Position numbers and translations under genes: made by a program. The notes under the pieces are model-generated. The model was not told the DNA's origin. It did not search any database and saw only the letters and a list, made by a program, of their open reading frames with translations. From Elusimicrobiota bacterium (GTDB lineage: Bacteria; Elusimicrobiota; Elusimicrobia; F11): DNA of 64,000 nucleotides. Position 1 is the stretch's first letter. Every line of letters begins with the position of its first letter. Where the stretch lies: positions 64,001-128,000 of the forward strand of contig JBGAON010000001.1 in NCBI GenBank assembly GCA_044221725.1, read 5' to 3'. This document shows, one piece after another, positions 1 through 64,000 of the stretch.

Positions 1-104
1 GATACAATTGTTGGCGCCGTTTGTTTGCGACGGGAGCGTCGGTGTTAATTACGCTGGGCTATATTTCGATTCCGGTGGCCGTCGTCGTGGGTGTGGTGAA
101 ATAA
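1..104 (+). CDS. sdhC: Succinate dehydrogenase cytochrome b subunit, 3' fragment
   Basis: Frame 3 reads [33 protein letters not shown], a hydrophobic C-terminal helix; its TAA (102-104) overlaps the sdhA ATG. Not in the ORF track. Confidence 0.8.
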
Positions 105-2017
105 TGGAACTGAACGCAAAAATTCCGACGGGTTCCCTCGAGACGAAGTGGGAAAACCACAAGAACTCAATCAAACTCGTCAACGCGGCGAACAAACGAA
201 AATACACAGTGTTGGTGGTCGGCTCGGGCTTGGCCGGTGCCGCCGGTGCGGCGTCCTTGGCCGAGCTCGGCTACAATGTGAAATGTTTTTGTTATCAAGA
301 TAGTCCGCGGCGTGCGCATTCGATCGCCGCGCAGGGCGGGATCAACGCCGCAAAGAATTATCCGAACGATGGCGATAGCGTTTACCGCTTGTTTTACGAC
401 ACGATCAAAGGCGGTGACTTCCGGGCGCGCGAAGCCAACGTGTATCGGCTCGCTCAACTTTCGGTGAACATTATTGACCAGTGCGTGGCGCAAGGCGTTC
501 CGTTTGCGCGTGACTACAGCGGGTATCTGGACAATCGCTCGTTTGGTGGCGCGCAGGTTTCGCGCACGTTTTATGCTCGCGGGCAAACCGGGCAGCAACT
601 TTTGCTGGGCGCGTATTCGGCACTTTCTCGTCAGATCGGCGCCGGCCAAGTGAAGATGTATCCGCGCACGGAACTTTTGGATGTGGTGGTGGCCGACAAC
701 CAAGCGCGGGGTATTGTTACGCGCGATCTCGTCACCGGAAAAATCGAGTCTCACGCGGGCGACGCGGTGGTGCTCGCGACCGGTGGTTACGGTAACGTCT
801 ATTTTCTTTCAACAAATGCCAAAGGCTGCAACACAACCGCGATTTGGCGCGCCTACAAAAAAGGTGCCGCGTTCGCGAACCCGTGCTTTACGCAGATTCA
901 TCCGACCTGCATTCCCGTGAGCGGCGATTATCAATCGAAACTTACGCTCATGAGCGAATCGTTGCGCAATGATGGACGCATTTGGGTTCCGAAAAAGAAA
1001 GGTGATCAGCGACCATCGCAGCAAATTCCTGAAGACGAACGCGATTACTATCTTGAACGCAAATATCCGAGTTACGGAAACCTTGTGCCGCGCGACGTAG
1101 CGTCGCGCAACGCCAAACAAGTCTGTGACGAAGGGCGTGGGGTTGGCCCAGGCGGGCTCGGCGTGTATTTGGATTTCGCGGACGCGATCAAGCGGCTTGG
1201 TGCGAACGTGATTAAAGAGCGGTACATGAATTTGTTTGATATGTACAACCGTATCACCGGCGAAGATCCCTACAACGTGCCGATGCGCATTTATCCGGCG
1301 ATTCACTACACAATGGGTGGATTGTGGGTCGACTACAATTTGATGAGCACGGTGAAGGGGCTGTTTGTGGCCGGCGAAGCGAATTTCTCCGACCACGGAG
1401 CCAATCGTCTTGGTGCCAGTGCGCTCATGCAAGGATTGGCCGACGGATATTTTGTTTTGCCTTACACAATTGGCGATTATCTTGCGAATCAAAAAGGGTC
1501 CAAGCCTTCCACGAGCGAACCGGAATTCAAAAAAGTGGAGAGCGAGGTTCAGCAGCGCATGAACACGTTTCTTTCTATTCGTGGCAAGCGGTCTCCGGAT
1601 TGGTTTCACCGCGTGCTCGGAAAAATCGTGTGGGATTATTGCGGCATGTCGCGCACCGAGCAGGGATTGCAAACCGCGCTTCAGAAAATTCCGCAGCTGC
1701 GCGAGGAATTTTGGAAAGACCTTTCGGTCTTAGGCACGGGTGAAGAATTAAATCAATCCCTCGAGAAAGCCGGGCGCGTGGCCGATTTCATCGAATTGGC
1801 AGAGTTGATGTGCATCGACGCTTTGCACCGCCGCGAATCGTGCGGGGGGCATTTCCGCGAAGAAAGCCAAACATCGGATGGCGAAGCTCAGCGTATCGAT
1901 AACGAATTTTCGTATGTGGCCGCCTGGGAATACAAAGGCGAAGGACAAAAGCCGCAGTTGAACAAAGAACCACTGACGTTCGAGAGTGTGCACATCGCTC
2001 AGAGGAGTTATCAGTGA
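104..2017 (+). CDS. sdhA: Succinate dehydrogenase/fumarate reductase flavoprotein subunit
   Basis: GSGLAG FAD motif, [13 protein letters not shown] covalent-FAD His motif, HYTMGG, HGANRLG, RESCGGH. Start moved to ATG 104. Confidence 0.97.
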
Positions 2018-2757
2018 AGCTAACGTTAAAAATCTGGCGACAGGCGAACGGTGCGACCGAAGGAAAATTCGTCACCTATCAATTAAACGATGTGAATTCG
2101 GATATGTCGTTTCTCGAAATGTTGGATGTGTTGAACGAACAGCTGATTGCCAAAGGCGAACCGCCGGTGGCATTTGATAGCGATTGCCGTGAGGGCATTT
2201 GTGGCACGTGCGGAATGGTGATCAACGGAACCGCGCACGGACCTCTTCCGGCAACAACCGCGTGCCAGTTGCACATGCGGCATTTCAAAGACGGCGACAC
2301 GATTACGATTGAACCGTGGCGCGCCCGTGCGTTCCCGGTGCTGAAAGATTTGGTGGTCGACCGCGGAGCATTCGACCGCATCATTCAAGCGGGTGGTTTT
2401 ATTTCGGCAAAAACCGGCAGCGCACCCGAAGCGAACACCACGCGTGTTCCCAAGCGGGATTCTGACCATGCGATGGACGCCGCCGCGTGCATCGGTTGCG
2501 GGGCGTGTGTGGCCGCGTGCCCGAACGCGTCAGCAACGTTGTTCGTAGCAGCGAAGATTTCTCACCTTGGCTTGTTGCCACAAGGCCAGCCCGAAAGGGA
2601 AAGGCGGGCGCTGGCGATGGTCAATCAAATGGACAAAGAAGGATTTGGGGGGTGCACGAACATCGGCGAATGCACGGCCGTGTGTCCGAAGGAAATAAGC
2701 CAGAATTTCATCGCGCGCATGAATCGCGATTTCGTTAAAGCCAGCGCTACCGAGTAG
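2014..2757 (+). CDS. sdhB: Succinate dehydrogenase/fumarate reductase iron-sulfur subunit
   Basis: [21 protein letters not shown] and [12 protein letters not shown]e-S motifs; overlaps the sdhA stop. Confidence 0.97.
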
Positions 2758-2770
2758 CGGTTAAGAAAAA

Positions 2771-4969
2771 TTATTCGAGAACTTCGTCGGATTCCGATCC
2801 GAGGTCTTTCGAGTGGTCGTACGGACAGAAATCCGTGGGAATAGTCCCTTCACGAAACGCTTCCAGAATCACTTTCGGACACGTGGGCAATGCCAGATAT
2901 CCGGTGTCGGCATCGATTTTTGCGAATTCGATTTTTGGGGGAATCGCAAAATCTTTCACCGGAACGGTTTTTAGTGCTTCGCGCATGAAGTCGGTCCAGA
3001 GTGGCACCGCGACGTTTGAAGCGCTCAATCCTTTCTTGAGTGGTCGAAAGTCGTCGTAGCCGACCCACACGCCGCACACCAAGTCCGGCGAAAAACCGAC
3101 GAACAAAAGATCGCGCTGGTCTTGCGTGGTCCCGGTTTTACCAGCCAATGGGCGTCCGAGCCGCTTCGCGTACCAACCGGTGCCGTGCTCCACAACCCCT
3201 TTCATAAGATTGACCGTGAGATAAACCGTTTGCGGATTAAGTCGCGCGGCAATTTTTGGCGCCGTCTCTTGAAGGATTTTTCCGCGCCGATCGGCAACGC
3301 GTTCGATAAAAAACGGTTCTGCATAATAGCCGCCGCTGGCGAGCGTTCCATAGGCGGCCGTGAGCTCTACGAGATTCACCACCGAGGTTCCGAGCCCCAG
3401 CGACAACACCGCGGCGAGATTGCTTTGAATGCCGGCCGCGTGCGCCAAACGCGCCACGGCGCGGGGGCCAACGGCGTCCACCAATCGGATCGAAACCAAG
3501 TTCCGGGATTTCTGTAACGCTTTGCGCAGCGTGAGCGGGCCCAAATATTTGTTGTCAAAGTTCTGTGGGCGCCAAAACCGTTTCATCAGCGCATCGCGCT
3601 CTTCTTTTTTCATTTTGTCCAATTGGGCCTGCGTCATCTGCAAATTGTCGAGAATTGCCGCTTGTGTTTCGGCGTACGTCGTGGTTTCCGCCAACAGCGT
3701 CGGGTCGGACTCCATATCGATAAACACGAGCGGGTTATCCTCGACAACGCTAGCGGCCGTAAATTTTTCTTCAAGCGCGGTCGCGTATACGAAAGGTTTA
3801 AACGAAGACCCAGGCTGCCGTTTGGCTTGCATGGCACGATTGAATTGGGACTTGTAGAAATCGCGTCCGCCCACCATTGCGCGAATGGCACCCGTGTGCA
3901 CGTCCATGGCGACAAGCGCGCCCTGAAGATGGGGTGCGATTGTCGAGATAACAACTTGGTTCGTCGTATTCTTTTGCAGATCCCGGTTGTATTCAGCGAG
4001 TGTCGCCGTGGCAAATTTCAGGTCGTATTCCGCGCAGTGTTTCTCCAGCACGGCTTCGGCCACTTTCTGTAGTTTTAAATCGAGTGTTGTTCGGATTTGC
4101 AGACCGCCCTGTTCCAAAGTTTCCACGCCGTAAACGGGCTCGAGATCTTTTCGGACTTCTTCGAGCAAGTAAGGCGCTTCTTTTACTTTGAAGCTTGTCG
4201 ACGTGGGAACGACGGGGGTCGCGTTCGCCTGCGCTTCTTCGGCATCGGAAATAAATTTCAGATCTTTCATGCGTCGCAGCACGGTGGCACGTCGGTCGCG
4301 CGCGATTTCGGCGCTGTTGGTCGGGGAATAGCGGTTCGGAGACCGAATAAGACCCGCGAGCAATGCGCATTCGGCAAGGTTCAGTTCCTGCGTGTGCTTA
4401 TCGAAATAAAGTCGCGAGGCAGCTTCCACGCCGTAAGCTCCGCCACCGAAATAAATTTGATTCAAATAAAGCTGAAGGATTTCGTCTTTCGAGTAACGGT
4501 GCTCGATTTGCAGAGTTAAGAGCAATTCCTTGAATTTGCGACCGAGCGTTTTTTTGCGCGTCAGAAAAATCGTTTTGGCCAATTGTTGCGTGAGTGTTGA
4601 TCCACCTTGCACAACACGGCCGGCCATAAGATTCGCGGAGGTGGCGCGCATGATAGCGCGCAGATTAATGCCCCAATGCGTATAGAAATCCGTGTCTTCG
4701 ATGGCCATGACCGCCGACCGGAGGTCGACCGGAATTTGTGTGAGCGGAACGGTTGTTCGTCGTTCGGTAAAAAATTCGCCGACCGGCTGCCCGTTTGAAT
4801 CGGTTACCTGTGTAACCAGTGGCGGTACATATTCGCGTAGCGAATCAACCGATGGCAGGTCTTCAATCGCGTTGCCGATGAAGGTCAAAGTCAATGTGGC
4901 CCATCCTCCGACAAAAATCAGAATGGCAACGCCCATCCACGATTTCAAGTATTGCTTCTTAAAATTCAT
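2771..4969 (-). CDS. mrcA: Penicillin-binding protein 1A (transglycosylase/transpeptidase)
   Basis: N-terminal TM helix; EDTDFYTHWG, GGSTLTQQLAK and RKFKE GT51 motifs; SSFK, SRN and KTGT transpeptidase motifs. Confidence 0.93.
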   Translation of the reverse strand: MNFKKQYLKSWMGVAILIFVGGWATLTLTFIGNAIEDLPSVDSLREYVPPLVTQVTDSNGQPVGEFFTERRTTVPLTQIPVDLRSAVMAIEDTDFYTHWGINLRAIMRATSANLMAGRVVQGGSTLTQQLAKTIFLTRKKTLGRKFKELLLTLQIEHRYSKDEILQLYLNQIYFGGGAYGVEAASRLYFDKHTQELNLAECALLAGLIRSPNRYSPTNSAEIARDRRATVLRRMKDLKFISDAEEAQANATPVVPTSTSFKVKEAPYLLEEVRKDLEPVYGVETLEQGGLQIRTTLDLKLQKVAEAVLEKHCAEYDLKFATATLAEYNRDLQKNTTNQVVISTIAPHLQGALVAMDVHTGAIRAMVGGRDFYKSQFNRAMQAKRQPGSSFKPFVYATALEEKFTAASVVEDNPLVFIDMESDPTLLAETTTYAETQAAILDNLQMTQAQLDKMKKEERDALMKRFWRPQNFDNKYLGPLTLRKALQKSRNLVSIRLVDAVGPRAVARLAHAAGIQSNLAAVLSLGLGTSVVNLVELTAAYGTLASGGYYAEPFFIERVADRRGKILQETAPKIAARLNPQTVYLTVNLMKGVVEHGTGWYAKRLGRPLAGKTGTTQDQRDLLFVGFSPDLVCGVWVGYDDFRPLKKGLSASNVAVPLWTDFMREALKTVPVKDFAIPPKIEFAKIDADTGYLALPTCPKVILEAFREGTIPTDFCPYDHSKDLGSESDEVLE

Positions 4970-4970
4970 G

Positions 4971-5411
4971 TCACATCAAAAAGGGGCGGTCGTTGGACCA
5001 ATAAAAGTCGAGCAAATAACGCCAAGATTTCAGAGTCAATTGTTCTTTGTGGGCGTGTTCCAATAAGCGTCGGGCGATCGGTAAAGCGTGGCTCGCATAA
5101 CCGGTTTTTATCCAGCCGGTGAAACGATGCGCTAGCATAAGCGCCATGGTTGCGTTTAAAGGGGAACGGTTTAGAAGTGTCGCAAGATCCAACGGAGTGT
5201 TGACGAGTTCCACATGATCTTCGACAGCGTGTGTATCGAGCCCGCAGACGCGCCCGATTGTTTGTAACGAAATTCCTTCGCGAAGAAATTGTTGGAAACA
5301 TTTTGCACGTTCGATCAGCCCGCAGCCCATGAGATCGTCGAGATTAATTCGTGCGAACGGAATGCCGTTCAAATCTGTTGTTTCAACGTTGAGTGTCGTC
5401 GGATTGGACAA
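4971..5411 (-). CDS. Hypothetical protein resembling an isolated ParB/Spo0J HTH region
   Basis: LIERAKCFQQFLREGISLQTIGRVCGL resembles the ParB 'PIEEARAYQRL...' HTH; abuts PBP1A. Confidence 0.45.
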   Translation of the reverse strand: MSNPTTLNVETTDLNGIPFARINLDDLMGCGLIERAKCFQQFLREGISLQTIGRVCGLDTHAVEDHVELVNTPLDLATLLNRSPLNATMALMLAHRFTGWIKTGYASHALPIARRLLEHAHKEQLTLKSWRYLLDFYWSNDRPFLM

Positions 5412-5458
5412 TGAAAAAAACTCCCGAAAATTCAGAAAATAAAAGCGACTTTATCATT

Positions 5459-6889
5459 TCACGGTGCGCTCCCTTCGTTCTGGTTTTTACTCGTTACGGC
5501 GACGGCGCGCCACGCCATGCAGTCGAGCGGGAATTCTTCAAGGGACGCTTGGACGCCGGTCAAAATGAGAGAAGGGTCCCCGAGCACGCTGCGCGGCACT
5601 TTGATGGTGATTTGCTTTTCTTTTTGAACGAACTGAATGTTTGGTGTCATTAGCCGCTTCGACCCGTCGAAGAATTTGTGGGAAAAACGGCCGACTTCAA
5701 GCCGGATTTTCGGCATGTTGCCGAACGGCGTGTCCGCACGGTATCCGAACAGATAAATCGATAGTCGGGTTTTTTCCTTCAGCGGATTTTTGAAGCGCGT
5801 GCTGAGGACAATTTGGCCGTCCTCAATGCTGGCGCGGCGTTTTTCTATGTACACATAGGCGTCTTTTTCTTCCGGCGTGAATTCTTCCGGTAATTCCGAT
5901 TCCGCGAACAATTCTCCTTCCCCGAGATCCGTGGCCGATGACGCGTGAATGTGGTACGTCGGAAAATCACCGAACATTTCGTTCGTGCGAACGAACGATG
6001 ACAAATATTTGCCGCTGTATTCGAACTGTGTTTTGTGCTGATGGATCGCGAAATACTTGCCACCGATTTCATCTTTTGTGAGATCCATTTCTTTCCACGT
6101 CATGGCTTTCGCGAAGATTGGCGGCATGACCAAATCTTCGTCCGGGTGATAGCCCTGGGGCACTGGCCAATGACGGAAGCGGTAGTGGATGAGGAAAGGC
6201 AATATTTCCGGAGACAACTCGTCCTCTAAATCCCAGAGCGCCACGCGCAAAAACAAATACGCCGCACGATGATCGGGATTTTCGTCGGCGGGATTTGTTA
6301 CGAAGACTTTCGTTGGCTGAAATTCCCGCAGTATTGAACGGAGATCGTTCAGTATCTCTTCGCCTTTGTAAGGCGCTTGGAAGTGATACGCGTCTTTATA
6401 AGGAACGCTACCCGCATTTGTCCAGCCACCTTTAAACGGTGGGGCGTTGCCCCAGCGGTAAAGCCAAATAGCGAGGGTGCCATGATCCGGATATCCGAGA
6501 AACACCAAATTTTCCTTCGAGACACCAAGTACCTTGGATGCGGCCACGGCTTCCTGTTGCCTCAGTTTACCGAGAGCCAGCATTCCCTTTGCCGTGAGTA
6601 TCGGACGTTTGCGATAAACCGTGTACGACCACGCATTGAAATCACCGTTCGTTAAGAAAACCACGCGCACCGGCAAATTCAATTTCACGGCGCGTTGCAA
6701 AACGCCGCCCGCGCCCAACACTTCGTCGTCGGGATGCGGCGCCAAAATGAGGATTCTATCGGTAGCACCAAACAGAAGCGGCGCTACAATTCGGCTGTCG
6801 TCCGCGTGTGCGTCTTGCGGTGCGGTACATGCAAAAAAACCAAGGAAGGCAAGGATGGCGAAAGGAGAAGAACCGACAAGGGATTTCAT
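5459..6889 (-). CDS. PIG-L/LmbE family deacetylase, exported
   Basis: Signal peptide; APHPDDE, FLTNGD, FLGYPD and NPDH motifs. Confidence 0.88.
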   Translation of the reverse strand: MKSLVGSSPFAILAFLGFFACTAPQDAHADDSRIVAPLLFGATDRILILAPHPDDEVLGAGGVLQRAVKLNLPVRVVFLTNGDFNAWSYTVYRKRPILTAKGMLALGKLRQQEAVAASKVLGVSKENLVFLGYPDHGTLAIWLYRWGNAPPFKGGWTNAGSVPYKDAYHFQAPYKGEEILNDLRSILREFQPTKVFVTNPADENPDHRAAYLFLRVALWDLEDELSPEILPFLIHYRFRHWPVPQGYHPDEDLVMPPIFAKAMTWKEMDLTKDEIGGKYFAIHQHKTQFEYSGKYLSSFVRTNEMFGDFPTYHIHASSATDLGEGELFAESELPEEFTPEEKDAYVYIEKRRASIEDGQIVLSTRFKNPLKEKTRLSIYLFGYRADTPFGNMPKIRLEVGRFSHKFFDGSKRLMTPNIQFVQKEKQITIKVPRSVLGDPSLILTGVQASLEEFPLDCMAWRAVAVTSKNQNEGSAP

Positions 6890-8433
6890 TTCAGCAGAAA
6901 AATGCCGTTAAAAACGGGTTGCAGATCTTGTTTATTAAGATTGAGTTCCTGATAAAAAGGACATTCCTCAGAAAAATAATTTAAATCCGAGTCGACGAAC
7001 CAGACGGTACCACGATTTCTCGTGGCCTGCTGTTTCAGTTCGAATAGCTTTGCCTTATCTATAGTGGCCACACCGCGCTGGTCCTTCGCGACAGCAAAAA
7101 TGGGAATCTGCCCTTTGGCACTTTCGATGTGAAATGTTGGTGGGAGATAGAACATGTTGAAACCATGCGAAATTGTGATGCCGGGAAGCTGCAGAAATGC
7201 GAATCGATCCAAATCGTACACGTAAGTGGCCGCGGTGTTGGGATTGCTGAAAACGATGGTGTCGTTGGCGCGCATGCTTTTTGAAAGAAAGTTCAAATTG
7301 GCGTAGAGACTTTCCGTCGCATCTTTTTTTGCTGCCAAATAGCGGCTTAAGGAACCGTGGGCCCCGAGCAGTGTCGCACACGTTACCACCGACATGAGCG
7401 AGAGGAATGCCCCCTCTTTTAGCGGAACTCTTTTCACGATACGAGCGATCAGTTCGGTTGCACCGAACGCCACAAAACCGAGGTACAGCGGCAGAATTGG
7501 AATCGCAAACCGCGGATACAACGGCATGTGGGCGCTATAAAGAAAAAGAAACAACGCGCCGAGCACCGCCGCGATCAAGCCGCTCCCGTACAATGCAACA
7601 TTCTTCATCGCCGAATTTTTCGTAGCGAATAAAAAGCCAACTCCTGCGAGCAAACTGTACGACACCACAACGACGGGGTTGAATTGATTAAAGCGCCAAA
7701 CAAAGTGCTGAATGGCCAAACCGCCGATCGTTTCTTTTTTGGCGAAGGCGAACGTGCCATTTGAAATGAGCTCATGTCCCATAAGGGCCCAGTGAGCGAT
7801 GGGAATCACGAGCGGTAGAGCCATGAGCACCCGTGTCTTTCGCGACAGTTGGTGCCTTGCGCAGAAGATATCGATGCCACTTTTAATCGCCGAGAACGGA
7901 TAAATCAATTGGAACGCACACGTGGATCCGAGATACCCGCGCAGCGAGGCGCCGCGGCGCAGCAAAAGAAAAAAAGAAAATGTCGATAAGAGCGCCAAAA
8001 AAACCATCAACGAATACGGTCGAAACGTTTGCGCATATTCGATGTGCAACGTCGACACGGCCATCAACCAGGCCCACAACCATGCCAGCGGTCGTCCCGA
8101 GATTGTTCGTCCAAAGATGTAGGTCAAAGCGACCGCGAGCAGGCTCCAAAAAATCGGTACGAATCGTAAGAGATAAATCGAGGTCGTGATCTTCGTTGCG
8201 GCGGACCCAACCACATAATCCAATAAGTATTGTTGCGGGCCGGTCGCGTGAATGGCGGCGAAAAAGTCGTGCAAGTTTGTGCGGGACGCCGTGTAGATTT
8301 GAAACAGCTCATCGATATCGGCGTAAATGATCTTTAGCGAAAAAATCCGCAGTCCGGCCGCGACCAGCAGAAGAAGCGTGCCGTTAACCACGTCAACGGT
8401 GTAATTTCGTTTCATCGACGAAAAGGTCGGCAA
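6886..8433 (-). CDS. GT-C fold (GT39/ArnT-like) membrane glycosyltransferase
   Basis: Many TM segments, early DE motif (DIDE), YAQTFRPYSL. Confidence 0.75.
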   Translation of the reverse strand: MPTFSSMKRNYTVDVVNGTLLLLVAAGLRIFSLKIIYADIDELFQIYTASRTNLHDFFAAIHATGPQQYLLDYVVGSAATKITTSIYLLRFVPIFWSLLAVALTYIFGRTISGRPLAWLWAWLMAVSTLHIEYAQTFRPYSLMVFLALLSTFSFFLLLRRGASLRGYLGSTCAFQLIYPFSAIKSGIDIFCARHQLSRKTRVLMALPLVIPIAHWALMGHELISNGTFAFAKKETIGGLAIQHFVWRFNQFNPVVVVSYSLLAGVGFLFATKNSAMKNVALYGSGLIAAVLGALFLFLYSAHMPLYPRFAIPILPLYLGFVAFGATELIARIVKRVPLKEGAFLSLMSVVTCATLLGAHGSLSRYLAAKKDATESLYANLNFLSKSMRANDTIVFSNPNTAATYVYDLDRFAFLQLPGITISHGFNMFYLPPTFHIESAKGQIPIFAVAKDQRGVATIDKAKLFELKQQATRNRGTVWFVDSDLNYFSEECPFYQELNLNKQDLQPVFNGIFLLK

Positions 8434-9550
8434 TGCTTGGGGTGATCCATTCCGCCGCGAGCTTGAGACCCAGCGAATTAAAATGCAAATACGTTGTCTG
8501 GTACAACGACGGATTTCCGGGATGAAGATACCAATCTCTCACAATCGGATTGAGATCGACAAATGGCACGTTGTTGGTTTTGGCCCAGTCGCCGATCCAT
8601 TCGGCAAAATAATTCCTTTTGAATCCAAGGCTCTCAAGCGATTGGCCCGGCTTCGGCGACGTGGGGACGTTCGGAAATATTTCATTTCCAGGAATATAAA
8701 CAAAAAGCATGGGGACATTGCGATTTGCGAGCAGTGACCGCAGACCATTCAAATGCGCTTCGGTTCGTTGCCACTCGCGCGTCCAGTGTTCGGGTTCGAT
8801 CAAATATCCGGACGAATTTGAACCGACAAGATGGGCGGCGCCGTCCGCCCGTTTCCTTTCGCGCTCAAAGTGTGGCTCGTTGAAGATTTGCTGAGAAACC
8901 GTTTGGCGGCCAAATTTGAACCGGGTGTATACCGTTTCGCAGTAAAGGTACGAGAGAATATTTGAACGCCGAAACCAGGTTGGCATCTTGTTCCACCAAG
9001 CGTCGGCACGGTAATAAGCGTTTTTCAACCGCAACGCAGCATCGTCGTCCATGTCGTTATCGAAAACGCAGATCACGCACGCATCAATGTTGTAGTCGAG
9101 AATTTTGCGAAGCCAGAATTCATAATGCCCGGGGGATCCGCCGCGCACGCCGCAATTCATCACTTGAACGGCTCTGCCCAGTCGTTGCGTGAGATTGCGT
9201 TCAAGCTGTTTGGGAATCGTCTCTTCCTGTTTTTCTCCCATTCCTTCGATAAACGAATCTCCGAAGACGGCCACGCGGAAAACGCCCTCCGGTTTTTTCT
9301 TCGAATAAGGAATGTCTCGAAACCCCAAGCTGTTCGTGCGATATTTTGCTCCGTCGTATTCGAATTCCGCGTTTGGAATGAACTGATGAATCTGGGTCGG
9401 CGACGAAACCACGAACGTTGTGTTGTTGCGCGGCACGGACGGTCGATCGTAAGGTGCAAAACGACCAATCGCAAGATCCGCCACTATCAGAAATGACGAA
9501 AAAAGGCAGACGGTAATCAACGAAAAAGCGACTTGCTTCCGTAAATCCAT
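8393..9550 (-). CDS. SGNH/GDSL hydrolase family protein
   Basis: TM anchor; TNSLGFRD, FGDSFIEG, NCGVRG, DNDMDD and HFNSLG blocks. Confidence 0.85.
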   Translation of the reverse strand: MDLRKQVAFSLITVCLFSSFLIVADLAIGRFAPYDRPSVPRNNTTFVVSSPTQIHQFIPNAEFEYDGAKYRTNSLGFRDIPYSKKKPEGVFRVAVFGDSFIEGMGEKQEETIPKQLERNLTQRLGRAVQVMNCGVRGGSPGHYEFWLRKILDYNIDACVICVFDNDMDDDAALRLKNAYYRADAWWNKMPTWFRRSNILSYLYCETVYTRFKFGRQTVSQQIFNEPHFERERKRADGAAHLVGSNSSGYLIEPEHWTREWQRTEAHLNGLRSLLANRNVPMLFVYIPGNEIFPNVPTSPKPGQSLESLGFKRNYFAEWIGDWAKTNNVPFVDLNPIVRDWYLHPGNPSLYQTTYLHFNSLGLKLAAEWITPSIADLFVDETKLHR

Positions 9551-9606
9551 TGCGATTAAAACTCCTGTTTGGGAATGGGCCGTATCATATGTAAAGTATT
9601 TTTACT

Positions 9607-11262
9607 TTGAATAAAAAATCCGTTCTTCCAGCCATTGCTTTGGTCCTTTTCGCAGCAGGGTCGGCCGTATTGGGTGCGGACGCAGACAAAGATTCCTCTC
9701 TAAAATCCACACTCGAAACAGTGTTTGGCCGCTTCTTGCGGCGTGATCTCACTATCGAAAAATTACGCTGGCGATTCTTGGCCACCTATAAGGCGTCGGA
9801 GGTGAAACTATGGGAATCGCCGGGCGTGCTGATGGCCCAGGCGCCGCGCGCCGCGATGACCGTGTCTTGGAAAACGCTTTTTACGGGACGCCTTCATATT
9901 GGACGAATGCGATTTAAGGATGCGACGGCCACGTTTCGATTCGATCACAACGGGCACTCGAATTTGACCGATATGATCCGCGACCTTGTGACGTTTGCAC
10001 GCGAAAATCGCAAACCCGGCCAACGTCAGAAAGTGGTTTACAACGTGTTTCAAATTGACAATGCGAAGCTCGACATCGTCGATACGTCGACCAACATCAA
10101 ACCGTTTCGAACCCCCTTCGTTATAAATGCGAAGGGCGATATCAATGGGTTGGGGCCCAAAACCAAATTCCCGTTTCATTTGGACGCGGTGCAAACGTCC
10201 ACCGGCTCAGCGATGCACGCAAAAATCTGGGGCACGATGAGCAGCCAGCCTATTATTCACGCTTCGGCGGCGCGGGTTCCGCTCGATGTTATTTCGGATT
10301 ATCTGCCGGTGGTTCGGTGGTTTCAAGGTACCACAGATGCGCGCTTCGATTTTTCAAAAGGCGGTTGCTACCGGTTTTGGAAGGTTACCTTCGCAAACGA
10401 CGCGATTCGGCTCACGTTGCCTTACGCGTTTCCTTTGCTCCGTGTTGACGGATTTTTTCACGCGCACATTCCCTCGCGATTGAAAATTAAACTTGAGGGG
10501 AAGCAAAGTCACGTTGATGTGTTGTTAACCATTCTCGGTTTTCGGTCGAAAAAAGTAGCGCTCGTTGTAAACAGTTCGGATCTTGCGATCGAGGAGTTTA
10601 TTCAGTGGTGTCGCACCGCGATGATTCTCAATAATGCACAGAGCGATGGCAGCGTACCGACGGGCGGATCGGTTCCGTTGCCGGTATGGAAAGTTACCGG
10701 CCAAGCAGACGTTCGGGCGGAACTTAACTCTGTGATGGGGCCGCAGCTAATTCGGCGGGCCGCCGGAAAAATTCAATTTCAAATTCGCGACGGTGTTTTG
10801 TCCGATATGCCGGGCTTCGTGAAAATGATTTCGATGCTCAACCTGTCCTCGTTCCTATCGGCCGCACAGGCGAAACCAGAAGGTTTGGCTTTTGGAACCG
10901 TCAACGGCACCATCGATATCAAAGATGGCGCGGCGCAGACGCGCGGCTTAATTTTTCTCGAAGGGAACACGTTGGATATTGGCGTGATCGGCCGCGTAAA
11001 CTTTGCCAAGCAGGCGATTAACGTGCGGATGTTGGTCGGCATCGTTAGCGTCCCTGAGAACGTGATTGCGAAGATTCCTTTTGTGCGGCGTTTTGGTCCG
11101 AAGCAAGTCGGAGTGATTCCCATTTGGCTTGCGATACAAGGTCCGTTTCGCAAACCCGTTGTTCGCGTTTTATCGCTTAAGACTTTCGACCCGCAGCTGT
11201 GGAAGACATTGCCGCCTGGGCTTCGGATCCCCGAAGAAGAGATAAAGAAAATCTACCAATAA
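9607..11262 (+). CDS. AsmA-like protein
   Basis: Signal/anchor, beta-rich body, AsmA-type C-terminus (FGTVNGTIDIKDG...IQGPFRKPVV). Confidence 0.65.
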   Translation: MNKKSVLPAIALVLFAAGSAVLGADADKDSSLKSTLETVFGRFLRRDLTIEKLRWRFLATYKASEVKLWESPGVLMAQAPRAAMTVSWKTLFTGRLHIGRMRFKDATATFRFDHNGHSNLTDMIRDLVTFARENRKPGQRQKVVYNVFQIDNAKLDIVDTSTNIKPFRTPFVINAKGDINGLGPKTKFPFHLDAVQTSTGSAMHAKIWGTMSSQPIIHASAARVPLDVISDYLPVVRWFQGTTDARFDFSKGGCYRFWKVTFANDAIRLTLPYAFPLLRVDGFFHAHIPSRLKIKLEGKQSHVDVLLTILGFRSKKVALVVNSSDLAIEEFIQWCRTAMILNNAQSDGSVPTGGSVPLPVWKVTGQADVRAELNSVMGPQLIRRAAGKIQFQIRDGVLSDMPGFVKMISMLNLSSFLSAAQAKPEGLAFGTVNGTIDIKDGAAQTRGLIFLEGNTLDIGVIGRVNFAKQAINVRMLVGIVSVPENVIAKIPFVRRFGPKQVGVIPIWLAIQGPFRKPVVRVLSLKTFDPQLWKTLPPGLRIPEEEIKKIYQ

Positions 11263-11295
11263 AGAAACCCGCCGACGTTTTCACGCCGACGGGTT
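11261..11295 (-). terminator. Intrinsic terminator
   Basis: Minus strand AACCCGTCGGCGT-GAAA-ACGTCGGCGGGTT then TCTTT; 13-bp stem with G-U pairs, between convergent genes. Confidence 0.8.
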
Positions 11296-11312
11296 CAAGA
11301 AAGATTGGGTGA

Positions 11313-11705
11313 TTATCGGCCGGAACCGCCCGTGGATCCACTTCCCATCGAGCCTGTTCGTGAGCCGCTGTCCGATGATCCGGGGCCGGACGAATTGTCG
11401 TTCGTGTTGCTGTTCGTCGGGTTTGTTCCTGTAGAGGAACCGGAATGATGATTCTTATGATTCTTTTTATGTTTTCGAGAATCTTTTCCCGATGCATTCT
11501 GGTCGACGCTGTTTGGATTTCGGTCTCCCGTTTCTGTTCCCATCGATCCAGTCGAGCCGTTTTGAGAGGGGTCGGACCGTCCCGTCCCACTGTTCATTTT
11601 CGTGTTGTCCGTCGCGTCATTTGCTGAAATTTCTTTAACCTGAAATCCGGTGACGGACATTCCCAAAGCCGATAGCAACACAAGCATCTTTTTTTTCATC
11701 TTCAT
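11313..11705 (-). CDS. Small secreted low-complexity (Ser/Gly/Asn/Thr-rich) protein
   Basis: GGAGG SD, signal peptide, disordered body with RKHKKNHKNHH patch. Confidence 0.7.
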   Translation of the reverse strand: MKMKKKMLVLLSALGMSVTGFQVKEISANDATDNTKMNSGTGRSDPSQNGSTGSMGTETGDRNPNSVDQNASGKDSRKHKKNHKNHHSGSSTGTNPTNSNTNDNSSGPGSSDSGSRTGSMGSGSTGGSGR

Positions 11706-11789
11706 AATTTTCCTCCGTTTTTATGGTCTGCCGTTATTACGAAGGAATATTTCGTTGGTTCACTTTGTATTTTTGGATTTCACGGCGTG

Positions 11790-12171
11790 TTTAAGTCGAG
11801 AGGAGTTCCATTCTCTAAGAATCCAAAATGGCAACTTAGAACCCAAAAACTTGAGGTACCAAATTGGCACCTCAAGTTCGGGTTATGGAGGGCGGCGTTA
11901 CCTACCTTTTGCCTTTACAGAAAATGGAGTGGCCATGTTGAGCTCCGTTTTAAACAGCGAGCGGGCCATTCACGTGAACATTCAAATTATGCGGGCCTTC
12001 ACCAAAATCCGGGAATGGCTGGCCAATCACCGAGACCTTCAAGAAAAGATCAAAAAACTCGAGCGGAAATTCGACAAGAAGTTCGCGGTGGTTTTCAGAG
12101 CGATTCAGTTGTTACTGGACGGACCACAAAAGCCGGTTCACGTAAGAGGGTTTGTTAAGCGGGGCGACTGA
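11790..12171 (+). pseudogene. 5'-truncated ORF6N-domain (phage antirepressor-like) gene
   Basis: LSREEF...GGRRYLPFAFTENGVAMLSSVLNSERAIHVNIQIMRAF is the C-terminal half of ORF6N; the N-terminal half and a credible start are missing. Confidence 0.75.
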
Positions 12172-12401
12172 GAATTAACCCCTTGGTGCCTGGGACTACC
12201 GATTGACCTGGTACCGGCCCACTCGCGGGCTCTTCTACTGTTGAGAAGCTCTTCTTTAGAAGGTGCCAACACCCGTTTATTCAAATGCGGAAATCGGGAG
12301 GTACCTATGGAAAAAGGGAGACGGCATGTTGATCCGGAGCAAATGACGTCGGCGGAACGGTTAGATCGAATTGTTGAAATCTTAGTGAAGGCGCGCTCAG
12401 G

Positions 12402-13250
12402 TTGTATTGGGAAGGGGAGGGAACCACAGTTTTAAATCCTGAATCTTTGCGGTTTGAAATACCGGTGCCCTATAAAGGTCGCGTTCCGTTTGGGGAAAAG
12501 AAAATTGGATTCGAGCGTGAAAAAGTTGAACTGGAGCAGGTGATCATCAAGCGGATCCAAATCAACCCCTTGCGAGTCGAACTCCCCGATTGTTACGGTA
12601 ATCAAAACTCTGGACTAAAAACACAGGCGACCCGTTTTGAATACCGTAAAGATCGCCTGCCCGGCTCCAACGGTGTTAGAAAACAGGCTGGACTAAATGG
12701 TACCTCCGTTTTCTATGACCGTCAAACAACTCTCCGCGGGTCCAACGGTCTTAGAAAACATTCTACGCAAATAAACCCACTTTTCGAAGTCGAAACAGTT
12801 ATAGGCGACCTATTTATGTGGGACGATTCGGTTTTTGGGTGGGCCAACGGAGCAAAAGGGATGCGCCTGATCCTGACTCCAGCAGCGGCCAAAGCTATCC
12901 GGAGCCAGCAGCGGAGATGGCAAGAGCCGAAACCACCCCCGATCCAAATCATGCTTAAACAGGCCCGCCAGCTAAAAATCCGGCTGGAGCAGGACCCTGA
13001 CCTCACCCGTGCCGCGCTGGCCAATGAGGTCGGCATGAACCCGTCTTATCTGACGCGAATCCTCAACCTCCTTAACCTGGCCCCGGAAATCCATAGCTAC
13101 ATTCTCTCGCTCCCACCCAGCCAAACAAAAGGGCCCATTACAGAAAGCCGGATAAAACATTTGGCCCGAATTTCCAACCACGAAGATCAACACCGCGAAT
13201 TCAATCTACTAAAGAATGCGGCCACCAGACGTCCGGTTGTAACGATGTAA
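12402..13250 (+). pseudogene. Mosaic mobile-element remnant; C-terminal part is an HTH protein of the type found beside serine recombinases
   Basis: C-terminal TRAALANEVGMNPSYLTRILNLLNLAPEI HTH; N-terminal part is repeat-containing and has a weak TTG start. The real gene may start near 12817. Confidence 0.45.
12591..12780. repeat. Degenerate ~75-bp tandem repeat
   Basis: TCCAACGGT(G/C)TTAGAAAACA at 12666-12685 and 12741-12760 (19/20 identical); CTGGACTAAA and CCGTTTT also recur at similar spacing. Confidence 0.7.
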
Positions 13251-13538
13251 TTTTTTACCAATCCAGCTAAACCCAGTGTTCGCTTGAAGCGCCGAACGAC
13301 CCCGGGAGAATAAAAAGTAACAATTATCCAACTCACATTCGTTTACATTTCTCAAACCGATTCGAGTCCAGAAAGACCTTGAACCTTCTCGAAGTCGCTG
13401 TACGGTCCCAGTCCTGACGACACGATGGTGCCGAATCAAGGAGGTGGGACCGATGAGCGATTGTTATGCGATTCGCAAAGCATTCCGCAAATGGTGGGCA
13501 AGCAACTACATAGAACTCTTGGATTCCGTGGTGATGTT

Positions 13539-14237
13539 TTATCTGGGGATTGTGATTTTATTGGCTGTTTGCGCCGTTGTCGAAATTTTCAGAGGATAAA
13601 CTTTCCACAGCATCTGGATATCTTCCGGATCCACACCTCGTGGGCACCGGCCGCGGATGTATGCTGGCTTGAGCCTAAAACCATTTTCTTTGATTACCGA
13701 TCCATTCAGAATTTTTTTGATGCTTTCATGGCACAGAATCGCCGATTCGCGGTCAATCTCCAACAACCGCGCCGCCAAATTGACCGCGTATCCCAAATAA
13801 TCTGTTTGAGTGGCCGCTTGGCCCGGCCGGCTGGCGACCATTTTCCACACATGGCCGGCGGCGATACGAATCCGGAACGGCCCCGGCGCTGGGAACGCTT
13901 TTTTTGAAATGCCACGAATGCCCACATCCAACTCCACCGCATGTCGCAGAAATTCGGACACTTGGCGTTTGGCACTTCCCTTGCCGATTTCCGTGACACA
14001 CATGAATCCATCGCCCATCAACTTCACAAAGTATCCGTTGCCGTTTCTGAACCGGATAAATTCGTGATAAATTTCAACCATAAACGTCTTGAATTCCTCC
14101 GGGGAATTACTCCCTCGACGAGTCCAGGCTCCGAAATCAGTGATGTCGCCAAACGCGACCAAAACTTTTACCCGTTCTGCTTTTATCTTTGGAGCCCGTT
14201 GCAGAAACTCCAAATCGAGTGGCCTCCGCCCTCTCAT
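13539..14237 (-). CDS. Stand-alone class III adenylate/guanylate cyclase domain protein
   Basis: FGDITDF, VKLMGDGFM, RIRIAAG and DYLGYAVNLAARL motifs; GGAGG SD. Confidence 0.85.
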   Translation of the reverse strand: MRGRRPLDLEFLQRAPKIKAERVKVLVAFGDITDFGAWTRRGSNSPEEFKTFMVEIYHEFIRFRNGNGYFVKLMGDGFMCVTEIGKGSAKRQVSEFLRHAVELDVGIRGISKKAFPAPGPFRIRIAAGHVWKMVASRPGQAATQTDYLGYAVNLAARLLEIDRESAILCHESIKKILNGSVIKENGFRLKPAYIRGRCPRGVDPEDIQMLWKVYPLKISTTAQTANKITIPR

Positions 14238-14254
14238 TTTTACCTCCAGGAAAT

Positions 14255-14312
14255 AAAAAAAGGCGTCGCCTCTGATAAAAAAGAAGCAACGCCTTGACTC
14301 GACTCAACAGCG
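14255..14312 (-). promoter_or_regulatory. Leader attenuator-like element: small hairpin plus intrinsic terminator, copy 1
   Basis: CGCTG-TTGA-GTCGAG-TCAA-GGCGTTGCTTCT...AGAGGCGACGCC-T7, lying between a TATAAT (14334-14339) and the cyclase SD. Confidence 0.75.
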
Positions 14313-14385
14313 ATGTTTTTCCCTTACATCACCATTATAAAAAAGATCCGATCATAAATTCATTTCTCCGTCTCATTGTCAGAGA

Positions 14386-15315
14386 TCATGTCGCTGGAGG
14401 AAAATTGTGGGGTCGTGCCGTTTGGGTATTTTGCAAGCGCTGAGAGCGAAGATAGGTAATGTCTTGGAAAATGATTCCTGATCCACGGGATAACCCCGAC
14501 TTATCTCGAATCAAAAATGTGCTGTAACCGATGATGAGAGGCACATTGCCTGATCGTGGCAATTCAATTTCTTCCCGTTGCACGACTTTTCGATTTGTCC
14601 GAGTCCCCTCAAGGATCGCGCAAAGAGCTGGATATTGTGAAAATGCCTCCGCCACTTTTCTAACAATGACCTTCTCTTCCTGCGCCTGGAGAATCCGACA
14701 CGCGGTCGCATTGCATTGAATAATCAAACCCTCTGGATCAACGGAGACAAAACCACCAGTCAAGCTGTTTATCACTCCATCCGTATAGGCCGTCCAATTT
14801 GCCATTTTTTCATACAGTGTGCAGTTTTCAATGGCGGTACCAATCTGGCCGCAAAGATGTTCCAGGAAAAGAAGATCTTGCTCCCGAAAAACACCATCGG
14901 AGCGATTGACCAATTCCACGACGCCAAGAAGCTTATCGTGACGAACGACAGGAACACAAACAATCGAACGCGTCTTTACCCCGGTGATCACATCCACCGC
15001 CCGGTTAAATCGGGGGTCGTTTTGCACATTCTCTAATAGAATCGGCTTCTTATTGGCAGCGACCCATCCAGAAATACCGGATCCGATCTTAAAAGGGATT
15101 TGCTGCAAAAGGTTGATGGGAACTCCCTTGGCTGCCACCGGATAAAGCTCTTGGCTGGCTTCCTTGATGGCGAAAAAAGTTCCTCCCTGCGCCTTTAATA
15201 TGTCACCACACCTATTCAGAACAAACAAATGAAGCATGGGCAGTTCGTGAATATGGTGTAAATCAGACAACGCTTCCAAGAGCGCTCCCATGTGGTAAGT
15301 TCCGAGCGTCGCCAT
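14386..15315 (-). CDS. GAF + PAS domain protein with no output domain
   Basis: DPRFNRAVDVITGVKTRSIVCVPV...VNRSDGVFREQD GAF; INSLTGGFVSVDPEGLIIQCNATA PAS ending in FQDIT. Confidence 0.85.
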   Translation of the reverse strand: MATLGTYHMGALLEALSDLHHIHELPMLHLFVLNRCGDILKAQGGTFFAIKEASQELYPVAAKGVPINLLQQIPFKIGSGISGWVAANKKPILLENVQNDPRFNRAVDVITGVKTRSIVCVPVVRHDKLLGVVELVNRSDGVFREQDLLFLEHLCGQIGTAIENCTLYEKMANWTAYTDGVINSLTGGFVSVDPEGLIIQCNATACRILQAQEEKVIVRKVAEAFSQYPALCAILEGTRTNRKVVQREEIELPRSGNVPLIIGYSTFLIRDKSGLSRGSGIIFQDITYLRSQRLQNTQTARPHNFPPAT

Positions 15316-15342
15316 TACAGATTCATCCGATGATAAGGGATA

Positions 15343-15876
15343 TCAGATCTCAATATATCTAGAAATCGTTGCAGTGGTCGCCCCATTTTTTTCAACATAT
15401 TTTCTCCAGACATTTAATTCGATGTGGAGAAACTGGCAAGTCTTTGACGGAGGGAGAAACATTATTGAGAGGACATCGTTGAGTGCCCGCTGGGTTACTC
15501 CATTCTTAGATAAATATAAGACACCATTTTCCTCAAAACAGACAATGGATGAACCGTTCTTCGACTTAAAACCGATCTGCGCATATGGCACACCCTCTGG
15601 ATTCCGCATGATCTCAATAGACTTAGAGTTAGTTTGACCGAGGTACGCGACCAGTTCATCAAGAACTTCGCGGGCCATAAACTCTGGATCATCAAGACCC
15701 TCCGCATGCACCTCTGCTGCAAACTTCGCGCAACAATAAAAATGACCGACCGTGCCCACGGCAAGGCATACGGTGAGCATCCTTAATTGCTTTCTCCAGA
15801 ATCCCTTTCTAATCCCCCAAATTTTCATGTTAAAGGCTAAAAAAGTTACGTTGATCGATTTGAGAAATTGGAGCAA
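15343..15876 (-). CDS. Hypothetical protein
   Basis: ORF fills the gap in a co-oriented run; start uncertain; no motif recognised. Confidence 0.45.
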   Translation of the reverse strand: MLQFLKSINVTFLAFNMKIWGIRKGFWRKQLRMLTVCLAVGTVGHFYCCAKFAAEVHAEGLDDPEFMAREVLDELVAYLGQTNSKSIEIMRNPEGVPYAQIGFKSKNGSSIVCFEENGVLYLSKNGVTQRALNDVLSIMFLPPSKTCQFLHIELNVWRKYVEKNGATTATISRYIEI

Positions 15877-15888
15877 AATCTCTGTAGT

Positions 15889-17301
15889 TTATAGCCATGG
15901 CGTAGAACTCGGAGCGACTTCATTCCACGACGAACGGATGAGGATTACGTTCAGGGCCGGTACTTCAAGCGTCTCATCGTAAAATATTCCACAAGAAGTC
16001 GATAACGTGCCGCCGGTGGATGAAACCGTTCCATTGACCCATACGGCGCCATTGAAGTCCAGATATTTAAGGATGCTTAAGTTTCCACCTACATAGGTAA
16101 AGCCCCTAATGCCGACCGTGCACTGGTACGGACCAGTTCCCAACCCTGGAACGCCAAAACCCGTCGTTCCAAAGGCAAACGTTGAAGCAGTGGAGCGCAA
16201 CCCCGTATCGGCAGGATATTGAGCCGAAGACGATGTATCATGCGGACCGGTCTTTGTGAATTTTTGATGTTGTTGCCATGCGTTTGTCGGAACGGGGCCT
16301 GTGTATCTGTATTCGCCCGGAGTATCGATGGTCAAATTACCTCTTACGATGATGATGCCACGGAGCCCACAACTTTGGTTCGCAGTACTGGCACCGCTCA
16401 ACGTCACATCTCCGTCCCAATACCAAACATAGGTATTGTTGGGCAGATTCCGAGCCGATTTTTGATGGCACCACGGATTGCCAAAATGAGTGGCATGCGC
16501 ACCGGAAGAAGAGCAAGACGCGCGCGTGTCCCATGCGGTTGCGCTATTGTTGGTGCCCGCACCCCCTTGGGTCGACCGGCATCCATAAACGTTCAATGTT
16601 CCCGTCGCCGCAGCCGAAGAGCGTAGGGCGGCGAAATCCAATACAGGGACATCGGGCACTCCTTCATACTGAGACCACCACTCCACGTTGTCGGTGTTCG
16701 GTGGCGTCAGGCCATTGGTATCTCGTGGGTTGGTGGCTGTTCCAGTCACGATGCCCTTTGCGTACTTTTGAGGGTAGTAAATTGCCCCAACCACATCGTC
16801 TGCGATTGTGATGTTGCCCTGAGAAATAATTGGTCCCCAGAAAATAATAAGGCCTTTGGCCCAAGAAACATTTCCTCCGGCCATGAGAGCGCTATAAATT
16901 GTCTGGTTTTGCACCACCATTTTGATTGAACGGGTGGCGTTGTTTGCCGCATCACGTCCCTCGCCCCAAATAGTCACTTGCTTGGTGGCCGGACCAGATG
17001 AAAATCGAATCCGGTAAGTGCCTCCCGCGACATCAGAATAGGTGGTGTCAAAGTTATAGCCCGCAATAACAGTTCCAGCGGCCGCCTGAGCAAATGTTGA
17101 GGTTGAGCTTTTGAGTTTCCACATGCCCCGGTCCACTCCCGATTCCGCTAAATTGAAAGCAAGGCTGGTCTTCTGGGTTTTCACTGCCATTTTCATGTCT
17201 TGTTGAAGCCACATCACGAGCGCGGGCAATAAAACCATACACACGAGCATGATCGCCAAAACAGCTGGTAATGCGAATCCTCTCGATTTATTTTTCATCA
17301 A
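15889..17301 (-). CDS. PilX-like minor pilin / pilus assembly protein
   Basis: KNKSRG-FALPAVL class III signal; AFNLAESG PilX N-terminal motif; SSWNEV C-terminus. Confidence 0.8.
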   Translation of the reverse strand: MMKNKSRGFALPAVLAIMLVCMVLLPALVMWLQQDMKMAVKTQKTSLAFNLAESGVDRGMWKLKSSTSTFAQAAAGTVIAGYNFDTTYSDVAGGTYRIRFSSGPATKQVTIWGEGRDAANNATRSIKMVVQNQTIYSALMAGGNVSWAKGLIIFWGPIISQGNITIADDVVGAIYYPQKYAKGIVTGTATNPRDTNGLTPPNTDNVEWWSQYEGVPDVPVLDFAALRSSAAATGTLNVYGCRSTQGGAGTNNSATAWDTRASCSSSGAHATHFGNPWCHQKSARNLPNNTYVWYWDGDVTLSGASTANQSCGLRGIIIVRGNLTIDTPGEYRYTGPVPTNAWQQHQKFTKTGPHDTSSSAQYPADTGLRSTASTFAFGTTGFGVPGLGTGPYQCTVGIRGFTYVGGNLSILKYLDFNGAVWVNGTVSSTGGTLSTSCGIFYDETLEVPALNVILIRSSWNEVAPSSTPWL

Positions 17302-17801
17302 TTCATCAACCGAACCTTTTCAGACGCCATGTGGAGCGCCTTAGTTTGACCTTCATATGTGGCTTTCTCAATCGTCATAGATACGGAAACAATACTCATA
17401 TCATCAGAACGGGGAAGCGCAAATGCAAGATAACGCAAATTGGAGGTTAGGGTTTTTGTTGACCCGTTGACGCTCATCATAAGACTCCTTCCGTTTTGGT
17501 AGTACATATTCGAATTTGAATCGATGTCGGTAAACCTAATTCGAGAATAATAGGGTTGGCCGCTCACTTGATCCATAATAAGCGTGGTTGACCGAGCTTG
17601 TCTCAAACGCCGGGTAATAAGCTCCATTGAGGAACGGGCCTCTCGTTGAATTTCAACCTTCGCGTTACTCAAAAAGAAAAATCGCCGGACTTGTTTGTAT
17701 AAATTGGGAGCAATCATGACGAGAACTCCCAAAATCGACACGACGATCATCAGTTCGATAAGAGTTGTGCCTTGTTGTCCTCTCCTGGCGCTAAAAAGCA
17801 A
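17298..17801 (-). CDS. Prepilin-type N-methylation domain protein (PilW-like)
   Basis: QQG-TTLIELMIVV prepilin motif; probable TTG start at 17801 behind AGGAG. Confidence 0.82.
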   Translation of the reverse strand: MLFSARRGQQGTTLIELMIVVSILGVLVMIAPNLYKQVRRFFFLSNAKVEIQREARSSMELITRRLRQARSTTLIMDQVSGQPYYSRIRFTDIDSNSNMYYQNGRSLMMSVNGSTKTLTSNLRYLAFALPRSDDMSIVSVSMTIEKATYEGQTKALHMASEKVRLMN

Positions 17802-20394
17802 AGTTGACTCCTGATGTACGGTAACCTGGTGTGACCGACACATTGGTTACGGTTCGAGAACTGATGACAGGAGCAGAACCGCTGAATTTTGGGTAATAGG
17901 CATAAAGAACATAGGTCGTTGTCGTGCTGCCACGAACGTCGATGATAAATGTCCCGTCTTCGTAACTGTTGGTGACATAAACAGATGCGGAGGTTAAAGT
18001 GCCGGTACTGAGTTGTGGCGGGCCGCTCGACAAAGTCATTGTAGAGCACACAATGGTAACACCCGTCTTGATGGCTTGGCCCGACTCGGTTACGCTTCCC
18101 GCAACACTTCCGAAAGCTCCGGAAATCGTGATTGTAGCCGCATTGACTGTAGTTCCAGCGGTTACCGTCACCGAGGCACTGGTGGGACTCGCGACCTCTC
18201 CTGTCCCCAGCGTCGGGGAAATAGTGTAAGTGCCAGTTGATAAGTTCTGCAGAAGATATCTGCCATCGCTTCCCGACACTTCTTGATCGACAGTAGCTCC
18301 GCCAGAATCAACCGCTGTAAATACAATTCCAGGCAGGGGATTGGTTCCATCGCGCGTGCAAAATCCTCGAACCTTTCCGCCTTGAGTTAAATTGAAATTG
18401 ACATTGGAAGTGACCTCGCCGAGGTTAACCACAACAGTTTGTGATGACTGCCACACGTAAATAGAATTTGGAGAAAGAACATTCGCCATAATGTCGTAAG
18501 TACCTGGGGGCACCGACAACAGATAGGTTCCATTCGATGTGTTAGCTTGAGTGGTGAGAGAATTGGCGCTCACGGTGATGGCTGGACTGATAGCCGCTCC
18601 TAGCGCGTTCTTGACCCATCCAGAAACATACCCCTGGGTCGCCACCGAAGAAAGAATAACTGCGTTATACCCGCTTGCTGGCCACCCAGGAGATGTGACG
18701 CTGTTTGGTATGAGTGTTGTTGTGTTTGGCGAAACAGTGACCGAAGATATCTCCATATAGAGACTTGCGCTGGCGATATAAACGGTCCAAGTGCCTGTTG
18801 CTACGGAAGTCAGTTGAAATTGGGCACAAGGAGGAGAGCCCGCTGACGTCGCATTCACCACCTGAGAAAGACCGTCCGTCGCAGTGATAAAGGCTCCAAT
18901 TGCGGGCACACCAGCAACCACGGGAACAATGGCGCTGGCTGTGTTCTTGGGAACCCATCCGACGGGGCTAAGTACACTGAGGTCGACGTTATTATCTCCT
19001 GCATCATAAGCGGGTCCGTACGCCGGGTTGTAACCACTTGTGCTGGAGAACCGATAAAATTGCTCATTGTCGTTCAAGCCTTGAGTTTGACTTATAGCGT
19101 TGCCTTCATAGAGAGGAGGCGTTTGAGATCCATCTCCTTTCCATCCAACTGTGTCAAGGGTGGTCCCATTGGAAACGCTATACAGTTGGAGACTGGCTCG
19201 CCCCCAAGCATTCGTATCTTCGTAGGTTGTAATAATATTGGGATCCACTGCGCTGAACCGAGGACTAAAAGCTGTGTCATTTGTCCCAGCCGTCGTACTC
19301 CAAGTGGCATCCGCGTTTATTCCTGTTCCGACGGCTGTAATTGTCGTTGTATTCGCGAACAGATAGAAACCACCGGGCGCTATTGAAGGTGAAATGTAGT
19401 TAAGCGTGATATTAACCGGTGATGGATCCAGAGTACTCGTTCGCTGAAATTTAAGGCCCACATCGGAAGCAGTCCAAGTCCAAGTGGTTGGGTTAAAGAC
19501 TTCCACCCATTCCTGATTAAAACCGCTTGCACTAATGGAGCTCCCAACAACTTGGCTAATCACCAAGTGATTATTAATCCACGCTGTCCCCTGTACGGTG
19601 CCGGAGCCCATAGCGACCAAGGCAATGTTCTGAGTCACAGACGTCGGTGGGACAGAAACCGTTATATAGGAGGGAAAGTAGCCATTCGCGGTCACGCTCA
19701 TGGTATATGAACCTGGAAGCAAGTTAACGAGATAGTTTCCACTGGCGTCGCTGAAATCCTGATAACCAACATTTTCTGCCATCGTTATTAGTGCGCCTTG
19801 GATCCCAGTTGCAGTAGCTGAATTAGTGACCTGGCCACGCACGATGGCATTGTTCATTCTCATGTTGATGTTCCCAAGAATGTTGTTGATTTGAATCTTT
19901 TTCGTTTCTGTTCCCTGATTCCATACAACGGTAACAGTAATGGCCTTCATTCCTGAATCAGGAACAGCTCCCAGATAAACCAAATTGCCGCTATTTTCGT
20001 CAGTCACTTCAACGAAGGTGTAGCGCGTGAACCGCATGCCACCTTCTAGAATTGATTCCGGCGGGTAATAACCTGCATCGTAGGGAACTGAGGGACTAAA
20101 ATTTGTCAGATAAGCGGTCGCGGTGGTAACGAGAACTTTATCGAAAACTTGCTCTTTTAAGATTTGCATTTTCTCTTGGGCGAGATTGGCGGCGAGGGTT
20201 CGGCTTTTTGAAGTTTGAATAGCTTTGCCTATATTTGCAAAGACGCCCACGATCCCAATGCTAACAATACCCAGGATGGCGACGGCCACCATCAATTCGA
20301 CAAGGGTCGTTCCAGTTTGATGCTTACTTGTTAAAACGATGCGCCGGTGTAAGTAAAAGTTGGTTGATTGATTGTTTTTCGACACTTGGCGCAT
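17791..20394 (-). CDS. Large PilV-like prepilin with carboxypeptidase-regulatory-like repeats and a lamin-tail-like domain
   Basis: QTG-TTLVELMVAV motif; repeated DASGNY..NLLPGSYT type units; LVISQV...EWVEVFNPT. Start moved to ATG 20394. Confidence 0.8.
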   Translation of the reverse strand: MRQVSKNNQSTNFYLHRRIVLTSKHQTGTTLVELMVAVAILGIVSIGIVGVFANIGKAIQTSKSRTLAANLAQEKMQILKEQVFDKVLVTTATAYLTNFSPSVPYDAGYYPPESILEGGMRFTRYTFVEVTDENSGNLVYLGAVPDSGMKAITVTVVWNQGTETKKIQINNILGNINMRMNNAIVRGQVTNSATATGIQGALITMAENVGYQDFSDASGNYLVNLLPGSYTMSVTANGYFPSYITVSVPPTSVTQNIALVAMGSGTVQGTAWINNHLVISQVVGSSISASGFNQEWVEVFNPTTWTWTASDVGLKFQRTSTLDPSPVNITLNYISPSIAPGGFYLFANTTTITAVGTGINADATWSTTAGTNDTAFSPRFSAVDPNIITTYEDTNAWGRASLQLYSVSNGTTLDTVGWKGDGSQTPPLYEGNAISQTQGLNDNEQFYRFSSTSGYNPAYGPAYDAGDNNVDLSVLSPVGWVPKNTASAIVPVVAGVPAIGAFITATDGLSQVVNATSAGSPPCAQFQLTSVATGTWTVYIASASLYMEISSVTVSPNTTTLIPNSVTSPGWPASGYNAVILSSVATQGYVSGWVKNALGAAISPAITVSANSLTTQANTSNGTYLLSVPPGTYDIMANVLSPNSIYVWQSSQTVVVNLGEVTSNVNFNLTQGGKVRGFCTRDGTNPLPGIVFTAVDSGGATVDQEVSGSDGRYLLQNLSTGTYTISPTLGTGEVASPTSASVTVTAGTTVNAATITISGAFGSVAGSVTESGQAIKTGVTIVCSTMTLSSGPPQLSTGTLTSASVYVTNSYEDGTFIIDVRGSTTTTYVLYAYYPKFSGSAPVISSRTVTNVSVTPGYRTSGVNFAF

Positions 20395-20557
20395 ATGATG
20401 AATATATATGTGAATCTCAGCCCTTTCCAGAATTATTTGCACATTTAGGACGTGACGTTTTGCACATTTGGCGTGACAAAAGTACCTGCAAAAACTATGG
20501 AAATTCTGAACGATCGGATGTAGATTCAAACGGATTGTTACTGTTAAGGAGATGTGA

Positions 20558-21163
20558 ATGTTGAAGGAAGGAACACTACACAGCCACGTTATCCAACCAA
20601 GCAAAAGTAACCGGATTTTCGGGCAATACATTATTAAGCATGGATTTCAATTCAAATGCGCCTTGGTTGTTTTTGGTGCTGTTGCTATCTCTCTTGGTAT
20701 TGTATGGCTGGAAAGCCATTGGGTTATGGGTCGTCTATTGGAAGCAAACGTATTGCCGGAGGATGCGAAGGCTCAACTCGAACTGTTGCTCGGAATCACC
20801 GGTAAAACCAGCGTGCTATTCGCCTCGGTTGTGCTTGGATTAACCCTATTCCTATCTCATTTTGTGGCCGGACCCATTTTTAGATTTGAGAAAACATTTG
20901 AAGAAATGCGAGACGGCAATCTCACGACAAATATTCGACTACGCGGTCATGATGAATTCAAAGAAACCGCCGATCTTTTAAATCAGGCCCTTTCCAGTAT
21001 TCGCAACAAACTGAAAAAAGAACGGGAAGAAAATGAAGTGTTGTGGATAAAAGCACAAACACTCTCGAAGGAGCTTAGAGATTTTGGACAGACCGCACAG
21101 GCAGATCAATTGGATAAATTGATCGCTCAATTCAAAAACCAACCTCGTCAAATCAAAATCTAA
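20558..21163 (+). CDS. Two-TM HAMP domain protein
   Basis: Two hydrophobic helices, then SHFVAGPIFRF...GNLTTNIRLRGHDEF HAMP and a coiled coil. Confidence 0.75.
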   Translation: MLKEGTLHSHVIQPSKSNRIFGQYIIKHGFQFKCALVVFGAVAISLGIVWLESHWVMGRLLEANVLPEDAKAQLELLLGITGKTSVLFASVVLGLTLFLSHFVAGPIFRFEKTFEEMRDGNLTTNIRLRGHDEFKETADLLNQALSSIRNKLKKEREENEVLWIKAQTLSKELRDFGQTAQADQLDKLIAQFKNQPRQIKI

Positions 21164-21274
21164 AACACGACGCAACGACCATCGCGATGAGGCAAGATCT
21201 CTCTATGGGAACCGCAACGCCTTGGTTTGCCCAACAGCTTACCGATAATTTTAATCGAAATTATTATGATGCAT

Positions 21275-21970
21275 TCATCTGCGAGCTATTACGAACAAGA
21301 CAAGCCCCAAAAGAGAGACGATAAAAATCCCGAAAGTCATTGTGGTCAGGACCAAATCTCGGACCTGGCGATTTTCAATAAACGCCAGCTTGTGAAAGTT
21401 ACTGAAGATATTTGACTGAAGCTGACGTTGATCGTCCGTATGCCGCGTTACGCTGCCGGTCAGACTTGAGACATAAAGCCGCGTCCCTTTTCCGTCGTCT
21501 GCGTCGAAGCGGTAAACGGGAAGCATCCGATAGATATTCAGATACTCCCGGTTGAACTGCGTAAGATAATCCGCCTTTCTCACGGGCATTCCACCGAGGA
21601 ATCCGGACGCGATCTGAGCGGCGTAGACTTCATCCTGACTTGCGTCAGCAACCCCCGTAACGGCATTCACATAGACCGGTTTTTCCTGCTCTCTAATAAG
21701 AACCTGATACCACGGAATTCCTTCAATTGATCTGACATTGAGCGCTTGGATGTTCGTTTTATGACCTTCTGGAAGGCGGGCAAGGACCGCGATGGGCGCG
21801 ATCTTGACGGCGGACAACGCCACCGCCCCCGCGGGTCTCGCGGGGGGCGGCGGAGTTTGCGTCCGGCTCATCACGTTATGGATGACGCCGCTTCCTGAAG
21901 AAACGAGCGCCGACAGACAAAAGACAATGCCGAGCCACCGGTGCAATTTTCTTACAAGAATTGATTTCAT
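21275..21970 (-). CDS. PepSY-associated TM domain protein
   Basis: RKLHRWLG, YVNAVTG, YVSSLTG and FHKL motifs; downstream of a TonB receptor. Confidence 0.82.
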   Translation of the reverse strand: MKSILVRKLHRWLGIVFCLSALVSSGSGVIHNVMSRTQTPPPPARPAGAVALSAVKIAPIAVLARLPEGHKTNIQALNVRSIEGIPWYQVLIREQEKPVYVNAVTGVADASQDEVYAAQIASGFLGGMPVRKADYLTQFNREYLNIYRMLPVYRFDADDGKGTRLYVSSLTGSVTRHTDDQRQLQSNIFSNFHKLAFIENRQVRDLVLTTMTFGIFIVSLLGLVLFVIARR

Positions 21971-21979
21971 GTCACGCTC

Positions 21980-24091
21980 CTAGAAATTCCACTCGATGCC
22001 GCCGTAAACGGAACGGCCATCGGCTGGAAGGAATTGCGCCGAGTCGGCGCCGTTGGCGTTGGCTATCACACCAGTGGTGCCGGCGTAGATTTTGTCGCCA
22101 AGGTTTCTGGCGTCCACAAAGATGGACAACCCTTTGCGCGGCCGGTAACCGGCTTTGAATCCCCACGATGAATAAGGATCGGCGAAGAACGTGTTTTTGT
22201 GGTCAATCGGGAACCGTACCGGAACCCATTCAATGCTGGGACCACCGTACCAACCAGTAGGATGCTCGTATTGCAGTTCGGCCTGATAAATCTGACCTGG
22301 AACTCCGGCGAGGTCGTTGGTGCCGTACACTGGATCATTGTCAAAGGTGAAATGATTGATGGTATAGGCCTGCCGCAATACCACCTGATCCGCCTCTCCA
22401 TCAGAGGTCAAAAGACCGCGCAGCAAAGCCAAATCCAATCCTGCTTCGACGCCTTCATGGATGGTTTCGTTGGCGTTGACGGTGCCAAGAGGATTACCGG
22501 CGGCATCTGTCAAACTGAGCAGCTCATCTTTGACCAATGCGTGATAAACGGAAACATCCCACCTGGCTATGTTTCTCTGCCCTCTCGTGCCCACCTCAAA
22601 CGTGGTCGCGGTCTGCGCGTCCAACTTCACCAGCCCGCCGTTCACGTTGTTTCCTACCAACTCGCCGAACGAGGGCGGCTCAAAACTTCGGGCGATATTG
22701 GTATAGATTTGATCTCTGGAGTTGAATTCATAGCGGGCCCCGATTTTTGGGCTGAAGCCACTGTAGGTTTGCGTATCGCTGTTGTCTTTATCGCTTGGGG
22801 TCACAGGCATGTTGTCTTCGTTTTTTCGTTCCGCATAAGCGGCTTGCGCACCGACGCCAATAGCCAAGGCCTTTGTCACGTAGATTTGATTCTCCACAAA
22901 CGCCTCGGCGTTGGTTGACGTTTGGTCGGAATCGCCGGTCTGCGCTCCGCGCCCCCCCGATACGTTGACATAGCGTTGGTCGCGCGTAACACCAACCGAC
23001 GGCGTGATGCCGGCCATGAACCGGTTGCGACGACCCAACCATTCGTTGACGTTGGTGTAGGCGGCGGTGACACCGGCGTCGTTGGTAAGTTGATCAATCA
23101 CCTGAAAGATCGGGTGATCGAGATGTTTCCAGGAATAATAACCGCTCAAGTCAAAACGTTGACCATTCCCAGCAAACGTCGTCTTGTTGGCGAGACGGAA
23201 CAAGTTGAAGTCCCGCTTCTGATCGCCAGAGATATTTGCGGCATTGGCTTGGCGCGGATCTCTATTCATCTGGGCTTTGGTCAAGCTCCCTGGCAATTCA
23301 GAGTCGGTTCGGACATAGGTCAGGTACGTCCGATTCTCTGTGTTTCCCGAGAAGCGATGGCCAAAGTTCCCAAAGAAACGCTGGGTGTTCTGCCGGCTGT
23401 GTTCTCGAAAGCCGTCCTGATAGAACTCCGACAAGGATCCGTAGTAATCGCTGTCTCCTATGACGCGTCCGGAACTCAACTGTCCCCGATGGTATTGATA
23501 ACTGCCGCCTTCGTATCTCGCTTGAAACGGCGAGGATGTGCGGCCGGTCCGACTCACATAGTTGATCGCGCCACCCAAGTTGGCCGCTCCGAATTCAAGC
23601 GCATTAGCGCCACGGTAAACCTCAATGTATCGCACGGAGAGTGGATCCAAGGCCTGAAAATCAAAACCTCCGTCCGCCAAGTTAATGGGAGCACCGTCTT
23701 GCAAGACTTTGATCCCGCGACCATGAAACGTGCGTTGCAGGCCGGAACCTCGAATGGAAAGACGGGCTTCTTCTGCGCCAAATCTAGGCTGCGCGTACAC
23801 GCCGGGGACCAGTTTCAGTGAATCGGCCACGGTTGATGCCCGGCCTTTGCGAGTATTATCCGCATCGACCACACTCGCACCGCCCATGACTTTGTTGACT
23901 TGGTTGGACTTCTGCTGAAGGGAAGGAACGGTATCGGAAGACAATCCTTGGGCTTCAACGACCACCTCGGGTATTTCAATGGGACTATCAGCGGCTCTCA
24001 TACAAACCGCCGCAAAGACAATAACTGACATGACTCCAGCCAAGCGCTTCAAACGCTGGGCAAAAGCCGCATAGATTCTGTGACTAGGCAT
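21980..24091 (-). CDS. TonB-dependent outer membrane receptor
   Basis: EVVVEA TonB box, VPGV...LSIRGSG and IEVYRGA plug motifs, C-terminal IEWNF. Start at ATG 24091 behind TTAGGAGA. Confidence 0.93.
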   Translation of the reverse strand: MPSHRIYAAFAQRLKRLAGVMSVIVFAAVCMRAADSPIEIPEVVVEAQGLSSDTVPSLQQKSNQVNKVMGGASVVDADNTRKGRASTVADSLKLVPGVYAQPRFGAEEARLSIRGSGLQRTFHGRGIKVLQDGAPINLADGGFDFQALDPLSVRYIEVYRGANALEFGAANLGGAINYVSRTGRTSSPFQARYEGGSYQYHRGQLSSGRVIGDSDYYGSLSEFYQDGFREHSRQNTQRFFGNFGHRFSGNTENRTYLTYVRTDSELPGSLTKAQMNRDPRQANAANISGDQKRDFNLFRLANKTTFAGNGQRFDLSGYYSWKHLDHPIFQVIDQLTNDAGVTAAYTNVNEWLGRRNRFMAGITPSVGVTRDQRYVNVSGGRGAQTGDSDQTSTNAEAFVENQIYVTKALAIGVGAQAAYAERKNEDNMPVTPSDKDNSDTQTYSGFSPKIGARYEFNSRDQIYTNIARSFEPPSFGELVGNNVNGGLVKLDAQTATTFEVGTRGQRNIARWDVSVYHALVKDELLSLTDAAGNPLGTVNANETIHEGVEAGLDLALLRGLLTSDGEADQVVLRQAYTINHFTFDNDPVYGTNDLAGVPGQIYQAELQYEHPTGWYGGPSIEWVPVRFPIDHKNTFFADPYSSWGFKAGYRPRKGLSIFVDARNLGDKIYAGTTGVIANANGADSAQFLPADGRSVYGGIEWNF

Positions 24092-24212
24092 ATTTTCTCC
24101 TAATGAAAAAATGGACATGACCCGCCTTATGGGAATAAGGCGGATCGCTATAGGCCAGAAAACCAAGAACACGGTTCTCAGGTCTTAATCAAGAAATGAT
24201 CTGGAAGAAACG

Positions 24213-24650
24213 TTAGGAGAGAACGATTTCGGGAGGAGGAGTTAAGACTTCTCGAATGGGGGAAGGCAAATTGAGTTGCGAAGCATGGAAAATAAGACTT
24301 GATAGGCCCGGATCGTCGGGGCAAAGAGATCCAATAATCCATGATGTCGGCCTACTTATCAGGGACCGCTCCTGGAATGCCAAAGCGGAAACCGGATCTT
24401 TTGGAGTAAGACTACAAACCGAAAGTGGTTGCTCACAACCATTTGAAGCTTTCGGGCGTTTGGCGGGAACGCCGCAATGAGATGCCGCGTCCTCCTTCAT
24501 TTTTTTAATCATTGGCTTGCACATCTCTGGGCAGCAACAAGCGTGGCCGCAGATAACGCAATCTTCAGAAGGTTTTTGAGAGAAGGCGTTTACTGGGCCG
24601 GATGGAATGAGCAATGAAACTACGAGAAATAATCTTAGTCCGAACCGCAT
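24213..24650 (-). CDS. Cys-rich exported leader protein with C-terminal Pro stretch (DUF2946/CruR/CutF-like)
   Basis: Signal peptide, CVICGHACCCPEMC, C-terminal EVLTPPPEIVLS; directly upstream of the TonB receptor. Confidence 0.6.
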   Translation of the reverse strand: MRFGLRLFLVVSLLIPSGPVNAFSQKPSEDCVICGHACCCPEMCKPMIKKMKEDAASHCGVPAKRPKASNGCEQPLSVCSLTPKDPVSALAFQERSLISRPTSWIIGSLCPDDPGLSSLIFHASQLNLPSPIREVLTPPPEIVLS

Positions 24651-24672
24651 CGCACTCAGATTACTATTTGCG

Positions 24673-27117
24673 TCAACTCATCGATGCGGGAATCTCGCTT
24701 TGCCTGATGTAGTCGAGAACAGCCTTCGGAGATTTCAAATCAAGCAGAGCATCGATACGCTTTGGCTCTTGGAAAAAAGATGAAACGCTCGCCAAAAAGT
24801 TTAAGTGGAGCTTCGGATCTTCGGCTGGACTTATAAAAAGAAGCCATACATGCAATGGATTCTCAGCCGTGATTCCCAGAGCGACCTGCAAGTGTTTTAA
24901 ACCTGCCACACGAGCGTGAGGAATAGCCACAGACTCACCGATCAGCGTTGGACCTGCCTTTTCACGACTTAAGACAGATTGCATAGCCTGAGACGGGTTC
25001 GGCAGACTCAGTCGCCTTAACAACTCCTGGAGAATCTGATCCTTGGAAAGCCCGCTCTGAAGGATCACTATCCGCTCCTTTGCGAGAAAATCTCCGACTC
25101 GAACTCGCGCATCGGACGCAGGATTTTTGATCGCTTGCATTTCCATTTGCATTTCGGCGCGACCAATTTCCTCGCTCATCCGTGTGCTTTCGAGGGCCGC
25201 GCCGATTTCTGAGGCGAAGGTCTCCAGTAGTTGAAGCCTCTCCGGATCCATAAACACTTTTGCATCTTTTGGTCGGATGCCGAGAACGCCCGTTGTGGTT
25301 TTAATGCCTTTCATCGGCAAATATAGCCCGCGAGATCCCGAAAGAGTGTCGCTTCCTGCCCCGGCTATCTGAACCCGATCAAGGACCCATCTTGCCACGG
25401 ATAGTTCGTTTTCATTCCATTCAAAGCGAGTCGGATCTCCAGCCTTCACCTCCAAGTCGCCCTGCGATCCCGTGGTCAGGATGAGAATCGGTAGCCCATA
25501 GAACTCTTCTAACCGAGTTCGAGCTGTCTCAAACATTTGTTGGATGTTGGGGGTTTCGGATAGCTCACGGCTCAATTTATAAAGGACACGCATCCGCTCC
25601 GCCCGTTCTCGTGAGGCCTCGGTTTGTTGACGGAGACGGCCCGTGATCGTGCTAATAAGAAGTCCTGTGCCCAACATTATGACGAAGGTCAGAACATACT
25701 GGGTATCGGAGACGGCAAAGGTCAAATAGGGCGGCACAAAGAAAAAATCAAAGGCCAAAACACTTAAAACTGACGCGAGGATAGAAGCCTTTCGACCAAA
25801 ACGATAAGACGCGAACATGATGCCGAGCAAATAGATCATGACGATATTGACCAGTGGCAGGGTGTGAAAAAGTGGCCAACAAACCAACGTCGCAAGACCA
25901 ACCACCGCAGTTGCTTGTCCAACACCGGCCCAATCAGATGGAGTTGCAGTCGCGACGGGTCTTCGATCACTAAACTCCGGTCCAACTCCACTAATGATAT
26001 GTAGGTCGATATTCCCGCAACGCCGGGCCATATCGTTGACAATTGATCCAAATAACCATTCCTTCCACCTTGGATTGGCTGGTTTCCCCAATATGATCCT
26101 GGTAACGTTTCTGGATCGTGCGAAAGAAATAATTTCGTCCGTGATGTCATTTCCAGACAAAGTCACGGTTTCTGCTCCCAGTTTTTCCGCCATCCTCAAA
26201 TTATTGACAGCCCGAGCGCGTTCATCAGTGGAAAGCTGCAAGTAAGCAGGTGTTTCCACAAGAACGGCAATCCATTCCGCTCGAAGCCGCGTTGCCATAC
26301 GACTTGCCGCCCTTATCAGCCGAGCCGACATTGGGCTCGCACTGACACCGACAAGAAGCCTTTCACCCACCTGCCACACGTCAGAAATAGAATGACGCTC
26401 CTTGAACGCTTGCATCTGCGCGTCGACTCGTTCAGCTGTATGTCGCAGCGCGAGTTCGCGGAGCGCGATAAGGTTTCCTGGTTGAAAGAAGTTTTCTGCC
26501 GCTCTACCCGCCAATTCATTCTTGTAGACTTTTCCTTCTCTTAGTCGAGTAAGAAGATCCTCGGGTGCTAAATCCACAAGCTCTAGTTCGTGAACGCGTT
26601 GAAGAAAGGTATCAGGGACCGTTTCTCGAACCGTCACACCCGTAATTTGGGCTACCACATCATTCAATGTCTCCCAATGCTGGACGTTGAGCGTGGTATA
26701 AACGTCGACCCCTGCATCCAACAATTCTTCGACATCTTGCCAGCGTTTCGCATGACGTAGCCCTTCGGCATTCGTGTGAGCCAGCTCATCTACCACGATC
26801 AAGCGTGGGTGGCGCGTCAACGCGCCGTCTAAATCGAATTCCTTTAAGACAACGCCTTTGTAGGAGATCTCCTTGCGAGGCAAAATCTCGAACCCTTCGA
26901 GAAGCGCTTCGGTTTCTGTTCTGCCGTGCGTTTCGGCGAGGCCGATGACCACATCCCACCCTTCTTTTTTTCGCTGCCGGGCGGCTTCCAACATGGCATA
27001 GGTCTTGCCGACGCCAGGACTCGCGCCGAAAAACAACTTCAGCTGGCCTCGACCAGCGATTTCCTCGTCGGCCTGGACGTGTTTGAGAAGTTGATCTGGA
27101 TTAGGTCTTTGATCCAT
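24673..27117 (-). CDS. kdpD: KdpD sensory half (KdpD-N, Usp, 4TM, GAF) fused to a PTS EIIA domain; no kinase domains
   Basis: [42 protein letters not shown]-terminal [23 protein letters not shown] motif; no H-box or G-boxes. Confidence 0.88.
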
Positions 27118-27691
27118 GAGAGTCCTCATCCAAATTAAGATTCAACTTCAGAACATTCACGCGGGGCTCGCCAAGAAGCCCTAGGAAACGGCCTTGGGTG
27201 TTTTTCTGAATCAATGACTCGACAACCGCCTCAGGAAGTCCACGAACGCGTGCAATTCGCTTTAACTGATATTGGGCAGTGGCTGGTGTGATATGAGGAT
27301 CCAACCCGCTGGCCGACGCCGTGATCAGGTCGACCGGAATCTTTTCTCTATTTTCCGGGTCATTCTTTCGCAACGCATCAATGCGGTCCTGTACGGATTT
27401 AATAAGCGCGGGATTAAGCGGGCCCAAGTTCGACCCTGACGACGCAGCTCCATTGTAAGGAACCGGTCCCGTCGCCGACAGCCGTCCCCAAAAATACTTG
27501 GGATCATCAAAGGATTGGCCAATGAGTTCTGAACCGACTGCTTTCCCGTCTTTCAAAATAAGACTTCCATTCGCCTCATGCGGGAAAAGTGCTTGCGCCA
27601 GCCCCGTCACAGCAAACGGATACACGACTCCAGTGAGAACCGAAAGAACGACGAGTGTGCGAACAGAAATTATGAGTTGTTCAATATACAT
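27101..27691 (-). CDS. kdpC: K+-transporting ATPase subunit C
   Basis: [36 protein letters not shown]. Confidence 0.96.
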
Positions 27692-27717
27692 CTAAGCCTC
27701 CTTGCCCTGAACAGGGC

Positions 27718-29787
27718 TTATGCCAAACCCATCGCGACAAGCAATAGATCAATCGCCTTGATGCCGATAAAAGGCGCAATCAATCCGCCGATGCCATAAA
27801 TCAGAATATGGTCACGAAGCAAACGGCTTGCGCCCAATGCCCGATACTTCACTCCTTGCAGAGATAACGGGATGAGCAGAACAATGATGATCGCATTAAA
27901 TATCACAGCGGAGAGAATGGCGCTCGTCGGCGTAGCAAGGTGCATAATGTTGAGTGCGCCAAGAGCGGGGTAAATCCCAACAAATGCCGCAGGGATGATC
28001 GCAAAATACTTTGAGACATCATTGGAGATGCTGAATGTCGTCAAAGCGCCACGCGTGATCAAGAGCTGTTTGCCAATTTCCACGATTTCGATGAGCTTCG
28101 TCGGATTGGAATCGAGGTCAACCAGATTTCCCGCTTCTTTGGCTGCTTGCGTTCCGGTATTCATCGCGACCGCAACATCGGCTTGAGCGAGGGCCGGCGC
28201 GTCGTTGGTTCCATCTCCTGTCATGGCGACCAGGCGGCCACCGCTTTGCGTGTCGCGAATCAATTTCAATTTTGTTTCCGGTGTGGCCTGAGCCAGAAAA
28301 TCGTCGACTCCGGCTTCCGCCGCGATGGCGGCGGCGGTTAAAGGGTTATCGCCAGTAATCATGATGGTCTTGATCCCCATACGGCGAAGTTCCACAAAGC
28401 GTTCCTTGATTCCTCCCTTGACGATGTCTTTCAAGTGAATCACGCCAAGAACTTTGTCGCGATCCGCCACAAGGAGAGGCGTTCCACCCGACTTCGCAAT
28501 CGTTTCTACTGCCACTTTTACACTGGCGGGATAGTCACCGCCTTGTTCCTTCACATATGCCTCAACGGCATCCGCCGCTCCTTTGCGAATGTGGCGACCG
28601 TCGCTTAGGTCCACACCGCTCATGCGCGTCTGCGCGGTGAATGGAATAAAATTTGCTCCTATTTCATGAACCTGCCGCTCCCGAATGCCGTATTTCTCCT
28701 TTGCGAGGACAACAATGCTCCGTCCCTCCGGCGTTTCATCGGATAAAGAGGAAATCTGGGCGGCGTCCGCCAATATTTCTGGCGCTATTCCATCGGAAGC
28801 GACGAACGCCACCGCTTGCCGATTTCCAAGGGTAATGGTGCCGGTCTTGTCCAAGAGAAGAACATCAACGTCTCCAGCCGCCTCGACGGCGCGTCCCGAC
28901 ATCGCGATCACATTGGCCTGAATCATCCGGTCCATTCCCGCAATGCCGATGGCCGGGAGCAACCCTCCAATTGTCGTTGGAATCAGGCAAACCAAGAGCG
29001 CCACAAGCACGGTCACAGTCACAGGCGATCCTGTTCCAGCCGCGCTGACGCTATAAATCGAAAAAGGAAGCAACGTGACGGTCGCAAAAAGAAAAATGAT
29101 CGTCATGCCAGCCAAGAGAATGTTGAGAGCGATCTCGTTTGGAGTTTTTTGACGTTTCGCTCCCTCCACCATATTGATCATCCGGTCAAGAAACGTCTCT
29201 CCTGGATTGGATGTAATCTTTACGACCAGCCAATCAGAGAGAACTTGTGTTCCTCCCGTGACTGCGCTCCGGTCACCACCCGCTTCCCGGATGACTGGCG
29301 CGGACTCGCCAGTAATGGCCGCTTCATTGACTGAAGCCACCCCTTCAATAATCTCTCCGTCCATCGGGATGATATCGCCGGCTTCAACCAGAACAACGTC
29401 TCCAGCTCGCAATGTGGAGGCCGACACAACGACCGGTTTATTTGATCCTCTTTTGCCGTTCAGTAATTTTTTCGCAGGTGTGTCTTGGCGCGCTTTCCTA
29501 AGGTTTGCGGCCTGCGCTTTTCCTCTTCCTTCCGCCATCGCCTCCGCAAAATTCGCAAATAGAACCGTGAACCATAGCCATAAGGAGATAGACAAAATAA
29601 ATCCCGCAGGCGCCTCACCGCTTCCGGTTAACGCTTGAACAAACAATCCCGTGGTCAGCATGCTTCCAACCCAGACGACGAACATCACAGGATTCTTTAT
29701 TTGATGTTTTGGATTCAGTTTCCTGAGAGATTCCAGAAAAGCCGGTCCGACGACAGATGAATCAAAAAGCTTGTGTGTTTTTCTCAT
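27718..29787 (-). CDS. kdpB: K+-transporting P-type ATPase subunit B
   Basis: [27 protein letters not shown] 29787 overlaps the kdpA stop (ATGA). Confidence 0.97.
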
Positions 29788-31517
29788 GATAAATACTCCA
29801 CGATCGGCCCCAGAGCGAGAGCCGGAAAAAAGGTTAGGGCTCCCACAATGAGAATCACCGAAGCCAGAAAGAAAACAAAAAGCGGCGTATGAGTCGGCAA
29901 TGTCCCGGAGCTTGGCGGCACAACTTTTTTCTTGGCCAGCGACCCTGCCATCGCCAACACAGGAATGGCGATCCAATAGCGCGAAAAAAACATCGCGAGT
30001 CCCAGCCATAGGTTATAGAAAGGCGTGTTGGCTCCGAGTCCAGCAAAAGCGCTTCCGTTGTTATTACCCGCCGAAGAAAAAGCATAAAGCACTTCGCTAA
30101 ATCCATGCGCTCCGGGATTAAAAATCGTGGCCTTGCCCGCTGGTGAAACGACCGCAATTGCGGTTCCTCCAAGGACGAGAAGACACGGCACCAAAATACC
30201 AATGGATGCCATCTTCATTTCATAGGCTTCGATTTTCTTGCCCAAATACTCCGGCGTGCGGCCGACCATGAGCCCGGCGATAAAAACCGCAATGACCGCA
30301 AATAGAAGCATCCCGTAAAGTCCTGATCCGACACCTCCGAAGACAACTTCTCCGAGCTGCATCAAGATCATTGGAACGAGTCCACCCAACGGCGTATAGG
30401 AATCGTGCATGGAATTCACGGAGCCATTGGAAGCGGCGGTTGTTGCCGTCGCCCAAATCGCCGAACTTACGATCCCATAGCGGACTTCCTTGCCTTCCAT
30501 GTTTCCGCCCGACTGGAGCGCCGATGCAGCCTGATCGACATCTAATTTGGCAAGCAGAGGATTTCCAGATTGTTCCTGAGCAACACAGAGCCATAACGCC
30601 GGCACAAAGAGGACCAGCATGACTGCCTCAAGAGCCCACCCTTGTCGAGTGTCCTTGACCATAACGCCGAACGTGTAGCACAGCGCTGCAGCGATCAATA
30701 GGATCGAAAGCGACTGGAGGAAATTTGAAAGCGGTGTGGGATTCTCAAATGGATGGGCCGAATTGACATTGAAGTAACCACCCCCATTGGTTCCCAGTTG
30801 CTTAATAGCGATTTGGGAAGCGGCCGGCCCTACAGCCAACGTCTGTTCGCTGATTGGTTTTCCATTGCTATCCATAAAAGGTTGAAGAAGCGCGACTGTT
30901 TGACTGGGCCGAAATGTCTGCACCACGCCCTGCGAAACCAATCCCATCGCTAGTAAAAGTGACATGGGCATCAGGATGTAGATTGTGCTTCGAACCATGT
31001 CCACCCAGAAATTTCCGATGACCTTCGCTTCACGCCGGACGAATCCACGAATCAAAGCAACCAGAACCGCCATACCGCTGGCCGCTGAAACAAAGTTCTG
31101 CACAGTCAAACCCAGCATTTGTGTGAGATAGCTCATGGTTGTTTCGCCGCCGTATCCTTGCCAGTTGGTGTTCGTGGCAAAACTCACAGCTGTATTGAAG
31201 GCGGAATCCGGCGTTACAGGACCCATGGCCATCGGGTTCAAAGGCAAATGCTGCTGAACCCGTTGAAGCAAATAGACAATTAAAAGTCCTGCAAAGTTGA
31301 AGATCATCATTGCGAAGGCATAGGTTTTCCAATTCATCTCTTCTCTGCGAACACCTGATAACCGGTAAATAAGTCGTTCGATGGGACCAAGAATCTTATC
31401 GATCCACATTGGCTGGCCTTCGTAAACCTTGGCCATGTAAAGCCCAACAGGCTTGACCAGTAGAATCAGAACGCCAAGATAAACGGCGCACTGAATCAAA
31501 TTATTTGAGTTCGTCAG
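29784..31517 (-). CDS. kdpA: K+-transporting ATPase subunit A (start uncertain: CTG 31517 or TTG 31499)
   Basis: [29 protein letters not shown] and NNNGSAFAG selectivity-filter motifs. Confidence 0.95.
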
Positions 31518-31603
31518 AAGACCTCCGGCTTAAGCAACGCCACGAAAAGGTAAATCAGAATTAGAAATGACGTGACAGCCCCGATCCAATAAATAAGAGT
31601 CAT
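31514..31603 (-). CDS. kdpF: KdpF peptide (29 aa)
   Basis: Hand translation [29 protein letters not shown], matching the YL..ALLxPExF pattern; AAGGAG SD. Below the ORF-track cutoff. Confidence 0.92.
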   Translation of the reverse strand: MTLIYWIGAVTSFLILIYLFVALLKPEVF

Positions 31604-31616
31604 AGAAATAATCTCC

Positions 31617-31697
31617 TTAAATCTTTTCGAAGAGCAATATGAGCCCCACGGACAAAACGCCCAACCCAAGAATAAGGCTAATGTAAACGATGTCCAT
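31617..31697 (-). CDS. Second small hydrophobic kdp-associated peptide (26 aa)
   Basis: MDIVYISLILGLGVLSVGLILLFEKI* with AAGGAG SD, immediately upstream of kdpF. Confidence 0.7.
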   Translation of the reverse strand: MDIVYISLILGLGVLSVGLILLFEKI

Positions 31698-31980
31698 CTT
31701 GATTCTCCTTTTCGGGTGAGATTCGCTCTTCGGTTTCCTTCTTCTCGACTAAGTGTTTTAACCGTTCCTCATCTCGTTCTAAATTGCTCAAAACGCGAGC
31801 CAAGCGGTCCGCATTCGCTTCAAGTTTCTGCATAACCTGATCAACTCGTGGAGAGAGTTGGTGTTCTTGCGTTCGAGGCTCCTCTTTTTCGATCAGTGTC
31901 GATGGAGGCCAAACCGCAAAAACTGTTCGCGCAACTGTGAAGGTTCCCACGATGAATAGAAACGAAATAATTCTTTTCAT
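31678..31980 (-). CDS. Hypothetical exported coiled-coil protein at the head of the kdp operon
   Basis: Signal peptide MKRIISFLFIV...VFA, charged helical body. Confidence 0.55.
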   Translation of the reverse strand: MKRIISFLFIVGTFTVARTVFAVWPPSTLIEKEEPRTQEHQLSPRVDQVMQKLEANADRLARVLSNLERDEERLKHLVEKKETEERISPEKENQDGHRLH

Positions 31981-32025
31981 GAGTACAAGATAACTCAGCT
32001 CCCCGTTTAGGAGCCATTGTCACGC

Positions 32026-32044
32026 CGTTAAGATTTCGTTAAGA
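32026..32044 (-). promoter_or_regulatory. Candidate KdpE binding site
   Basis: Perfect direct repeat TCTTAACG x2 (32026-32033, 32037-32044), 11-bp period, upstream of the kdp operon; OmpR-family geometry. Confidence 0.6.
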
Positions 32045-32073
32045 CGAGGAGGGTGCTGGGCGGGAAAAAACAA

Positions 32074-32778
32074 TTAATCTTCTGGGGCTTCCAGACGATA
32101 ACCGACACCAGGCTCCGTTTTCAGGCATTTGGGCCTAACAGGGTCGGGTTCGATTTTCTGGCGTAGCTGGTGGACAAATATCCGCGCGGTTTCTGGCGTG
32201 GCGGTAGCATCGTTTCCCCATACTTCTTTAATCAACATTTTTTGGCTTACCACGCGACCTGCATTACGGACAAGGACTGAAAGAACGTCATATTGCTTCG
32301 GCGAAAGATGAGTTTCCTTTTTTCTAACCCACACTTTTCTGGCCACCAAATCGACCTTCAGCCCTTCACGTTCATACACTGGCGGTGAATCGTTTGGGCC
32401 TCTGTCAATATGACGAACGGCCACGCGAAGTCTCGCCATGAGTTCGCCCACACTGAAAGGCTTGGTCAAATAATCATCGGCACCAGCGTCTAAACCGGCA
32501 ATTTTGTCGTTCTCTTTCCCTCGAGCCGAAATGATAATGACGGGAGCCGAAGTCCATTGGCGCAACGATTTCAAGACGACCAGCCCATCTTGATCTGGTA
32601 ATCCAAGATCAAGCAGGATGACATGAGGTTTTTTTGAAGCGGCAGATTCAAGACCCATACGGCCCGTCGTCGCCTCAATAATGTTCCAACCTGTTTTCTC
32701 CAACGACGTGCGTAAGAACTGAAGGATCGCGGGTTCATCTTCAATTATGAGAAGTGTTCGTTCAGTGTCCATTTTCAC
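32074..32778 (-). CDS. kdpE: KdpE response regulator (OmpR family)
   Basis: IIEDE, LLDLGLPD, GADDYLTKPF, LRQKIEPDPVRP, TEPGVGYRL. Confidence 0.93.
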   Translation of the reverse strand: MKMDTERTLLIIEDEPAILQFLRTSLEKTGWNIIEATTGRMGLESAASKKPHVILLDLGLPDQDGLVVLKSLRQWTSAPVIIISARGKENDKIAGLDAGADDYLTKPFSVGELMARLRVAVRHIDRGPNDSPPVYEREGLKVDLVARKVWVRKKETHLSPKQYDVLSVLVRNAGRVVSQKMLIKEVWGNDATATPETARIFVHQLRQKIEPDPVRPKCLKTEPGVGYRLEAPED

Positions 32779-34246
32779 TCATAGGAAGTGTGAAACGGAA
32801 CATGGCCCCGCCTCCCATCCTATTCTCCGCCCATATTTTTCCGCCGTGCGCCGACACGATGGCCCGGCAAATCGCCAATCCCAAACCCGCACCGGAAGAG
32901 GAGCGCGCATGGAAAAATTTCTCAAACACACGTTCGACATCAGATTCATTTAATCCAGATCCCCGATCAGCGACAGTTACGCTTACCATTCCCTGCTGCA
33001 GCGTGGCGCCTATATCAATCGCGCTTTTGACAGGAGTATGGCGAATGGCGTTCTCCAACAAATTAATAAATACCTGCTCGATCAACATTCCATCGAGCGG
33101 CACGGCAGGCAAATCCTGAGGTAGTTTTACATCAACCTTTCGATCTTGGAGAGATTTCTCGAGCCGGCCTAACGCGCTTCCGACAATCTCTTCCAACGGA
33201 TAAAGCTCCTTTTTTATTTGCACGGCTCCCGATTCAAGGCGGGTTGCCTCCAACAGATTCTGCACCAACTTTGAAAGGCGCTCTGCTTCCGATTGAATTG
33301 TTTCCAATAGTTCCAAACCCTTGGGGCCTTTCCGCATCTCTTCGTTTCCTATGAGGGTGCTGGCCGACCCCACTATTGCTGTCAGCGGGGTCCGAAGATC
33401 ATGTGAGACTGAACTTAAGAGAGAACTCCGAAGCCGCTCTGTTTCCACTTCGACCTCGACTTTTTTAGCGTTCTCCTGCAATTTGTCGACTTCCAAGGCG
33501 AGCGCGATCTGATGGGCAAAAGAATCGAGCAATAGCCTTTGCTCTTTTACCATCGTTTGATCTTTTACACGCGGACTGATGCTCATGACTCCAACCGAAC
33601 CTTCCGCTCCCACGAGCGGAACATACAAGGAATTTTCTGATGGGACGGATTGAGTGCCCAATCCTGCGGGTTGCTCTTGGTCATAAGCCCATTGAGCGAT
33701 GCCAATCTCTTTTTCCGTTGGGATATTTTTACCCGAGTCTGCATTTGCCACCAAACGATCATTCGAGTTTGGAAGGAATATAACGACATCAGAATTAAAT
33801 ACTTCTGAGATTTGACGAACCGCCATACTCAAAACATCCTCCAATCCTCGCGCTTTGGCAAGCTGTTGAGTGAACGCATGCATCAAAGTCATTCTCGACT
33901 GACCTTGCCGGGCGGCTTCCGCCTCTGATCTCAGGCGAATTGTTAAATGACTAATCACCATCGCGGCGATAAACATGACGATAAAAGTCCAGATATATTG
34001 GGCATCCGATACCGCAAACGAAAAACGCGGCGGAACGAAGAAAAAATCGAAGCAAAGAACACCAAGTGTGGCGCAAAGGGCTGATGGTCCCCGCCCACCT
34101 CTCGTCGCGACGACAAGTGTTCCCAATAAATAAATCATGACGAGGTTGGTAAGTTCGAAAAACGGAAACATCGCGAATGAGACAGCCGTGCATAAGCCCA
34201 CCACGACAATTGAAAAGAGGAATTGATTACGAAGAACTTTATTCAC
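32762..34246 (-). CDS. kdpD: KdpD kinase half (4TM, GAF, HisKA, HATPase) lacking the N-terminal KdpD/Usp domains
   Basis: [15 protein letters not shown] motif, SVSHDLRTPL H-box, NLLENA, DRGSG, GAGLGLAI. Confidence 0.9.
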   Translation of the reverse strand: MNKVLRNQFLFSIVVVGLCTAVSFAMFPFFELTNLVMIYLLGTLVVATRGGRGPSALCATLGVLCFDFFFVPPRFSFAVSDAQYIWTFIVMFIAAMVISHLTIRLRSEAEAARQGQSRMTLMHAFTQQLAKARGLEDVLSMAVRQISEVFNSDVVIFLPNSNDRLVANADSGKNIPTEKEIGIAQWAYDQEQPAGLGTQSVPSENSLYVPLVGAEGSVGVMSISPRVKDQTMVKEQRLLLDSFAHQIALALEVDKLQENAKKVEVEVETERLRSSLLSSVSHDLRTPLTAIVGSASTLIGNEEMRKGPKGLELLETIQSEAERLSKLVQNLLEATRLESGAVQIKKELYPLEEIVGSALGRLEKSLQDRKVDVKLPQDLPAVPLDGMLIEQVFINLLENAIRHTPVKSAIDIGATLQQGMVSVTVADRGSGLNESDVERVFEKFFHARSSSGAGLGLAICRAIVSAHGGKIWAENRMGGGAMFRFTLPMSENGH

Positions 34247-34544
34247 GATAAATTCATTTTACTTGTTACCCCTATAAAGAGCATCTGAAACGTCCTCCTT
34301 TTGTGTTGGTTTCGTCGCTTGAAGAAGGTAGTCCTTCCCCGATCAAACAATCCATAAATTGATTCGCCAAATTTCGAGGAGTCGGAATCGATTTGAGTTA
34401 TTGGGCTAGTTTGACGACAAAAGCCCTTGATTGATTCGCGAACTCGCTGTACTTGGGTCCGGACAAAGCGGAAAAATAACCCAAACGGGGCAACGGGTTA
34501 CACGAACGGCGCAACGTGGGCGAGATTAGGAGGCATTTAAGGGT

Positions 34545-34781
34545 ATGCAGAACACCATCAAATTCAAAGTGGACGACTGGGTAGAAATTGTTGAGGCGCT
34601 CGGATCAAAGATCGGCATGATTGAATCCGGCCAGCTCGGGCCGGAGGATCAGCGCGGGCAAGACAAGGAATGGATCGCGCATTTACGCCGGATCATCCGA
34701 AAAATCGAAGGCCCAAAATGCGAAGGCGTGAACTTCGCCGTTTTCAAGAAAACAGTCACAACAAAAAAAGGAGGACGCTAA
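34545..34781 (+). CDS. Hypothetical phage protein
   Basis: AGGAGG SD; first of a tightly coupled run ending in the recombinase. Confidence 0.6.
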   Translation: MQNTIKFKVDDWVEIVEALGSKIGMIESGQLGPEDQRGQDKEWIAHLRRIIRKIEGPKCEGVNFAVFKKTVTTKKGGR

Positions 34782-34782
34782 C

Positions 34783-35256
34783 ATGAACGCCATCGACGCA
34801 AAAGTAGGTCAGAAGTACCTGTCAAAAAAAGGAACACCTGTCACGGTAGTCGGCCACAAGGGCGACAAAGTAACCCTAAAAATCAGCGGATCCGAAAATG
34901 AAATCGACGTCGTTAAAAACTACGAGTTGAAGCCCTATCGGGACGCGGAGGTCAACAAGGAGGCAAAGATTCTTATCCGCGCCAGTGGTGGCGGTCAGGG
35001 CAAAGGCGGTCGAAAGCCGAGCAAAGAATCGCTCTCCGCTACCATTGACCCCATGCTCTTCGCGGGCGGAAAGACCGTAAAGGAAATTGCGGAACTCGCG
35101 ATTAAAAACGCGCCCGATCTCGTGAAAGGAAAAGATGTCGAGGCCAACGTGCGCGCCCGCATGGTTTCTTTTTCCCGCAAAGGGTGGAAGATCGAGAAGG
35201 ACGATACGAAACACGTATGCGTTATCAAGCCGAAGGAGGTTGCCCATGCGAATTAA
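34783..35256 (+). CDS. Hypothetical basic protein, possible C-terminal winged HTH
   Basis: AGGAGG SD; GGKTVKEIAE...VRARMVSFSRKGW. Confidence 0.65.
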   Translation: MNAIDAKVGQKYLSKKGTPVTVVGHKGDKVTLKISGSENEIDVVKNYELKPYRDAEVNKEAKILIRASGGGQGKGGRKPSKESLSATIDPMLFAGGKTVKEIAELAIKNAPDLVKGKDVEANVRARMVSFSRKGWKIEKDDTKHVCVIKPKEVAHAN

Positions 35257-35557
35257 CCAAGGCGACAAGTTTTGGGTAGTGGTCGACGCCAAATCGACCA
35301 GCGAATTGAGCGACATCCTGTTTGAGACGACCATAGATGGGCTGGAGCGCCAATTCAAAGGAGGGTTGACCTCGGACGACAACGTCACCATCTTCGCAGA
35401 CCATAACGAGGCGGCGATGGAGGCGCACCGACGCATGACCGCCGTCAACGTGGCCGAGGCGATCAAGAACATGGCCTCGGCCGACAGCATGAAGAAGGCC
35501 AAAACAGTCGAATTCAAATCCGCCTCCGGCGCGGTGGTGTTTTCCGTGAAATTATGA
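35246..35557 (+). CDS. Hypothetical phage protein
   Basis: AAGGAGGT SD before ATG 35246; stop overlaps the recombinase ATG. Confidence 0.65.
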   Translation: MRINQGDKFWVVVDAKSTSELSDILFETTIDGLERQFKGGLTSDDNVTIFADHNEAAMEAHRRMTAVNVAEAIKNMASADSMKKAKTVEFKSASGAVVFSVKL

Positions 35558-36444
35558 CGGTTAACGCGGCTCTCTTGGCCCGGTTTCTCACCCATCTCCG
35601 CGTGGAGCGCGGGTTGTCAAAATCTACGGAGATCACGTACCGCCATCAACTTCTCGCCTATCTAAACTTCCTCGACCAGAACCGTCAAAGCGTTGAGTCC
35701 GCGACGCACGATGACGTCATGGCGTTTCAAGAACAACGAAAGAACCTGGGGCTTAAATCCGCCTCCCTTTTCATCTCTGCGGTGACGATACGGCAGTTCC
35801 ACCGCTTCCTCAAAGGCCGGGGCCACGCGTCATCCGACCCGACAAGCGAATTCCGGCTGCCAAAATTCAAGCAGCGGATTCCGCAGCCCATCAACGCGAA
35901 CGATATGGAAAAATTGTTGGAGTCTGCTCCCAGTCAAAAGTTCACGGTCATTCGTAACCACGCCATGCTCGAACTTGCCTTCGGGACGGGCATGCGAGTT
36001 ACCGAACTGACTGGCCTCAATGTCAACCAAATCAATTTGACCGAAGGGTGGGTCCGAGTTTTGGGAAAGGGGTCCAAGGAGCGAATCATTCCGGTGGGCA
36101 CCAAAGCCATCGAAGCTTTGGCCATTTATCTTGAAGCCAGGAAGTCGCGATACCCCAATGAGGACGGGCCTTTGTTTGTTAATTCGAGGGGAAAAAGGCT
36201 AACACGGGCGGGATTCTGGTGGCTTTTGCGAGGGAAGGCCAACCAGAAAGGCATCAAGGCAAGAATCTCTCCACACCAACTGAGGCATAGCTATGCCACG
36301 GCCCTTTTGGAGGGCGGCGCCTCGTTGAGAACAATTCAGGTTTTAATGGGGCACGAGCGACTGGATACCCTGCAAAAATATACTCACGTGAGCGCGAAAC
36401 TTCTGAGAGAAACCTGCCGCAAAAGCCACCCACGATTCTCCTGA
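35554..36444 (+). CDS. XerC/D-like tyrosine recombinase
   Basis: GMRVTEL, GKGSKER, HQLRHSYAT and MGH...KYTH catalytic residues; SAM-like N-terminus. Confidence 0.93.
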   Translation: MTVNAALLARFLTHLRVERGLSKSTEITYRHQLLAYLNFLDQNRQSVESATHDDVMAFQEQRKNLGLKSASLFISAVTIRQFHRFLKGRGHASSDPTSEFRLPKFKQRIPQPINANDMEKLLESAPSQKFTVIRNHAMLELAFGTGMRVTELTGLNVNQINLTEGWVRVLGKGSKERIIPVGTKAIEALAIYLEARKSRYPNEDGPLFVNSRGKRLTRAGFWWLLRGKANQKGIKARISPHQLRHSYATALLEGGASLRTIQVLMGHERLDTLQKYTHVSAKLLRETCRKSHPRFS

Positions 36445-36484
36445 ATGCAGAACTGCGGAATGATGGACTAATTTCACAAACAGT

Positions 36485-36513
36485 TTTACAAGTAGTCCAA
36501 AACCGTCTAAAAT
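36485..36513 (+). promoter_or_regulatory. Sigma70-type promoter for the AAA/S8 pair
   Basis: TTTACA (36485-36490), 17 bp, TAAAAT (36508-36513); ATG at 36524. Confidence 0.65.
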
Positions 36514-36523
36514 CCTCGTTATC

Positions 36524-37627
36524 ATGACGGTGAATCAAGTGGAAGAAAAAACACAGTTGGATTCTAGTTTAGTCCAATTGGCCCGGTTGGCGCTCAGTGG
36601 ACGGCGGCAAGATATTGAACTTTTTATCCGCCGACTCATCCATAACAATGGATTGTCCGTCGATGCCTCAAAAAAGCTGACGCGGCTTCTTCAAGACTCG
36701 CCTACCAAGAACTCTCCGCTTCGCAACGAGACGTTTCCCGCTCTTCCCGTGGATATGGATTCGCGGCTTCAACTCTTACGACAGGAATATCCTGCGGTGA
36801 TCGATCAAGAGCCGATTTGGGCTCCCAGTGTACGGAGCAACCTAGAACAGATCATTCAGGAACGCGAGCAAGAATCGAATTTGATCCGGGCCGGCATTCA
36901 GCCCAGCCGGTCTTTGCTTTTTACAGGAGAGCCGGGCGTTGGAAAATCTTTAGCGGCCCGCTGGCTCGCCAACAAACTCCAACTTCCTCTGTTGATTCTT
37001 GATTTGTCCGCTGTCATGAGCAGTTTTTTGGGGCGCACTGGGGCCAACGTGCGGAACGTGATCGACTACGCCAAGGGGAGCCGTGCAATTCTTCTCCTGG
37101 ATGAATTCGATGCGATTGCGAAACGGCGCGACGACGCCGTAGAGGTGGGCGAGTTAAAACGCCTTGTGACGGTTCTTCTCCAAGAGATAGATGACTGGCC
37201 ATCAACCGGAATTCTCATCGCGGCCACCAATCATTCCAACCTACTTGATCCCGCTGTCTGGCGGCGGTTTGATCTTCTCGTCGAGTTTCCCATGCCAACG
37301 GAAGAACAAGTAGGCGAAAAAATAAAGAATGTTTTTGGCGCTGACTCTGAATTGTCCCAGGAGTGGATTGATATTTTGCGCCTGCTTTTGGCGGGATCGT
37401 CATTCGCGGAAATAGAACGAGAGTTGCTCACCATTCGCCGTCGAGCAATTATTAGTCAATCGTCGCATCAAGACCTGATCACGGAATTTGTTAAAAGCAA
37501 AACACAACAACTCAGGAATAAGACCCGTGTTAATATCGCCCAACGCCTGATCGAGTTGGGCTACTCTCAAAGACGAGCTCATGAATGGACAGGCGTAAGC
37601 CGAGACACAATAAGAAAGACGATCTAG
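36524..37627 (+). CDS. ietA: AAA+ ATPase, IetA-like
   Basis: GEPGVGKS Walker A, LLLDEFD Walker B, AATNH, LDPAVWRRFD; C-terminal HTH; paired with an S8 peptidase. Confidence 0.85.
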   Translation: MTVNQVEEKTQLDSSLVQLARLALSGRRQDIELFIRRLIHNNGLSVDASKKLTRLLQDSPTKNSPLRNETFPALPVDMDSRLQLLRQEYPAVIDQEPIWAPSVRSNLEQIIQEREQESNLIRAGIQPSRSLLFTGEPGVGKSLAARWLANKLQLPLLILDLSAVMSSFLGRTGANVRNVIDYAKGSRAILLLDEFDAIAKRRDDAVEVGELKRLVTVLLQEIDDWPSTGILIAATNHSNLLDPAVWRRFDLLVEFPMPTEEQVGEKIKNVFGADSELSQEWIDILRLLLAGSSFAEIERELLTIRRRAIISQSSHQDLITEFVKSKTQQLRNKTRVNIAQRLIELGYSQRRAHEWTGVSRDTIRKTI

Positions 37628-39876
37628 CTTCAGCCCAATCTCCGGCTACCCGGGCCAATTACATCCTGGCTCATGGGGAACGGCTTACCAAACCGGTCAG
37701 TATTCCTCGCGGCGCTGGTGAGAAAGTTCATCCCTATTCCTTCGCCGAGGCCAAAGACCGCCTTCGCCCTCAGATAAAAAAAGTCGTCGAAACCGTTTTC
37801 GCTCTGCCAGCGGACACCTGCCCCAACGATGAAACCGTCATCGGTCTCACGCTTCATCCTTCTTACCTGGCCAAGTCTTATTTCCCAGTCAATCTTCTTC
37901 GCGCCTTAAACTTGCGAGTAGTAGGAAGTCAACGGAAGATGATTTCTCCTGAGAAAACGGTGGGCAAAAAAACGTCAGGAGAAGTTCCGACCGTTGAGTT
38001 ATTTGTGGCAGGACAGCGAAGTGCCATTCAGCGGTTAGCGGAACGGCAAGACAAATGGAATCCTCGATCCACGGAAGCTCAAGACCTGATCCGGATCGAG
38101 AGGATTCAACCCATCAAGCCGGAAGACAAATTTGTTCCTTTTGATTCCAAGGAGGAAGTACCGCTCCTTGAAATTGTTCTCCACGCTTCCAAGAACGCTG
38201 AATCGCGTTACATTGTGGAAGGTTTTTTCAAATTTCTCTCCGGCCTGGGGATCGAGGCCAAGTATTCTGAAAAGAAGCTTTTCGTTGGCGGCTTGTGCTT
38301 TATTCCGCTTCGAGCGCCTCAATCATTGATTCCAAAAATCATCTCCTATTCCTTCTTACGAGTTCTCCGAAAGATGCCGTCTCTGCGGAGCTTCCTTCCG
38401 TTGCTTCGCATGGCCACGAAGACCGAGCCTTTCCCTTTTGATTCTCCTGAGGGAGGCCCTATAAATCCGGATATCCACACAGTTGTTATGGACGGAGGAA
38501 TACCCAGCAATGCAAATCTGAGTCGTTGGGTTCACTACGAAAAGGCTCCTGGCGTAACCGAGGAGGATGAGGATGGACTCAAGCACGGCCTTACCGTCAC
38601 CTCGGCCGTGCTCTTTGGTCCGCTTCAGAAGGACGCTCCGGTTTCCTTTCCGTTCTCACGATTGGATCATTACTGCGTTCTCGGAAAAAACGACCAGGGA
38701 GATTTCATTTACGATGTTCTCGCTCGCGTGATTTCCGTCCTTGAATCCAAGCGGTATGAATTCGCCAACCTAAGCCTCGGACCACGTCTTCCTATCGAAG
38801 ACAACCATGTCGATCCGTGGACATCGGTGATTGACCAAGTGCTCTCGGATGGGAAAATTTTCTTGACAGTGGCCGTTGGCAACGATGGAGACAAAGACAG
38901 GCCCTCCGGCAACGCCCGCATTCAGATCCCTGCGGATTGTGTGAATGCCGTTTCGGTCGGCGCCGCCGATTCATTGTCGAGAATATGGCGGCGGGCTCCT
39001 TATAGTTCCATTGGGCCTGGACGAACACCTGGTTACTTCAAGCCGGATGTGGTTGCGTTTGGGGGGGCGGACGCGGAACCTTTTTGGGTCATCGATCCGC
39101 AGAATCCAGCGTCGACATTTCCAGCGGGAGGGACCAGCTACTCGTCGCCCGCCGCTTTGCGTATCGCTTTGGGCTTAAGATCTCAATACGGGGGCGACCT
39201 TAAACCGCTCGTACTTAAAGCCTTGCTTGTCCATCACAGCGACTCGCTCGGTCACGATAAGATCGAGGTTGGATGGGGAAGGATTCCGGCTTCACTCGAT
39301 GCTTATATGAAGTGTCCCCCGGGCACGATAAAAATTCTCTATCAAGGTGAACTCCCACCCAAAAAATATCTCCGGATCCCCGTGCCGCTGCCGAAGGAAA
39401 CCCTGAAAGGCAATGTGACAATCAAAGCCACTCTGTGTTACGCCACCGAAACCGATCCAGAGCATCCCTTCCATTACAGCCGGAGCGGTCTTGAAGTTAC
39501 TTTCCGGCCGCATTCAAAAGTTCGGTCCCGTCCGGAGCAAGAACAACCAAAAACCACGTCTTTTTTTAGGCCGGACGATCAATACATGACAGAAAGCGCG
39601 TTACGCCGGAGCGCTTTCAAATGGGAATCCACCTTGCATGGGCAGAAGAGAATGAGAGGAGCGAGTCTTGACGATCCCGTGTTCGATGTCCATTACATGG
39701 CGAGAACGGGGGGCAGGCCAGCGAAAGACCCCAAACCAATCGCGTATGCTTTCGTTTTAACGGTCGAAGCGCCCAATCACCCTGACCTCTATGACAACGT
39801 TGTCGTCAGGTATCGAACCCAACTGGAAGCGCTGCGACCTGTGGTTGAGATTCCCATCCAATCTCAGGGAATGTGA
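37585..39876 (+). CDS. ietS: Subtilisin-like S8 serine peptidase, IetS-like
   Basis: Catalytic triad motifs VMDGG, HGLTVTS and GTSYSSP; AVGNDG oxyanion; KPDVVAFGG; no signal peptide. Confidence 0.85.
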   Translation: MDRRKPRHNKKDDLASAQSPATRANYILAHGERLTKPVSIPRGAGEKVHPYSFAEAKDRLRPQIKKVVETVFALPADTCPNDETVIGLTLHPSYLAKSYFPVNLLRALNLRVVGSQRKMISPEKTVGKKTSGEVPTVELFVAGQRSAIQRLAERQDKWNPRSTEAQDLIRIERIQPIKPEDKFVPFDSKEEVPLLEIVLHASKNAESRYIVEGFFKFLSGLGIEAKYSEKKLFVGGLCFIPLRAPQSLIPKIISYSFLRVLRKMPSLRSFLPLLRMATKTEPFPFDSPEGGPINPDIHTVVMDGGIPSNANLSRWVHYEKAPGVTEEDEDGLKHGLTVTSAVLFGPLQKDAPVSFPFSRLDHYCVLGKNDQGDFIYDVLARVISVLESKRYEFANLSLGPRLPIEDNHVDPWTSVIDQVLSDGKIFLTVAVGNDGDKDRPSGNARIQIPADCVNAVSVGAADSLSRIWRRAPYSSIGPGRTPGYFKPDVVAFGGADAEPFWVIDPQNPASTFPAGGTSYSSPAALRIALGLRSQYGGDLKPLVLKALLVHHSDSLGHDKIEVGWGRIPASLDAYMKCPPGTIKILYQGELPPKKYLRIPVPLPKETLKGNVTIKATLCYATETDPEHPFHYSRSGLEVTFRPHSKVRSRPEQEQPKTTSFFRPDDQYMTESALRRSAFKWESTLHGQKRMRGASLDDPVFDVHYMARTGGRPAKDPKPIAYAFVLTVEAPNHPDLYDNVVVRYRTQLEALRPVVEIPIQSQGM

Positions 39877-39882
39877 TGGCAC

Positions 39883-40191
39883 TCACGCGGCGCGATTCTT
39901 TTTCAGCAAAGAGCCGATAGCCGAGAAAAGTCCCGTCAAATTTTTATCAATATCCCGCATGCTCGATGCCGCTCCTCCCGACCCGAGTCCGATCGCCAAA
40001 GACGTGAGCCAATCGTGTCCTTGAGATCGAGCGAATAAGCCGGCTGAAGCGATTCCAATCAAAATGGGTAAAAGAGCGTTCCACCCATGCGCTTTATCAC
40101 CCCACTGCTCGGTCTTCAGGATTTTTTTTGCTGCCGCGGTCACGAATGGAATTAATCCCGTGATCAACGCGATCATACTTGTTGGTTCCAT
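39883..40191 (-). CDS. Putative holin
   Basis: Small, 2-3 hydrophobic segments, basic tail, next to the endolysin. Confidence 0.65.
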   Translation of the reverse strand: MEPTSMIALITGLIPFVTAAAKKILKTEQWGDKAHGWNALLPILIGIASAGLFARSQGHDWLTSLAIGLGSGGAASSMRDIDKNLTGLFSAIGSLLKKNRAA

Positions 40192-40206
40192 CTGATGTTT
40201 CCTCCT

Positions 40207-40773
40207 CTATAACTCGGCTCGGAAAATTTGGAGATTCCATGAATTTCCTGGGCACGACTTTTGTCTTGGAATTTTTAACCGGTCAAACACCTCACGATGG
40301 CCGATGACCTGCTCTTTGGGAATTTTGAATGCGGCCATTAGGGCGCGGGTAACATTGAGGTTGAATTCCCAGAGTTCTGGCAGAGGTGAGATGGCGTCGT
40401 AATTCCCAATGCAACAGATCCCGATGAAATTTTCATTGAAGGCGTTTGATACTCCTGCGACACCGGCATGGGCTCCCACCATCGATAGAAGGCGTCCCCA
40501 CTGAAATACCGGTTTCCCATTCACCAGCTCCGTCCCGCCGTGATATCCCACAGCGTTCCACGGTTTCTGAAACGTTTTTCCTTGATGCACAGTTAATCTC
40601 CGTTCAAATTCTTCCTTGGTTACAATGTCGAAATCAATCCGGTAGCTGGTGTGGTATTTGATGATTGAGTCCCAGTCTCGCGTCACCTTGTCGGGTGATG
40701 CCGAATGGTGCCAACAAATGCCCTTCCATTTTCGTGCGCTGGCTATTGGAATGTTGAGTTTGAAAGCTGTCAT
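40207..40773 (-). CDS. Endolysin, N-acetylmuramoyl-L-alanine amidase (Amidase_2)
   Basis: WHHSA, VGYH, GAHAG, IGICCIGNY, IGHRE and KSCPG Zn-amidase motifs. Confidence 0.9.
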   Translation of the reverse strand: MTAFKLNIPIASARKWKGICWHHSASPDKVTRDWDSIIKYHTSYRIDFDIVTKEEFERRLTVHQGKTFQKPWNAVGYHGGTELVNGKPVFQWGRLLSMVGAHAGVAGVSNAFNENFIGICCIGNYDAISPLPELWEFNLNVTRALMAAFKIPKEQVIGHREVFDRLKIPRQKSCPGNSWNLQIFRAEL

Positions 40774-41151
40774 TTATCCTCCCAGAAGCCGGACCCGCAG
40801 AATTTGGTAGGCCATTGCCAAAAGTCCGCCCATAATTCCCGCAAACGACACCCAGAAGATTCCGGCCATAATACGGCCCAACACTTTCTCCAGATGAATA
40901 ACCGTTGATTTCTCCGCCGCGAGTTCATGCTGGATGTCATTTAATTTGACCGCGAGTTCGGTGATCTTGGCGGAGTTTTCCTGACCGGTTTTGGCGACGC
41001 CGAAATCGAGCCGGTTAAACAGGTGATCGATACGCTCCTTGGTAGAGTTGTCCTTTTGGAACAGCTCGCTCACTTGATCTTTCAGCTTGTCGAGCTTTTG
41101 ATCGACGGCGAGATACAAGGAATAGTCGTGACCTTCGGATTCTTTCTCCAA
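40774..41151 (-). CDS. Coiled-coil protein with C-terminal TM, lysis-associated
   Basis: Coiled coil plus one TM helix, directly upstream of the endolysin. Confidence 0.55.
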   Translation of the reverse strand: MEKESEGHDYSLYLAVDQKLDKLKDQVSELFQKDNSTKERIDHLFNRLDFGVAKTGQENSAKITELAVKLNDIQHELAAEKSTVIHLEKVLGRIMAGIFWVSFAGIMGGLLAMAYQILRVRLLGG

Positions 41152-41152
41152 T

Positions 41153-41584
41153 TTATTTCTCCTGATAATTTATGACGAAGAAGAATCTCTGCCCTGCGCC
41201 GGCCCCGGCCACAACTACGTTCACCGCTTCGTTCACGTTTCCATCAATATAGACGGGGGCAAGACTGCCCGATTCATCACTCCGGTAAATCTTGTGGATA
41301 AGTTTTCCACTCACCGCGAATCGAATGTCCGCTTCATAACCGGAAGCGGGCTCCGGCGTGATCATCACGCCTCGCACTGCCACTTTTTTTCCAGCGGATG
41401 GTGTCACGAGGGTGACTGTTCCATTGCCCACCTTCTCCAATGTGGCGGTAAGTAGGCCGACGCTATTAGCCGCAAGAACCACCGGAAGTGGATTTACATC
41501 TGATGCACGCCTTGTCTCTCCGTTTTGTTCGTAGAGAATAGTCGGGATACCGTTTCCGTCTCTGATTGCTGATTCGTTTGCCAT
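41153..41584 (-). CDS. Phage structural/hypothetical protein
   Basis: Coupled ORF in the tail module; ASDVNPLPV motif; beta-rich. Confidence 0.6.
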   Translation of the reverse strand: MANESAIRDGNGIPTILYEQNGETRRASDVNPLPVVLAANSVGLLTATLEKVGNGTVTLVTPSAGKKVAVRGVMITPEPASGYEADIRFAVSGKLIHKIYRSDESGSLAPVYIDGNVNEAVNVVVAGAGAGQRFFFVINYQEK

Positions 41585-41586
41585 GT

Positions 41587-44500
41587 TTAAACCTCCGTCA
41601 TCTCCGCCTCGATGGTGTGTCCAGCGGTCTTGAATAAATCAGTGTAGGGAAACGGAATCTCTTCCAATTTCCAAGCGACGTCGAAGATGTCACGCGTTCG
41701 AAACTTTGGCTCCGGCCAGAAAGTGACCAAGGCGTTCGCCTTGAACGTCTCCTCCAAGACATCCTTCAGTTCCTTAGAAACTTGCTCCACGGTCCAGCGA
41801 CTCATGTACTTGTCGCGGCCCCGGAAAGCCACGATTTTTCCGCCCAATGTCCGGAGCGTCCCAGACTCGACCAGCTCGCGCTTCGGCTCGTATCTGGTGA
41901 AGTTGGGCAACGCGACGAGAAGCCGCCCCGCGTAAATCTCGCCCAGCGTTTTCAATTCGTTCGGAGATTGGCTTGTCTCGATGGCGATGATGATTTGCGC
42001 GGTCAATTTCGGCGGGAACGTGATGATGGCGTCGGTCGTCAGCAATTCTCCAGAGAACACCGTTTCAGGATTGTTGGAGTTCAACTCAGTCAGCGTGATC
42101 GTGACCTTTTTGAAATTGGTGTTTCGAAAGATGATGGTATCGATGACTTCCTCAAAGAAAACCGCCCCCTTCTTGAATCCCAAAGTGAGCGACCACGAAA
42201 TTCCAAACCCTTCGAGTCCCGTGGTGGACACCCATTGGGTGCTGGGATCACCGTCTTTTACATTCGGCACGGTGGATTGGTTCTCCGGTTGCGCCGCGCC
42301 AACGGAAGAGGAAACCGCCACCGCGTCGGGCGTTATGGCGTCCAAGGACAGAATAAGCGGAGTGTCATCGATCAGCGGTTCAATTTCCCAAGAGAGCAAC
42401 AGGATCTCCGGCCCGGGCGATTGAGAAAAAAGACTGAGTTCTACTTCAACGAAGGAGCCGGGAGCCACATCCAAATCCAGTTCGTTTCCAAACACACTCG
42501 GAACAAATTGGCCGGAATCTTTGAAGGAAGCGTTGATGAGGTCCGTCACCGAATCAGCGGATCGTGCTTTAATGCTGATGGGCGCGGGATCGGTTTGGAT
42601 AAGGGTAGATGGAATAACCTTGATCGTTCCCAACCGCGCTCGCGCACCAAGAGAGTCTCGAAACCGGATGAACCCGCTGGAGGCCCCGCTTGTTGGTATA
42701 TCCGTCTCAACGGAATCAAAGAGTTGGGTTGTGCCAGACGGCATGTCGGAGAGATCACTGTCTCCCAACACCAGCCACCGCTGATTGTCGTTGATCTTGA
42801 TGTTAAGCGGCTGGGCGCTGGTGTCAAACCGAATGACCGACTGGTCGTCCTCCGCCTTGATGGTCAACACGCTGGCCACAACAGAGACTTCAAATGTCCA
42901 CAACGTGGACTCTTTTCCGGCCGGGATGACTTGATCTCCGGCCCCAGGCACCCATGTTTGCGTCGTCTGGTTCCACCCCACAAACACGCCGTCGGATCGG
43001 CAGGCCACGATCCCAAACCGATGAGATCCGTCACCTCCCTTGGCTCGACGAATGATGATTGTGTGGTGGGTTGTGGATGTTCCCAAGCCGCCGACTCGGA
43101 TATCATTAGGCACTGGAAGCGTCGCGGCATTAAAAACCGAGAAGACGTTGAATGTCGCACCGTTTTGCATGGCGGATATATCTTCCAGCTTCCACCGCAC
43201 AGTGGCGTTGAAGGCGGCGGGAATAGGCGCGGTCTTGACCAGAATCGCGTCAGCGTCGCCGCCCAAGACGTTCATCCGCAGAAACCCCAGTGAGGAGAAC
43301 ACGTTCGCGTTCCGCTGATAGACCGTCCAATCCGAACCGATCACAAACGCGTCGAACAAGTCTTGGAACACGGGGGACAGCGTCGCCATGCCGTTCACAA
43401 TGGCGATGGACGACGATTTCTCAACCGCACGGCCCCAATCACCGTTGGAGTCGATGATGCGCCGGTAGGTGAGAATGGGTTTAGTTTCTTCTGGTTCGGG
43501 AGTGGGCGTGGATTCAGGGGTGAACTCGAGACTGTAAAGTTCAAGGATCGGTGACGGGCTCGCCTTGGTCAGCAAGACTTTCGTCTCGAAATGTTTCGCC
43601 TGGGGAATATTCAGAATCGCCTTCTCATACAGATTCTGCGGATTACCGGGGTCAAACGATCCCGGCTGGGTGGGCACGACGGAACCAAACGCGGCCGCGT
43701 CAAGTTCCGCGATGGTGTTGCCGGACCGGAATTGCAGTTCCACCTTGTCCCCGACCACGGGGATCTGACGCCGAAACTCAAAATTCTCAAGTTTGGTGTT
43801 GACCCCGAAACTATGCCGAAGACGCAAGAAACCCGTCGGAACTTCGACCGGAGGAGAGTTTAAATTCAGAAAGTCGATGTCGAAGGCGACGCCAAACGAT
43901 GAATTAAAAAGGGATGTCGAACCGATCTCGAAAAAAATATCTCCGCCCAAGTTTCGGAGGTTGGGCGAGACGCTGGTTTCCAACAAGATGTTCGCCAAAT
44001 TGTCCGAGTGGTAGAGAAGATATTTGACTCCGTTTCCCACTCGCGTCACTTTTAGGTTGAAGATGTGCGGATCATTGGCGAGAAAACCGTTTTGGACATT
44101 GATGTTCGGCCACGTACCGGAACCGGACGCGTGAATGGTTCCGCTTCCGTCCACCATACGGGCGTCGTAACTGACGTTGAAATTGTTCTGGGTGTTAAAC
44201 CGAAATTCATGAAGAAGTTTAGCGGTCCGCGCGGCGCCGTCATAAGCTCCTCGCGTTCCTTGCAACATCCCAATCACGAATTGACCGGAATTGAATATGG
44301 GCGCCAAACGCCGGAGCCGGAAGCGAAGCTCCATTTCCCAATTGCCTTGGGCCACGTCGCGGTACATGTGAATGTGCTCGCCGGATCCGCTCGTATTCTG
44401 ATACTCAAAACTCAAAAACCCGCCGCCTTCCGTCGGCTTGACGTTTAAGTCGACGGCGCGGTAAACGCGGAACATGAAATCATGCGGGACAAATTGGAAT

Positions 44501-45123
44501 TCCCATTGGCCCGTGCCGGAATTGAGGAACGAGTTTTTTCCGTCGGGATATGGATTATTATTCAGGTCGTAGTACCAGACGATGTGAGTCCCGGATGTCC
44601 CCAGCGGATTCGTGTAGAAAACAATCGCGAGCTTCTGGTTGGCGGGAAGTGTCGGGAGCGACGGAAAATCAAATCCCGTAAATCCGCTTAAGGGAGCCAC
44701 GCTCGAAAAGGGAACCGTGACCGAGGCGAGCACCGTTCCGTTGGGCCGGTCGTCGGCGTTCGCCATTTGAATTTCAACGATTAAATCCGGAGAGAATGAT
44801 CCAATATTGAACTCATCGATTTTCAGTTCGAGCCGGCTAAGCTGAATCGGAATGGGCAAAATGAACGTCTGGGCGAGTTTGATGCGTGGCGGTGCTACCG
44901 CTAGCGGTTCATCAAATGGAGAGATCGGATCGAACTGTGCGATCAGCGAATTGGAAACATGCCCTTTCCATTCCGGAGCGCGCGTACCGTCATTAAAATT
45001 GTCGGCAAGAATAAGCGGCGTTGCGCCAGAAGAAAGGACGCAGCCAGCGTTATCGGTATTGATACCGACATTCTCAACCGCCTGGTCCCATTCCGCTTTC
45101 GTGTCAAAAGTTAGCTTCGGCAT
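41587..45123 (-). CDS. Large tail tip / receptor-binding protein with several beta-sandwich domains
   Basis: Position after the tape measure; repeated 'FxDxFD' lectin-like domain starts; DGDPSTQW discoidin-like motif. Start moved to ATG 45123. Confidence 0.7.
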   Translation of the reverse strand: MPKLTFDTKAEWDQAVENVGINTDNAGCVLSSGATPLILADNFNDGTRAPEWKGHVSNSLIAQFDPISPFDEPLAVAPPRIKLAQTFILPIPIQLSRLELKIDEFNIGSFSPDLIVEIQMANADDRPNGTVLASVTVPFSSVAPLSGFTGFDFPSLPTLPANQKLAIVFYTNPLGTSGTHIVWYYDLNNNPYPDGKNSFLNSGTGQWEFQFVPHDFMFRVYRAVDLNVKPTEGGGFLSFEYQNTSGSGEHIHMYRDVAQGNWEMELRFRLRRLAPIFNSGQFVIGMLQGTRGAYDGAARTAKLLHEFRFNTQNNFNVSYDARMVDGSGTIHASGSGTWPNINVQNGFLANDPHIFNLKVTRVGNGVKYLLYHSDNLANILLETSVSPNLRNLGGDIFFEIGSTSLFNSSFGVAFDIDFLNLNSPPVEVPTGFLRLRHSFGVNTKLENFEFRRQIPVVGDKVELQFRSGNTIAELDAAAFGSVVPTQPGSFDPGNPQNLYEKAILNIPQAKHFETKVLLTKASPSPILELYSLEFTPESTPTPEPEETKPILTYRRIIDSNGDWGRAVEKSSSIAIVNGMATLSPVFQDLFDAFVIGSDWTVYQRNANVFSSLGFLRMNVLGGDADAILVKTAPIPAAFNATVRWKLEDISAMQNGATFNVFSVFNAATLPVPNDIRVGGLGTSTTHHTIIIRRAKGGDGSHRFGIVACRSDGVFVGWNQTTQTWVPGAGDQVIPAGKESTLWTFEVSVVASVLTIKAEDDQSVIRFDTSAQPLNIKINDNQRWLVLGDSDLSDMPSGTTQLFDSVETDIPTSGASSGFIRFRDSLGARARLGTIKVIPSTLIQTDPAPISIKARSADSVTDLINASFKDSGQFVPSVFGNELDLDVAPGSFVEVELSLFSQSPGPEILLLSWEIEPLIDDTPLILSLDAITPDAVAVSSSVGAAQPENQSTVPNVKDGDPSTQWVSTTGLEGFGISWSLTLGFKKGAVFFEEVIDTIIFRNTNFKKVTITLTELNSNNPETVFSGELLTTDAIITFPPKLTAQIIIAIETSQSPNELKTLGEIYAGRLLVALPNFTRYEPKRELVESGTLRTLGGKIVAFRGRDKYMSRWTVEQVSKELKDVLEETFKANALVTFWPEPKFRTRDIFDVAWKLEEIPFPYTDLFKTAGHTIEAEMTEV

Positions 45124-45124
45124 G

Positions 45125-47869
45125 TCAGGCAACACCAACCAGATCAAGTTCAGTCCGCATGTCCATGAGCGAATGGGCGATACCGATAATTCGAGCATCG
45201 AACGGCTGAATGATGAGCCGAGGCGATGTGATGTTGAGGGTCACACGATCACCCAATTCAAGTTCTGGCAGAAATCTGGCGACGACCGTCGCCCGACGAT
45301 TGGGAAGATGGTATCGGGTGAAGTACCGTTTCGCCATGACCGTGGCAAGATCCACGTCAGTTTGAAAAACAAGGTTTCCTCCACCGACAGGAAGCGCCCT
45401 TACTCCAAACCGGTCCATGCTTGTCGGCGAGGCTTCGCCTTCTGTCTCCGAATCAATCTCTTTGGTGAAACTCCCAAAGGACGCGCGGATTTTGTTGTAG
45501 ACGCGATCCCAGCCTGGGGTGGCATTCGCCACCTTTTCAACGTTGGTGTCATCGAGGACAAGGACAGAAGTCGCGGTAATGGTCTTGTTTCGAAAAAAGA
45601 AAGCCCCATCGCCGTCCAAGCCGATTTCATAGTCGGCGATCTTGGCGAGTTCCTTGATCACGTCCAGGATCGATTGCGTTCCGAAGTTCGCCATCGAAAC
45701 TAGGACGCTTCGCGTCTTGAAGTTGATGAGACTTTCCCGTTGGATGGGGGCATTCGCACCGGCGGTGGAGAAAAGGCTTATGAAGATCAGCTTTTCTGTG
45801 CGAACAGCAAAATTATTGAAGGCGTATTCATCGGTCTGGATGGAGTTGCTGGGACCGAGCGCTTGGTAATAACTGAACCCCGATGGTGAGCTCGCCACCG
45901 CCGCCGTGAATCTTTGAATCTGCCCATCATTGGGGACGAATGACCCCTTCCAAGTGTCCCATGAGACCATGCCCGATCCAGCATCGATCACGTTTGATGC
46001 GGCGAGCGCCGGTAGGAACAACCTCTTCACCGCGACCAAATCCGGATCTTCGGTGGCGGTGATTTGAATTTTGAATTTGACGTAACGAGGGAATGTCACA
46101 TTCGTAAAGGCACCCAAATTGGAGCCGTTGGCGACGGATTGCTCAGGCGTGTAACTGCTCCCGTTGGCGCTCCATGAAAAGAAATATTGGAACGTGGACA
46201 CTACGCCTTGGATCTCAGAGAAGAACGCGCCCAACGTTGTTATCAGGGAGAAACTCGTGAGTCCGGCGAGATGAACACCGTAATCGATCACCTTTTCCCA
46301 AGTGCCGATGGGCAACGCCGCTGTCGAGCCGTTGTATCGGAGGTAATCCAATTGAAAATTGGTTTGGGTGAAGGCGAGAGCGTGAAGATAGACGCCCACC
46401 GAGGCTCCCGCTGGCGCAGTCCCTAGAGCGCCTGAGGCAGTCGAAACTCCATCAACGAACAATTGCCACGTGCTCGTCGACATATTCATTTGTAGTCGGA
46501 GGTTTCGGAAGTTCGTGAGGTCAGCGGCGTACGGCCCGAAAGTGGTTCCGCCGGATTGAACCCGGACTTGGTTTGTGCTTTGGATGAGGATCTGCGCCCC
46601 TTTGGAGTTTGAAAGCGCGAACGATCCAATTTCGATCTGCCCGTTAATCTGCGTGACCTTGATCCGAACCGCCACGCAGCGTGAAAGACCGCTTCCATCC
46701 TCTTTGAGATTTTCAATGCGATAAAAACTTGTCGGGGCGCTCACCGATAAAATCCCATTGGCAACTGACCGCGTGACGCCCGCGCCGTCGTTCAAATCCT
46801 CAATCCAGGGATCATTCGACCCCTCTCCAACTTTTTCTTTCTCTTCTTCGGGAAGGAATAGTCCCTCGTACTGGGAAGTCCACTTGGGAGTAATAGAATT
46901 GGAAATGCGATCAAAATTAAGACCCGAATGGGTCGCCGCCTGCCATTTTGATTTGGTGTCGAAGGCATCGATGGTGAGGAGGCCATCGTTCTGCGGCGGA
47001 GATTCTTCCGTTGTCACTTTTGACTGTCGCAACTCGTACAAATTGAAATCGCCTTGAAGCGTGTGGAGAATTTCCCGTTCCACCGGTGGATCGAAAACCA
47101 CCGGTTCCACAACGCCAACTGGCACCTGCGGCACGGTCGCTAGAAGTTGGTTCACCACTTGATGAATTTCTTGATCCCGCTTCCAGACAATGTAGTCGGC
47201 CCGCACATCCTGTCCGGGTCCCGGTTGGGCGGAGATGAAGGTAACCTTGCCGGGCTGGAGCGGATCGTTGAGGTTGGACAAGGAATATCGAAGGCCGGGC
47301 CGGAGCGTCTCGCCGCCCACTCGAATCTCTTTGATTGCCCCAACGGGATACTGCGAGGTCAAAAACTCCGAGGTGACTCCGTCACCGACGCCCAATAATT
47401 CGTTCGTGACCAGAATGCCCGCCGCCTCTCCTGATTGTGTGCGAAGCAAAGCATCGATGCTCTCGACATCAAGCTGAATTGTCGGCGTTGATGAATCTTC
47501 ATTCACATCCTCAATCACACCTGTGAAAGCTGGAAAAGATTCTTCGAGTCCGTTCACCTTCAAGCCGAGCGTGATGCGAATACGAGAGCGGTAAACTAGA
47601 AATCCAGAAAAACGGGACGAAGTCCCATCCCAAAGTCTTTCAGAATTATCGACCTCGATACGGATATTCGAAGCCTTAAATTCATTGAGCGCGTCGGTAT
47701 CCAATTTCCAGGAAAGCCGGTCGAGCCGAACCACTTCCGTCGTAATGTCGATGGGCGTAACTTCCCATCCATTTCCAGAGGCCAATCGACGGAACAATTC
47801 AATTTTTCTCACTGGATAAATGAGGTTTGATTTCTGGATCGCTCTGTAGTCGGCAGAAACGATCTTCAC
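45125..47869 (-). CDS. Tail hub/Tal-like protein with inserted lectin-like domain
   Basis: Follows the tape measure; FTGVIEDV, SMDRFG and LELGDRV hub-type motifs. Confidence 0.7.
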   Translation of the reverse strand: MKIVSADYRAIQKSNLIYPVRKIELFRRLASGNGWEVTPIDITTEVVRLDRLSWKLDTDALNEFKASNIRIEVDNSERLWDGTSSRFSGFLVYRSRIRITLGLKVNGLEESFPAFTGVIEDVNEDSSTPTIQLDVESIDALLRTQSGEAAGILVTNELLGVGDGVTSEFLTSQYPVGAIKEIRVGGETLRPGLRYSLSNLNDPLQPGKVTFISAQPGPGQDVRADYIVWKRDQEIHQVVNQLLATVPQVPVGVVEPVVFDPPVEREILHTLQGDFNLYELRQSKVTTEESPPQNDGLLTIDAFDTKSKWQAATHSGLNFDRISNSITPKWTSQYEGLFLPEEEKEKVGEGSNDPWIEDLNDGAGVTRSVANGILSVSAPTSFYRIENLKEDGSGLSRCVAVRIKVTQINGQIEIGSFALSNSKGAQILIQSTNQVRVQSGGTTFGPYAADLTNFRNLRLQMNMSTSTWQLFVDGVSTASGALGTAPAGASVGVYLHALAFTQTNFQLDYLRYNGSTAALPIGTWEKVIDYGVHLAGLTSFSLITTLGAFFSEIQGVVSTFQYFFSWSANGSSYTPEQSVANGSNLGAFTNVTFPRYVKFKIQITATEDPDLVAVKRLFLPALAASNVIDAGSGMVSWDTWKGSFVPNDGQIQRFTAAVASSPSGFSYYQALGPSNSIQTDEYAFNNFAVRTEKLIFISLFSTAGANAPIQRESLINFKTRSVLVSMANFGTQSILDVIKELAKIADYEIGLDGDGAFFFRNKTITATSVLVLDDTNVEKVANATPGWDRVYNKIRASFGSFTKEIDSETEGEASPTSMDRFGVRALPVGGGNLVFQTDVDLATVMAKRYFTRYHLPNRRATVVARFLPELELGDRVTLNITSPRLIIQPFDARIIGIAHSLMDMRTELDLVGVA

Positions 47870-49785
47870 ACCGCCTCCCGCGCGAATCGATCTTGTTTGG
47901 AGAGAATCGATTTGACCAGCTCTGCGCCCTCAGCTGCTCCTGACCGCGTGGCCTCGGAGATTCTCCGCATGAGCGTTCGCACCTGCTCATCGCTCGATCC
48001 TTGAACCGTGATGGTGTTGTTCTGCGTGACGGTGACATTCACATTGCCACCGAAATTGCCGAGCCGCTCCAACGGGATCACCGCCTCCGGTCCAGCCTCG
48101 CCTACTTGAGCGAATGTCGGACGACGGACAACGCCGCCTTCCGCCAGTTTGATTCCCTTGAAAGCGCCTCCACCAATCGCGCCCACCGCGAATATTCCAC
48201 CAAGCACTCCAAGTCCACCGGTGGATCCGCGTAAGATGGCGGCCTCGATGGCGATGCGCGTAAATGTTTCGATGGCTGTCCGAAGTACGGATTTGAAAAC
48301 AGAATCAAACACCGCCTGCATGTTCTTTCCTTCAAGAATCACATCCGCCATCGCATCACCCACGGAATTGGCGAAGGTGCTGGCGACAGACTTTGCACCT
48401 TCCTCCAGCGCCTTCATGTCCTCATCCAATGATTCGCGGGCTTCTTTGGATTTGAGTTTGGCGATCTCGACCGCGTTGATCCGCGCTTGCGTCAGCGCTT
48501 CCTCCGTCAAAATTCCTTTGGCGGCGATTTCATCCAACTGGCGAAGCCTCTGTTCTTTTTCCAACTCAATCATTTCGAGTTTGGACTCCAGCTTTTCGCC
48601 TTCGAGTTCAAGACGCTCGGAATCCAAACGGGTGAGCGTATCGTGGGCATCTTGCGCGGCTTTCTTTTTTTCCTCGGCTTCCTTGCGCGACTCCTCAACG
48701 GATTTCTGTGTGATGCCGGTTTTGATCCGTTGCTCGTCTTGAGCGATTAACTGACGTTCTTTGGAATATCGCTTGTCGATCTCAGCGGCTTGCTCGGCGG
48801 AGGTTTCTTCAATGGCGGCGAACTCGGCCGCAAACCGCTTATGCCGTTCCTGCGCTCCATCAAAATTGAGCGTGAACACTTCTTTGATGAACTCGGCGAA
48901 ATCTTTGACGTTGAGCCTCGCATGAGCCGCCCAATTGGCGATCACAACGCCCAGGATTTCAAAGAACTGCGTAACCTTGGTTAACGCGCCGAGCAGAAAA
49001 TTAAACGCGGGCAGAACGCCCGCTCCAACCGTCTCTTTGAAGTTACCCAGTTCATTCCGAGAGATAGCCAGTTGCTTGGCGTAGCCTTCCTGGGTTTCCG
49101 CCGCCCCCAAAAATCTCCGGGACAAAACATCCACCACTTCCTGCGCGGTGTTGGCGTTTCCGATGAAAGCGCCGAATTCATTTTTCAATGCGCGGAGGCG
49201 GGTCGCGTCTCCCTGTAGAATGGGACTCAATAAATCGAGGATGCCGCCCAGATCACGGCCGGAAGCGGAGGCGAGTCCAAACGCGAGGCGCGTCGCTTGC
49301 ATCGCCTGTCCCACATCGCCGGTGATCCGTACAAGCCGGCCCATCGCCTCGAAGGTTTGGGTATCGGAGAATTGAGTGAACGCCTGTTGCTGATTGGCGA
49401 AAGCAAGAATGGCCTCTTTGGATTGTTTGAAGGAACCGCCGGTGGCATCGACAGCAAACGCTAGCCTTCGGAGAGCCTCCTCTTCTTCAAGAGCCGCCTC
49501 GGCGGAAGATTTGAAGAAAGTGGTAAGTCCCGCCACCGACGCGATGCCGAGGAGACTGGTCGCCAACTGACTCGTCGCGTCTTTCACCGATTCGATGGAC
49601 TGCTTTGTCTCTTTTCCGCCGCTGGATATTTTCTTGAGGCCGGTATCGATCCGGTTGGAGGAGTCGAAGATTTCTTTGGCGAAGCGGTCGGAATTTTTCG
49701 CCGCCTCCACCATCATCTGGGATAGTTTCTGGATCGTTGGCGAGGCTTGATCAATGGCCTCGAATTGGATTTGAAGGCCGGGCAT
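47866..49785 (-). CDS. Tail tape measure protein
   Basis: EAIDQASPTI N-terminus, Ala-rich helical body, LAEGGVV...VGEAGPEAVIPL. Confidence 0.92.
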   Translation of the reverse strand: MPGLQIQFEAIDQASPTIQKLSQMMVEAAKNSDRFAKEIFDSSNRIDTGLKKISSGGKETKQSIESVKDATSQLATSLLGIASVAGLTTFFKSSAEAALEEEEALRRLAFAVDATGGSFKQSKEAILAFANQQQAFTQFSDTQTFEAMGRLVRITGDVGQAMQATRLAFGLASASGRDLGGILDLLSPILQGDATRLRALKNEFGAFIGNANTAQEVVDVLSRRFLGAAETQEGYAKQLAISRNELGNFKETVGAGVLPAFNFLLGALTKVTQFFEILGVVIANWAAHARLNVKDFAEFIKEVFTLNFDGAQERHKRFAAEFAAIEETSAEQAAEIDKRYSKERQLIAQDEQRIKTGITQKSVEESRKEAEEKKKAAQDAHDTLTRLDSERLELEGEKLESKLEMIELEKEQRLRQLDEIAAKGILTEEALTQARINAVEIAKLKSKEARESLDEDMKALEEGAKSVASTFANSVGDAMADVILEGKNMQAVFDSVFKSVLRTAIETFTRIAIEAAILRGSTGGLGVLGGIFAVGAIGGGAFKGIKLAEGGVVRRPTFAQVGEAGPEAVIPLERLGNFGGNVNVTVTQNNTITVQGSSDEQVRTLMRRISEATRSGAAEGAELVKSILSKQDRFAREAV

Positions 49786-49789
49786 GAGG

Positions 49790-50167
49790 TTAGCCCTCCT
49801 TCGTTATTTCCGGCGGTTCGAGGGAGAAATTAACGATTTCGATGAAGAGTCCGGCGGCAAGTTCATGATGCGCGAGAATATGATCAACGCACACCGCGTT
49901 CTCATCGTCTTGAAAGGCCAATTTCGGCGAGGCCACGCCGGACAAGAGAACCCTTTTCATACGCGGCAAAGTGGGGTTCGCGATCAAGTCTTTGATCCGG
50001 CCCGACAGGGCTTCCTTGTCTCGCCGAGCCAAAGCCCACAAATCCTCGTTCTCATCAGCCAAAAGAAGGAGCGGAGCCCTGCGGATTCGAAAATTCGCTT
50101 CGCAAACGCGAACCGTTTTCTCTTTTTTCAGCCTGTTTTTCAGTTCCTCGACGGTAATCGGTTCCAT
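49790..50167 (-). CDS. Putative tail assembly chaperone
   Basis: Position between tail tube and tape measure. Confidence 0.6.
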   Translation of the reverse strand: MEPITVEELKNRLKKEKTVRVCEANFRIRRAPLLLLADENEDLWALARRDKEALSGRIKDLIANPTLPRMKRVLLSGVASPKLAFQDDENAVCVDHILAHHELAAGLFIEIVNFSLEPPEITKEG

Positions 50168-50177
50168 GTTTCTCCTA

Positions 50178-51140
50178 TTAATAGGAAGGGACCGCGTTGG
50201 TCAGGATGGCCTGAAGGCTGTATCCAGCCGTAATATTGTAGTGGGCTTCGAAAGTCACCGCCGCACCCAACAGGTCGTCGAGATTCCCAAACGGAAATGC
50301 TGTGTATCGGGCTTCGGGAATCACAAATTCGAGCTGGTTTTTGAAGGCGTCTTCAATGATGTCGCCGGTCAGAATAATGTTAAGCGCGGCCAAACTTGCG
50401 TCCAAAAACTTCTGCCTCTGCGTCTCGGACTCAAAATAAATCTCGAACCCGCCATCGATCACAAACCGCCCTGGGGAGACGATATCTTTGACATCTCGCG
50501 ATTGATTGAGCGTTCTGAGCGCCGCCGATGCGTTGTCGATATTGAGCGTCCAGCTCTTTACGTTCACATCTGATACGCCATCGATCTTGAATTCAGTTTG
50601 AAAAAACATGAGAGGCTTCGGCGAACCATAACTTGGAGTAAAAGCCGAAGCCGCTTCCTCGGTTTTGAAAAGAAGATCGGCATTGACCAATCCTTTTCCA
50701 TCAACCGCGCCGGACAAGGCCAGCTTCTTTATGACCGTGAGCGGATAGCGTTTTTTCGATAGACCTCGATCAACAAAGAATGTGAACGAAGGCATGGCGA
50801 TACCGTTTAATCGGGAAAACGTGTGGCGATACACCGTTGGCGAGTTGGGCGCGTCCGGCTGAACCGTGGCGACTGATCCCAAACATCCAAAGAGAAGATC
50901 TCCCATCGTGGAGGCTTCCGCGTCAATCGTGGCGAGGGTTCCCGTTCCTTCTTTGATTCCTGGAGCGGATGGAAACCGGTCTTTGAATCCCCGGATCCGG
51001 TCGTCGGGAATGAGAACGGAGGAATAATTCAGCTCGCTATCCGATCCAACAGCAAGATATTTCGCGGGGGCCGTTTCCGCGACTCCTCTGCTGGCTTCCT
51101 TTTTAAATCCAAAGCTTTTCCTTTCTGTTGCGAATGGCAT
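50178..51140 (-). CDS. Major tail tube protein
   Basis: KEASRG, YRHTF and PSFTFFVDRG motifs; strong GAGGAGG SD; position. Confidence 0.82.
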   Translation of the reverse strand: MPFATERKSFGFKKEASRGVAETAPAKYLAVGSDSELNYSSVLIPDDRIRGFKDRFPSAPGIKEGTGTLATIDAEASTMGDLLFGCLGSVATVQPDAPNSPTVYRHTFSRLNGIAMPSFTFFVDRGLSKKRYPLTVIKKLALSGAVDGKGLVNADLLFKTEEAASAFTPSYGSPKPLMFFQTEFKIDGVSDVNVKSWTLNIDNASAALRTLNQSRDVKDIVSPGRFVIDGGFEIYFESETQRQKFLDASLAALNIILTGDIIEDAFKNQLEFVIPEARYTAFPFGNLDDLLGAAVTFEAHYNITAGYSLQAILTNAVPSY

Positions 51141-51160
51141 AATTCAATTCCTCCTCAAAA

Positions 51161-51649
51161 TTATTTGCGGCTACTTGTCTCGACGGTAAACACCAAAGCC
51201 GCCGCCGTCATATCGGCATTCACCGATGCCACCAAGTTATCCTCCGTCGGCTCCCACTCAATGGACTTGAGTGTGCTGAAAAGAATCTGGCCGTTTGATA
51301 ACGAGATCCCGCCCAAGTCCACGTTGTCGATCAACAACTCCGCGATCTTTTGAGTCCGGACCGTCTTCTCACGAATGATCTCTTCGTTCGGGGTAAACGC
51401 GCTCACAAACACGATCCGGAAGTTGTAGACGATCCGGTAGGTCTGTCCCGTCGTGATCCGCTCCAAATTCGTGGACGGCGACGGTTTCACGAACACAGCG
51501 GGCACGTTGTCCGCCAATTGTTCCAGAGCCGGAAAAAACTCTAATGCGCCAACCGTGATGATTTTCAAATTCAAATCGGCCGACAGGCCGTTGATCAGTT
51601 CGACAATTCGGTCGGCGATGACCGTTTCATGAAGTCGGGGTGAAGGCAT
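51161..51649 (-). CDS. Putative tail terminator
   Basis: Size and position; PAVFV motif. Confidence 0.6.
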   Translation of the reverse strand: MPSPRLHETVIADRIVELINGLSADLNLKIITVGALEFFPALEQLADNVPAVFVKPSPSTNLERITTGQTYRIVYNFRIVFVSAFTPNEEIIREKTVRTQKIAELLIDNVDLGGISLSNGQILFSTLKSIEWEPTEDNLVASVNADMTAAALVFTVETSSRK

Positions 51650-52122
51650 TAGCCGCCCGCCTCCGCAATCGCCTCAAGAATCCGTCCCGTAAAAATCAGT
51701 TGAACTCTTGGTCCCGCTTCTTCGAGCGCGGGGGTGAGATACGGTTGCGCTCTGAATCCACGCTTACGAATGGATTCCGCCACGCCATATCCCGCGTGTT
51801 CATCGCCCAACCGCCTGCGCGCCCACACTTTGAGCGCGTCAATGTTGGGACGCCACCCTTGCTCGCGCCCAAACTCCATCACCTTGGCGTAGGGTAAAGC
51901 CGAACCCACGGTTCCGATGATCCGGTCGCCTTCAACCGCCACCGATTGCACGATGGAGGCTCGAAGCAGTCCTCGCCACACCGGCGCGTTTCGTTTCGCC
52001 AAACTCTGAATGATGATGGCTGTGTCCCGCATCCCTTTCAGAAACGCCAGTTTCATTCGGTTCGGAATGAGTTCCATGATCTTCAAAACTTCCTCGCTCC
52101 CTTTAACCGTCACCCGGATCAT
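51649..52122 (-). CDS. HK97 gp10-like tail completion protein
   Basis: APVWRGLLRASI, YAKVMEFG, AQPYLTPA. Confidence 0.85.
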   Translation of the reverse strand: MIRVTVKGSEEVLKIMELIPNRMKLAFLKGMRDTAIIIQSLAKRNAPVWRGLLRASIVQSVAVEGDRIIGTVGSALPYAKVMEFGREQGWRPNIDALKVWARRRLGDEHAGYGVAESIRKRGFRAQPYLTPALEEAGPRVQLIFTGRILEAIAEAGG

Positions 52123-52469
52123 GATTTCGTCTCCGACAAGGCGACTTCCAAATGGTGCTCAAAAAAGTTCTTTGATTCCGTCACGACAAAACTCTCACCC
52201 GTCGTTTCGTTCACCACCTCGAAATTTTCCTTAATGCCCTCAATCGGCAAATCCGTCTTATTCACAAAGAGCCTCGCTCCGTGCTTGGGGGTCTGACCCA
52301 ACACATTCCGGTCCAGCGCCGTGCCAGCCGGATTGAACCGCGCCTTCACGTTTGTCGCGATCACCTGATGACTGAACACAGGCTTTTTCGTTCCAGCAAC
52401 AAAGGACTGAATAGGCCTTCTGATGGTGATTCGGTCTTTGAGCAACCGATCCGGTATTTTTCGGCTCAC
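52119..52469 (-). CDS. Putative head closure protein
   Basis: Size and position; ITIRR start and HHLEV end. Confidence 0.65.
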   Translation of the reverse strand: MSRKIPDRLLKDRITIRRPIQSFVAGTKKPVFSHQVIATNVKARFNPAGTALDRNVLGQTPKHGARLFVNKTDLPIEGIKENFEVVNETTGESFVVTESKNFFEHHLEVALSETKS

Positions 52470-53062
52470 GACGCAAAATCAATGCCCGCGCGAGTGCCCC
52501 ACGCTTCCCAGGCGCGATCCAATTCATCGTTCAGTTTCTTGAAGCTCCGGTTCTGCGAGAAATCTCCAATACTCTCGGAATCAACCAACGCTCCGTTTTT
52601 CGCCGACAGCGCAGTTTTCGCCACGATCAAAGTGGCGATCTTCTCGATCAAGGGCGGGACTTTGTTGTAGCCCGACACGCCCTCGATCACCACATTCTGA
52701 TACCCCTCGGCGAACACGCCGTCCTTAAAAGTAATGCTCCCTGTCCGTTTGTTCACGACGTAGCTCGACGGGCTAAGATCCGCCCCGTCAACCTCGACGC
52801 GACTCACTTCGAGCAATGGGAAGCAACGTGTAAACACTCGAATGAGCGCGTTACCGTCCACCTTGTCCTGAAAATTTATCGGCCGGAAACACATCGCGGT
52901 CCGCCGGTCGATTTCTTCCATCGCTTCTTGAATCCATTCCGACCGAACCTCAAACGGCTGGACTTCACTGTCCGTGACGGCGCTCACCAAATCGGCATTG
53001 GTGTAGGAAAAAGTGGCGGTCGCCGTGACCGTCGCGGACAAAACGGAAACAAGAACAGTCAT
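52466..53062 (-). CDS. Head-tail adaptor
   Basis: GYNKVPPLI and SESIGDFS motifs. Confidence 0.75.
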   Translation of the reverse strand: MTVLVSVLSATVTATATFSYTNADLVSAVTDSEVQPFEVRSEWIQEAMEEIDRRTAMCFRPINFQDKVDGNALIRVFTRCFPLLEVSRVEVDGADLSPSSYVVNKRTGSITFKDGVFAEGYQNVVIEGVSGYNKVPPLIEKIATLIVAKTALSAKNGALVDSESIGDFSQNRSFKKLNDELDRAWEAWGTRAGIDFAS

Positions 53063-53379
53063 TTGGATTCCGCCTCGATGCGCTCGTCGTAGGCTTTGAG
53101 TTTTTCCTGAAAGCGGTACTCCAACTCCGACATCGCCTCATCCTTGGCTTTGCGGATAGCGATCAACCGTTCTTCGGACAATTCGCAAACAACGGCAAAT
53201 CGTTCGACGCAGGTAAGCGCCTCGATTAATTTCTGATGATTGTTCTTGAGGTTCTGAACGAACCGGTGGCGTTTGACGGCCGCCGTGGTCAGAGGGGCAT
53301 TCGCGGAATCCGTAAAAACGGACACCTTCGGAATATGGTCTCGGATGCGGTGTTCAATAACCGCCAACTCCCGTTCCAC
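53059..53379 (-). CDS. Hypothetical phage protein
   Basis: Coupled ORF in the structural operon. Confidence 0.55.
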   Translation of the reverse strand: MERELAVIEHRIRDHIPKVSVFTDSANAPLTTAAVKRHRFVQNLKNNHQKLIEALTCVERFAVVCELSEERLIAIRKAKDEAMSELEYRFQEKLKAYDERIEAESK

Positions 53380-53385
53380 AAAGGA

Positions 53386-54717
53386 TTACCTTCCACCGGA
53401 GCCGTCACCTACACCCGTGGTTTTCGATGCGGTGGTATCCGCCGCCGGAACGTTCGATGTGCCATCCGACCATGACGTGACGGTGTCCTCGGTTTCCAAT
53501 TTGTAGGCGAAGGTTTGACCGTTTTGCGGGAAAGCCACTTCATTGTCCGGTCTGCGGTTCACAAGATTCCCCGCGCTGTCGTCAAACGAGATTCGGCCTG
53601 TTCCTTTGGGAATCAGCGTTGAATTCACTTTGAGCGCGGACCCTGCGTTGAACACCGCGCCCGCCGAACGGAAGATGTTGTAGCCATTGGCGTTGGGGTC
53701 GGACACCGCATCCCACGACACCACCACTTTGTTGGATGACACTTCCGTGGCGAGATTCTGGCTGACCGACGAGATCAATTCCACGAACACGAGGTGGAGA
53801 TTCTCGGTCATAACTTCGCTCGACAGATTGGAGGCGTTTCCTTGAGAATCCACTGCGAACAGGAAATAGGTGAAGTCTTTTCCGTTATCGGTGTCGACGA
53901 GCGATTGATCTTGGAATGAAGTGGAGGCCGACGAAATCGCGTCGTTCACGGTCACTACGCCAGAAGCCGCGAGGACATTTATTCTCGTGGGAACGGAAAC
54001 AGAGGCGTTGCCCGGCACCCGGTAAAGCTCGTAATGATCCAAATCCTGCAGGGTGGTTTCGTACTTGATCACGATGCGGTTGCCGGCTGTGAATCCGCCG
54101 GTCAATTCGGTGATGACGCCGGTGGGCAAATCAATCGTGTAATGAGTCGCTTCCGTTTTCGAGGCAAGCGTGACTTCTTTAACCACGGAACCGGAAGCGT
54201 GGGAAAAGAAAGGTCCGTTCTTCAAAACTATTTCGCCCGTTCCAGCGTTCACGGATTTCACTTCCGCATACTCTTCTTTGCCGGTGATGCCGTCCTCGAT
54301 CACGATTACGGCGTCCGTCACAATATCCACAGGAACAGGAGTAACAACGTTAATGACGCGCTGACCATGAACCGCACTGGCGGAGAGAGTGGTTTGCAAA
54401 CCGGAGACGGCTGTTCGTTCATAGACGGTAAACGATCCCGCTACGATGGGATCAAATTGGATTTCATGAACCGCACCGTTGGTGCCTTCGGCAAAGTCAG
54501 GCGTGTTGTCAGGGTTCTTGAGAAGTTCACCACCGATGATTTCGTTCCGCGTCGGGGCCGTCCAGTTCAAGGTGATGCGCGTTTTGCCTTTCGGCGTCGG
54601 TCCATCAACGAATTGCAGGGCTTGGATAAGGCCCAAGATGGGCGGCTTCGGGGCGAGAATGTCTGCCGCGAGATTTCCTAGAACTTGCTGTGAAAGTAGT
54701 GACTCAAGAATGGCCAT
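53386..54717 (-). CDS. Fn3/Ig-like virion protein
   Basis: LNWTAP, YELYR, FAVDSQGNAS and VSWDAV...GYNIFRS Fn3 signatures. Confidence 0.7.
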   Translation of the reverse strand: MAILESLLSQQVLGNLAADILAPKPPILGLIQALQFVDGPTPKGKTRITLNWTAPTRNEIIGGELLKNPDNTPDFAEGTNGAVHEIQFDPIVAGSFTVYERTAVSGLQTTLSASAVHGQRVINVVTPVPVDIVTDAVIVIEDGITGKEEYAEVKSVNAGTGEIVLKNGPFFSHASGSVVKEVTLASKTEATHYTIDLPTGVITELTGGFTAGNRIVIKYETTLQDLDHYELYRVPGNASVSVPTRINVLAASGVVTVNDAISSASTSFQDQSLVDTDNGKDFTYFLFAVDSQGNASNLSSEVMTENLHLVFVELISSVSQNLATEVSSNKVVVSWDAVSDPNANGYNIFRSAGAVFNAGSALKVNSTLIPKGTGRISFDDSAGNLVNRRPDNEVAFPQNGQTFAYKLETEDTVTSWSDGTSNVPAADTTASKTTGVGDGSGGR

Positions 54718-54735
54718 GAAAGTTTCCTCCCGAAA

Positions 54736-56427
54736 TTAGGTGTTGTTCGCAATCTGATTGGTGCCGGTTCCACTGTTGTTGGTAACGACGACCAAACTAT
54801 TCCCGATAACGACGGCGCTATTTGCATTAAGTTCAAGCAGGATCGTCGAGCCATTGCTCACGTTGGCGACGACAGAACATGCAGTTGAGCCTGACCCGAC
54901 AATGACCGCATTCTTTCCAGATCCCAGCGAAATCATGTTGCCGACTGCCGCTTTTTGAGATGTTGAGAGCCGGATACCGGCGCCAGACATGGAACCGAAA
55001 CTCAACACGAGGCGGCAATTCATGACTCGTCCTGGCTGTTGCATGAAATCGTTGACGTTTCCATTGTTCTGGGCTTCGGTTAATTCGCAACTGTCAATGA
55101 GCTCACCGCCCTGCACCATCGCGGTACTCAACCCATTGCCATTATTCATGATGATGCAATTCCGCATCTGCCCGCCCGTTGACAGGAAGATCCAAGAGCC
55201 AGAAGCTTTGTTGCGGACGAATTGGCAGTTCTCGATAAGACCGTTGGTTCCGCCAAAAGAGATCCCAACAAACGGACTGCCGCCGGCACGACCGGGTTGG
55301 TTTTCGTCAATCTTGAGATCGCGGAGTCCTTGGTTGTTGCCGGAAACGGCAATCGTATTGACCGCTCCCATCGCGGCGTCGCAAAGGATGGTGGTCGCGT
55401 CGCGACCTTGGCCTTGCAAGGTAACTTTGTTGGGAATAGTTAACGTGGCGTTGATGAGGTAGCTGCCTTCTCGAAGCTGAACGATACCGCCGCCAGCGGT
55501 GCCGGCCGCGGCCAAGGCAGCCTGAATATTTGCGGTGTCGGTGGCCGCAACGCCGGTCGGCGCTGCGACGACTTGGGTTTGATAACCGGTCACGCCACCG
55601 CCTGTGGCCGCAATCACGACTTTGTTATTGGGGCCGTCCTGGGTGAGGGAGATATTGGCACCGGCCTCGAGCTTCACGTCACCGGTTAAAGGAGCAACTT
55701 CGCCCAGCTTTCGGACACCCGTCACTCCCGCGTTGGCGATATTGATTTTGTTGTTGGGATCATCTTGCGTAAGAGCAATCCCAGTGCCCTCTTCCAGAGA
55801 AACATTTCCAGTCAACGAGGTCCCAGCGCCGGTTTTCTTGAGCGAGGTCACACCGCCACCACCCACTGTGCTGACAGTGACGTCACCAGTTCCATCCGCT
55901 GGATTCACATTAATGCCCGATCCCGCAATGATTTTTCGGACGGAAGTACGGGCCGCATTGGTTGTGGGAACCGGAATTAAATTGTTGGTGGCTGTGTTCC
56001 CAGTGTCCGTGTGGTTGAGAGTGGACTCTCCCGTCACTTCTACGAGGAATTTTTCCTGCCCGGTCGCGGTGGATTTATAAATCCGGTAGCCGCTTGCTCC
56101 TTTCACGATTTCCCATTGAAGGATCACTGGAAGCGGTGTCACTGGTTGGCTCACCTGCGCTTCAAGCGTAGTGGGAATCTTATTTTCGGTGGTTTCTCCA
56201 GCGGCGTTGATCGCGGTGACCTTGTAGAAATAAATGGTGTTACCGAGAAGTTCGGCTCCGACACCGCCGGAACCGAGCGTGGCAAGAAGCGTTCGCGGTG
56301 GTCGTAGCGTTCCTTGCTGAGAATGCGCGTCGACCAAATCCAGATTGGCATTATGACCCGCTCCCCAATTGAGGTCGCCGGTATCGCGTTTGGTTAATTT
56401 CAGTTTGTCTGTGAATGTCTCAGCCAT
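54736..56427 (-). CDS. Fibre protein: Fn3, repeat shaft, pectate-lyase-like beta-helix
   Basis: YKVTAINAAGE; GVT...LTGxVxLExG..IxLTQD.PNNK repeats; DTANIQAAL...LREGSY...LQGQG beta-helix start. Confidence 0.75.
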   Translation of the reverse strand: MAETFTDKLKLTKRDTGDLNWGAGHNANLDLVDAHSQQGTLRPPRTLLATLGSGGVGAELLGNTIYFYKVTAINAAGETTENKIPTTLEAQVSQPVTPLPVILQWEIVKGASGYRIYKSTATGQEKFLVEVTGESTLNHTDTGNTATNNLIPVPTTNAARTSVRKIIAGSGINVNPADGTGDVTVSTVGGGGVTSLKKTGAGTSLTGNVSLEEGTGIALTQDDPNNKINIANAGVTGVRKLGEVAPLTGDVKLEAGANISLTQDGPNNKVVIAATGGGVTGYQTQVVAAPTGVAATDTANIQAALAAAGTAGGGIVQLREGSYLINATLTIPNKVTLQGQGRDATTILCDAAMGAVNTIAVSGNNQGLRDLKIDENQPGRAGGSPFVGISFGGTNGLIENCQFVRNKASGSWIFLSTGGQMRNCIIMNNGNGLSTAMVQGGELIDSCELTEAQNNGNVNDFMQQPGRVMNCRLVLSFGSMSGAGIRLSTSQKAAVGNMISLGSGKNAVIVGSGSTACSVVANVSNGSTILLELNANSAVVIGNSLVVVTNNSGTGTNQIANNT

Positions 56428-56436
56428 AAATTTTCC

Positions 56437-56856
56437 TTAGAGGCCATAGGCCTCGCCAAATGGCGCATTTCCAAAACCGAGCAACGGAGATCCGAAAGGC
56501 CGCTGACTAAACGGTGGAAAACTAAACCCCGTGGTGTCGGGATTCCCATAAGGCGCTTCGCCAAATGGACTTTCTCCCGCACCGCCTTCCTCCACCGCGA
56601 CGATGACGTAGTATCGATTGGGCCCTGCTTGCGGATCCGTATCATCGAATTGGAAAGCTCCCGCACCCAGCTGACCTTCGTCCGCAATTTTCTGACCCAG
56701 TTCATCCTTGTTCTCGGAGCGGTAAACCCGAAAACCCAACAACCGGTGACCGTCTTTCACGCTCACCGGATAGTCGGCCCAATTGAGCCTCACGAATCCA
56801 GGTGATCCTTGTGAGACTCTGAAGTTCGGAACAATCGGAAGAGGAAATACAGGCAT
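56437..56856 (-). CDS. Small Fn3-like virion protein with PFG/PYG repeat tail
   Basis: LNW...GFRVYRS; GESPFGEAPYG...PFGS...APFGEAYG. Start moved to ATG 56856. Confidence 0.65.
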   Translation of the reverse strand: MPVFPLPIVPNFRVSQGSPGFVRLNWADYPVSVKDGHRLLGFRVYRSENKDELGQKIADEGQLGAGAFQFDDTDPQAGPNRYYVIVAVEEGGAGESPFGEAPYGNPDTTGFSFPPFSQRPFGSPLLGFGNAPFGEAYGL

Positions 56857-56866
56857 AGGAGCTCCA

Positions 56867-57124
56867 TCATCTCCTGTGTTTCTTTTTGGGTTTCGGTGCT
56901 CTTGGGACCGGCTCCATGTGATTGGATCCATTAAGACTTGGGGCCAACTCTGCTTCTTCGGTTTCCATTTCCTCGTAACCGTTCTTAAGAAGATAATCCC
57001 GCGTGGTGTCATGCTCCACATGGCAGAGGCCGTTCACAATCTTGACCTCCTCCGAGTAGGCGTGCTCCCACAAGGGAGATTCCTCGGTCCCAAACGGTGG
57101 GCGTTTCTTTCGAAGATGAAACAC
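56867..57124 (-). CDS. Small protein downstream of the capsid gene
   Basis: GGAGG SD with GTG start; basic tail. Confidence 0.6.
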   Translation of the reverse strand: MFHLRKKRPPFGTEESPLWEHAYSEEVKIVNGLCHVEHDTTRDYLLKNGYEEMETEEAELAPSLNGSNHMEPVPRAPKPKKKHRR

Positions 57125-57134
57125 GCCGCCTCCG

Positions 57135-58037
57135 TTACAGGGTGACGCCGGCCAAACGGGAAACCTTGATGTCGTTGCCCAGAACCAGCGTCAAGTCTTC
57201 GAACACGTCGAACTCACTGTACTGGGATGATTTCTGCGCAAGCCGAACCATCTTGAGCGGGGTCAGTTCGCCCACCCATACCGCGCTCGTGTCCAACACA
57301 AAAATGTCGGAGCAAACGTTGGACGTGCCTTGGGTCTGCGTGTCCGAAACGAAAATACTTCGGAAGATCGGAATCCCGTTGTAAACCTGAACCCGGAATC
57401 CGCCATTCACTTCCATCGTGTCCACGAATCGCTGTTGGGCCTGCAGAAGACCGTTCAATTTTCGGTTCGCTTTCTTCGACATGATCAGCATGCCAGGATT
57501 GCCGCGATTCAAATCAATCGCCGAATCCAACAGATCAAGCGTGAGAGGAGCGCCGTTGGCACCGGCCACAAGCACCTGTCCAGCGGGCGTGAGTTTCCTC
57601 AACCCGTCGAACTGCTTCGGGTTCACAGCCGAGTCACCGTTGATGAGTGCGTTCTCTTCCGTGTCACGAACCACTTGAAGCGCGCTTTCGATTTCCTCAG
57701 CTTCGATGTCGAGCAGAGTTTTTCCGACCGCCTGCAACTTCCGCGTCGCCTTACCCCGCTGAATGATTGTCTTGTAGGTGAACTTTTTCTGCAGGTAGGT
57801 GGACTGCGTGTCTGTCGGCTCTTCCGTGTCGTCCACAAAGCCGCCCGTGCCGCGCGCTGTCCGTTGGTTTAAGATCCAATCGGATCCAGACCCAGGTTTT
57901 CTCGGCAGGTTCTGCCGGAGTGGGTTGTTGACCTCGATCAATTCCTGAAGCACCCGGTCAACCAACGGCTGTTGCAGGGTGTTTCCGGCGTTCGCGATGT
58001 TCAGCGCTTTTTTCAACTGCTCTAAATCATTTGTCAT
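57135..58037 (-). CDS. Major capsid protein (HK97 fold)
   Basis: Follows the protease; EENALINGD...FDGL, YNGIPI; AAGGAGG SD. Confidence 0.88.
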   Translation of the reverse strand: MTNDLEQLKKALNIANAGNTLQQPLVDRVLQELIEVNNPLRQNLPRKPGSGSDWILNQRTARGTGGFVDDTEEPTDTQSTYLQKKFTYKTIIQRGKATRKLQAVGKTLLDIEAEEIESALQVVRDTEENALINGDSAVNPKQFDGLRKLTPAGQVLVAGANGAPLTLDLLDSAIDLNRGNPGMLIMSKKANRKLNGLLQAQQRFVDTMEVNGGFRVQVYNGIPIFRSIFVSDTQTQGTSNVCSDIFVLDTSAVWVGELTPLKMVRLAQKSSQYSEFDVFEDLTLVLGNDIKVSRLAGVTL

Positions 58038-58051
58038 GACGTGTGCCCTCC

Positions 58052-59167
58052 TTAGGCTTGCTGAAGGGCGAGCGCCACTTTCAGCTTCTTCTGGGGCGGC
58101 AAACCCTCAAATGTTTTTTTGAGCTCATCGCCTTGCGGCTCCTGATCAACCAATCCCTTTCGAATGGCCGGGATCTGTTTGAGCATCGGCTCAATTTGTT
58201 TCTTCACTTCGCTGGAAATCATCTCCGCCATCTCTTCTTTGCTGACGGATTTCGGAACTGCGGCCGAGGCGGGCGGCGTCCACTGTTCACCGATCGCTTG
58301 TTTCAGCATGGCCTTGATCTGGATCGCGGTTGGTCCGATCTCGCCGCCCATCGCAATCAAGCGGTCAAGCATCATCCACACAGGTTCAAGCGAGAGGCCT
58401 CCGGCCGAAGGGCCGTTGGCTTTTTTCGTTTCCTTTTCTTTTTTTGGTTTGCTGTCCTTCCCTGCAACTTTTTCGGGCGGCTGATCCTGCGGAGCGGGGG
58501 TTTCTTGGGGCTGGGGTTCCGGTTTGGGATCCGCTGGTTTTTCTTCTGGGACTGGAGCATCAGCGGGTTTTTCGTCGTCCGGCTTGATCTCCTCAATAAT
58601 GGTTTCTTCTTGAGACATGGTGTCTCCTCCTTGGGTCGATGACCCGTTCTGGGAATCGATTTCATCGAGCGCTTTCTGGACGTACCATCCAATGGCGCGG
58701 GCTTCGGGATTGGCAGGCACGGACACAAGCGACACTTCCACGAGCGCCATGCGCTTGATGACGTTCACCACTCGGTCCAAGTCCGGCATGTATTTCTTCT
58801 CACGCTCCAGCACCTGGCCTCGAATGGAAAATTTGTTGAGAACGCCCTCTTTGATTTTCTGAATGATTTCGGGTTCGGTTTGGGAAATGAGGACATCGAT
58901 AAGGAGGCCGTTTTTGTCGAACTCGGCTTTGGTCACTTTGCCGATGGGAATCTTGATGTCGTGGTTTAAGAGGACGGTGGAATTTTTGACGAGGTCGAGC
59001 TGGGAGGCCCGCAGAGCATCTTCGGAGATGATGTCGCCCTGCAGGTCAAAATCCGAGGTGGCGGCGTACCCGACAATATGGAACTCGCCTTCGGTTTCCG
59101 CTTGTTTGGTGATCTCCAGCGGAAAATCGAATGAGATTTTCTCCAGTGTTGCCGTTTCCTGTTCCAT
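58052..59167 (-). CDS. HK97-family prohead protease with C-terminal scaffold
   Basis: VGYAAT...DLQGDII, LLNHD, FSIRG, EVSLVSVPANPEA. Start at ATG 59167 behind GGAGG. Confidence 0.92.
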   Translation of the reverse strand: MEQETATLEKISFDFPLEITKQAETEGEFHIVGYAATSDFDLQGDIISEDALRASQLDLVKNSTVLLNHDIKIPIGKVTKAEFDKNGLLIDVLISQTEPEIIQKIKEGVLNKFSIRGQVLEREKKYMPDLDRVVNVIKRMALVEVSLVSVPANPEARAIGWYVQKALDEIDSQNGSSTQGGDTMSQEETIIEEIKPDDEKPADAPVPEEKPADPKPEPQPQETPAPQDQPPEKVAGKDSKPKKEKETKKANGPSAGGLSLEPVWMMLDRLIAMGGEIGPTAIQIKAMLKQAIGEQWTPPASAAVPKSVSKEEMAEMISSEVKKQIEPMLKQIPAIRKGLVDQEPQGDELKKTFEGLPPQKKLKVALALQQA

Positions 59168-59195
59168 GATCCTCCGGGCTTCCGCCCACACACAT

Positions 59196-59267
59196 AAAAA
59201 AAGGCGCTGTCATCTGAAGGTCCCGAAAGACCCACAGACAACAGCGCCTCGACTCAGCTCGACAGCG
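59196..59267 (-). promoter_or_regulatory. Small hairpin plus intrinsic terminator, copy 2
   Basis: CGCTG-TCGA-GCTGAG-TCGA-GGCGCTGTTGTCTG...CAGATGACAGCGCC-T7; 14-bp stem capped by a TTCG hairpin. Confidence 0.8.
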
Positions 59268-59274
59268 CGCTACG

Positions 59275-59469
59275 TTATGCTTCGATCAATTTTTTCACGC
59301 CTTCTTCCACCAGCGTCTCATGCCGTTTGATGCGGATGATGTGTCCATTTTCAAAATGCGTTTCCACAACTCCGAAGAACTTTTCGTCCTTGAGCTTCCT
59401 GCAGAACGCCTGATAAACCGCATCCGTGACTGCCGATTTCGCATCCATGCCATTATTCTGGATCATCAA
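59275..59469 (-). CDS. Small DUF2292/YezD-like protein
   Basis: KFFGVVETHFENGHIIRIKRHET fits the 'FG.V.I....G.V..I.R.E' pattern; start may be the Met of MDAKS. Confidence 0.6.
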   Translation of the reverse strand: MMIQNNGMDAKSAVTDAVYQAFCRKLKDEKFFGVVETHFENGHIIRIKRHETLVEEGVKKLIEA

Positions 59470-59541
59470 TCTATGATTCGTCCATCAACTTTCATTGTGT
59501 TTATTTTTCTGACGAGGAGGGGAGATAGCTCATCGAAATAA

Positions 59542-61257
59542 TTATGAAGACATCTTCTCGACGTAGGTTTCTGACTCCTTGACCGGATAATTTGACACCA
59601 GCAACTCAAATTTATTCCGGTGTCCCAATTGATTCGCGCCCGTCCAAAGGGTTTTCACGCGGTAGGTTTTGAATCCTTTGAATAGGTTCTTTTTCTCCAG
59701 CTCGTAACTCAACAAAAACCGGCCTTTGATGGATTTGAGAACCGGTAACATATCCTCTTCCTTGAAAAACTTTGATCCGACTCCGCCCGTTTCTTTCGGC
59801 CAGTGAAGAGGATACGGCGGATCGAGATAGAAAAAGGCGTCCTTGGAATCGAATTCCTTTATCACGTCTTTCCAATCTTTGTTTATGAGTTTCACGCCGC
59901 GAAGCCGTTCTTTAATTTGCGGAAGCCGCTTCACCAGTTGGATCTCGTATCCCTCGCCTTTCTCTCCGGTTCGCATGCCTTCTATCCGGTCGGTGCGGCC
60001 CCAGTAATTGGCTTTGTTCAGGTAAGCGATCCGGTAAAACCGCTCGCGTGGGGACGATGGCTCGCGGTCGAACACTTTTTTAACGTGGGTACGGGAGATT
60101 GTCCAATACTGCTTCTCCAGCCATTTCTGATCCTCTTCATCCATATGCTTGATGAAGCGATACGCGAAAATGAGATCCGGGTTCACGTCGTTTAAGATTT
60201 CTTCGTTCGACCGTTTCTTATGGAAGAATACCTGGGCACCGCCACAAAAGCCTTCCACGAATGTCTTGTGTTCGGGAATCATGGGGACGAGTTTCTTGCA
60301 GAGGCGAAACTTTCCCCCAGGGCTTTTGAACGCACCTTGAATTTTCTCAACGCCATCATGCCCCTCCAAATGCGGAAAAAGAAGCGGGACGCCTTCTTCC
60401 ATACCTTCTGGTTTGGCGTCCAACTCCTTGTCGATGTAGAGGTGCTTTTTCTCGAGCGGATGTTTTGAAACAAGAAGCTCCGTCACCCACTCCTGATTGC
60501 CACCGGGCCCGCGCATTTGGTTGCGGCGCTTCACGCGATAAACGTTCATCCCTTTGAACGCGTTGGCTCGGTCACCGGTGTAGGACACGATCCAATCACC
60601 TCGAAGGGTTTTCAATTTCTTGATGAACTTCTGTTCTTCAAAACCGAAATCAAAAAGATTGAATGTGCCCGGGTACGGCGGGTCGATGTAGAAGAACGTG
60701 TCCTCCCCGTCATATTTCTTAAGCACCTCGGAATAATCCTTGTTGTGAACAACAACGTTTTTAATCCGCTGTTGGGAGCGGGTGATGTTGTTCTCGAAAT
60801 CAATGATCACGCCTGCGTTGGCCGGATTAAAGGAACCGCCCCGCATCTTCCCGTAGGAGGAGCGTGTCAAATAATAGGCCTTGTAGAACCGGTCCATCTC
60901 GGTGACCGGCTTCATCTTTTTCAACCGCTCGTGCGTTTCTTTGTTGATTTCCCAGTTCCGTTTGGCGAGAGCGGCGCGATCTTCCTTCGTGTGGTCGCGG
61001 ATAAACCGGTACATGAAGGCGATTTCGGAGTCGCGGTCGTTGATGATTTCTTGCGGTGACGGATCTTTGGCGAAAAGAACCGCCGCACCACCAGCAAACG
61101 GTTCAACGTAAGTTTTGTGATAAGGAATGTATGCGGCGATCTTGTGCGCGAGTGCACGCTTGCCGCCGTAGGAGCCGAAGGCTTGCCGAACTCCTTTTTC
61201 TAAATCTGATTCTCCGCTCACCGGCTGATCAGCCGGTGAAATTTCTGTTGGTTCCAT
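59542..61257 (-). CDS. Tandem two-domain Dam-like (D12 class) N6-adenine DNA methyltransferase
   Basis: Two full motif sets: YGGK/EPFAGG/IND/YIDPPY/ELLVS and PGGK/EGFCGG/LND/YLDPPY/ELLVSN. Confidence 0.92.
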   Translation of the reverse strand: MEPTEISPADQPVSGESDLEKGVRQAFGSYGGKRALAHKIAAYIPYHKTYVEPFAGGAAVLFAKDPSPQEIINDRDSEIAFMYRFIRDHTKEDRAALAKRNWEINKETHERLKKMKPVTEMDRFYKAYYLTRSSYGKMRGGSFNPANAGVIIDFENNITRSQQRIKNVVVHNKDYSEVLKKYDGEDTFFYIDPPYPGTFNLFDFGFEEQKFIKKLKTLRGDWIVSYTGDRANAFKGMNVYRVKRRNQMRGPGGNQEWVTELLVSKHPLEKKHLYIDKELDAKPEGMEEGVPLLFPHLEGHDGVEKIQGAFKSPGGKFRLCKKLVPMIPEHKTFVEGFCGGAQVFFHKKRSNEEILNDVNPDLIFAYRFIKHMDEEDQKWLEKQYWTISRTHVKKVFDREPSSPRERFYRIAYLNKANYWGRTDRIEGMRTGEKGEGYEIQLVKRLPQIKERLRGVKLINKDWKDVIKEFDSKDAFFYLDPPYPLHWPKETGGVGSKFFKEEDMLPVLKSIKGRFLLSYELEKKNLFKGFKTYRVKTLWTGANQLGHRNKFELLVSNYPVKESETYVEKMSS

Positions 61258-61261
61258 GTTC

Positions 61262-63370
61262 TTACACCTCGCTTATGAATGTGCACCGGCAATTGGGATG
61301 AATCGGCAGAAGCGTCCTTGCCTCATCCATCGCCAGCGTCTTGCCCAGTTTCTCACCGGGGATTGATTCCGACACCGCCCGGCATTCCGGGCAAGCGTCT
61401 GGCGACAAAAGAAAAACGACCTTCTCAATGCCCGCTTGATTGAGCGCGTCCAGATTGCCTTCGTTGTAGGCGCGGTTGGCCTCGGTTCGGGCGATTAGCT
61501 CCGCCGCCGATGACCGCGATACGCTTCGCGTATGCCCGGTCCGGATAACATTGCCTTGGGCGTCAATGACGGGTCGGACATTCACGGTGGCGAACGCATC
61601 CAACTGTGCCTCGACCCGCGATTGAAGCTGTTGAACGGACTCGTTGGCCGCGATCCCTTCGATGAGCGCTTGACGGAGAGATGCCTTGATCGATTCCGCT
61701 ACATGCCCCGCCAATGTAGAAGCGTTGTTTCGTAAAAGCTCTTCCACCTCGGAGCTAATGTCATCAATGTCTTTGAGCTTGTTCCGTTGCGCCGCCAATT
61801 TCAGCGCTTTCACAGCCGCTTCAAGCGAATGCTTCTCAATAACTCGGGCGAGCCCTTCTTCATCAATCAGCTCCAAGATAACTTCGAGGTCGTCCAACCG
61901 TTTCAGCGCCTCGGGAAATTTAAACTGGTGGAGAGTGATGTCGTGATAGCGAATCACGACCGGCTCGAACGGGAGACTGCCTTTCTCAACTTTGGGTACG
62001 ATCCGTTCCCGAACAATGGTTGGAATTCGTCGTGAGACGGCGTTCTTGATCTGGCGGAACACGTTCTCAAGAGAACGCACGAACCGGTTTTCGATGTCGA
62101 CCACCGCTCGCGTCGCCTGAACAATTGTCTGCGCTGGTGTCAGCGTGCCCTTTTGAATCTCACCCTCGCCCCGAAGAGCCTTTTCCATCTCCGGCATACG
62201 GGGGGCTACAATGCGCCGAACTTCCTCCGGCGAGAACACGCCGCCTTGAAGATAGATGTTGAAGATCTCGGCCTGGTCTTTGTCATCGATGGATCGCTTG
62301 TTGAATTGGAACGCCCAGTCCTGAATCCCGAAGCCCTGTCGGATAATATGCTTGGTGATCTTCTCGGCCAACCGCATTTGAAAAGGAAGAATAGTCTCCT
62401 CATAGAAGGTCTGTGTTTGGTGCTCACCCGTTCCGGCCCCAATGTTTCCCGTCTCGATGATCGACACCTTGCTGGGCGGCACGCCGTAGACCGCGAGGAT
62501 TTCATTTCGCGTGAACTCTCGCAGCGCCAAAAACTCCATGTCCTTTTGGTTGACGCCGATCTGCTTGTATTCGATCTCGCCTTCCAACACCAAATCGGAA
62601 TGGGCGGAGTCCGGGTTCTTGGCGCGAGCCTGCAAATACTCACGGTTCCGCTCCACTTGTTCCGCGGTCGAGTTTTTCATGATGAACGCGCCGCGAATCT
62701 TTCCGCCATTGATAAAGAATGCGCGGTTGTAGATCTGGGCAAATTTGTCCACGGTGACGGGAAGAATGAGGGAGGCGAGAGGCGACAAGCCGTAAAGGGT
62801 CGCGCCCTTGGTGCCAAGCTTAAAGTGAATCACCTCATCCGGCCCGAAATCCACGCGGCCACTTTTCGCGGCCAGGGAATATTTCGGCATCTGGACATAT
62901 CCTTGAATGGCCCCGTGCTCATCGGCCTTGACCCGAACCGTTGTGACGTCCAGATTCCACAGCTCCTTCGGTTTACCGTCCGCGCCCCGAACCACCTCAA
63001 GGAAGGCGTTCCCGAAAACATATTCATCCCGCGTGATGTCATCAAGGATTTCCAGGAGCGTATCGTTGGGGTTGCAGTTGGAGAAAAACTCCGAAAGGAG
63101 TTCGGCGTCTTTGGGGTCGGCGTTTGGCTTGGTCGGGACGAGCGAATAGCCGCGCGCCGTGACCGCCTTGCAGATGACGCCCACCACGGCCCGTACCCAG
63201 GAGGTCTGCTCGTACATCTGGTTGTAGATTTCGAGATCGATCTCCGGCAGAATCCCTTCCGAGGAACTGAGTCCCAAAACATGGGACACCACCTGCCTTG
63301 AGGATTTTTGAATCTCCTCTTTGATCACGTCAGGAAAGAAAAACTTAACGAATCGCTCTTTGATCTTCAT
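61262..63370 (-). CDS. Portal protein fused to a Mu gpF/SPP1 gp7 minor head domain
   Basis: FGNAF, EVIHFK...YGLSPL and ILAVYGVPP portal motifs; C-terminal IARTEANRAYN...CPEC...PIHPNCRC. ATG 63370 overlaps the terL stop. Confidence 0.92.
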   Translation of the reverse strand: MKIKERFVKFFFPDVIKEEIQKSSRQVVSHVLGLSSSEGILPEIDLEIYNQMYEQTSWVRAVVGVICKAVTARGYSLVPTKPNADPKDAELLSEFFSNCNPNDTLLEILDDITRDEYVFGNAFLEVVRGADGKPKELWNLDVTTVRVKADEHGAIQGYVQMPKYSLAAKSGRVDFGPDEVIHFKLGTKGATLYGLSPLASLILPVTVDKFAQIYNRAFFINGGKIRGAFIMKNSTAEQVERNREYLQARAKNPDSAHSDLVLEGEIEYKQIGVNQKDMEFLALREFTRNEILAVYGVPPSKVSIIETGNIGAGTGEHQTQTFYEETILPFQMRLAEKITKHIIRQGFGIQDWAFQFNKRSIDDKDQAEIFNIYLQGGVFSPEEVRRIVAPRMPEMEKALRGEGEIQKGTLTPAQTIVQATRAVVDIENRFVRSLENVFRQIKNAVSRRIPTIVRERIVPKVEKGSLPFEPVVIRYHDITLHQFKFPEALKRLDDLEVILELIDEEGLARVIEKHSLEAAVKALKLAAQRNKLKDIDDISSEVEELLRNNASTLAGHVAESIKASLRQALIEGIAANESVQQLQSRVEAQLDAFATVNVRPVIDAQGNVIRTGHTRSVSRSSAAELIARTEANRAYNEGNLDALNQAGIEKVVFLLSPDACPECRAVSESIPGEKLGKTLAMDEARTLLPIHPNCRCTFISEV

Positions 63371-64000
63371 GCCAGGTCCTCCACGAAATTGATGCACGGC
63401 TCAATCTTCTTTTCTTGAAACGGGCGCAGAGCCAAATACAGCGCGTCCAAGAGATCGTCTTTGCCGGTTGGAAAATGAATCAGTTGCTCTTCAAGATTTT
63501 CGAGGCGCTCGGGCATCCGTAAGGTCCCGTTTTCAAAATAAGGCGTGAGGCCCCGGATCCGTTCGTGCTTGTCACCTTTGGTGTGGTGGGGCTCGATGGG
63601 GATATTTTTTGTTTCCGGGTCCGATCGAAGGGATTGAACGAGAGAATTCTGATATCCGTTTGTCTCGATGATGACGCGGGTCGGTTTATGAACATGATAG
63701 ATCCGCTCAATCGCTTTCTTCTGTTCCAGAAAACTCAATTGGTCGTGATAGGCGTCCAGCACATAAACATCCCGCGCCTTGCTCACGCCCACCACGCAGA
63801 TTGCGAACCGCGACCCTTCCTCTCTTTTCGTGATGGCCGGATCCACGCCCGCATAAACCGTCAGATCATCAGGCAGCTGCTTGTATCTCGCGGACTCAAT
63901 CCACGCGAGTTTGAAATCCGCCTTTTCGCCGCCCGCCGGATCATTTCGATACAAGCAGTTGTAAGCCAATGTCCCCATTTGAGCCCGGATCAGATTCAGC
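63367..64000 (-). CDS. terL: Terminase large subunit, C-terminal nuclease part (5' end outside the window)
   Basis: GVDPA, IETNGYQ, KHERI and FPTGKDDLLDA RNase H-like motifs; upstream of the portal. Confidence 0.9.
   Translation of the reverse strand, partial: LNLIRAQMGTLAYNCLYRNDPAGGEKADFKLAWIESARYKQLPDDLTVYAGVDPAITKREEGSRFAICVVGVSKARDVYVLDAYHDQLSFLEQKKAIERIYHVHKPTRVIIETNGYQNSLVQSLRSDPETKNIPIEPHHTKGDKHERIRGLTPYFENGTLRMPERLENLEEQLIHFPTGKDDLLDALYLALRPFQEKKIEPCINFVEDLA

Follow-up and report, generated by a model that had tools for sequence, protein, structure and literature searches.

A real, conserved and apparently undescribed protein-RNA antitermination module was identified in a prophage of an Elusimicrobiota bacterium, within the window, that is, the whole 64,000-nt stretch of DNA that was analysed. 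On the minus strand, its parts follow each other in the order promoter, leaderless 57-aa ORF, 25-nt internal-loop hairpin, terminator, prohead protease gene and capsid gene (Table 1). We consider it likely that the module works by protein-dependent antitermination, which would be autoregulated and probably act in trans, in a LicT/RAT-like operation with unrelated parts. Antitermination or attenuation had been put forward in an earlier note on this DNA. Computational refutation checks did not refute this interpretation, which we regard as supported, the mechanism itself being what we infer. That note had missed the dedicated promoter and its leaderless start. It had also overlooked the lower stem, from which the switch arises, and the membership of the second copy in a conserved ORF-less class before a cyclase gene.

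Table 1. Features of the putative switch and of its further copies in the window.
Feature	Position	Strand	Evidence or remark
Upstream box and -35 hexamer TGGACG (59484-59479), small-gene promoter	59479..59494	-	conserved at 17 homologous genes; putative function
-10 hexamer CAGAAT	59455..59460	-	18 nt past -35, 6 nt ahead of ATG; leaderless start
57-aa DUF2292/YezD/OscA-like protein, candidate antiterminator	59275..59448	-	profile, HHalign, AlphaFold2, dimer model
Candidate antiterminator hairpin	59244..59268	-	lower stem 59268-65/59247-44, internal loop, upper stem 59261-59/59252-50, 6-nt loop
Intrinsic terminator, T7 at 59202-59196	59196..59250	-	predicted fold; 5' arm overlaps hairpin 3' end by 5-7 nt
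GGAGG (59175-59171) and prohead protease/scaffold gene (ATG 59167), first putatively gated gene	58052..59175	-	PF04586, E 2.9e-12
Major capsid protein gene	57135..58037	-	PF05065, E 2.9e-10; PF17236, E 1.6e-9
TATAAT, putative -10 box of ORF-less copy	14334..14339	-	read from sequence
Second hairpin (14313-14289) and overlapping terminator, no small gene upstream	14255..14313	-	folding, profile A1
GGAGG and stand-alone 232-aa class III nucleotide cyclase gene	13539..14247	-	PF00211, E 5.2e-10; adenylate cyclase 5o5k, E 5e-5
Relic hairpin: upper stem retained, terminator 3' arm gone	21209..21245	-	RNA model R1, 19 bits, E 2.43; no terminator fold

Prophage setting and promoter

According to a Pfam search, the gene order of the prophage late region is terminase, portal, Dam methylase, small ORF, prohead protease and capsid. 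The Dam methylase, which carries two MethyltransfD12 stretches (window 59542-61257, minus strand), lies between the portal gene and the small-gene promoter. An IetA/IetS defence pair is present between the integrase and the lysis/tail end of the prophage (window 36524-39876, plus strand; PADLOC, E 1e-84 and 7.5e-43), and a complete-looking kdp potassium-uptake cluster with split sensor genes, noted by eye, forms cargo between the prophage end and the cyclase gene (window 24673-34246, minus strand). A recombinase-like gene, recognised by eye, followed by tRNA-Gln (G000:C3:140733-142421) is likely the right prophage end. The search for an attachment repeat that would place the copy at 14.3 kb within the prophage gave only 14-16-bp repeats, none of them convincing and none matching on the left.

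The same upstream box and -35 as in the window are found ahead of the homologous genes counted in Table 1, in the arrangement upstream box, -35 TGGAC(A/G/T), 17-18-nt spacer and -10, and the ATG is located 6-7 nt past the -10 in 14 of the 17 gene-preceding matches. An ATG 6-7 nt behind the -10 is the geometry of a leaderless mRNA, and no Shine-Dalgarno sequence is visible upstream of the small-ORF ATG. Based on the -10-to-ATG geometry, the start is therefore placed at 59448. The ORF had been given as about 57-64 aa; the 57-aa form is the most likely one, while the 64-aa extension overlies the -10 box and is to be read as promoter DNA. The strict promoter pattern has a single match in this genome, and the primase-linked homologues (L004, L016, L019, L031) have a different upstream sequence.

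The upstream box was also considered as a host regulon site (e.g., SOS), and loose palindrome patterns gave 10-20 scattered matches in the genome with no clear pattern. Two assembled RNA contigs (X1), both from a single study, with no strand or level and with no DNA contig that continues there, were not counted: one stops at 59446, 2 nt into the ORF as counted from its predicted start, and the other (58892-59264) spans the terminator.

The hairpin and its competition with the terminator

Two 26-mers (59267-59242 and 14312-14287, minus strand), about 45 kb apart, differ at five positions, all of them transitions, just as the earlier note had described, and 0.00 such matches are expected (100 shuffles). 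The combined motif pattern occurs only at these two places, both in the window (up to 3 mismatches) and in the 2.82-Mb genome (up to 5 mismatches). The recurrence is thus real, but two is not the total, and the genome has five full copies and one relic.

The fold was derived from alignment A4, which comprises 30 hairpin copies from phage-head, primase, cyclase and curated DUF2292 loci. In it, a 3x2 internal loop separates a lower stem of 4 bp from an upper stem of 3 bp, which is capped by a loop of 5-6 nt. A 4-bp stem with a 6-nt loop had been claimed before; the hairpin holds, its extent had to be redrawn, and the outer U-A pair of the claimed stem was discarded, with 0 compensatory changes, 10 of 30 cells unpaired and an A that is nearly invariant. 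A further inner pair fails as well, with 22 unpaired cells. Over the 9 candidate pairs, 84.4% of the cells are paired, 45 cells changed on both sides compared with 13.2 after shuffling (0/500), and the covariation score is 0.499 compared with 0.199 shuffled (0/500) and at most 0.173 slid, where the sequences of A4 are related, so that the shuffle counts are not probabilities and the slid control is the safer one. The two-sided changes number 6, 8 and 14 for the upper pairs and 7, 5, 2 and 0 for the lower pairs, the last of which has 6 U-G. Among 23 mostly phage-class copies, there are 15 two-sided cells, and the upper stem alone covaries.

Then, could the palindrome act as DNA, as an operator for a dimeric protein, or be a passive terminator flank that was co-duplicated? 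TCGA/TCGA and TTGA/TCAA are palindromic, and the protein is a predicted dimer. However, the half-sites vary in sequence, with at least five pair types, and yet retain their pairing, U-G stands for C-G in 6 of 30 copies, the spacing differs by 1 nt, and the slid controls collapse. Such a role or origin of the palindrome is extremely unlikely.

As had been reported, both motif copies run into terminators with a T7 tract, which are followed by GGAGG and ATG. The predicted terminator fold has -36.9 kcal/mol at the copy behind the small gene (z -8.64, 0/200 shuffles) and -22.3 kcal/mol at the second copy (z -7.20), and the hairpin behind the small gene by itself has -11.0 kcal/mol. The 3' strand of the lower stem is at the same time the 5' arm of the terminator. 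Forcing the hairpin costs 10.4 kcal/mol in the copy behind the small gene and 8.0, 11.2, 8.7 and 8.7 kcal/mol in the other full copies of the genome. The terminator fold is the more stable one in 5/5 full copies, and therefore the predicted default is off. In two DUF2292 loci, L162 and L164, it is the terminator 3' arm that is complementary to the hairpin 5' strand instead; consequently, exclusivity is kept while the geometry changes.

Since the terminators overlap the hairpin, stabilisation of the hairpin must disfavour the terminator. This bears on the idea that the protein binds the hairpin with some other outcome, such as RNA protection, altered translation or favoured termination, for which one could cite the several DUF2292 loci (L165-L170, L192-L197) that have the hairpin just before a Shine-Dalgarno sequence and no visible terminator. 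However, every terminator that is present overlaps the hairpin, and we hold another outcome to be very unlikely.

Rfam 15 gave 0 matches at the gathering score in the window, and the bacterial cis-regulatory families of Rfam gave none over the hairpin at E<=10 (20 loci).

The small protein

The earlier note had called the ORF DUF2292/YezD-like. The homology is borne out at the profile level; a direct match is not, and PF10055 gives none for the window ORF at E<=1. On NF033785, the OscA model, the window ORF scores 12.7 bits with a cut-off of 85. Profile A1, built for the window protein and run over lengths of 31-139 aa, collects 55 proteins at E<=0.001, with source names among the close homologues that point to Elusimicrobiota, and PF10055 is matched by 26 of 52 aligned relatives at E<=0.5 (best 21.9 bits). 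A phmmer search against 1.84 billion representatives returned 9 matches, one of which is a false MORN-repeat protein, and one true relative among them scores 21.9 bits on PF10055, where the cut-off is 22. In an HHalign comparison with eight DUF2292 proteins that pass the curated cut-off, P is 87.1% and E 3.9e-6 over 43 columns. In addition, genes of G130 and G286 match A1, as well as PF10055 above its cut-off, and have the phage-type hairpin. By these comparisons, the window protein is a distant relative of DUF2292/YezD/OscA, through a link that is indirect but consistent. The ESM Atlas (top score 0.83, DUF2292 cluster 0.79) provides leads only, and PHROGs gave nothing under E 0.03 for the window ORF. 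A tblastn search of P0011 against GenBank phages gave 44 weak matches (E>=2), none of them useful.

AlphaFold2 predicts, with a pLDDT of 90.4, a helix at 9-21, strands at 26-33 and 36-44, and a helix at 48-56. The protein is predicted to be a homodimer that is formed via the first strand, with a model score of 0.42 against 0.00 for the best of 3 controls; for comparison, 20 of 30 solved pairs and 1 of 23 single chains attain this mark. The dimer runs have 100% contact agreement and a pLDDT of at least 76. Among 48,161 chains none reaches Z>=5 (best Z 2.9), and Foldseek gives no match at E<=0.001 for the model of the window protein; it should be noted that an absent match does not mean a different fold. 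Basic residues occupy positions 36, 39, 41 and 42 in 73-96% of 52 sequences, and the protein is not basic overall, with a net charge of 0 for the window protein and a family median of 0. The CAT domain (PF03123) gives no match to the window ORF at E<=1 or to the 52 family members at E<=0.5, and the Pfam family of HutP matches neither the window ORF nor the family members.

Linkage of gene and hairpin

Profile A1 has 34 places in 22 of the 401 genomes of the phylum. For the best 22 protein-first matches (E<=3e-11), the hairpin and a terminator are present downstream in 22/22, which, together with the 26 of 32 rows given below, confirms the enrichment beside small-gene homologues for which the earlier note had proposed a check. 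By reading, they are present in 27 of the 34 places; the 7 misses are four genes directly abutted by another gene, one truncated gene (L024) and two likely false places (L027, L028). With a fixed descriptor, the full hairpin is located 4-17 nt past the stop in 26 of 32 distinct gene rows (23 of 29 found protein-first), and any such hairpin within 220 nt occurs in 4-23% of shuffles. Most loci come from related Elusimicrobiota elements and are therefore not independent. This genome also encodes a homologue with 24% identity, picked up through the protein alone, behind which a covaried hairpin copy lies ahead of a primase gene. The genes that would be gated include prohead proteases (next gene in 5/5 sampled head-type loci), primase, porins and a TonB receptor, and four have no Pfam match.

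In curated-type DUF2292 rows the hairpin pattern is found in 10 of 22, at 0-120 nt from the stop and in unrelated sulfur/porin loci; the other 12 of these 22 sulfur-type rows have no full pattern, several of them without a clear hairpin or terminator. The sulfur context is seen solely in curated members such as L162, the neighbours in the window being Dam methylase, prohead protease and capsid. A second short conserved element with CGGATAA lies between the DUF2292 stop and the main hairpin in L163, L164 and L168-L170. In the homologues L025, L026, L032 and L038 the next gene follows directly and there is no hairpin; by eye, this next gene resembles a helix-turn-helix excisionase. Of these homologues, at least L032 is extended in its N-terminal part.

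The closeness of stop and hairpin raises the question of ribosome-coupled attenuation, in which the choice of structure would depend on the short leaderless ORF being translated or on a cis effect of its nascent peptide. The small-ORF stop codon in the window is 6 nt from the hairpin (the 7 nt given earlier as the gap to the motif are correct), and it counts against the antitermination reading that a terminating ribosome could also affect folding. The 4-17-nt distance in 26 of 32 rows and the conserved leaderless start are in favour of attenuation as well. However, the whole structure is retained in the ORF-less copies, a distance of 30-120 nt separates stop and hairpin in sulfur-type loci, and, unlike leader peptides, the protein is conserved in fold and predicted to dimerise. 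Attenuation by the ribosome is, on balance, quite unlikely.

The linkage was also followed from the side of the RNA. RNA model R1 was run on 80 chosen genomes, 20 of which had served for its training, and matched 19 of the 80; 5 of the 20 training genomes were missed. Among the 19 are 16/16 same-class genomes with a phage-class protein match (13 training; 3/3 untrained) and 2/2 genomes with L173/L174-type genes (training). R1 matched 0/3 of the other A1 genomes, 0/44 genomes without the small gene, picked by number, and 0/9 sulfur-type genomes, the model being insensitive to sulfur-type hairpins. The 1/6 matched among hand-picked genomes without the gene is G392 (85% complete), where a hairpin was found without a gene. 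Applied to 32 held-out loci, R1 recovered 6 copies of the phage class (E<=1.3e-4), whereas nearly all copies of the sulfur type escaped it (1 weak match among 18). A new match in G182 has a diverged small-gene homologue (11.7 bits), and the hairpin matched in G298 sits behind an ORF-deleted relic.

At L216 (G298:C60:113740-113900), the promoter and gate are retained and an internal deletion has reduced the small ORF to 8 codons, and at L218 (G298) the promoter and a truncated ORF remain and the gate is absent. Two R1 matches were dropped, namely C5:504091 (E 0.045), which is inside a coding region with no terminator, and C4:63457.

In viral contigs, the exact 22-nt pattern has 0 matches. A looser pattern has at least 120 matches, and among those listed 4 are real, all 4 with the small gene upstream, and 116 are coding look-alikes without a terminator. 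Since nearly all matches listed were coding look-alikes, short patterns alone are useless.

Gates without the small gene

The copy at 14.3 kb, with its TATAAT 21 nt upstream, precedes the class III cyclase gene, and profile A1 found no small gene there. The cyclase has 11 matches in 5 of the 401 genomes, and 9 of the 11 have the hairpin, terminator and Shine-Dalgarno sequence directly upstream, one of them as a shortened variant; the 2 most distant cyclases are without a gate. With A1, no small gene was found at the gated cyclase places, and by eye similar -10 boxes stand upstream of most other cyclase copies. The match of the cyclase to PycC, the cyclase of Pycsar, is weak (E 6.6e-5), its neighbours vary with no common effector-sized gene by eye, and the GAF-PAS gene upstream of the cyclase has no match in PADLOC.

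In G282, two gated cyclases are located where prophages end, and next to them are small end-genes of the kind that also flanks the prophage of the window, and one G282 prophage has a second gene-less gate ahead of a tail gene. For four linked pairs, the loop length of the cyclase gate equals that of the element gate on the same contig, and in one pair, at 66 kb and 23 kb of G282:C2, the cyclase gate and the element gate have an identical stem-loop core. The matching loop length and core fit either element-specific recognition or local duplication.

Contig 2 of this genome has a paralogous cassette and a relic near a primase-bearing element. A second mobile element there, L040/L041 (G000:C2:304700-327700), contains integrases, an HTH regulator, a 58-aa homologue with its own gate, primase and terminase-like genes, and a 933-bp section shows 83% identity to window 34306-35236. 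The relic at 21209-21245 (minus strand) is located behind a PepSY-like membrane gene and has the same upper stem-loop as the cyclase gates of contig 2. A 51-aa hydrophobic ORF (window 13444-13599, plus strand) is convergent with the cyclase gene and overlaps its 3' end, and a similar sequence is beside the cyclase of contig 2. Just past the cyclase gene, a recombinase/ParB-HTH remnant (window 12200-13250, plus strand), with a similar one after the L207 cyclase, may mark the left end of the element.

Copies without a small gene, kept before cyclases (9 of 11) and before a tail gene, are what could be cited for a hairpin that is a real antiterminator with a different ligand, be it a host RNA-binding or Nus-type protein or a metabolite, while the small protein, with its net charge of 0, does something else. 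This explanation is unlikely: R1 has 0/44 matches in genomes without the small gene, the hairpin accompanies one and the same protein family in loci for phage heads, primase and sulfur, for which a common metabolite is not obvious, and it is only 25 nt long.

Proposed mechanism

In the antitermination reading, the promoter at 59494-59455 would give a leaderless mRNA for the 57-aa protein, and by default transcription would halt at the terminator just past the small gene, leaving the head genes off. As the protein accumulates, its dimer would bind the internal-loop hairpin in the nascent RNA and keep the lower stem closed. The closed lower stem would sequester the terminator 5' arm, and RNA polymerase would continue into the protease, capsid and tail genes. 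Such a layout may provide a threshold or a delay from promoter firing to virion synthesis. The protein would be diffusible and therefore should open ORF-less copies too, e.g., the gate before the cyclase gene. Against the antitermination reading are the net charge of 0, the lack of a fold match to a known RNA binder, the hairpin-less homologues and the G392 hairpin without a gene.

More tentatively, the module may be a portable late-gene switch with element-specific protein/hairpin pairs, which, once a prophage or an incoming relative produces the protein, also turns on the cyclase in trans and so couples virion synthesis to a cyclic-nucleotide signal, and the same module might explain YezD/OscA in sulfur regulons; we think this wider picture possible and, as a whole, rather doubtful. 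The conserved gate before the cyclase suggests a signalling output linked to phage late expression. If the proposal is right, a 57-aa protein together with a 25-nt RNA could set the time of head synthesis in temperate phages, and with its naturally varied hairpin loops the switch could serve as a compact synthetic regulator.

Comparison with known systems

The closest likeness in operation is to BglG/SacY/LicT and their RAT hairpins. In the accessible text of PMC5393181, the RAT hairpin is 29-33 nt long, has two internal loops and shares 6-10 nt with the terminator, and the LicT dimer stabilises it. Common to both systems, as far as the accessible text of the sources goes, are a short hairpin in which the internal-loop bases are conserved while the apical loop varies (PMC5393181; PMC12591593), a hairpin 3' end that doubles as the terminator 5' arm, exclusive folds of which the terminator is the default winner, a dimeric binder (here a predicted dimer with putative binding) and several targets per protein (here putative). 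In contrast to RAT, the hairpin described here has 25 nt, one internal loop and a 5-7-nt overlap; the protein is a stand-alone one of 57 aa with no CAT match and no PRD domains, and the targets are phage head, replication and cyclase genes.

HutP of Bacillus subtilis, following the accessible text of PMC12591593, is a hexamer activated by histidine and Mg that binds NAG triplets in the hutP-hutH terminator, and its operon has the same order of promoter, regulator gene, intercistronic terminator and regulated genes. Unlike HutP, the system described here has a competing hairpin that covaries, and its protein is unrelated in sequence and a predicted dimer. With no CAT or HutP domain and one internal loop, the window system is therefore a member of neither LicT/RAT nor HutP.

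With DUF2292/YezD/OscA (PF10055, NF033785), the window protein shares its size, the conserved G..strand..G..strand core and the same hairpin shape downstream, but it is under both cut-offs, has an extra C-terminal helix and occurs in a prophage. In the accessible parts of the respective papers, oscA is co-transcribed with a sulfate-binding protein gene (PMC3596284), yezD is 'unknown' and dispensable in starvation (PMC6385201), and members of the DUF2292 family appear as table entries (PMC7953295, PMC7921472). The literature on DUF2292/YezD/OscA and antitermination, a scope outside which most subscription papers lay, contains passing mentions only, with no mechanism found. The family is absent from the main texts and readable supplements of the RNA-motif surveys, where the supplements of PMC5737381 and PMC11109978 may name the motif differently.

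Phages also have antitermination of another kind. The lambda proteins N, with nut, and Q pass terminators by processive modification of RNA polymerase, with host Nus factors or at a promoter site. Like these, the phage-encoded protein proposed here would let transcription reach later genes; unlike them, every terminator comes with a competing hairpin of its own, and in one relative a second gate precedes a tail gene. The widespread DUF2292/YezD/OscA small proteins, which are without a mechanism in the literature searched, would thereby gain a testable function, and the module would add a class of RNA-binding antiterminators that is unrelated in sequence to CAT, ANTAR or HutP.

Follow-up and report, generated by a model that had tools for sequence, protein, structure and literature searches.

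T4-like and giant phages offer established cases of head cargo that is processed by a protease and ejected, and virion methylases are, to our knowledge, represented mainly by DarB of phage P1. In T4, the internal proteins IPI-III and Alt are described as entering the prohead, losing their propeptides to the prohead protease gp21, and being ejected, and IPI is reported to counter restriction (PMC9026906). The motif described for T4 and SPN3US, L/I-x-E or A-x-E, is common to cargo, capsid, and scaffold, including the SPN3US gp245 substrates (PMC9026906, PMC10052503). The P1 Dar proteins are presented as a head-packaged antirestriction system acting in cis, in which DarB has an adenine methylase domain and whose mechanism is described as unclear (PMC12707154, PMC5512222). 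Polyvalent proteins are multi-enzyme chains encoded among head genes, for which passage into the virion, processing, and injection are predicted; some of them end in an assemblin-type head protease, and 2H, PRTase, ART, and MuF recur as partners (PMC5512222). Their methylase is of the DarB-type gamma class, fused to an SF2 helicase, and a zincin peptidase is held mainly responsible for cutting them; the main text of that paper has no match to "D12," "XkdF," or "DNA ligase," and we found no cleavage motif in it (PMC5512222).

In HK97, gp5 reads F-N-K103 followed by Ser, and a cut at this point gives the 282-aa mature chain found in the PDB, which agrees with the statement in an initial annotation of our locus that the HK97 protease cleaves its capsid after a Lys. 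Further copies of hydrophobic-x-K-[AS] lie in the domain that is removed. Here, we analyze a 64,000-nucleotide stretch of an Elusimicrobiota genome (the window), in which one gene of a prophage head operon encodes two Dam-like methylases in a single chain (Table 1). Since the ends of the methylase domains look like head-protease sites, the two enzymes are probably packed in the head and delivered with the DNA.

The tandem methylase and its head operon

Table 1. Features of the tandem methylase gene and of the neighboring head genes, in window positions
Feature	Positions	Strand	Remarks
Terminase large subunit, C-terminal part	63367..64000	-	Continues past the window
Portal-MuF fusion	61262..63397	-	Likely start ATG near 63370; candidate sites K31, K406, K416, K472
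Tandem D12 adenine methyltransferase protein, 571 aa	59542..61257	-	Predicted from ORF, profiles, and model
Acidic 21-aa leader, candidate propeptide	61195..61257	-	Ends in L-E-K21; low model confidence
Methylase domain 1, residues 22-277	60427..61194	-	Ends in I-D-K277
Acidic linker, residues 278-305	60343..60426	-	Ends in V-E-K305
Methylase domain 2, residues 306-568	59554..60342	-	Ends in V-E-K568
64-aa ORF between methylase and protease	59275..59469	-	Without known family
S78 (HK97-type) prohead protease with C-terminal scaffold	58052..59191	-	Candidate sites K18, K29, K173
Major capsid protein	57135..58037	-	Short N-terminal peptide ending in L-K-K10

By profile, motifs, and predicted fold, the 571-aa protein is a D12 (Dam-class) N6-adenine DNA methyltransferase. 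PF02086 matches it in two stretches (E 2.7e-43; 149 bits against a cut-off of 22), and TIGR00571 scores 164.8, above its cut-off of 114.85. As read from the sequence, each domain carries one F-x-G-G SAM motif (residues 54-57 and 337-340) followed by a DPPY motif (192-195 and 479-482), all of them intact, and the two domains are 34% identical. The structural model contains two well-folded Dam-like domains whose best match is E. coli Dam, a Foldseek comparison with 4rtj giving an E value of 7e-14. The mutual placement of the domains is not fixed in the model (pTM 0.51), and pLDDT falls below 50 at residues 5-23, 272-284, and 568-571. Residue 3 of T4 Dam aligns with residue 308, just past K305, which places the T4 Dam start at I306; K305 itself falls on a Lys that E. 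coli Dam has natively near its N terminus. Conservation is moderate in the middle of the linker.

The initial annotation had read two complete methylase domains between portal and protease, with edges at K21, K277, K305, and K568 and with an acidic leader and linker. Both intact D12 domains and all four lysines are found as it described, and acidic residues account for 6 of 21 positions in the leader and 8 of 28 in the linker. Its placement of the gene stands with two amendments, namely, that the portal is a portal-MuF protein and that a 64-aa ORF precedes the protease. Since the portal is such a fusion (PF04860 at 67-396 and PF04233 at 569-708), K406 and K416 fall at the portal/MuF junction.

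The gene order is terminase, portal-MuF, methylase, 64-aa ORF, S78 protease with nested scaffold, capsid, and neck and tail genes. The prohead protease belongs to the PF04586 family, with a TIGR01543 match below the cut-off of that model; His77 and Ser122 are invariant in 10 aligned rows, so the enzyme is predicted to be active, and V-Q-K173 closes its catalytic domain. An ATG at 58618 on the minus strand (Met192 of the protease gene) lies behind a strong ribosome-binding site, and Met occupies this position in 8 of 9 aligned relatives, which points to a separately translated, nested scaffold. Head genes are the neighbors of the methylase, and no restriction gene is found beside it. Short, low-depth contigs in two RNA-library runs, read without a silent control, span the head module including the methylase.

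The prophage covers ~38 kb, at ~104-142 kb of the contig. At one of its ends lies a gene that, by eye, looks like a serine recombinase, and convincing att repeats were not found at the prophage. A tyrosine integrase, an AAA ATPase, and a subtilase-family protease (35554-39876, plus strand) adjoin its left end; we take the AAA-subtilase pair to resemble a known toxin-antitoxin or defense type. Farther away, a host kdp potassium-uptake cluster (24673-34246, minus strand) includes two KdpD-like sensors, one of them fused to a PTS EIIA domain.

Compared with its host, the prophage avoids several palindromes, namely, GCWGC, GGCC, and several 6-base words (counts against expectation on both strands: GCWGC, 19 versus 55; GGCGCC, 8 versus 33; CGATCG, 8 versus 29). 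Since the host does not avoid them, the prophage appears to be under restriction pressure. GATC stands at 0.94 of expectation in prophage and host alike, neither avoided nor enriched. PRK10904 scores 49 bits on the methylase against a cut-off of 441, leaving GATC specificity of the domains a candidate, and word counts in prophage versus host gave no candidate for the target sequence.

The initial annotation had further pointed to hydrophobic-x-K tripeptides in the portal, in the protease, and at the capsid N terminus, with the caveat that such tripeptides are common. All of the lysines it listed are present (candidate sites and L-K-K10 in Table 1), and the caveat is well founded: because the methylase holds 30 copies of hydrophobic-x-K, 26 of them besides the four flank sites, the window alone proves nothing. 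When the motif is restricted to copies followed by a small P1' residue, the methylase has 1 versus 1.4 expected, the portal 4 versus 1.1 (p 0.014), the protease 3 versus 1.0 (p 0.08), and the capsid 1 versus 0.5, and four tail proteins have none. Separately, a 1203-aa tail protein without known family (41587-45198, minus strand) has 4 versus 1.2 expected (p 0.026). The P1' residues after K277, K305, and K568 are E, I, and M, none of them small, and those at the HK97 site and at most head-protein sites of the window are A, S, or G. A complex predicted for the linker and the protease domain scored 0.05 (mark 0.32), which speaks neither for nor against a cut. Motif counts within the window do not exceed chance, whereas homologue comparisons do.

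Relatives and their boundary residues

The homologues comprise 308 proteins of similar length, 120 of which were listed, and 102 longer ones, giving 222 listed sequences. Close relatives with names come from Elusimicrobia; 16 of the 61 genomes searched hold a match (10 of them a strong one), and in genome G002 the gene occurs in five or more related copies. One, two, three, and four D12 domains are found in 74, 119, 28, and 1 of the 222 listed homologues, respectively. An XkdF-type prohead protease is part of the same chain in 108 of the 222, nearly always at the C terminus, and two relatives carry the methylase inside the portal protein. Single-domain versions occupy the same slot of the head operon, and the co-cargo in relatives includes ATP-dependent DNA ligase, 2H and metallo-beta-lactamase phosphoesterases, NUDIX, uracil-DNA glycosylase, and others; the window's methylase is without the ligase and repair domains of its longer kin. 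D12 proteins of at least 360 aa lie in a head module at 46 of 61 loci and stand-alone D12 proteins at 12 of 128, as counted over fetched loci with enough flank by a marker-based detection of head genes that likely misses some. The position between portal and protease is a variable cargo slot.

Domain 1 matches 271 of 50,697 cultured-phage records, the listed ones at 28-35%; among the best 60 of the 271, for most of which the annotation names an ordinary adenine methylase, no cultured phage with such an arrangement was identified. Two variants of the arrangement deserve mention in their own right. The Elusimicrobia relative P0121 has, at residues 298-406, a zincin-like metallopeptidase (Pfam ATLF match) ahead of two methylases, and at L056, L061, L064, L074, and L080, separate stand-alone D12 genes are paired in tandem near head genes, with short flanks.

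Stand-alone D12 proteins start and end at matching flank positions: of 107 clusters, 88 have a Met no more than 12 aa from the same anchor, and in 87 the chain ends no more than 10 aa from the core. Enzymes of natural size would therefore result if the chain were cut at the flanking lysines. Just before the domain, hydrophobic-x-K is present in 88 of 148 long-protein clusters (made at 70% identity), against 24.6 in shuffles (maximum of 38 in 2000 shuffles), and hydrophobic-x-E is present in 25 more of the 148. Among stand-alone ORFs with enough upstream residues, hydrophobic-x-K precedes the domain in 10 of 50.

The residue at one flank tends to go with that at the other. With flank residues read by alignment column, the 49 clusters having the window's type of C-terminal tail include 33 with Lys at both flanks and 8 with Glu at both; four of these eight rows are exactly aligned, and four use a Glu two residues before the Lys column under a rule set post hoc. 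The rest are one with Lys in front and Glu behind (L185), one with Glu one residue early (L008), and six whose N-flank residue is unreadable or of another kind. None of 10 internal Lys-rich columns switches to Glu, and Lys and Glu contents are equal in both flank classes. In a tree built from 33 domain cores stripped of their flanks (23 chosen K rows, 9 E rows, and L185), well-supported branches force at least four K/E changes and a single E clade is rejected; L011 (K/K) and L016 (E/E) are sisters in this tree at 100/99. The motif bias of the whole protein agrees with the flank class in 15 of 18 long polyproteins, P0158 and P0125 being opposite and P0171 flat. A locus for P0158 was looked for and not found, and that of P0152 stops short of the protease.

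The flank residue also mostly follows the head. Head type was scored from the scaffold, protease, capsid start, and portal start, with the methylase left out. Starting from 33 usable loci, from which nine with weak scores and one duplicate were dropped, we found K-flanked methylases with 19 of 19 K-type heads and E-flanked ones with 3 of 4 E-type heads (p 0.002, a value overstated by kinship because relatives are not independent). The nine loci dropped for a weak head score comprise six that agree, two that disagree, and one that is unreadable. In E-type heads, protease and capsid are fused as in Mu, and hydrophobic-x-E precedes both of these domains. At L185 (L185:9107-13870), an E-type head accompanies a methylase with Lys in front and Glu at the back, possibly a recent transfer that is half adapted.

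The K568 column holds Lys in 32 of the 34 relatives that extend at least three residues beyond it and in 2 of the 9 that end there, a count in which one row without an anchor is omitted and some short rows may be truncated. In close relatives, hydrophobic-x-K is present in all rows at the portal/MuF junction (12), the end of the protease domain (11), and the capsid N terminus (13), duplicates being included in these row counts. Short-leader copies have leaders that diverge otherwise and still end in hydrophobic-E-K.

K21, K277, K305, and K568 are kept in 37 of 38, 38 of 38, 38 of 38, and 28 of 34 two-domain homologues, respectively. We rejected this conservation as a diagnostic: five internal lysines are also kept in 38 of 38, so conservation alone does not identify cut sites. 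Since five of the 26 other hydrophobic-x-K motifs are equally conserved, only accessibility could explain a selective cut. An alignment of homologues had been proposed at the outset as a check on whether the motifs are conserved and enriched at domain edges; the enrichment at the flanks is borne out, together with a concerted Lys/Glu switch, whereas conservation by itself does not discriminate.

Boundaries of other kinds occur as well. At L026 (L026:2-3212), Arg replaces Lys by eye before the methylase and before an HK97-like capsid domain, but its treatment as an Arg-type locus, which would hint at an Arg-specific protease, is unsupported by the automatic score (z 0.1). A boundary of yet another type, with Leu after Glu, is seen at the methylase start in L014 (L014:4708-8584), P0148, P0151, P0175, P0184, and P0200, and in L014 also at the capsid start.

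The closest two-domain homologues differ from the window's copy in having, in 35 of 38 cases, a helical N-terminal module of ~90 aa. This module, which has conserved His residues, is found in both K- and E-type polyproteins and at the starts of separate genes (L017:9734-10021 and its kin); in long polyproteins it is often internal, beside the ligase, and it is absent from many protease-fused forms. It folds confidently in the model and has a weak likeness to T4 endonuclease V (Pfam E 0.002-0.025; Foldseek E 3.4, Z 4.6); no significant structural match was found, and an Atlas search gave no match. If the module targets proteins to the head, the window's methylase may not be packaged. Since many protease-fused kin lack it and it is often internal, however, it need not be a targeting signal.

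A proposed pathway and its alternatives

We propose that the gene fills the variable slot of an array of the type portal-MuF, cargo, prohead protease, capsid, and that its 571-aa product would be a precursor made late and taken up by the procapsid. The S78 protease, which on the comparative evidence would cut after hydrophobic-x-Lys, would remove leader, linker, and tail and thereby free two ~30-kDa Dam-class methylases of stand-alone size. By analogy, the freed enzymes may exit the head with the DNA and, using host SAM, set N6-methyladenine on two different sequences of the incoming genome before host restriction can cut it. We give a probability of roughly 0.55 to this reading, i.e., that the protein is capsid cargo, cut into free methylases that are ejected to protect incoming DNA. 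Its last part, ejection and antirestriction, is suggested by the analogy with the T4 internal proteins and Alt, by the ligase and phosphoesterase co-cargo, and by the avoidance of palindromes; ligase, phosphoesterase, NUDIX, and uracil-DNA glycosylase as co-cargo make most sense in a cell.

Timing aside, the window's methylase is probably packaged and cut, judging from the sequence comparisons, and the same holds with greater confidence for the family as a whole. The initial annotation had proposed loading into proheads and cleavage into two enzymes; the Lys/Glu switch, the loss of the terminal Lys, and the fusions to protease and portal support both steps well, if indirectly. Observations that stand against our preferred reading include the L185 exception, the E, I, and M residues at P1' of three sites, the match of K305 to a native Dam Lys, and the lack of the ~90-aa module in the window's copy.

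All of the evidence for packaging and cleavage would apply equally if the enzymes acted earlier, inside the prohead while the terminase pumps, with SAM entering through pores of the shell, so that virion DNA would be premethylated and the host chromosome spared. Such timing would avoid a race with host nucleases and the passage of folded 30-kDa domains through a siphophage tail, but the ligase and phosphoesterase co-cargo of the slot points to action after ejection, and the T4 internal proteins and Alt are described as ejected (PMC9026906); we consider it quite unlikely. Unlikely, too, is a division within the family, which would be processed head cargo in general while the window's short copy would be a late, soluble, cytoplasmic methylase marking progeny DNA, its lysines being leftovers. 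The window's copy does lack the ~90-aa module that all but 3 of its 38 closest two-domain homologues have, as well as the ligase and repair domains, and its relatives, at 66-88%, are close enough for the lysines to persist unselected. Against this, divergent short leaders still end in hydrophobic-E-K, K568 is kept ahead of a 3-residue tail, and many protease-fused relatives are also without the module, which is often internal, so that a targeting role is not required.

M.FokI is a fused two-domain methylase of a Type IIS system, and the window's protein might likewise remain uncleaved, with one domain for each strand of an asymmetric site, the lysines being structural or DNA binding and the gene an ordinary moron. 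The two complete D12 domains at 34% identity, the correspondence of K305 to the native N-terminal Lys of E. coli Dam, and the moderately conserved center of the linker fit this picture. We nevertheless hold it to be very improbable: the number of domains varies from 1 to 4 among homologues, with single-domain versions in the same slot, a restriction gene is absent beside the methylase, and a structural Lys would neither become Glu at both ends together nor vanish when terminal. Two cleaved products could, moreover, share one asymmetric site. The least probable alternative is that methylation controls packaging, for instance through a methylated pac site that the terminase would recognize, as with Dam methylation in P1. 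The methylase indeed lies directly downstream of the terminase and portal, but this role leaves the protease-type boundaries, the fusions to protease and portal, and the variable number and kind of domains unexplained.

Extended beyond the window, our preferred reading, of protease-cut cargo, becomes a more general one, which we consider slightly likelier than its contrary: HK97-like and Mu-like temperate phages of many uncultured hosts would deliver the enzymes of this slot as protease-punctuated polyproteins, whose methylase flanks are both rewritten from Lys to Glu on a move to a head with a different protease, the window encoding a virion-borne pair of Dam-class methylases that head maturation would release and that would methylate the genome on entry or before it. 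The literature that we searched, in which subscription papers are sparsely covered, yielded no description of D12 methylases in the role of protease-cut cargo or of a Lys/Glu co-switch. If this reading is true, the boundary residue would reveal both the specificity of the head protease and the list of cargo from sequence alone. The co-switch would be a natural experiment that ties cargo ends to protease specificity, could help in predicting packaged antidefense enzymes in uncultured phages, and suggests a route for loading enzymes into lambda-like capsids. A two-enzyme cargo in a small HK97-type head would also make cis protection by a packaged methylase, and its timing, testable.

Comparison with known systems

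In fold, SAM and DPPY motifs, and domain size, the window's methylase resembles E. coli Dam, T4 Dam, and DpnM, but these are single-domain, cytoplasmic enzymes and the window's protein has two domains. It departs from methylases of the M.FokI type in that the domain pair is not fixed, homologues having 1 to 4, and in that head genes rather than a Type IIS endonuclease adjoin it. With the P1 Dar system it would have in common that an adenine methylase is carried in the head and counters restriction in cis. In contrast to P1 DarB, only PF02086 is found, in the DPPY order of the alpha class and without an SF2 helicase, and none of the DarA, Hdf, and Ddr partners of P1 Dar is seen at this locus.

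The window's protease is of the same family as HK97 gp4 (PF04586). In HK97, nothing intervenes between the portal and protease genes, unlike in the window, and the window's capsid differs from that of HK97 in having a propeptide of only ~10 aa, with the scaffold nested in the protease gene. The likeness to the T4 internal proteins and Alt lies in a candidate protease motif that capsid, scaffold, and portal have in common with the methylase at predicted propeptide ends, and, as in the T4 type, the phage encodes a protease of its own, here of the S78 family with conserved His77 and Ser122 and presumably active. Unlike in T4, the predicted cut comes after Lys, the phage is a small temperate one of the HK97 type, the cargo is a polyprotein that would be cut between enzymes, and protection is predicted to come from methylation instead of nuclease inhibition. 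With polyvalent proteins, finally, the window's methylase shares a virion and packaging gene context, between portal-MuF and protease; it differs from them in combining two methylases and no disparate activities in its chain, whereas its longer relatives, with ligase, phosphoesterases, and protease in one chain, resemble polyvalent proteins in this respect as well.
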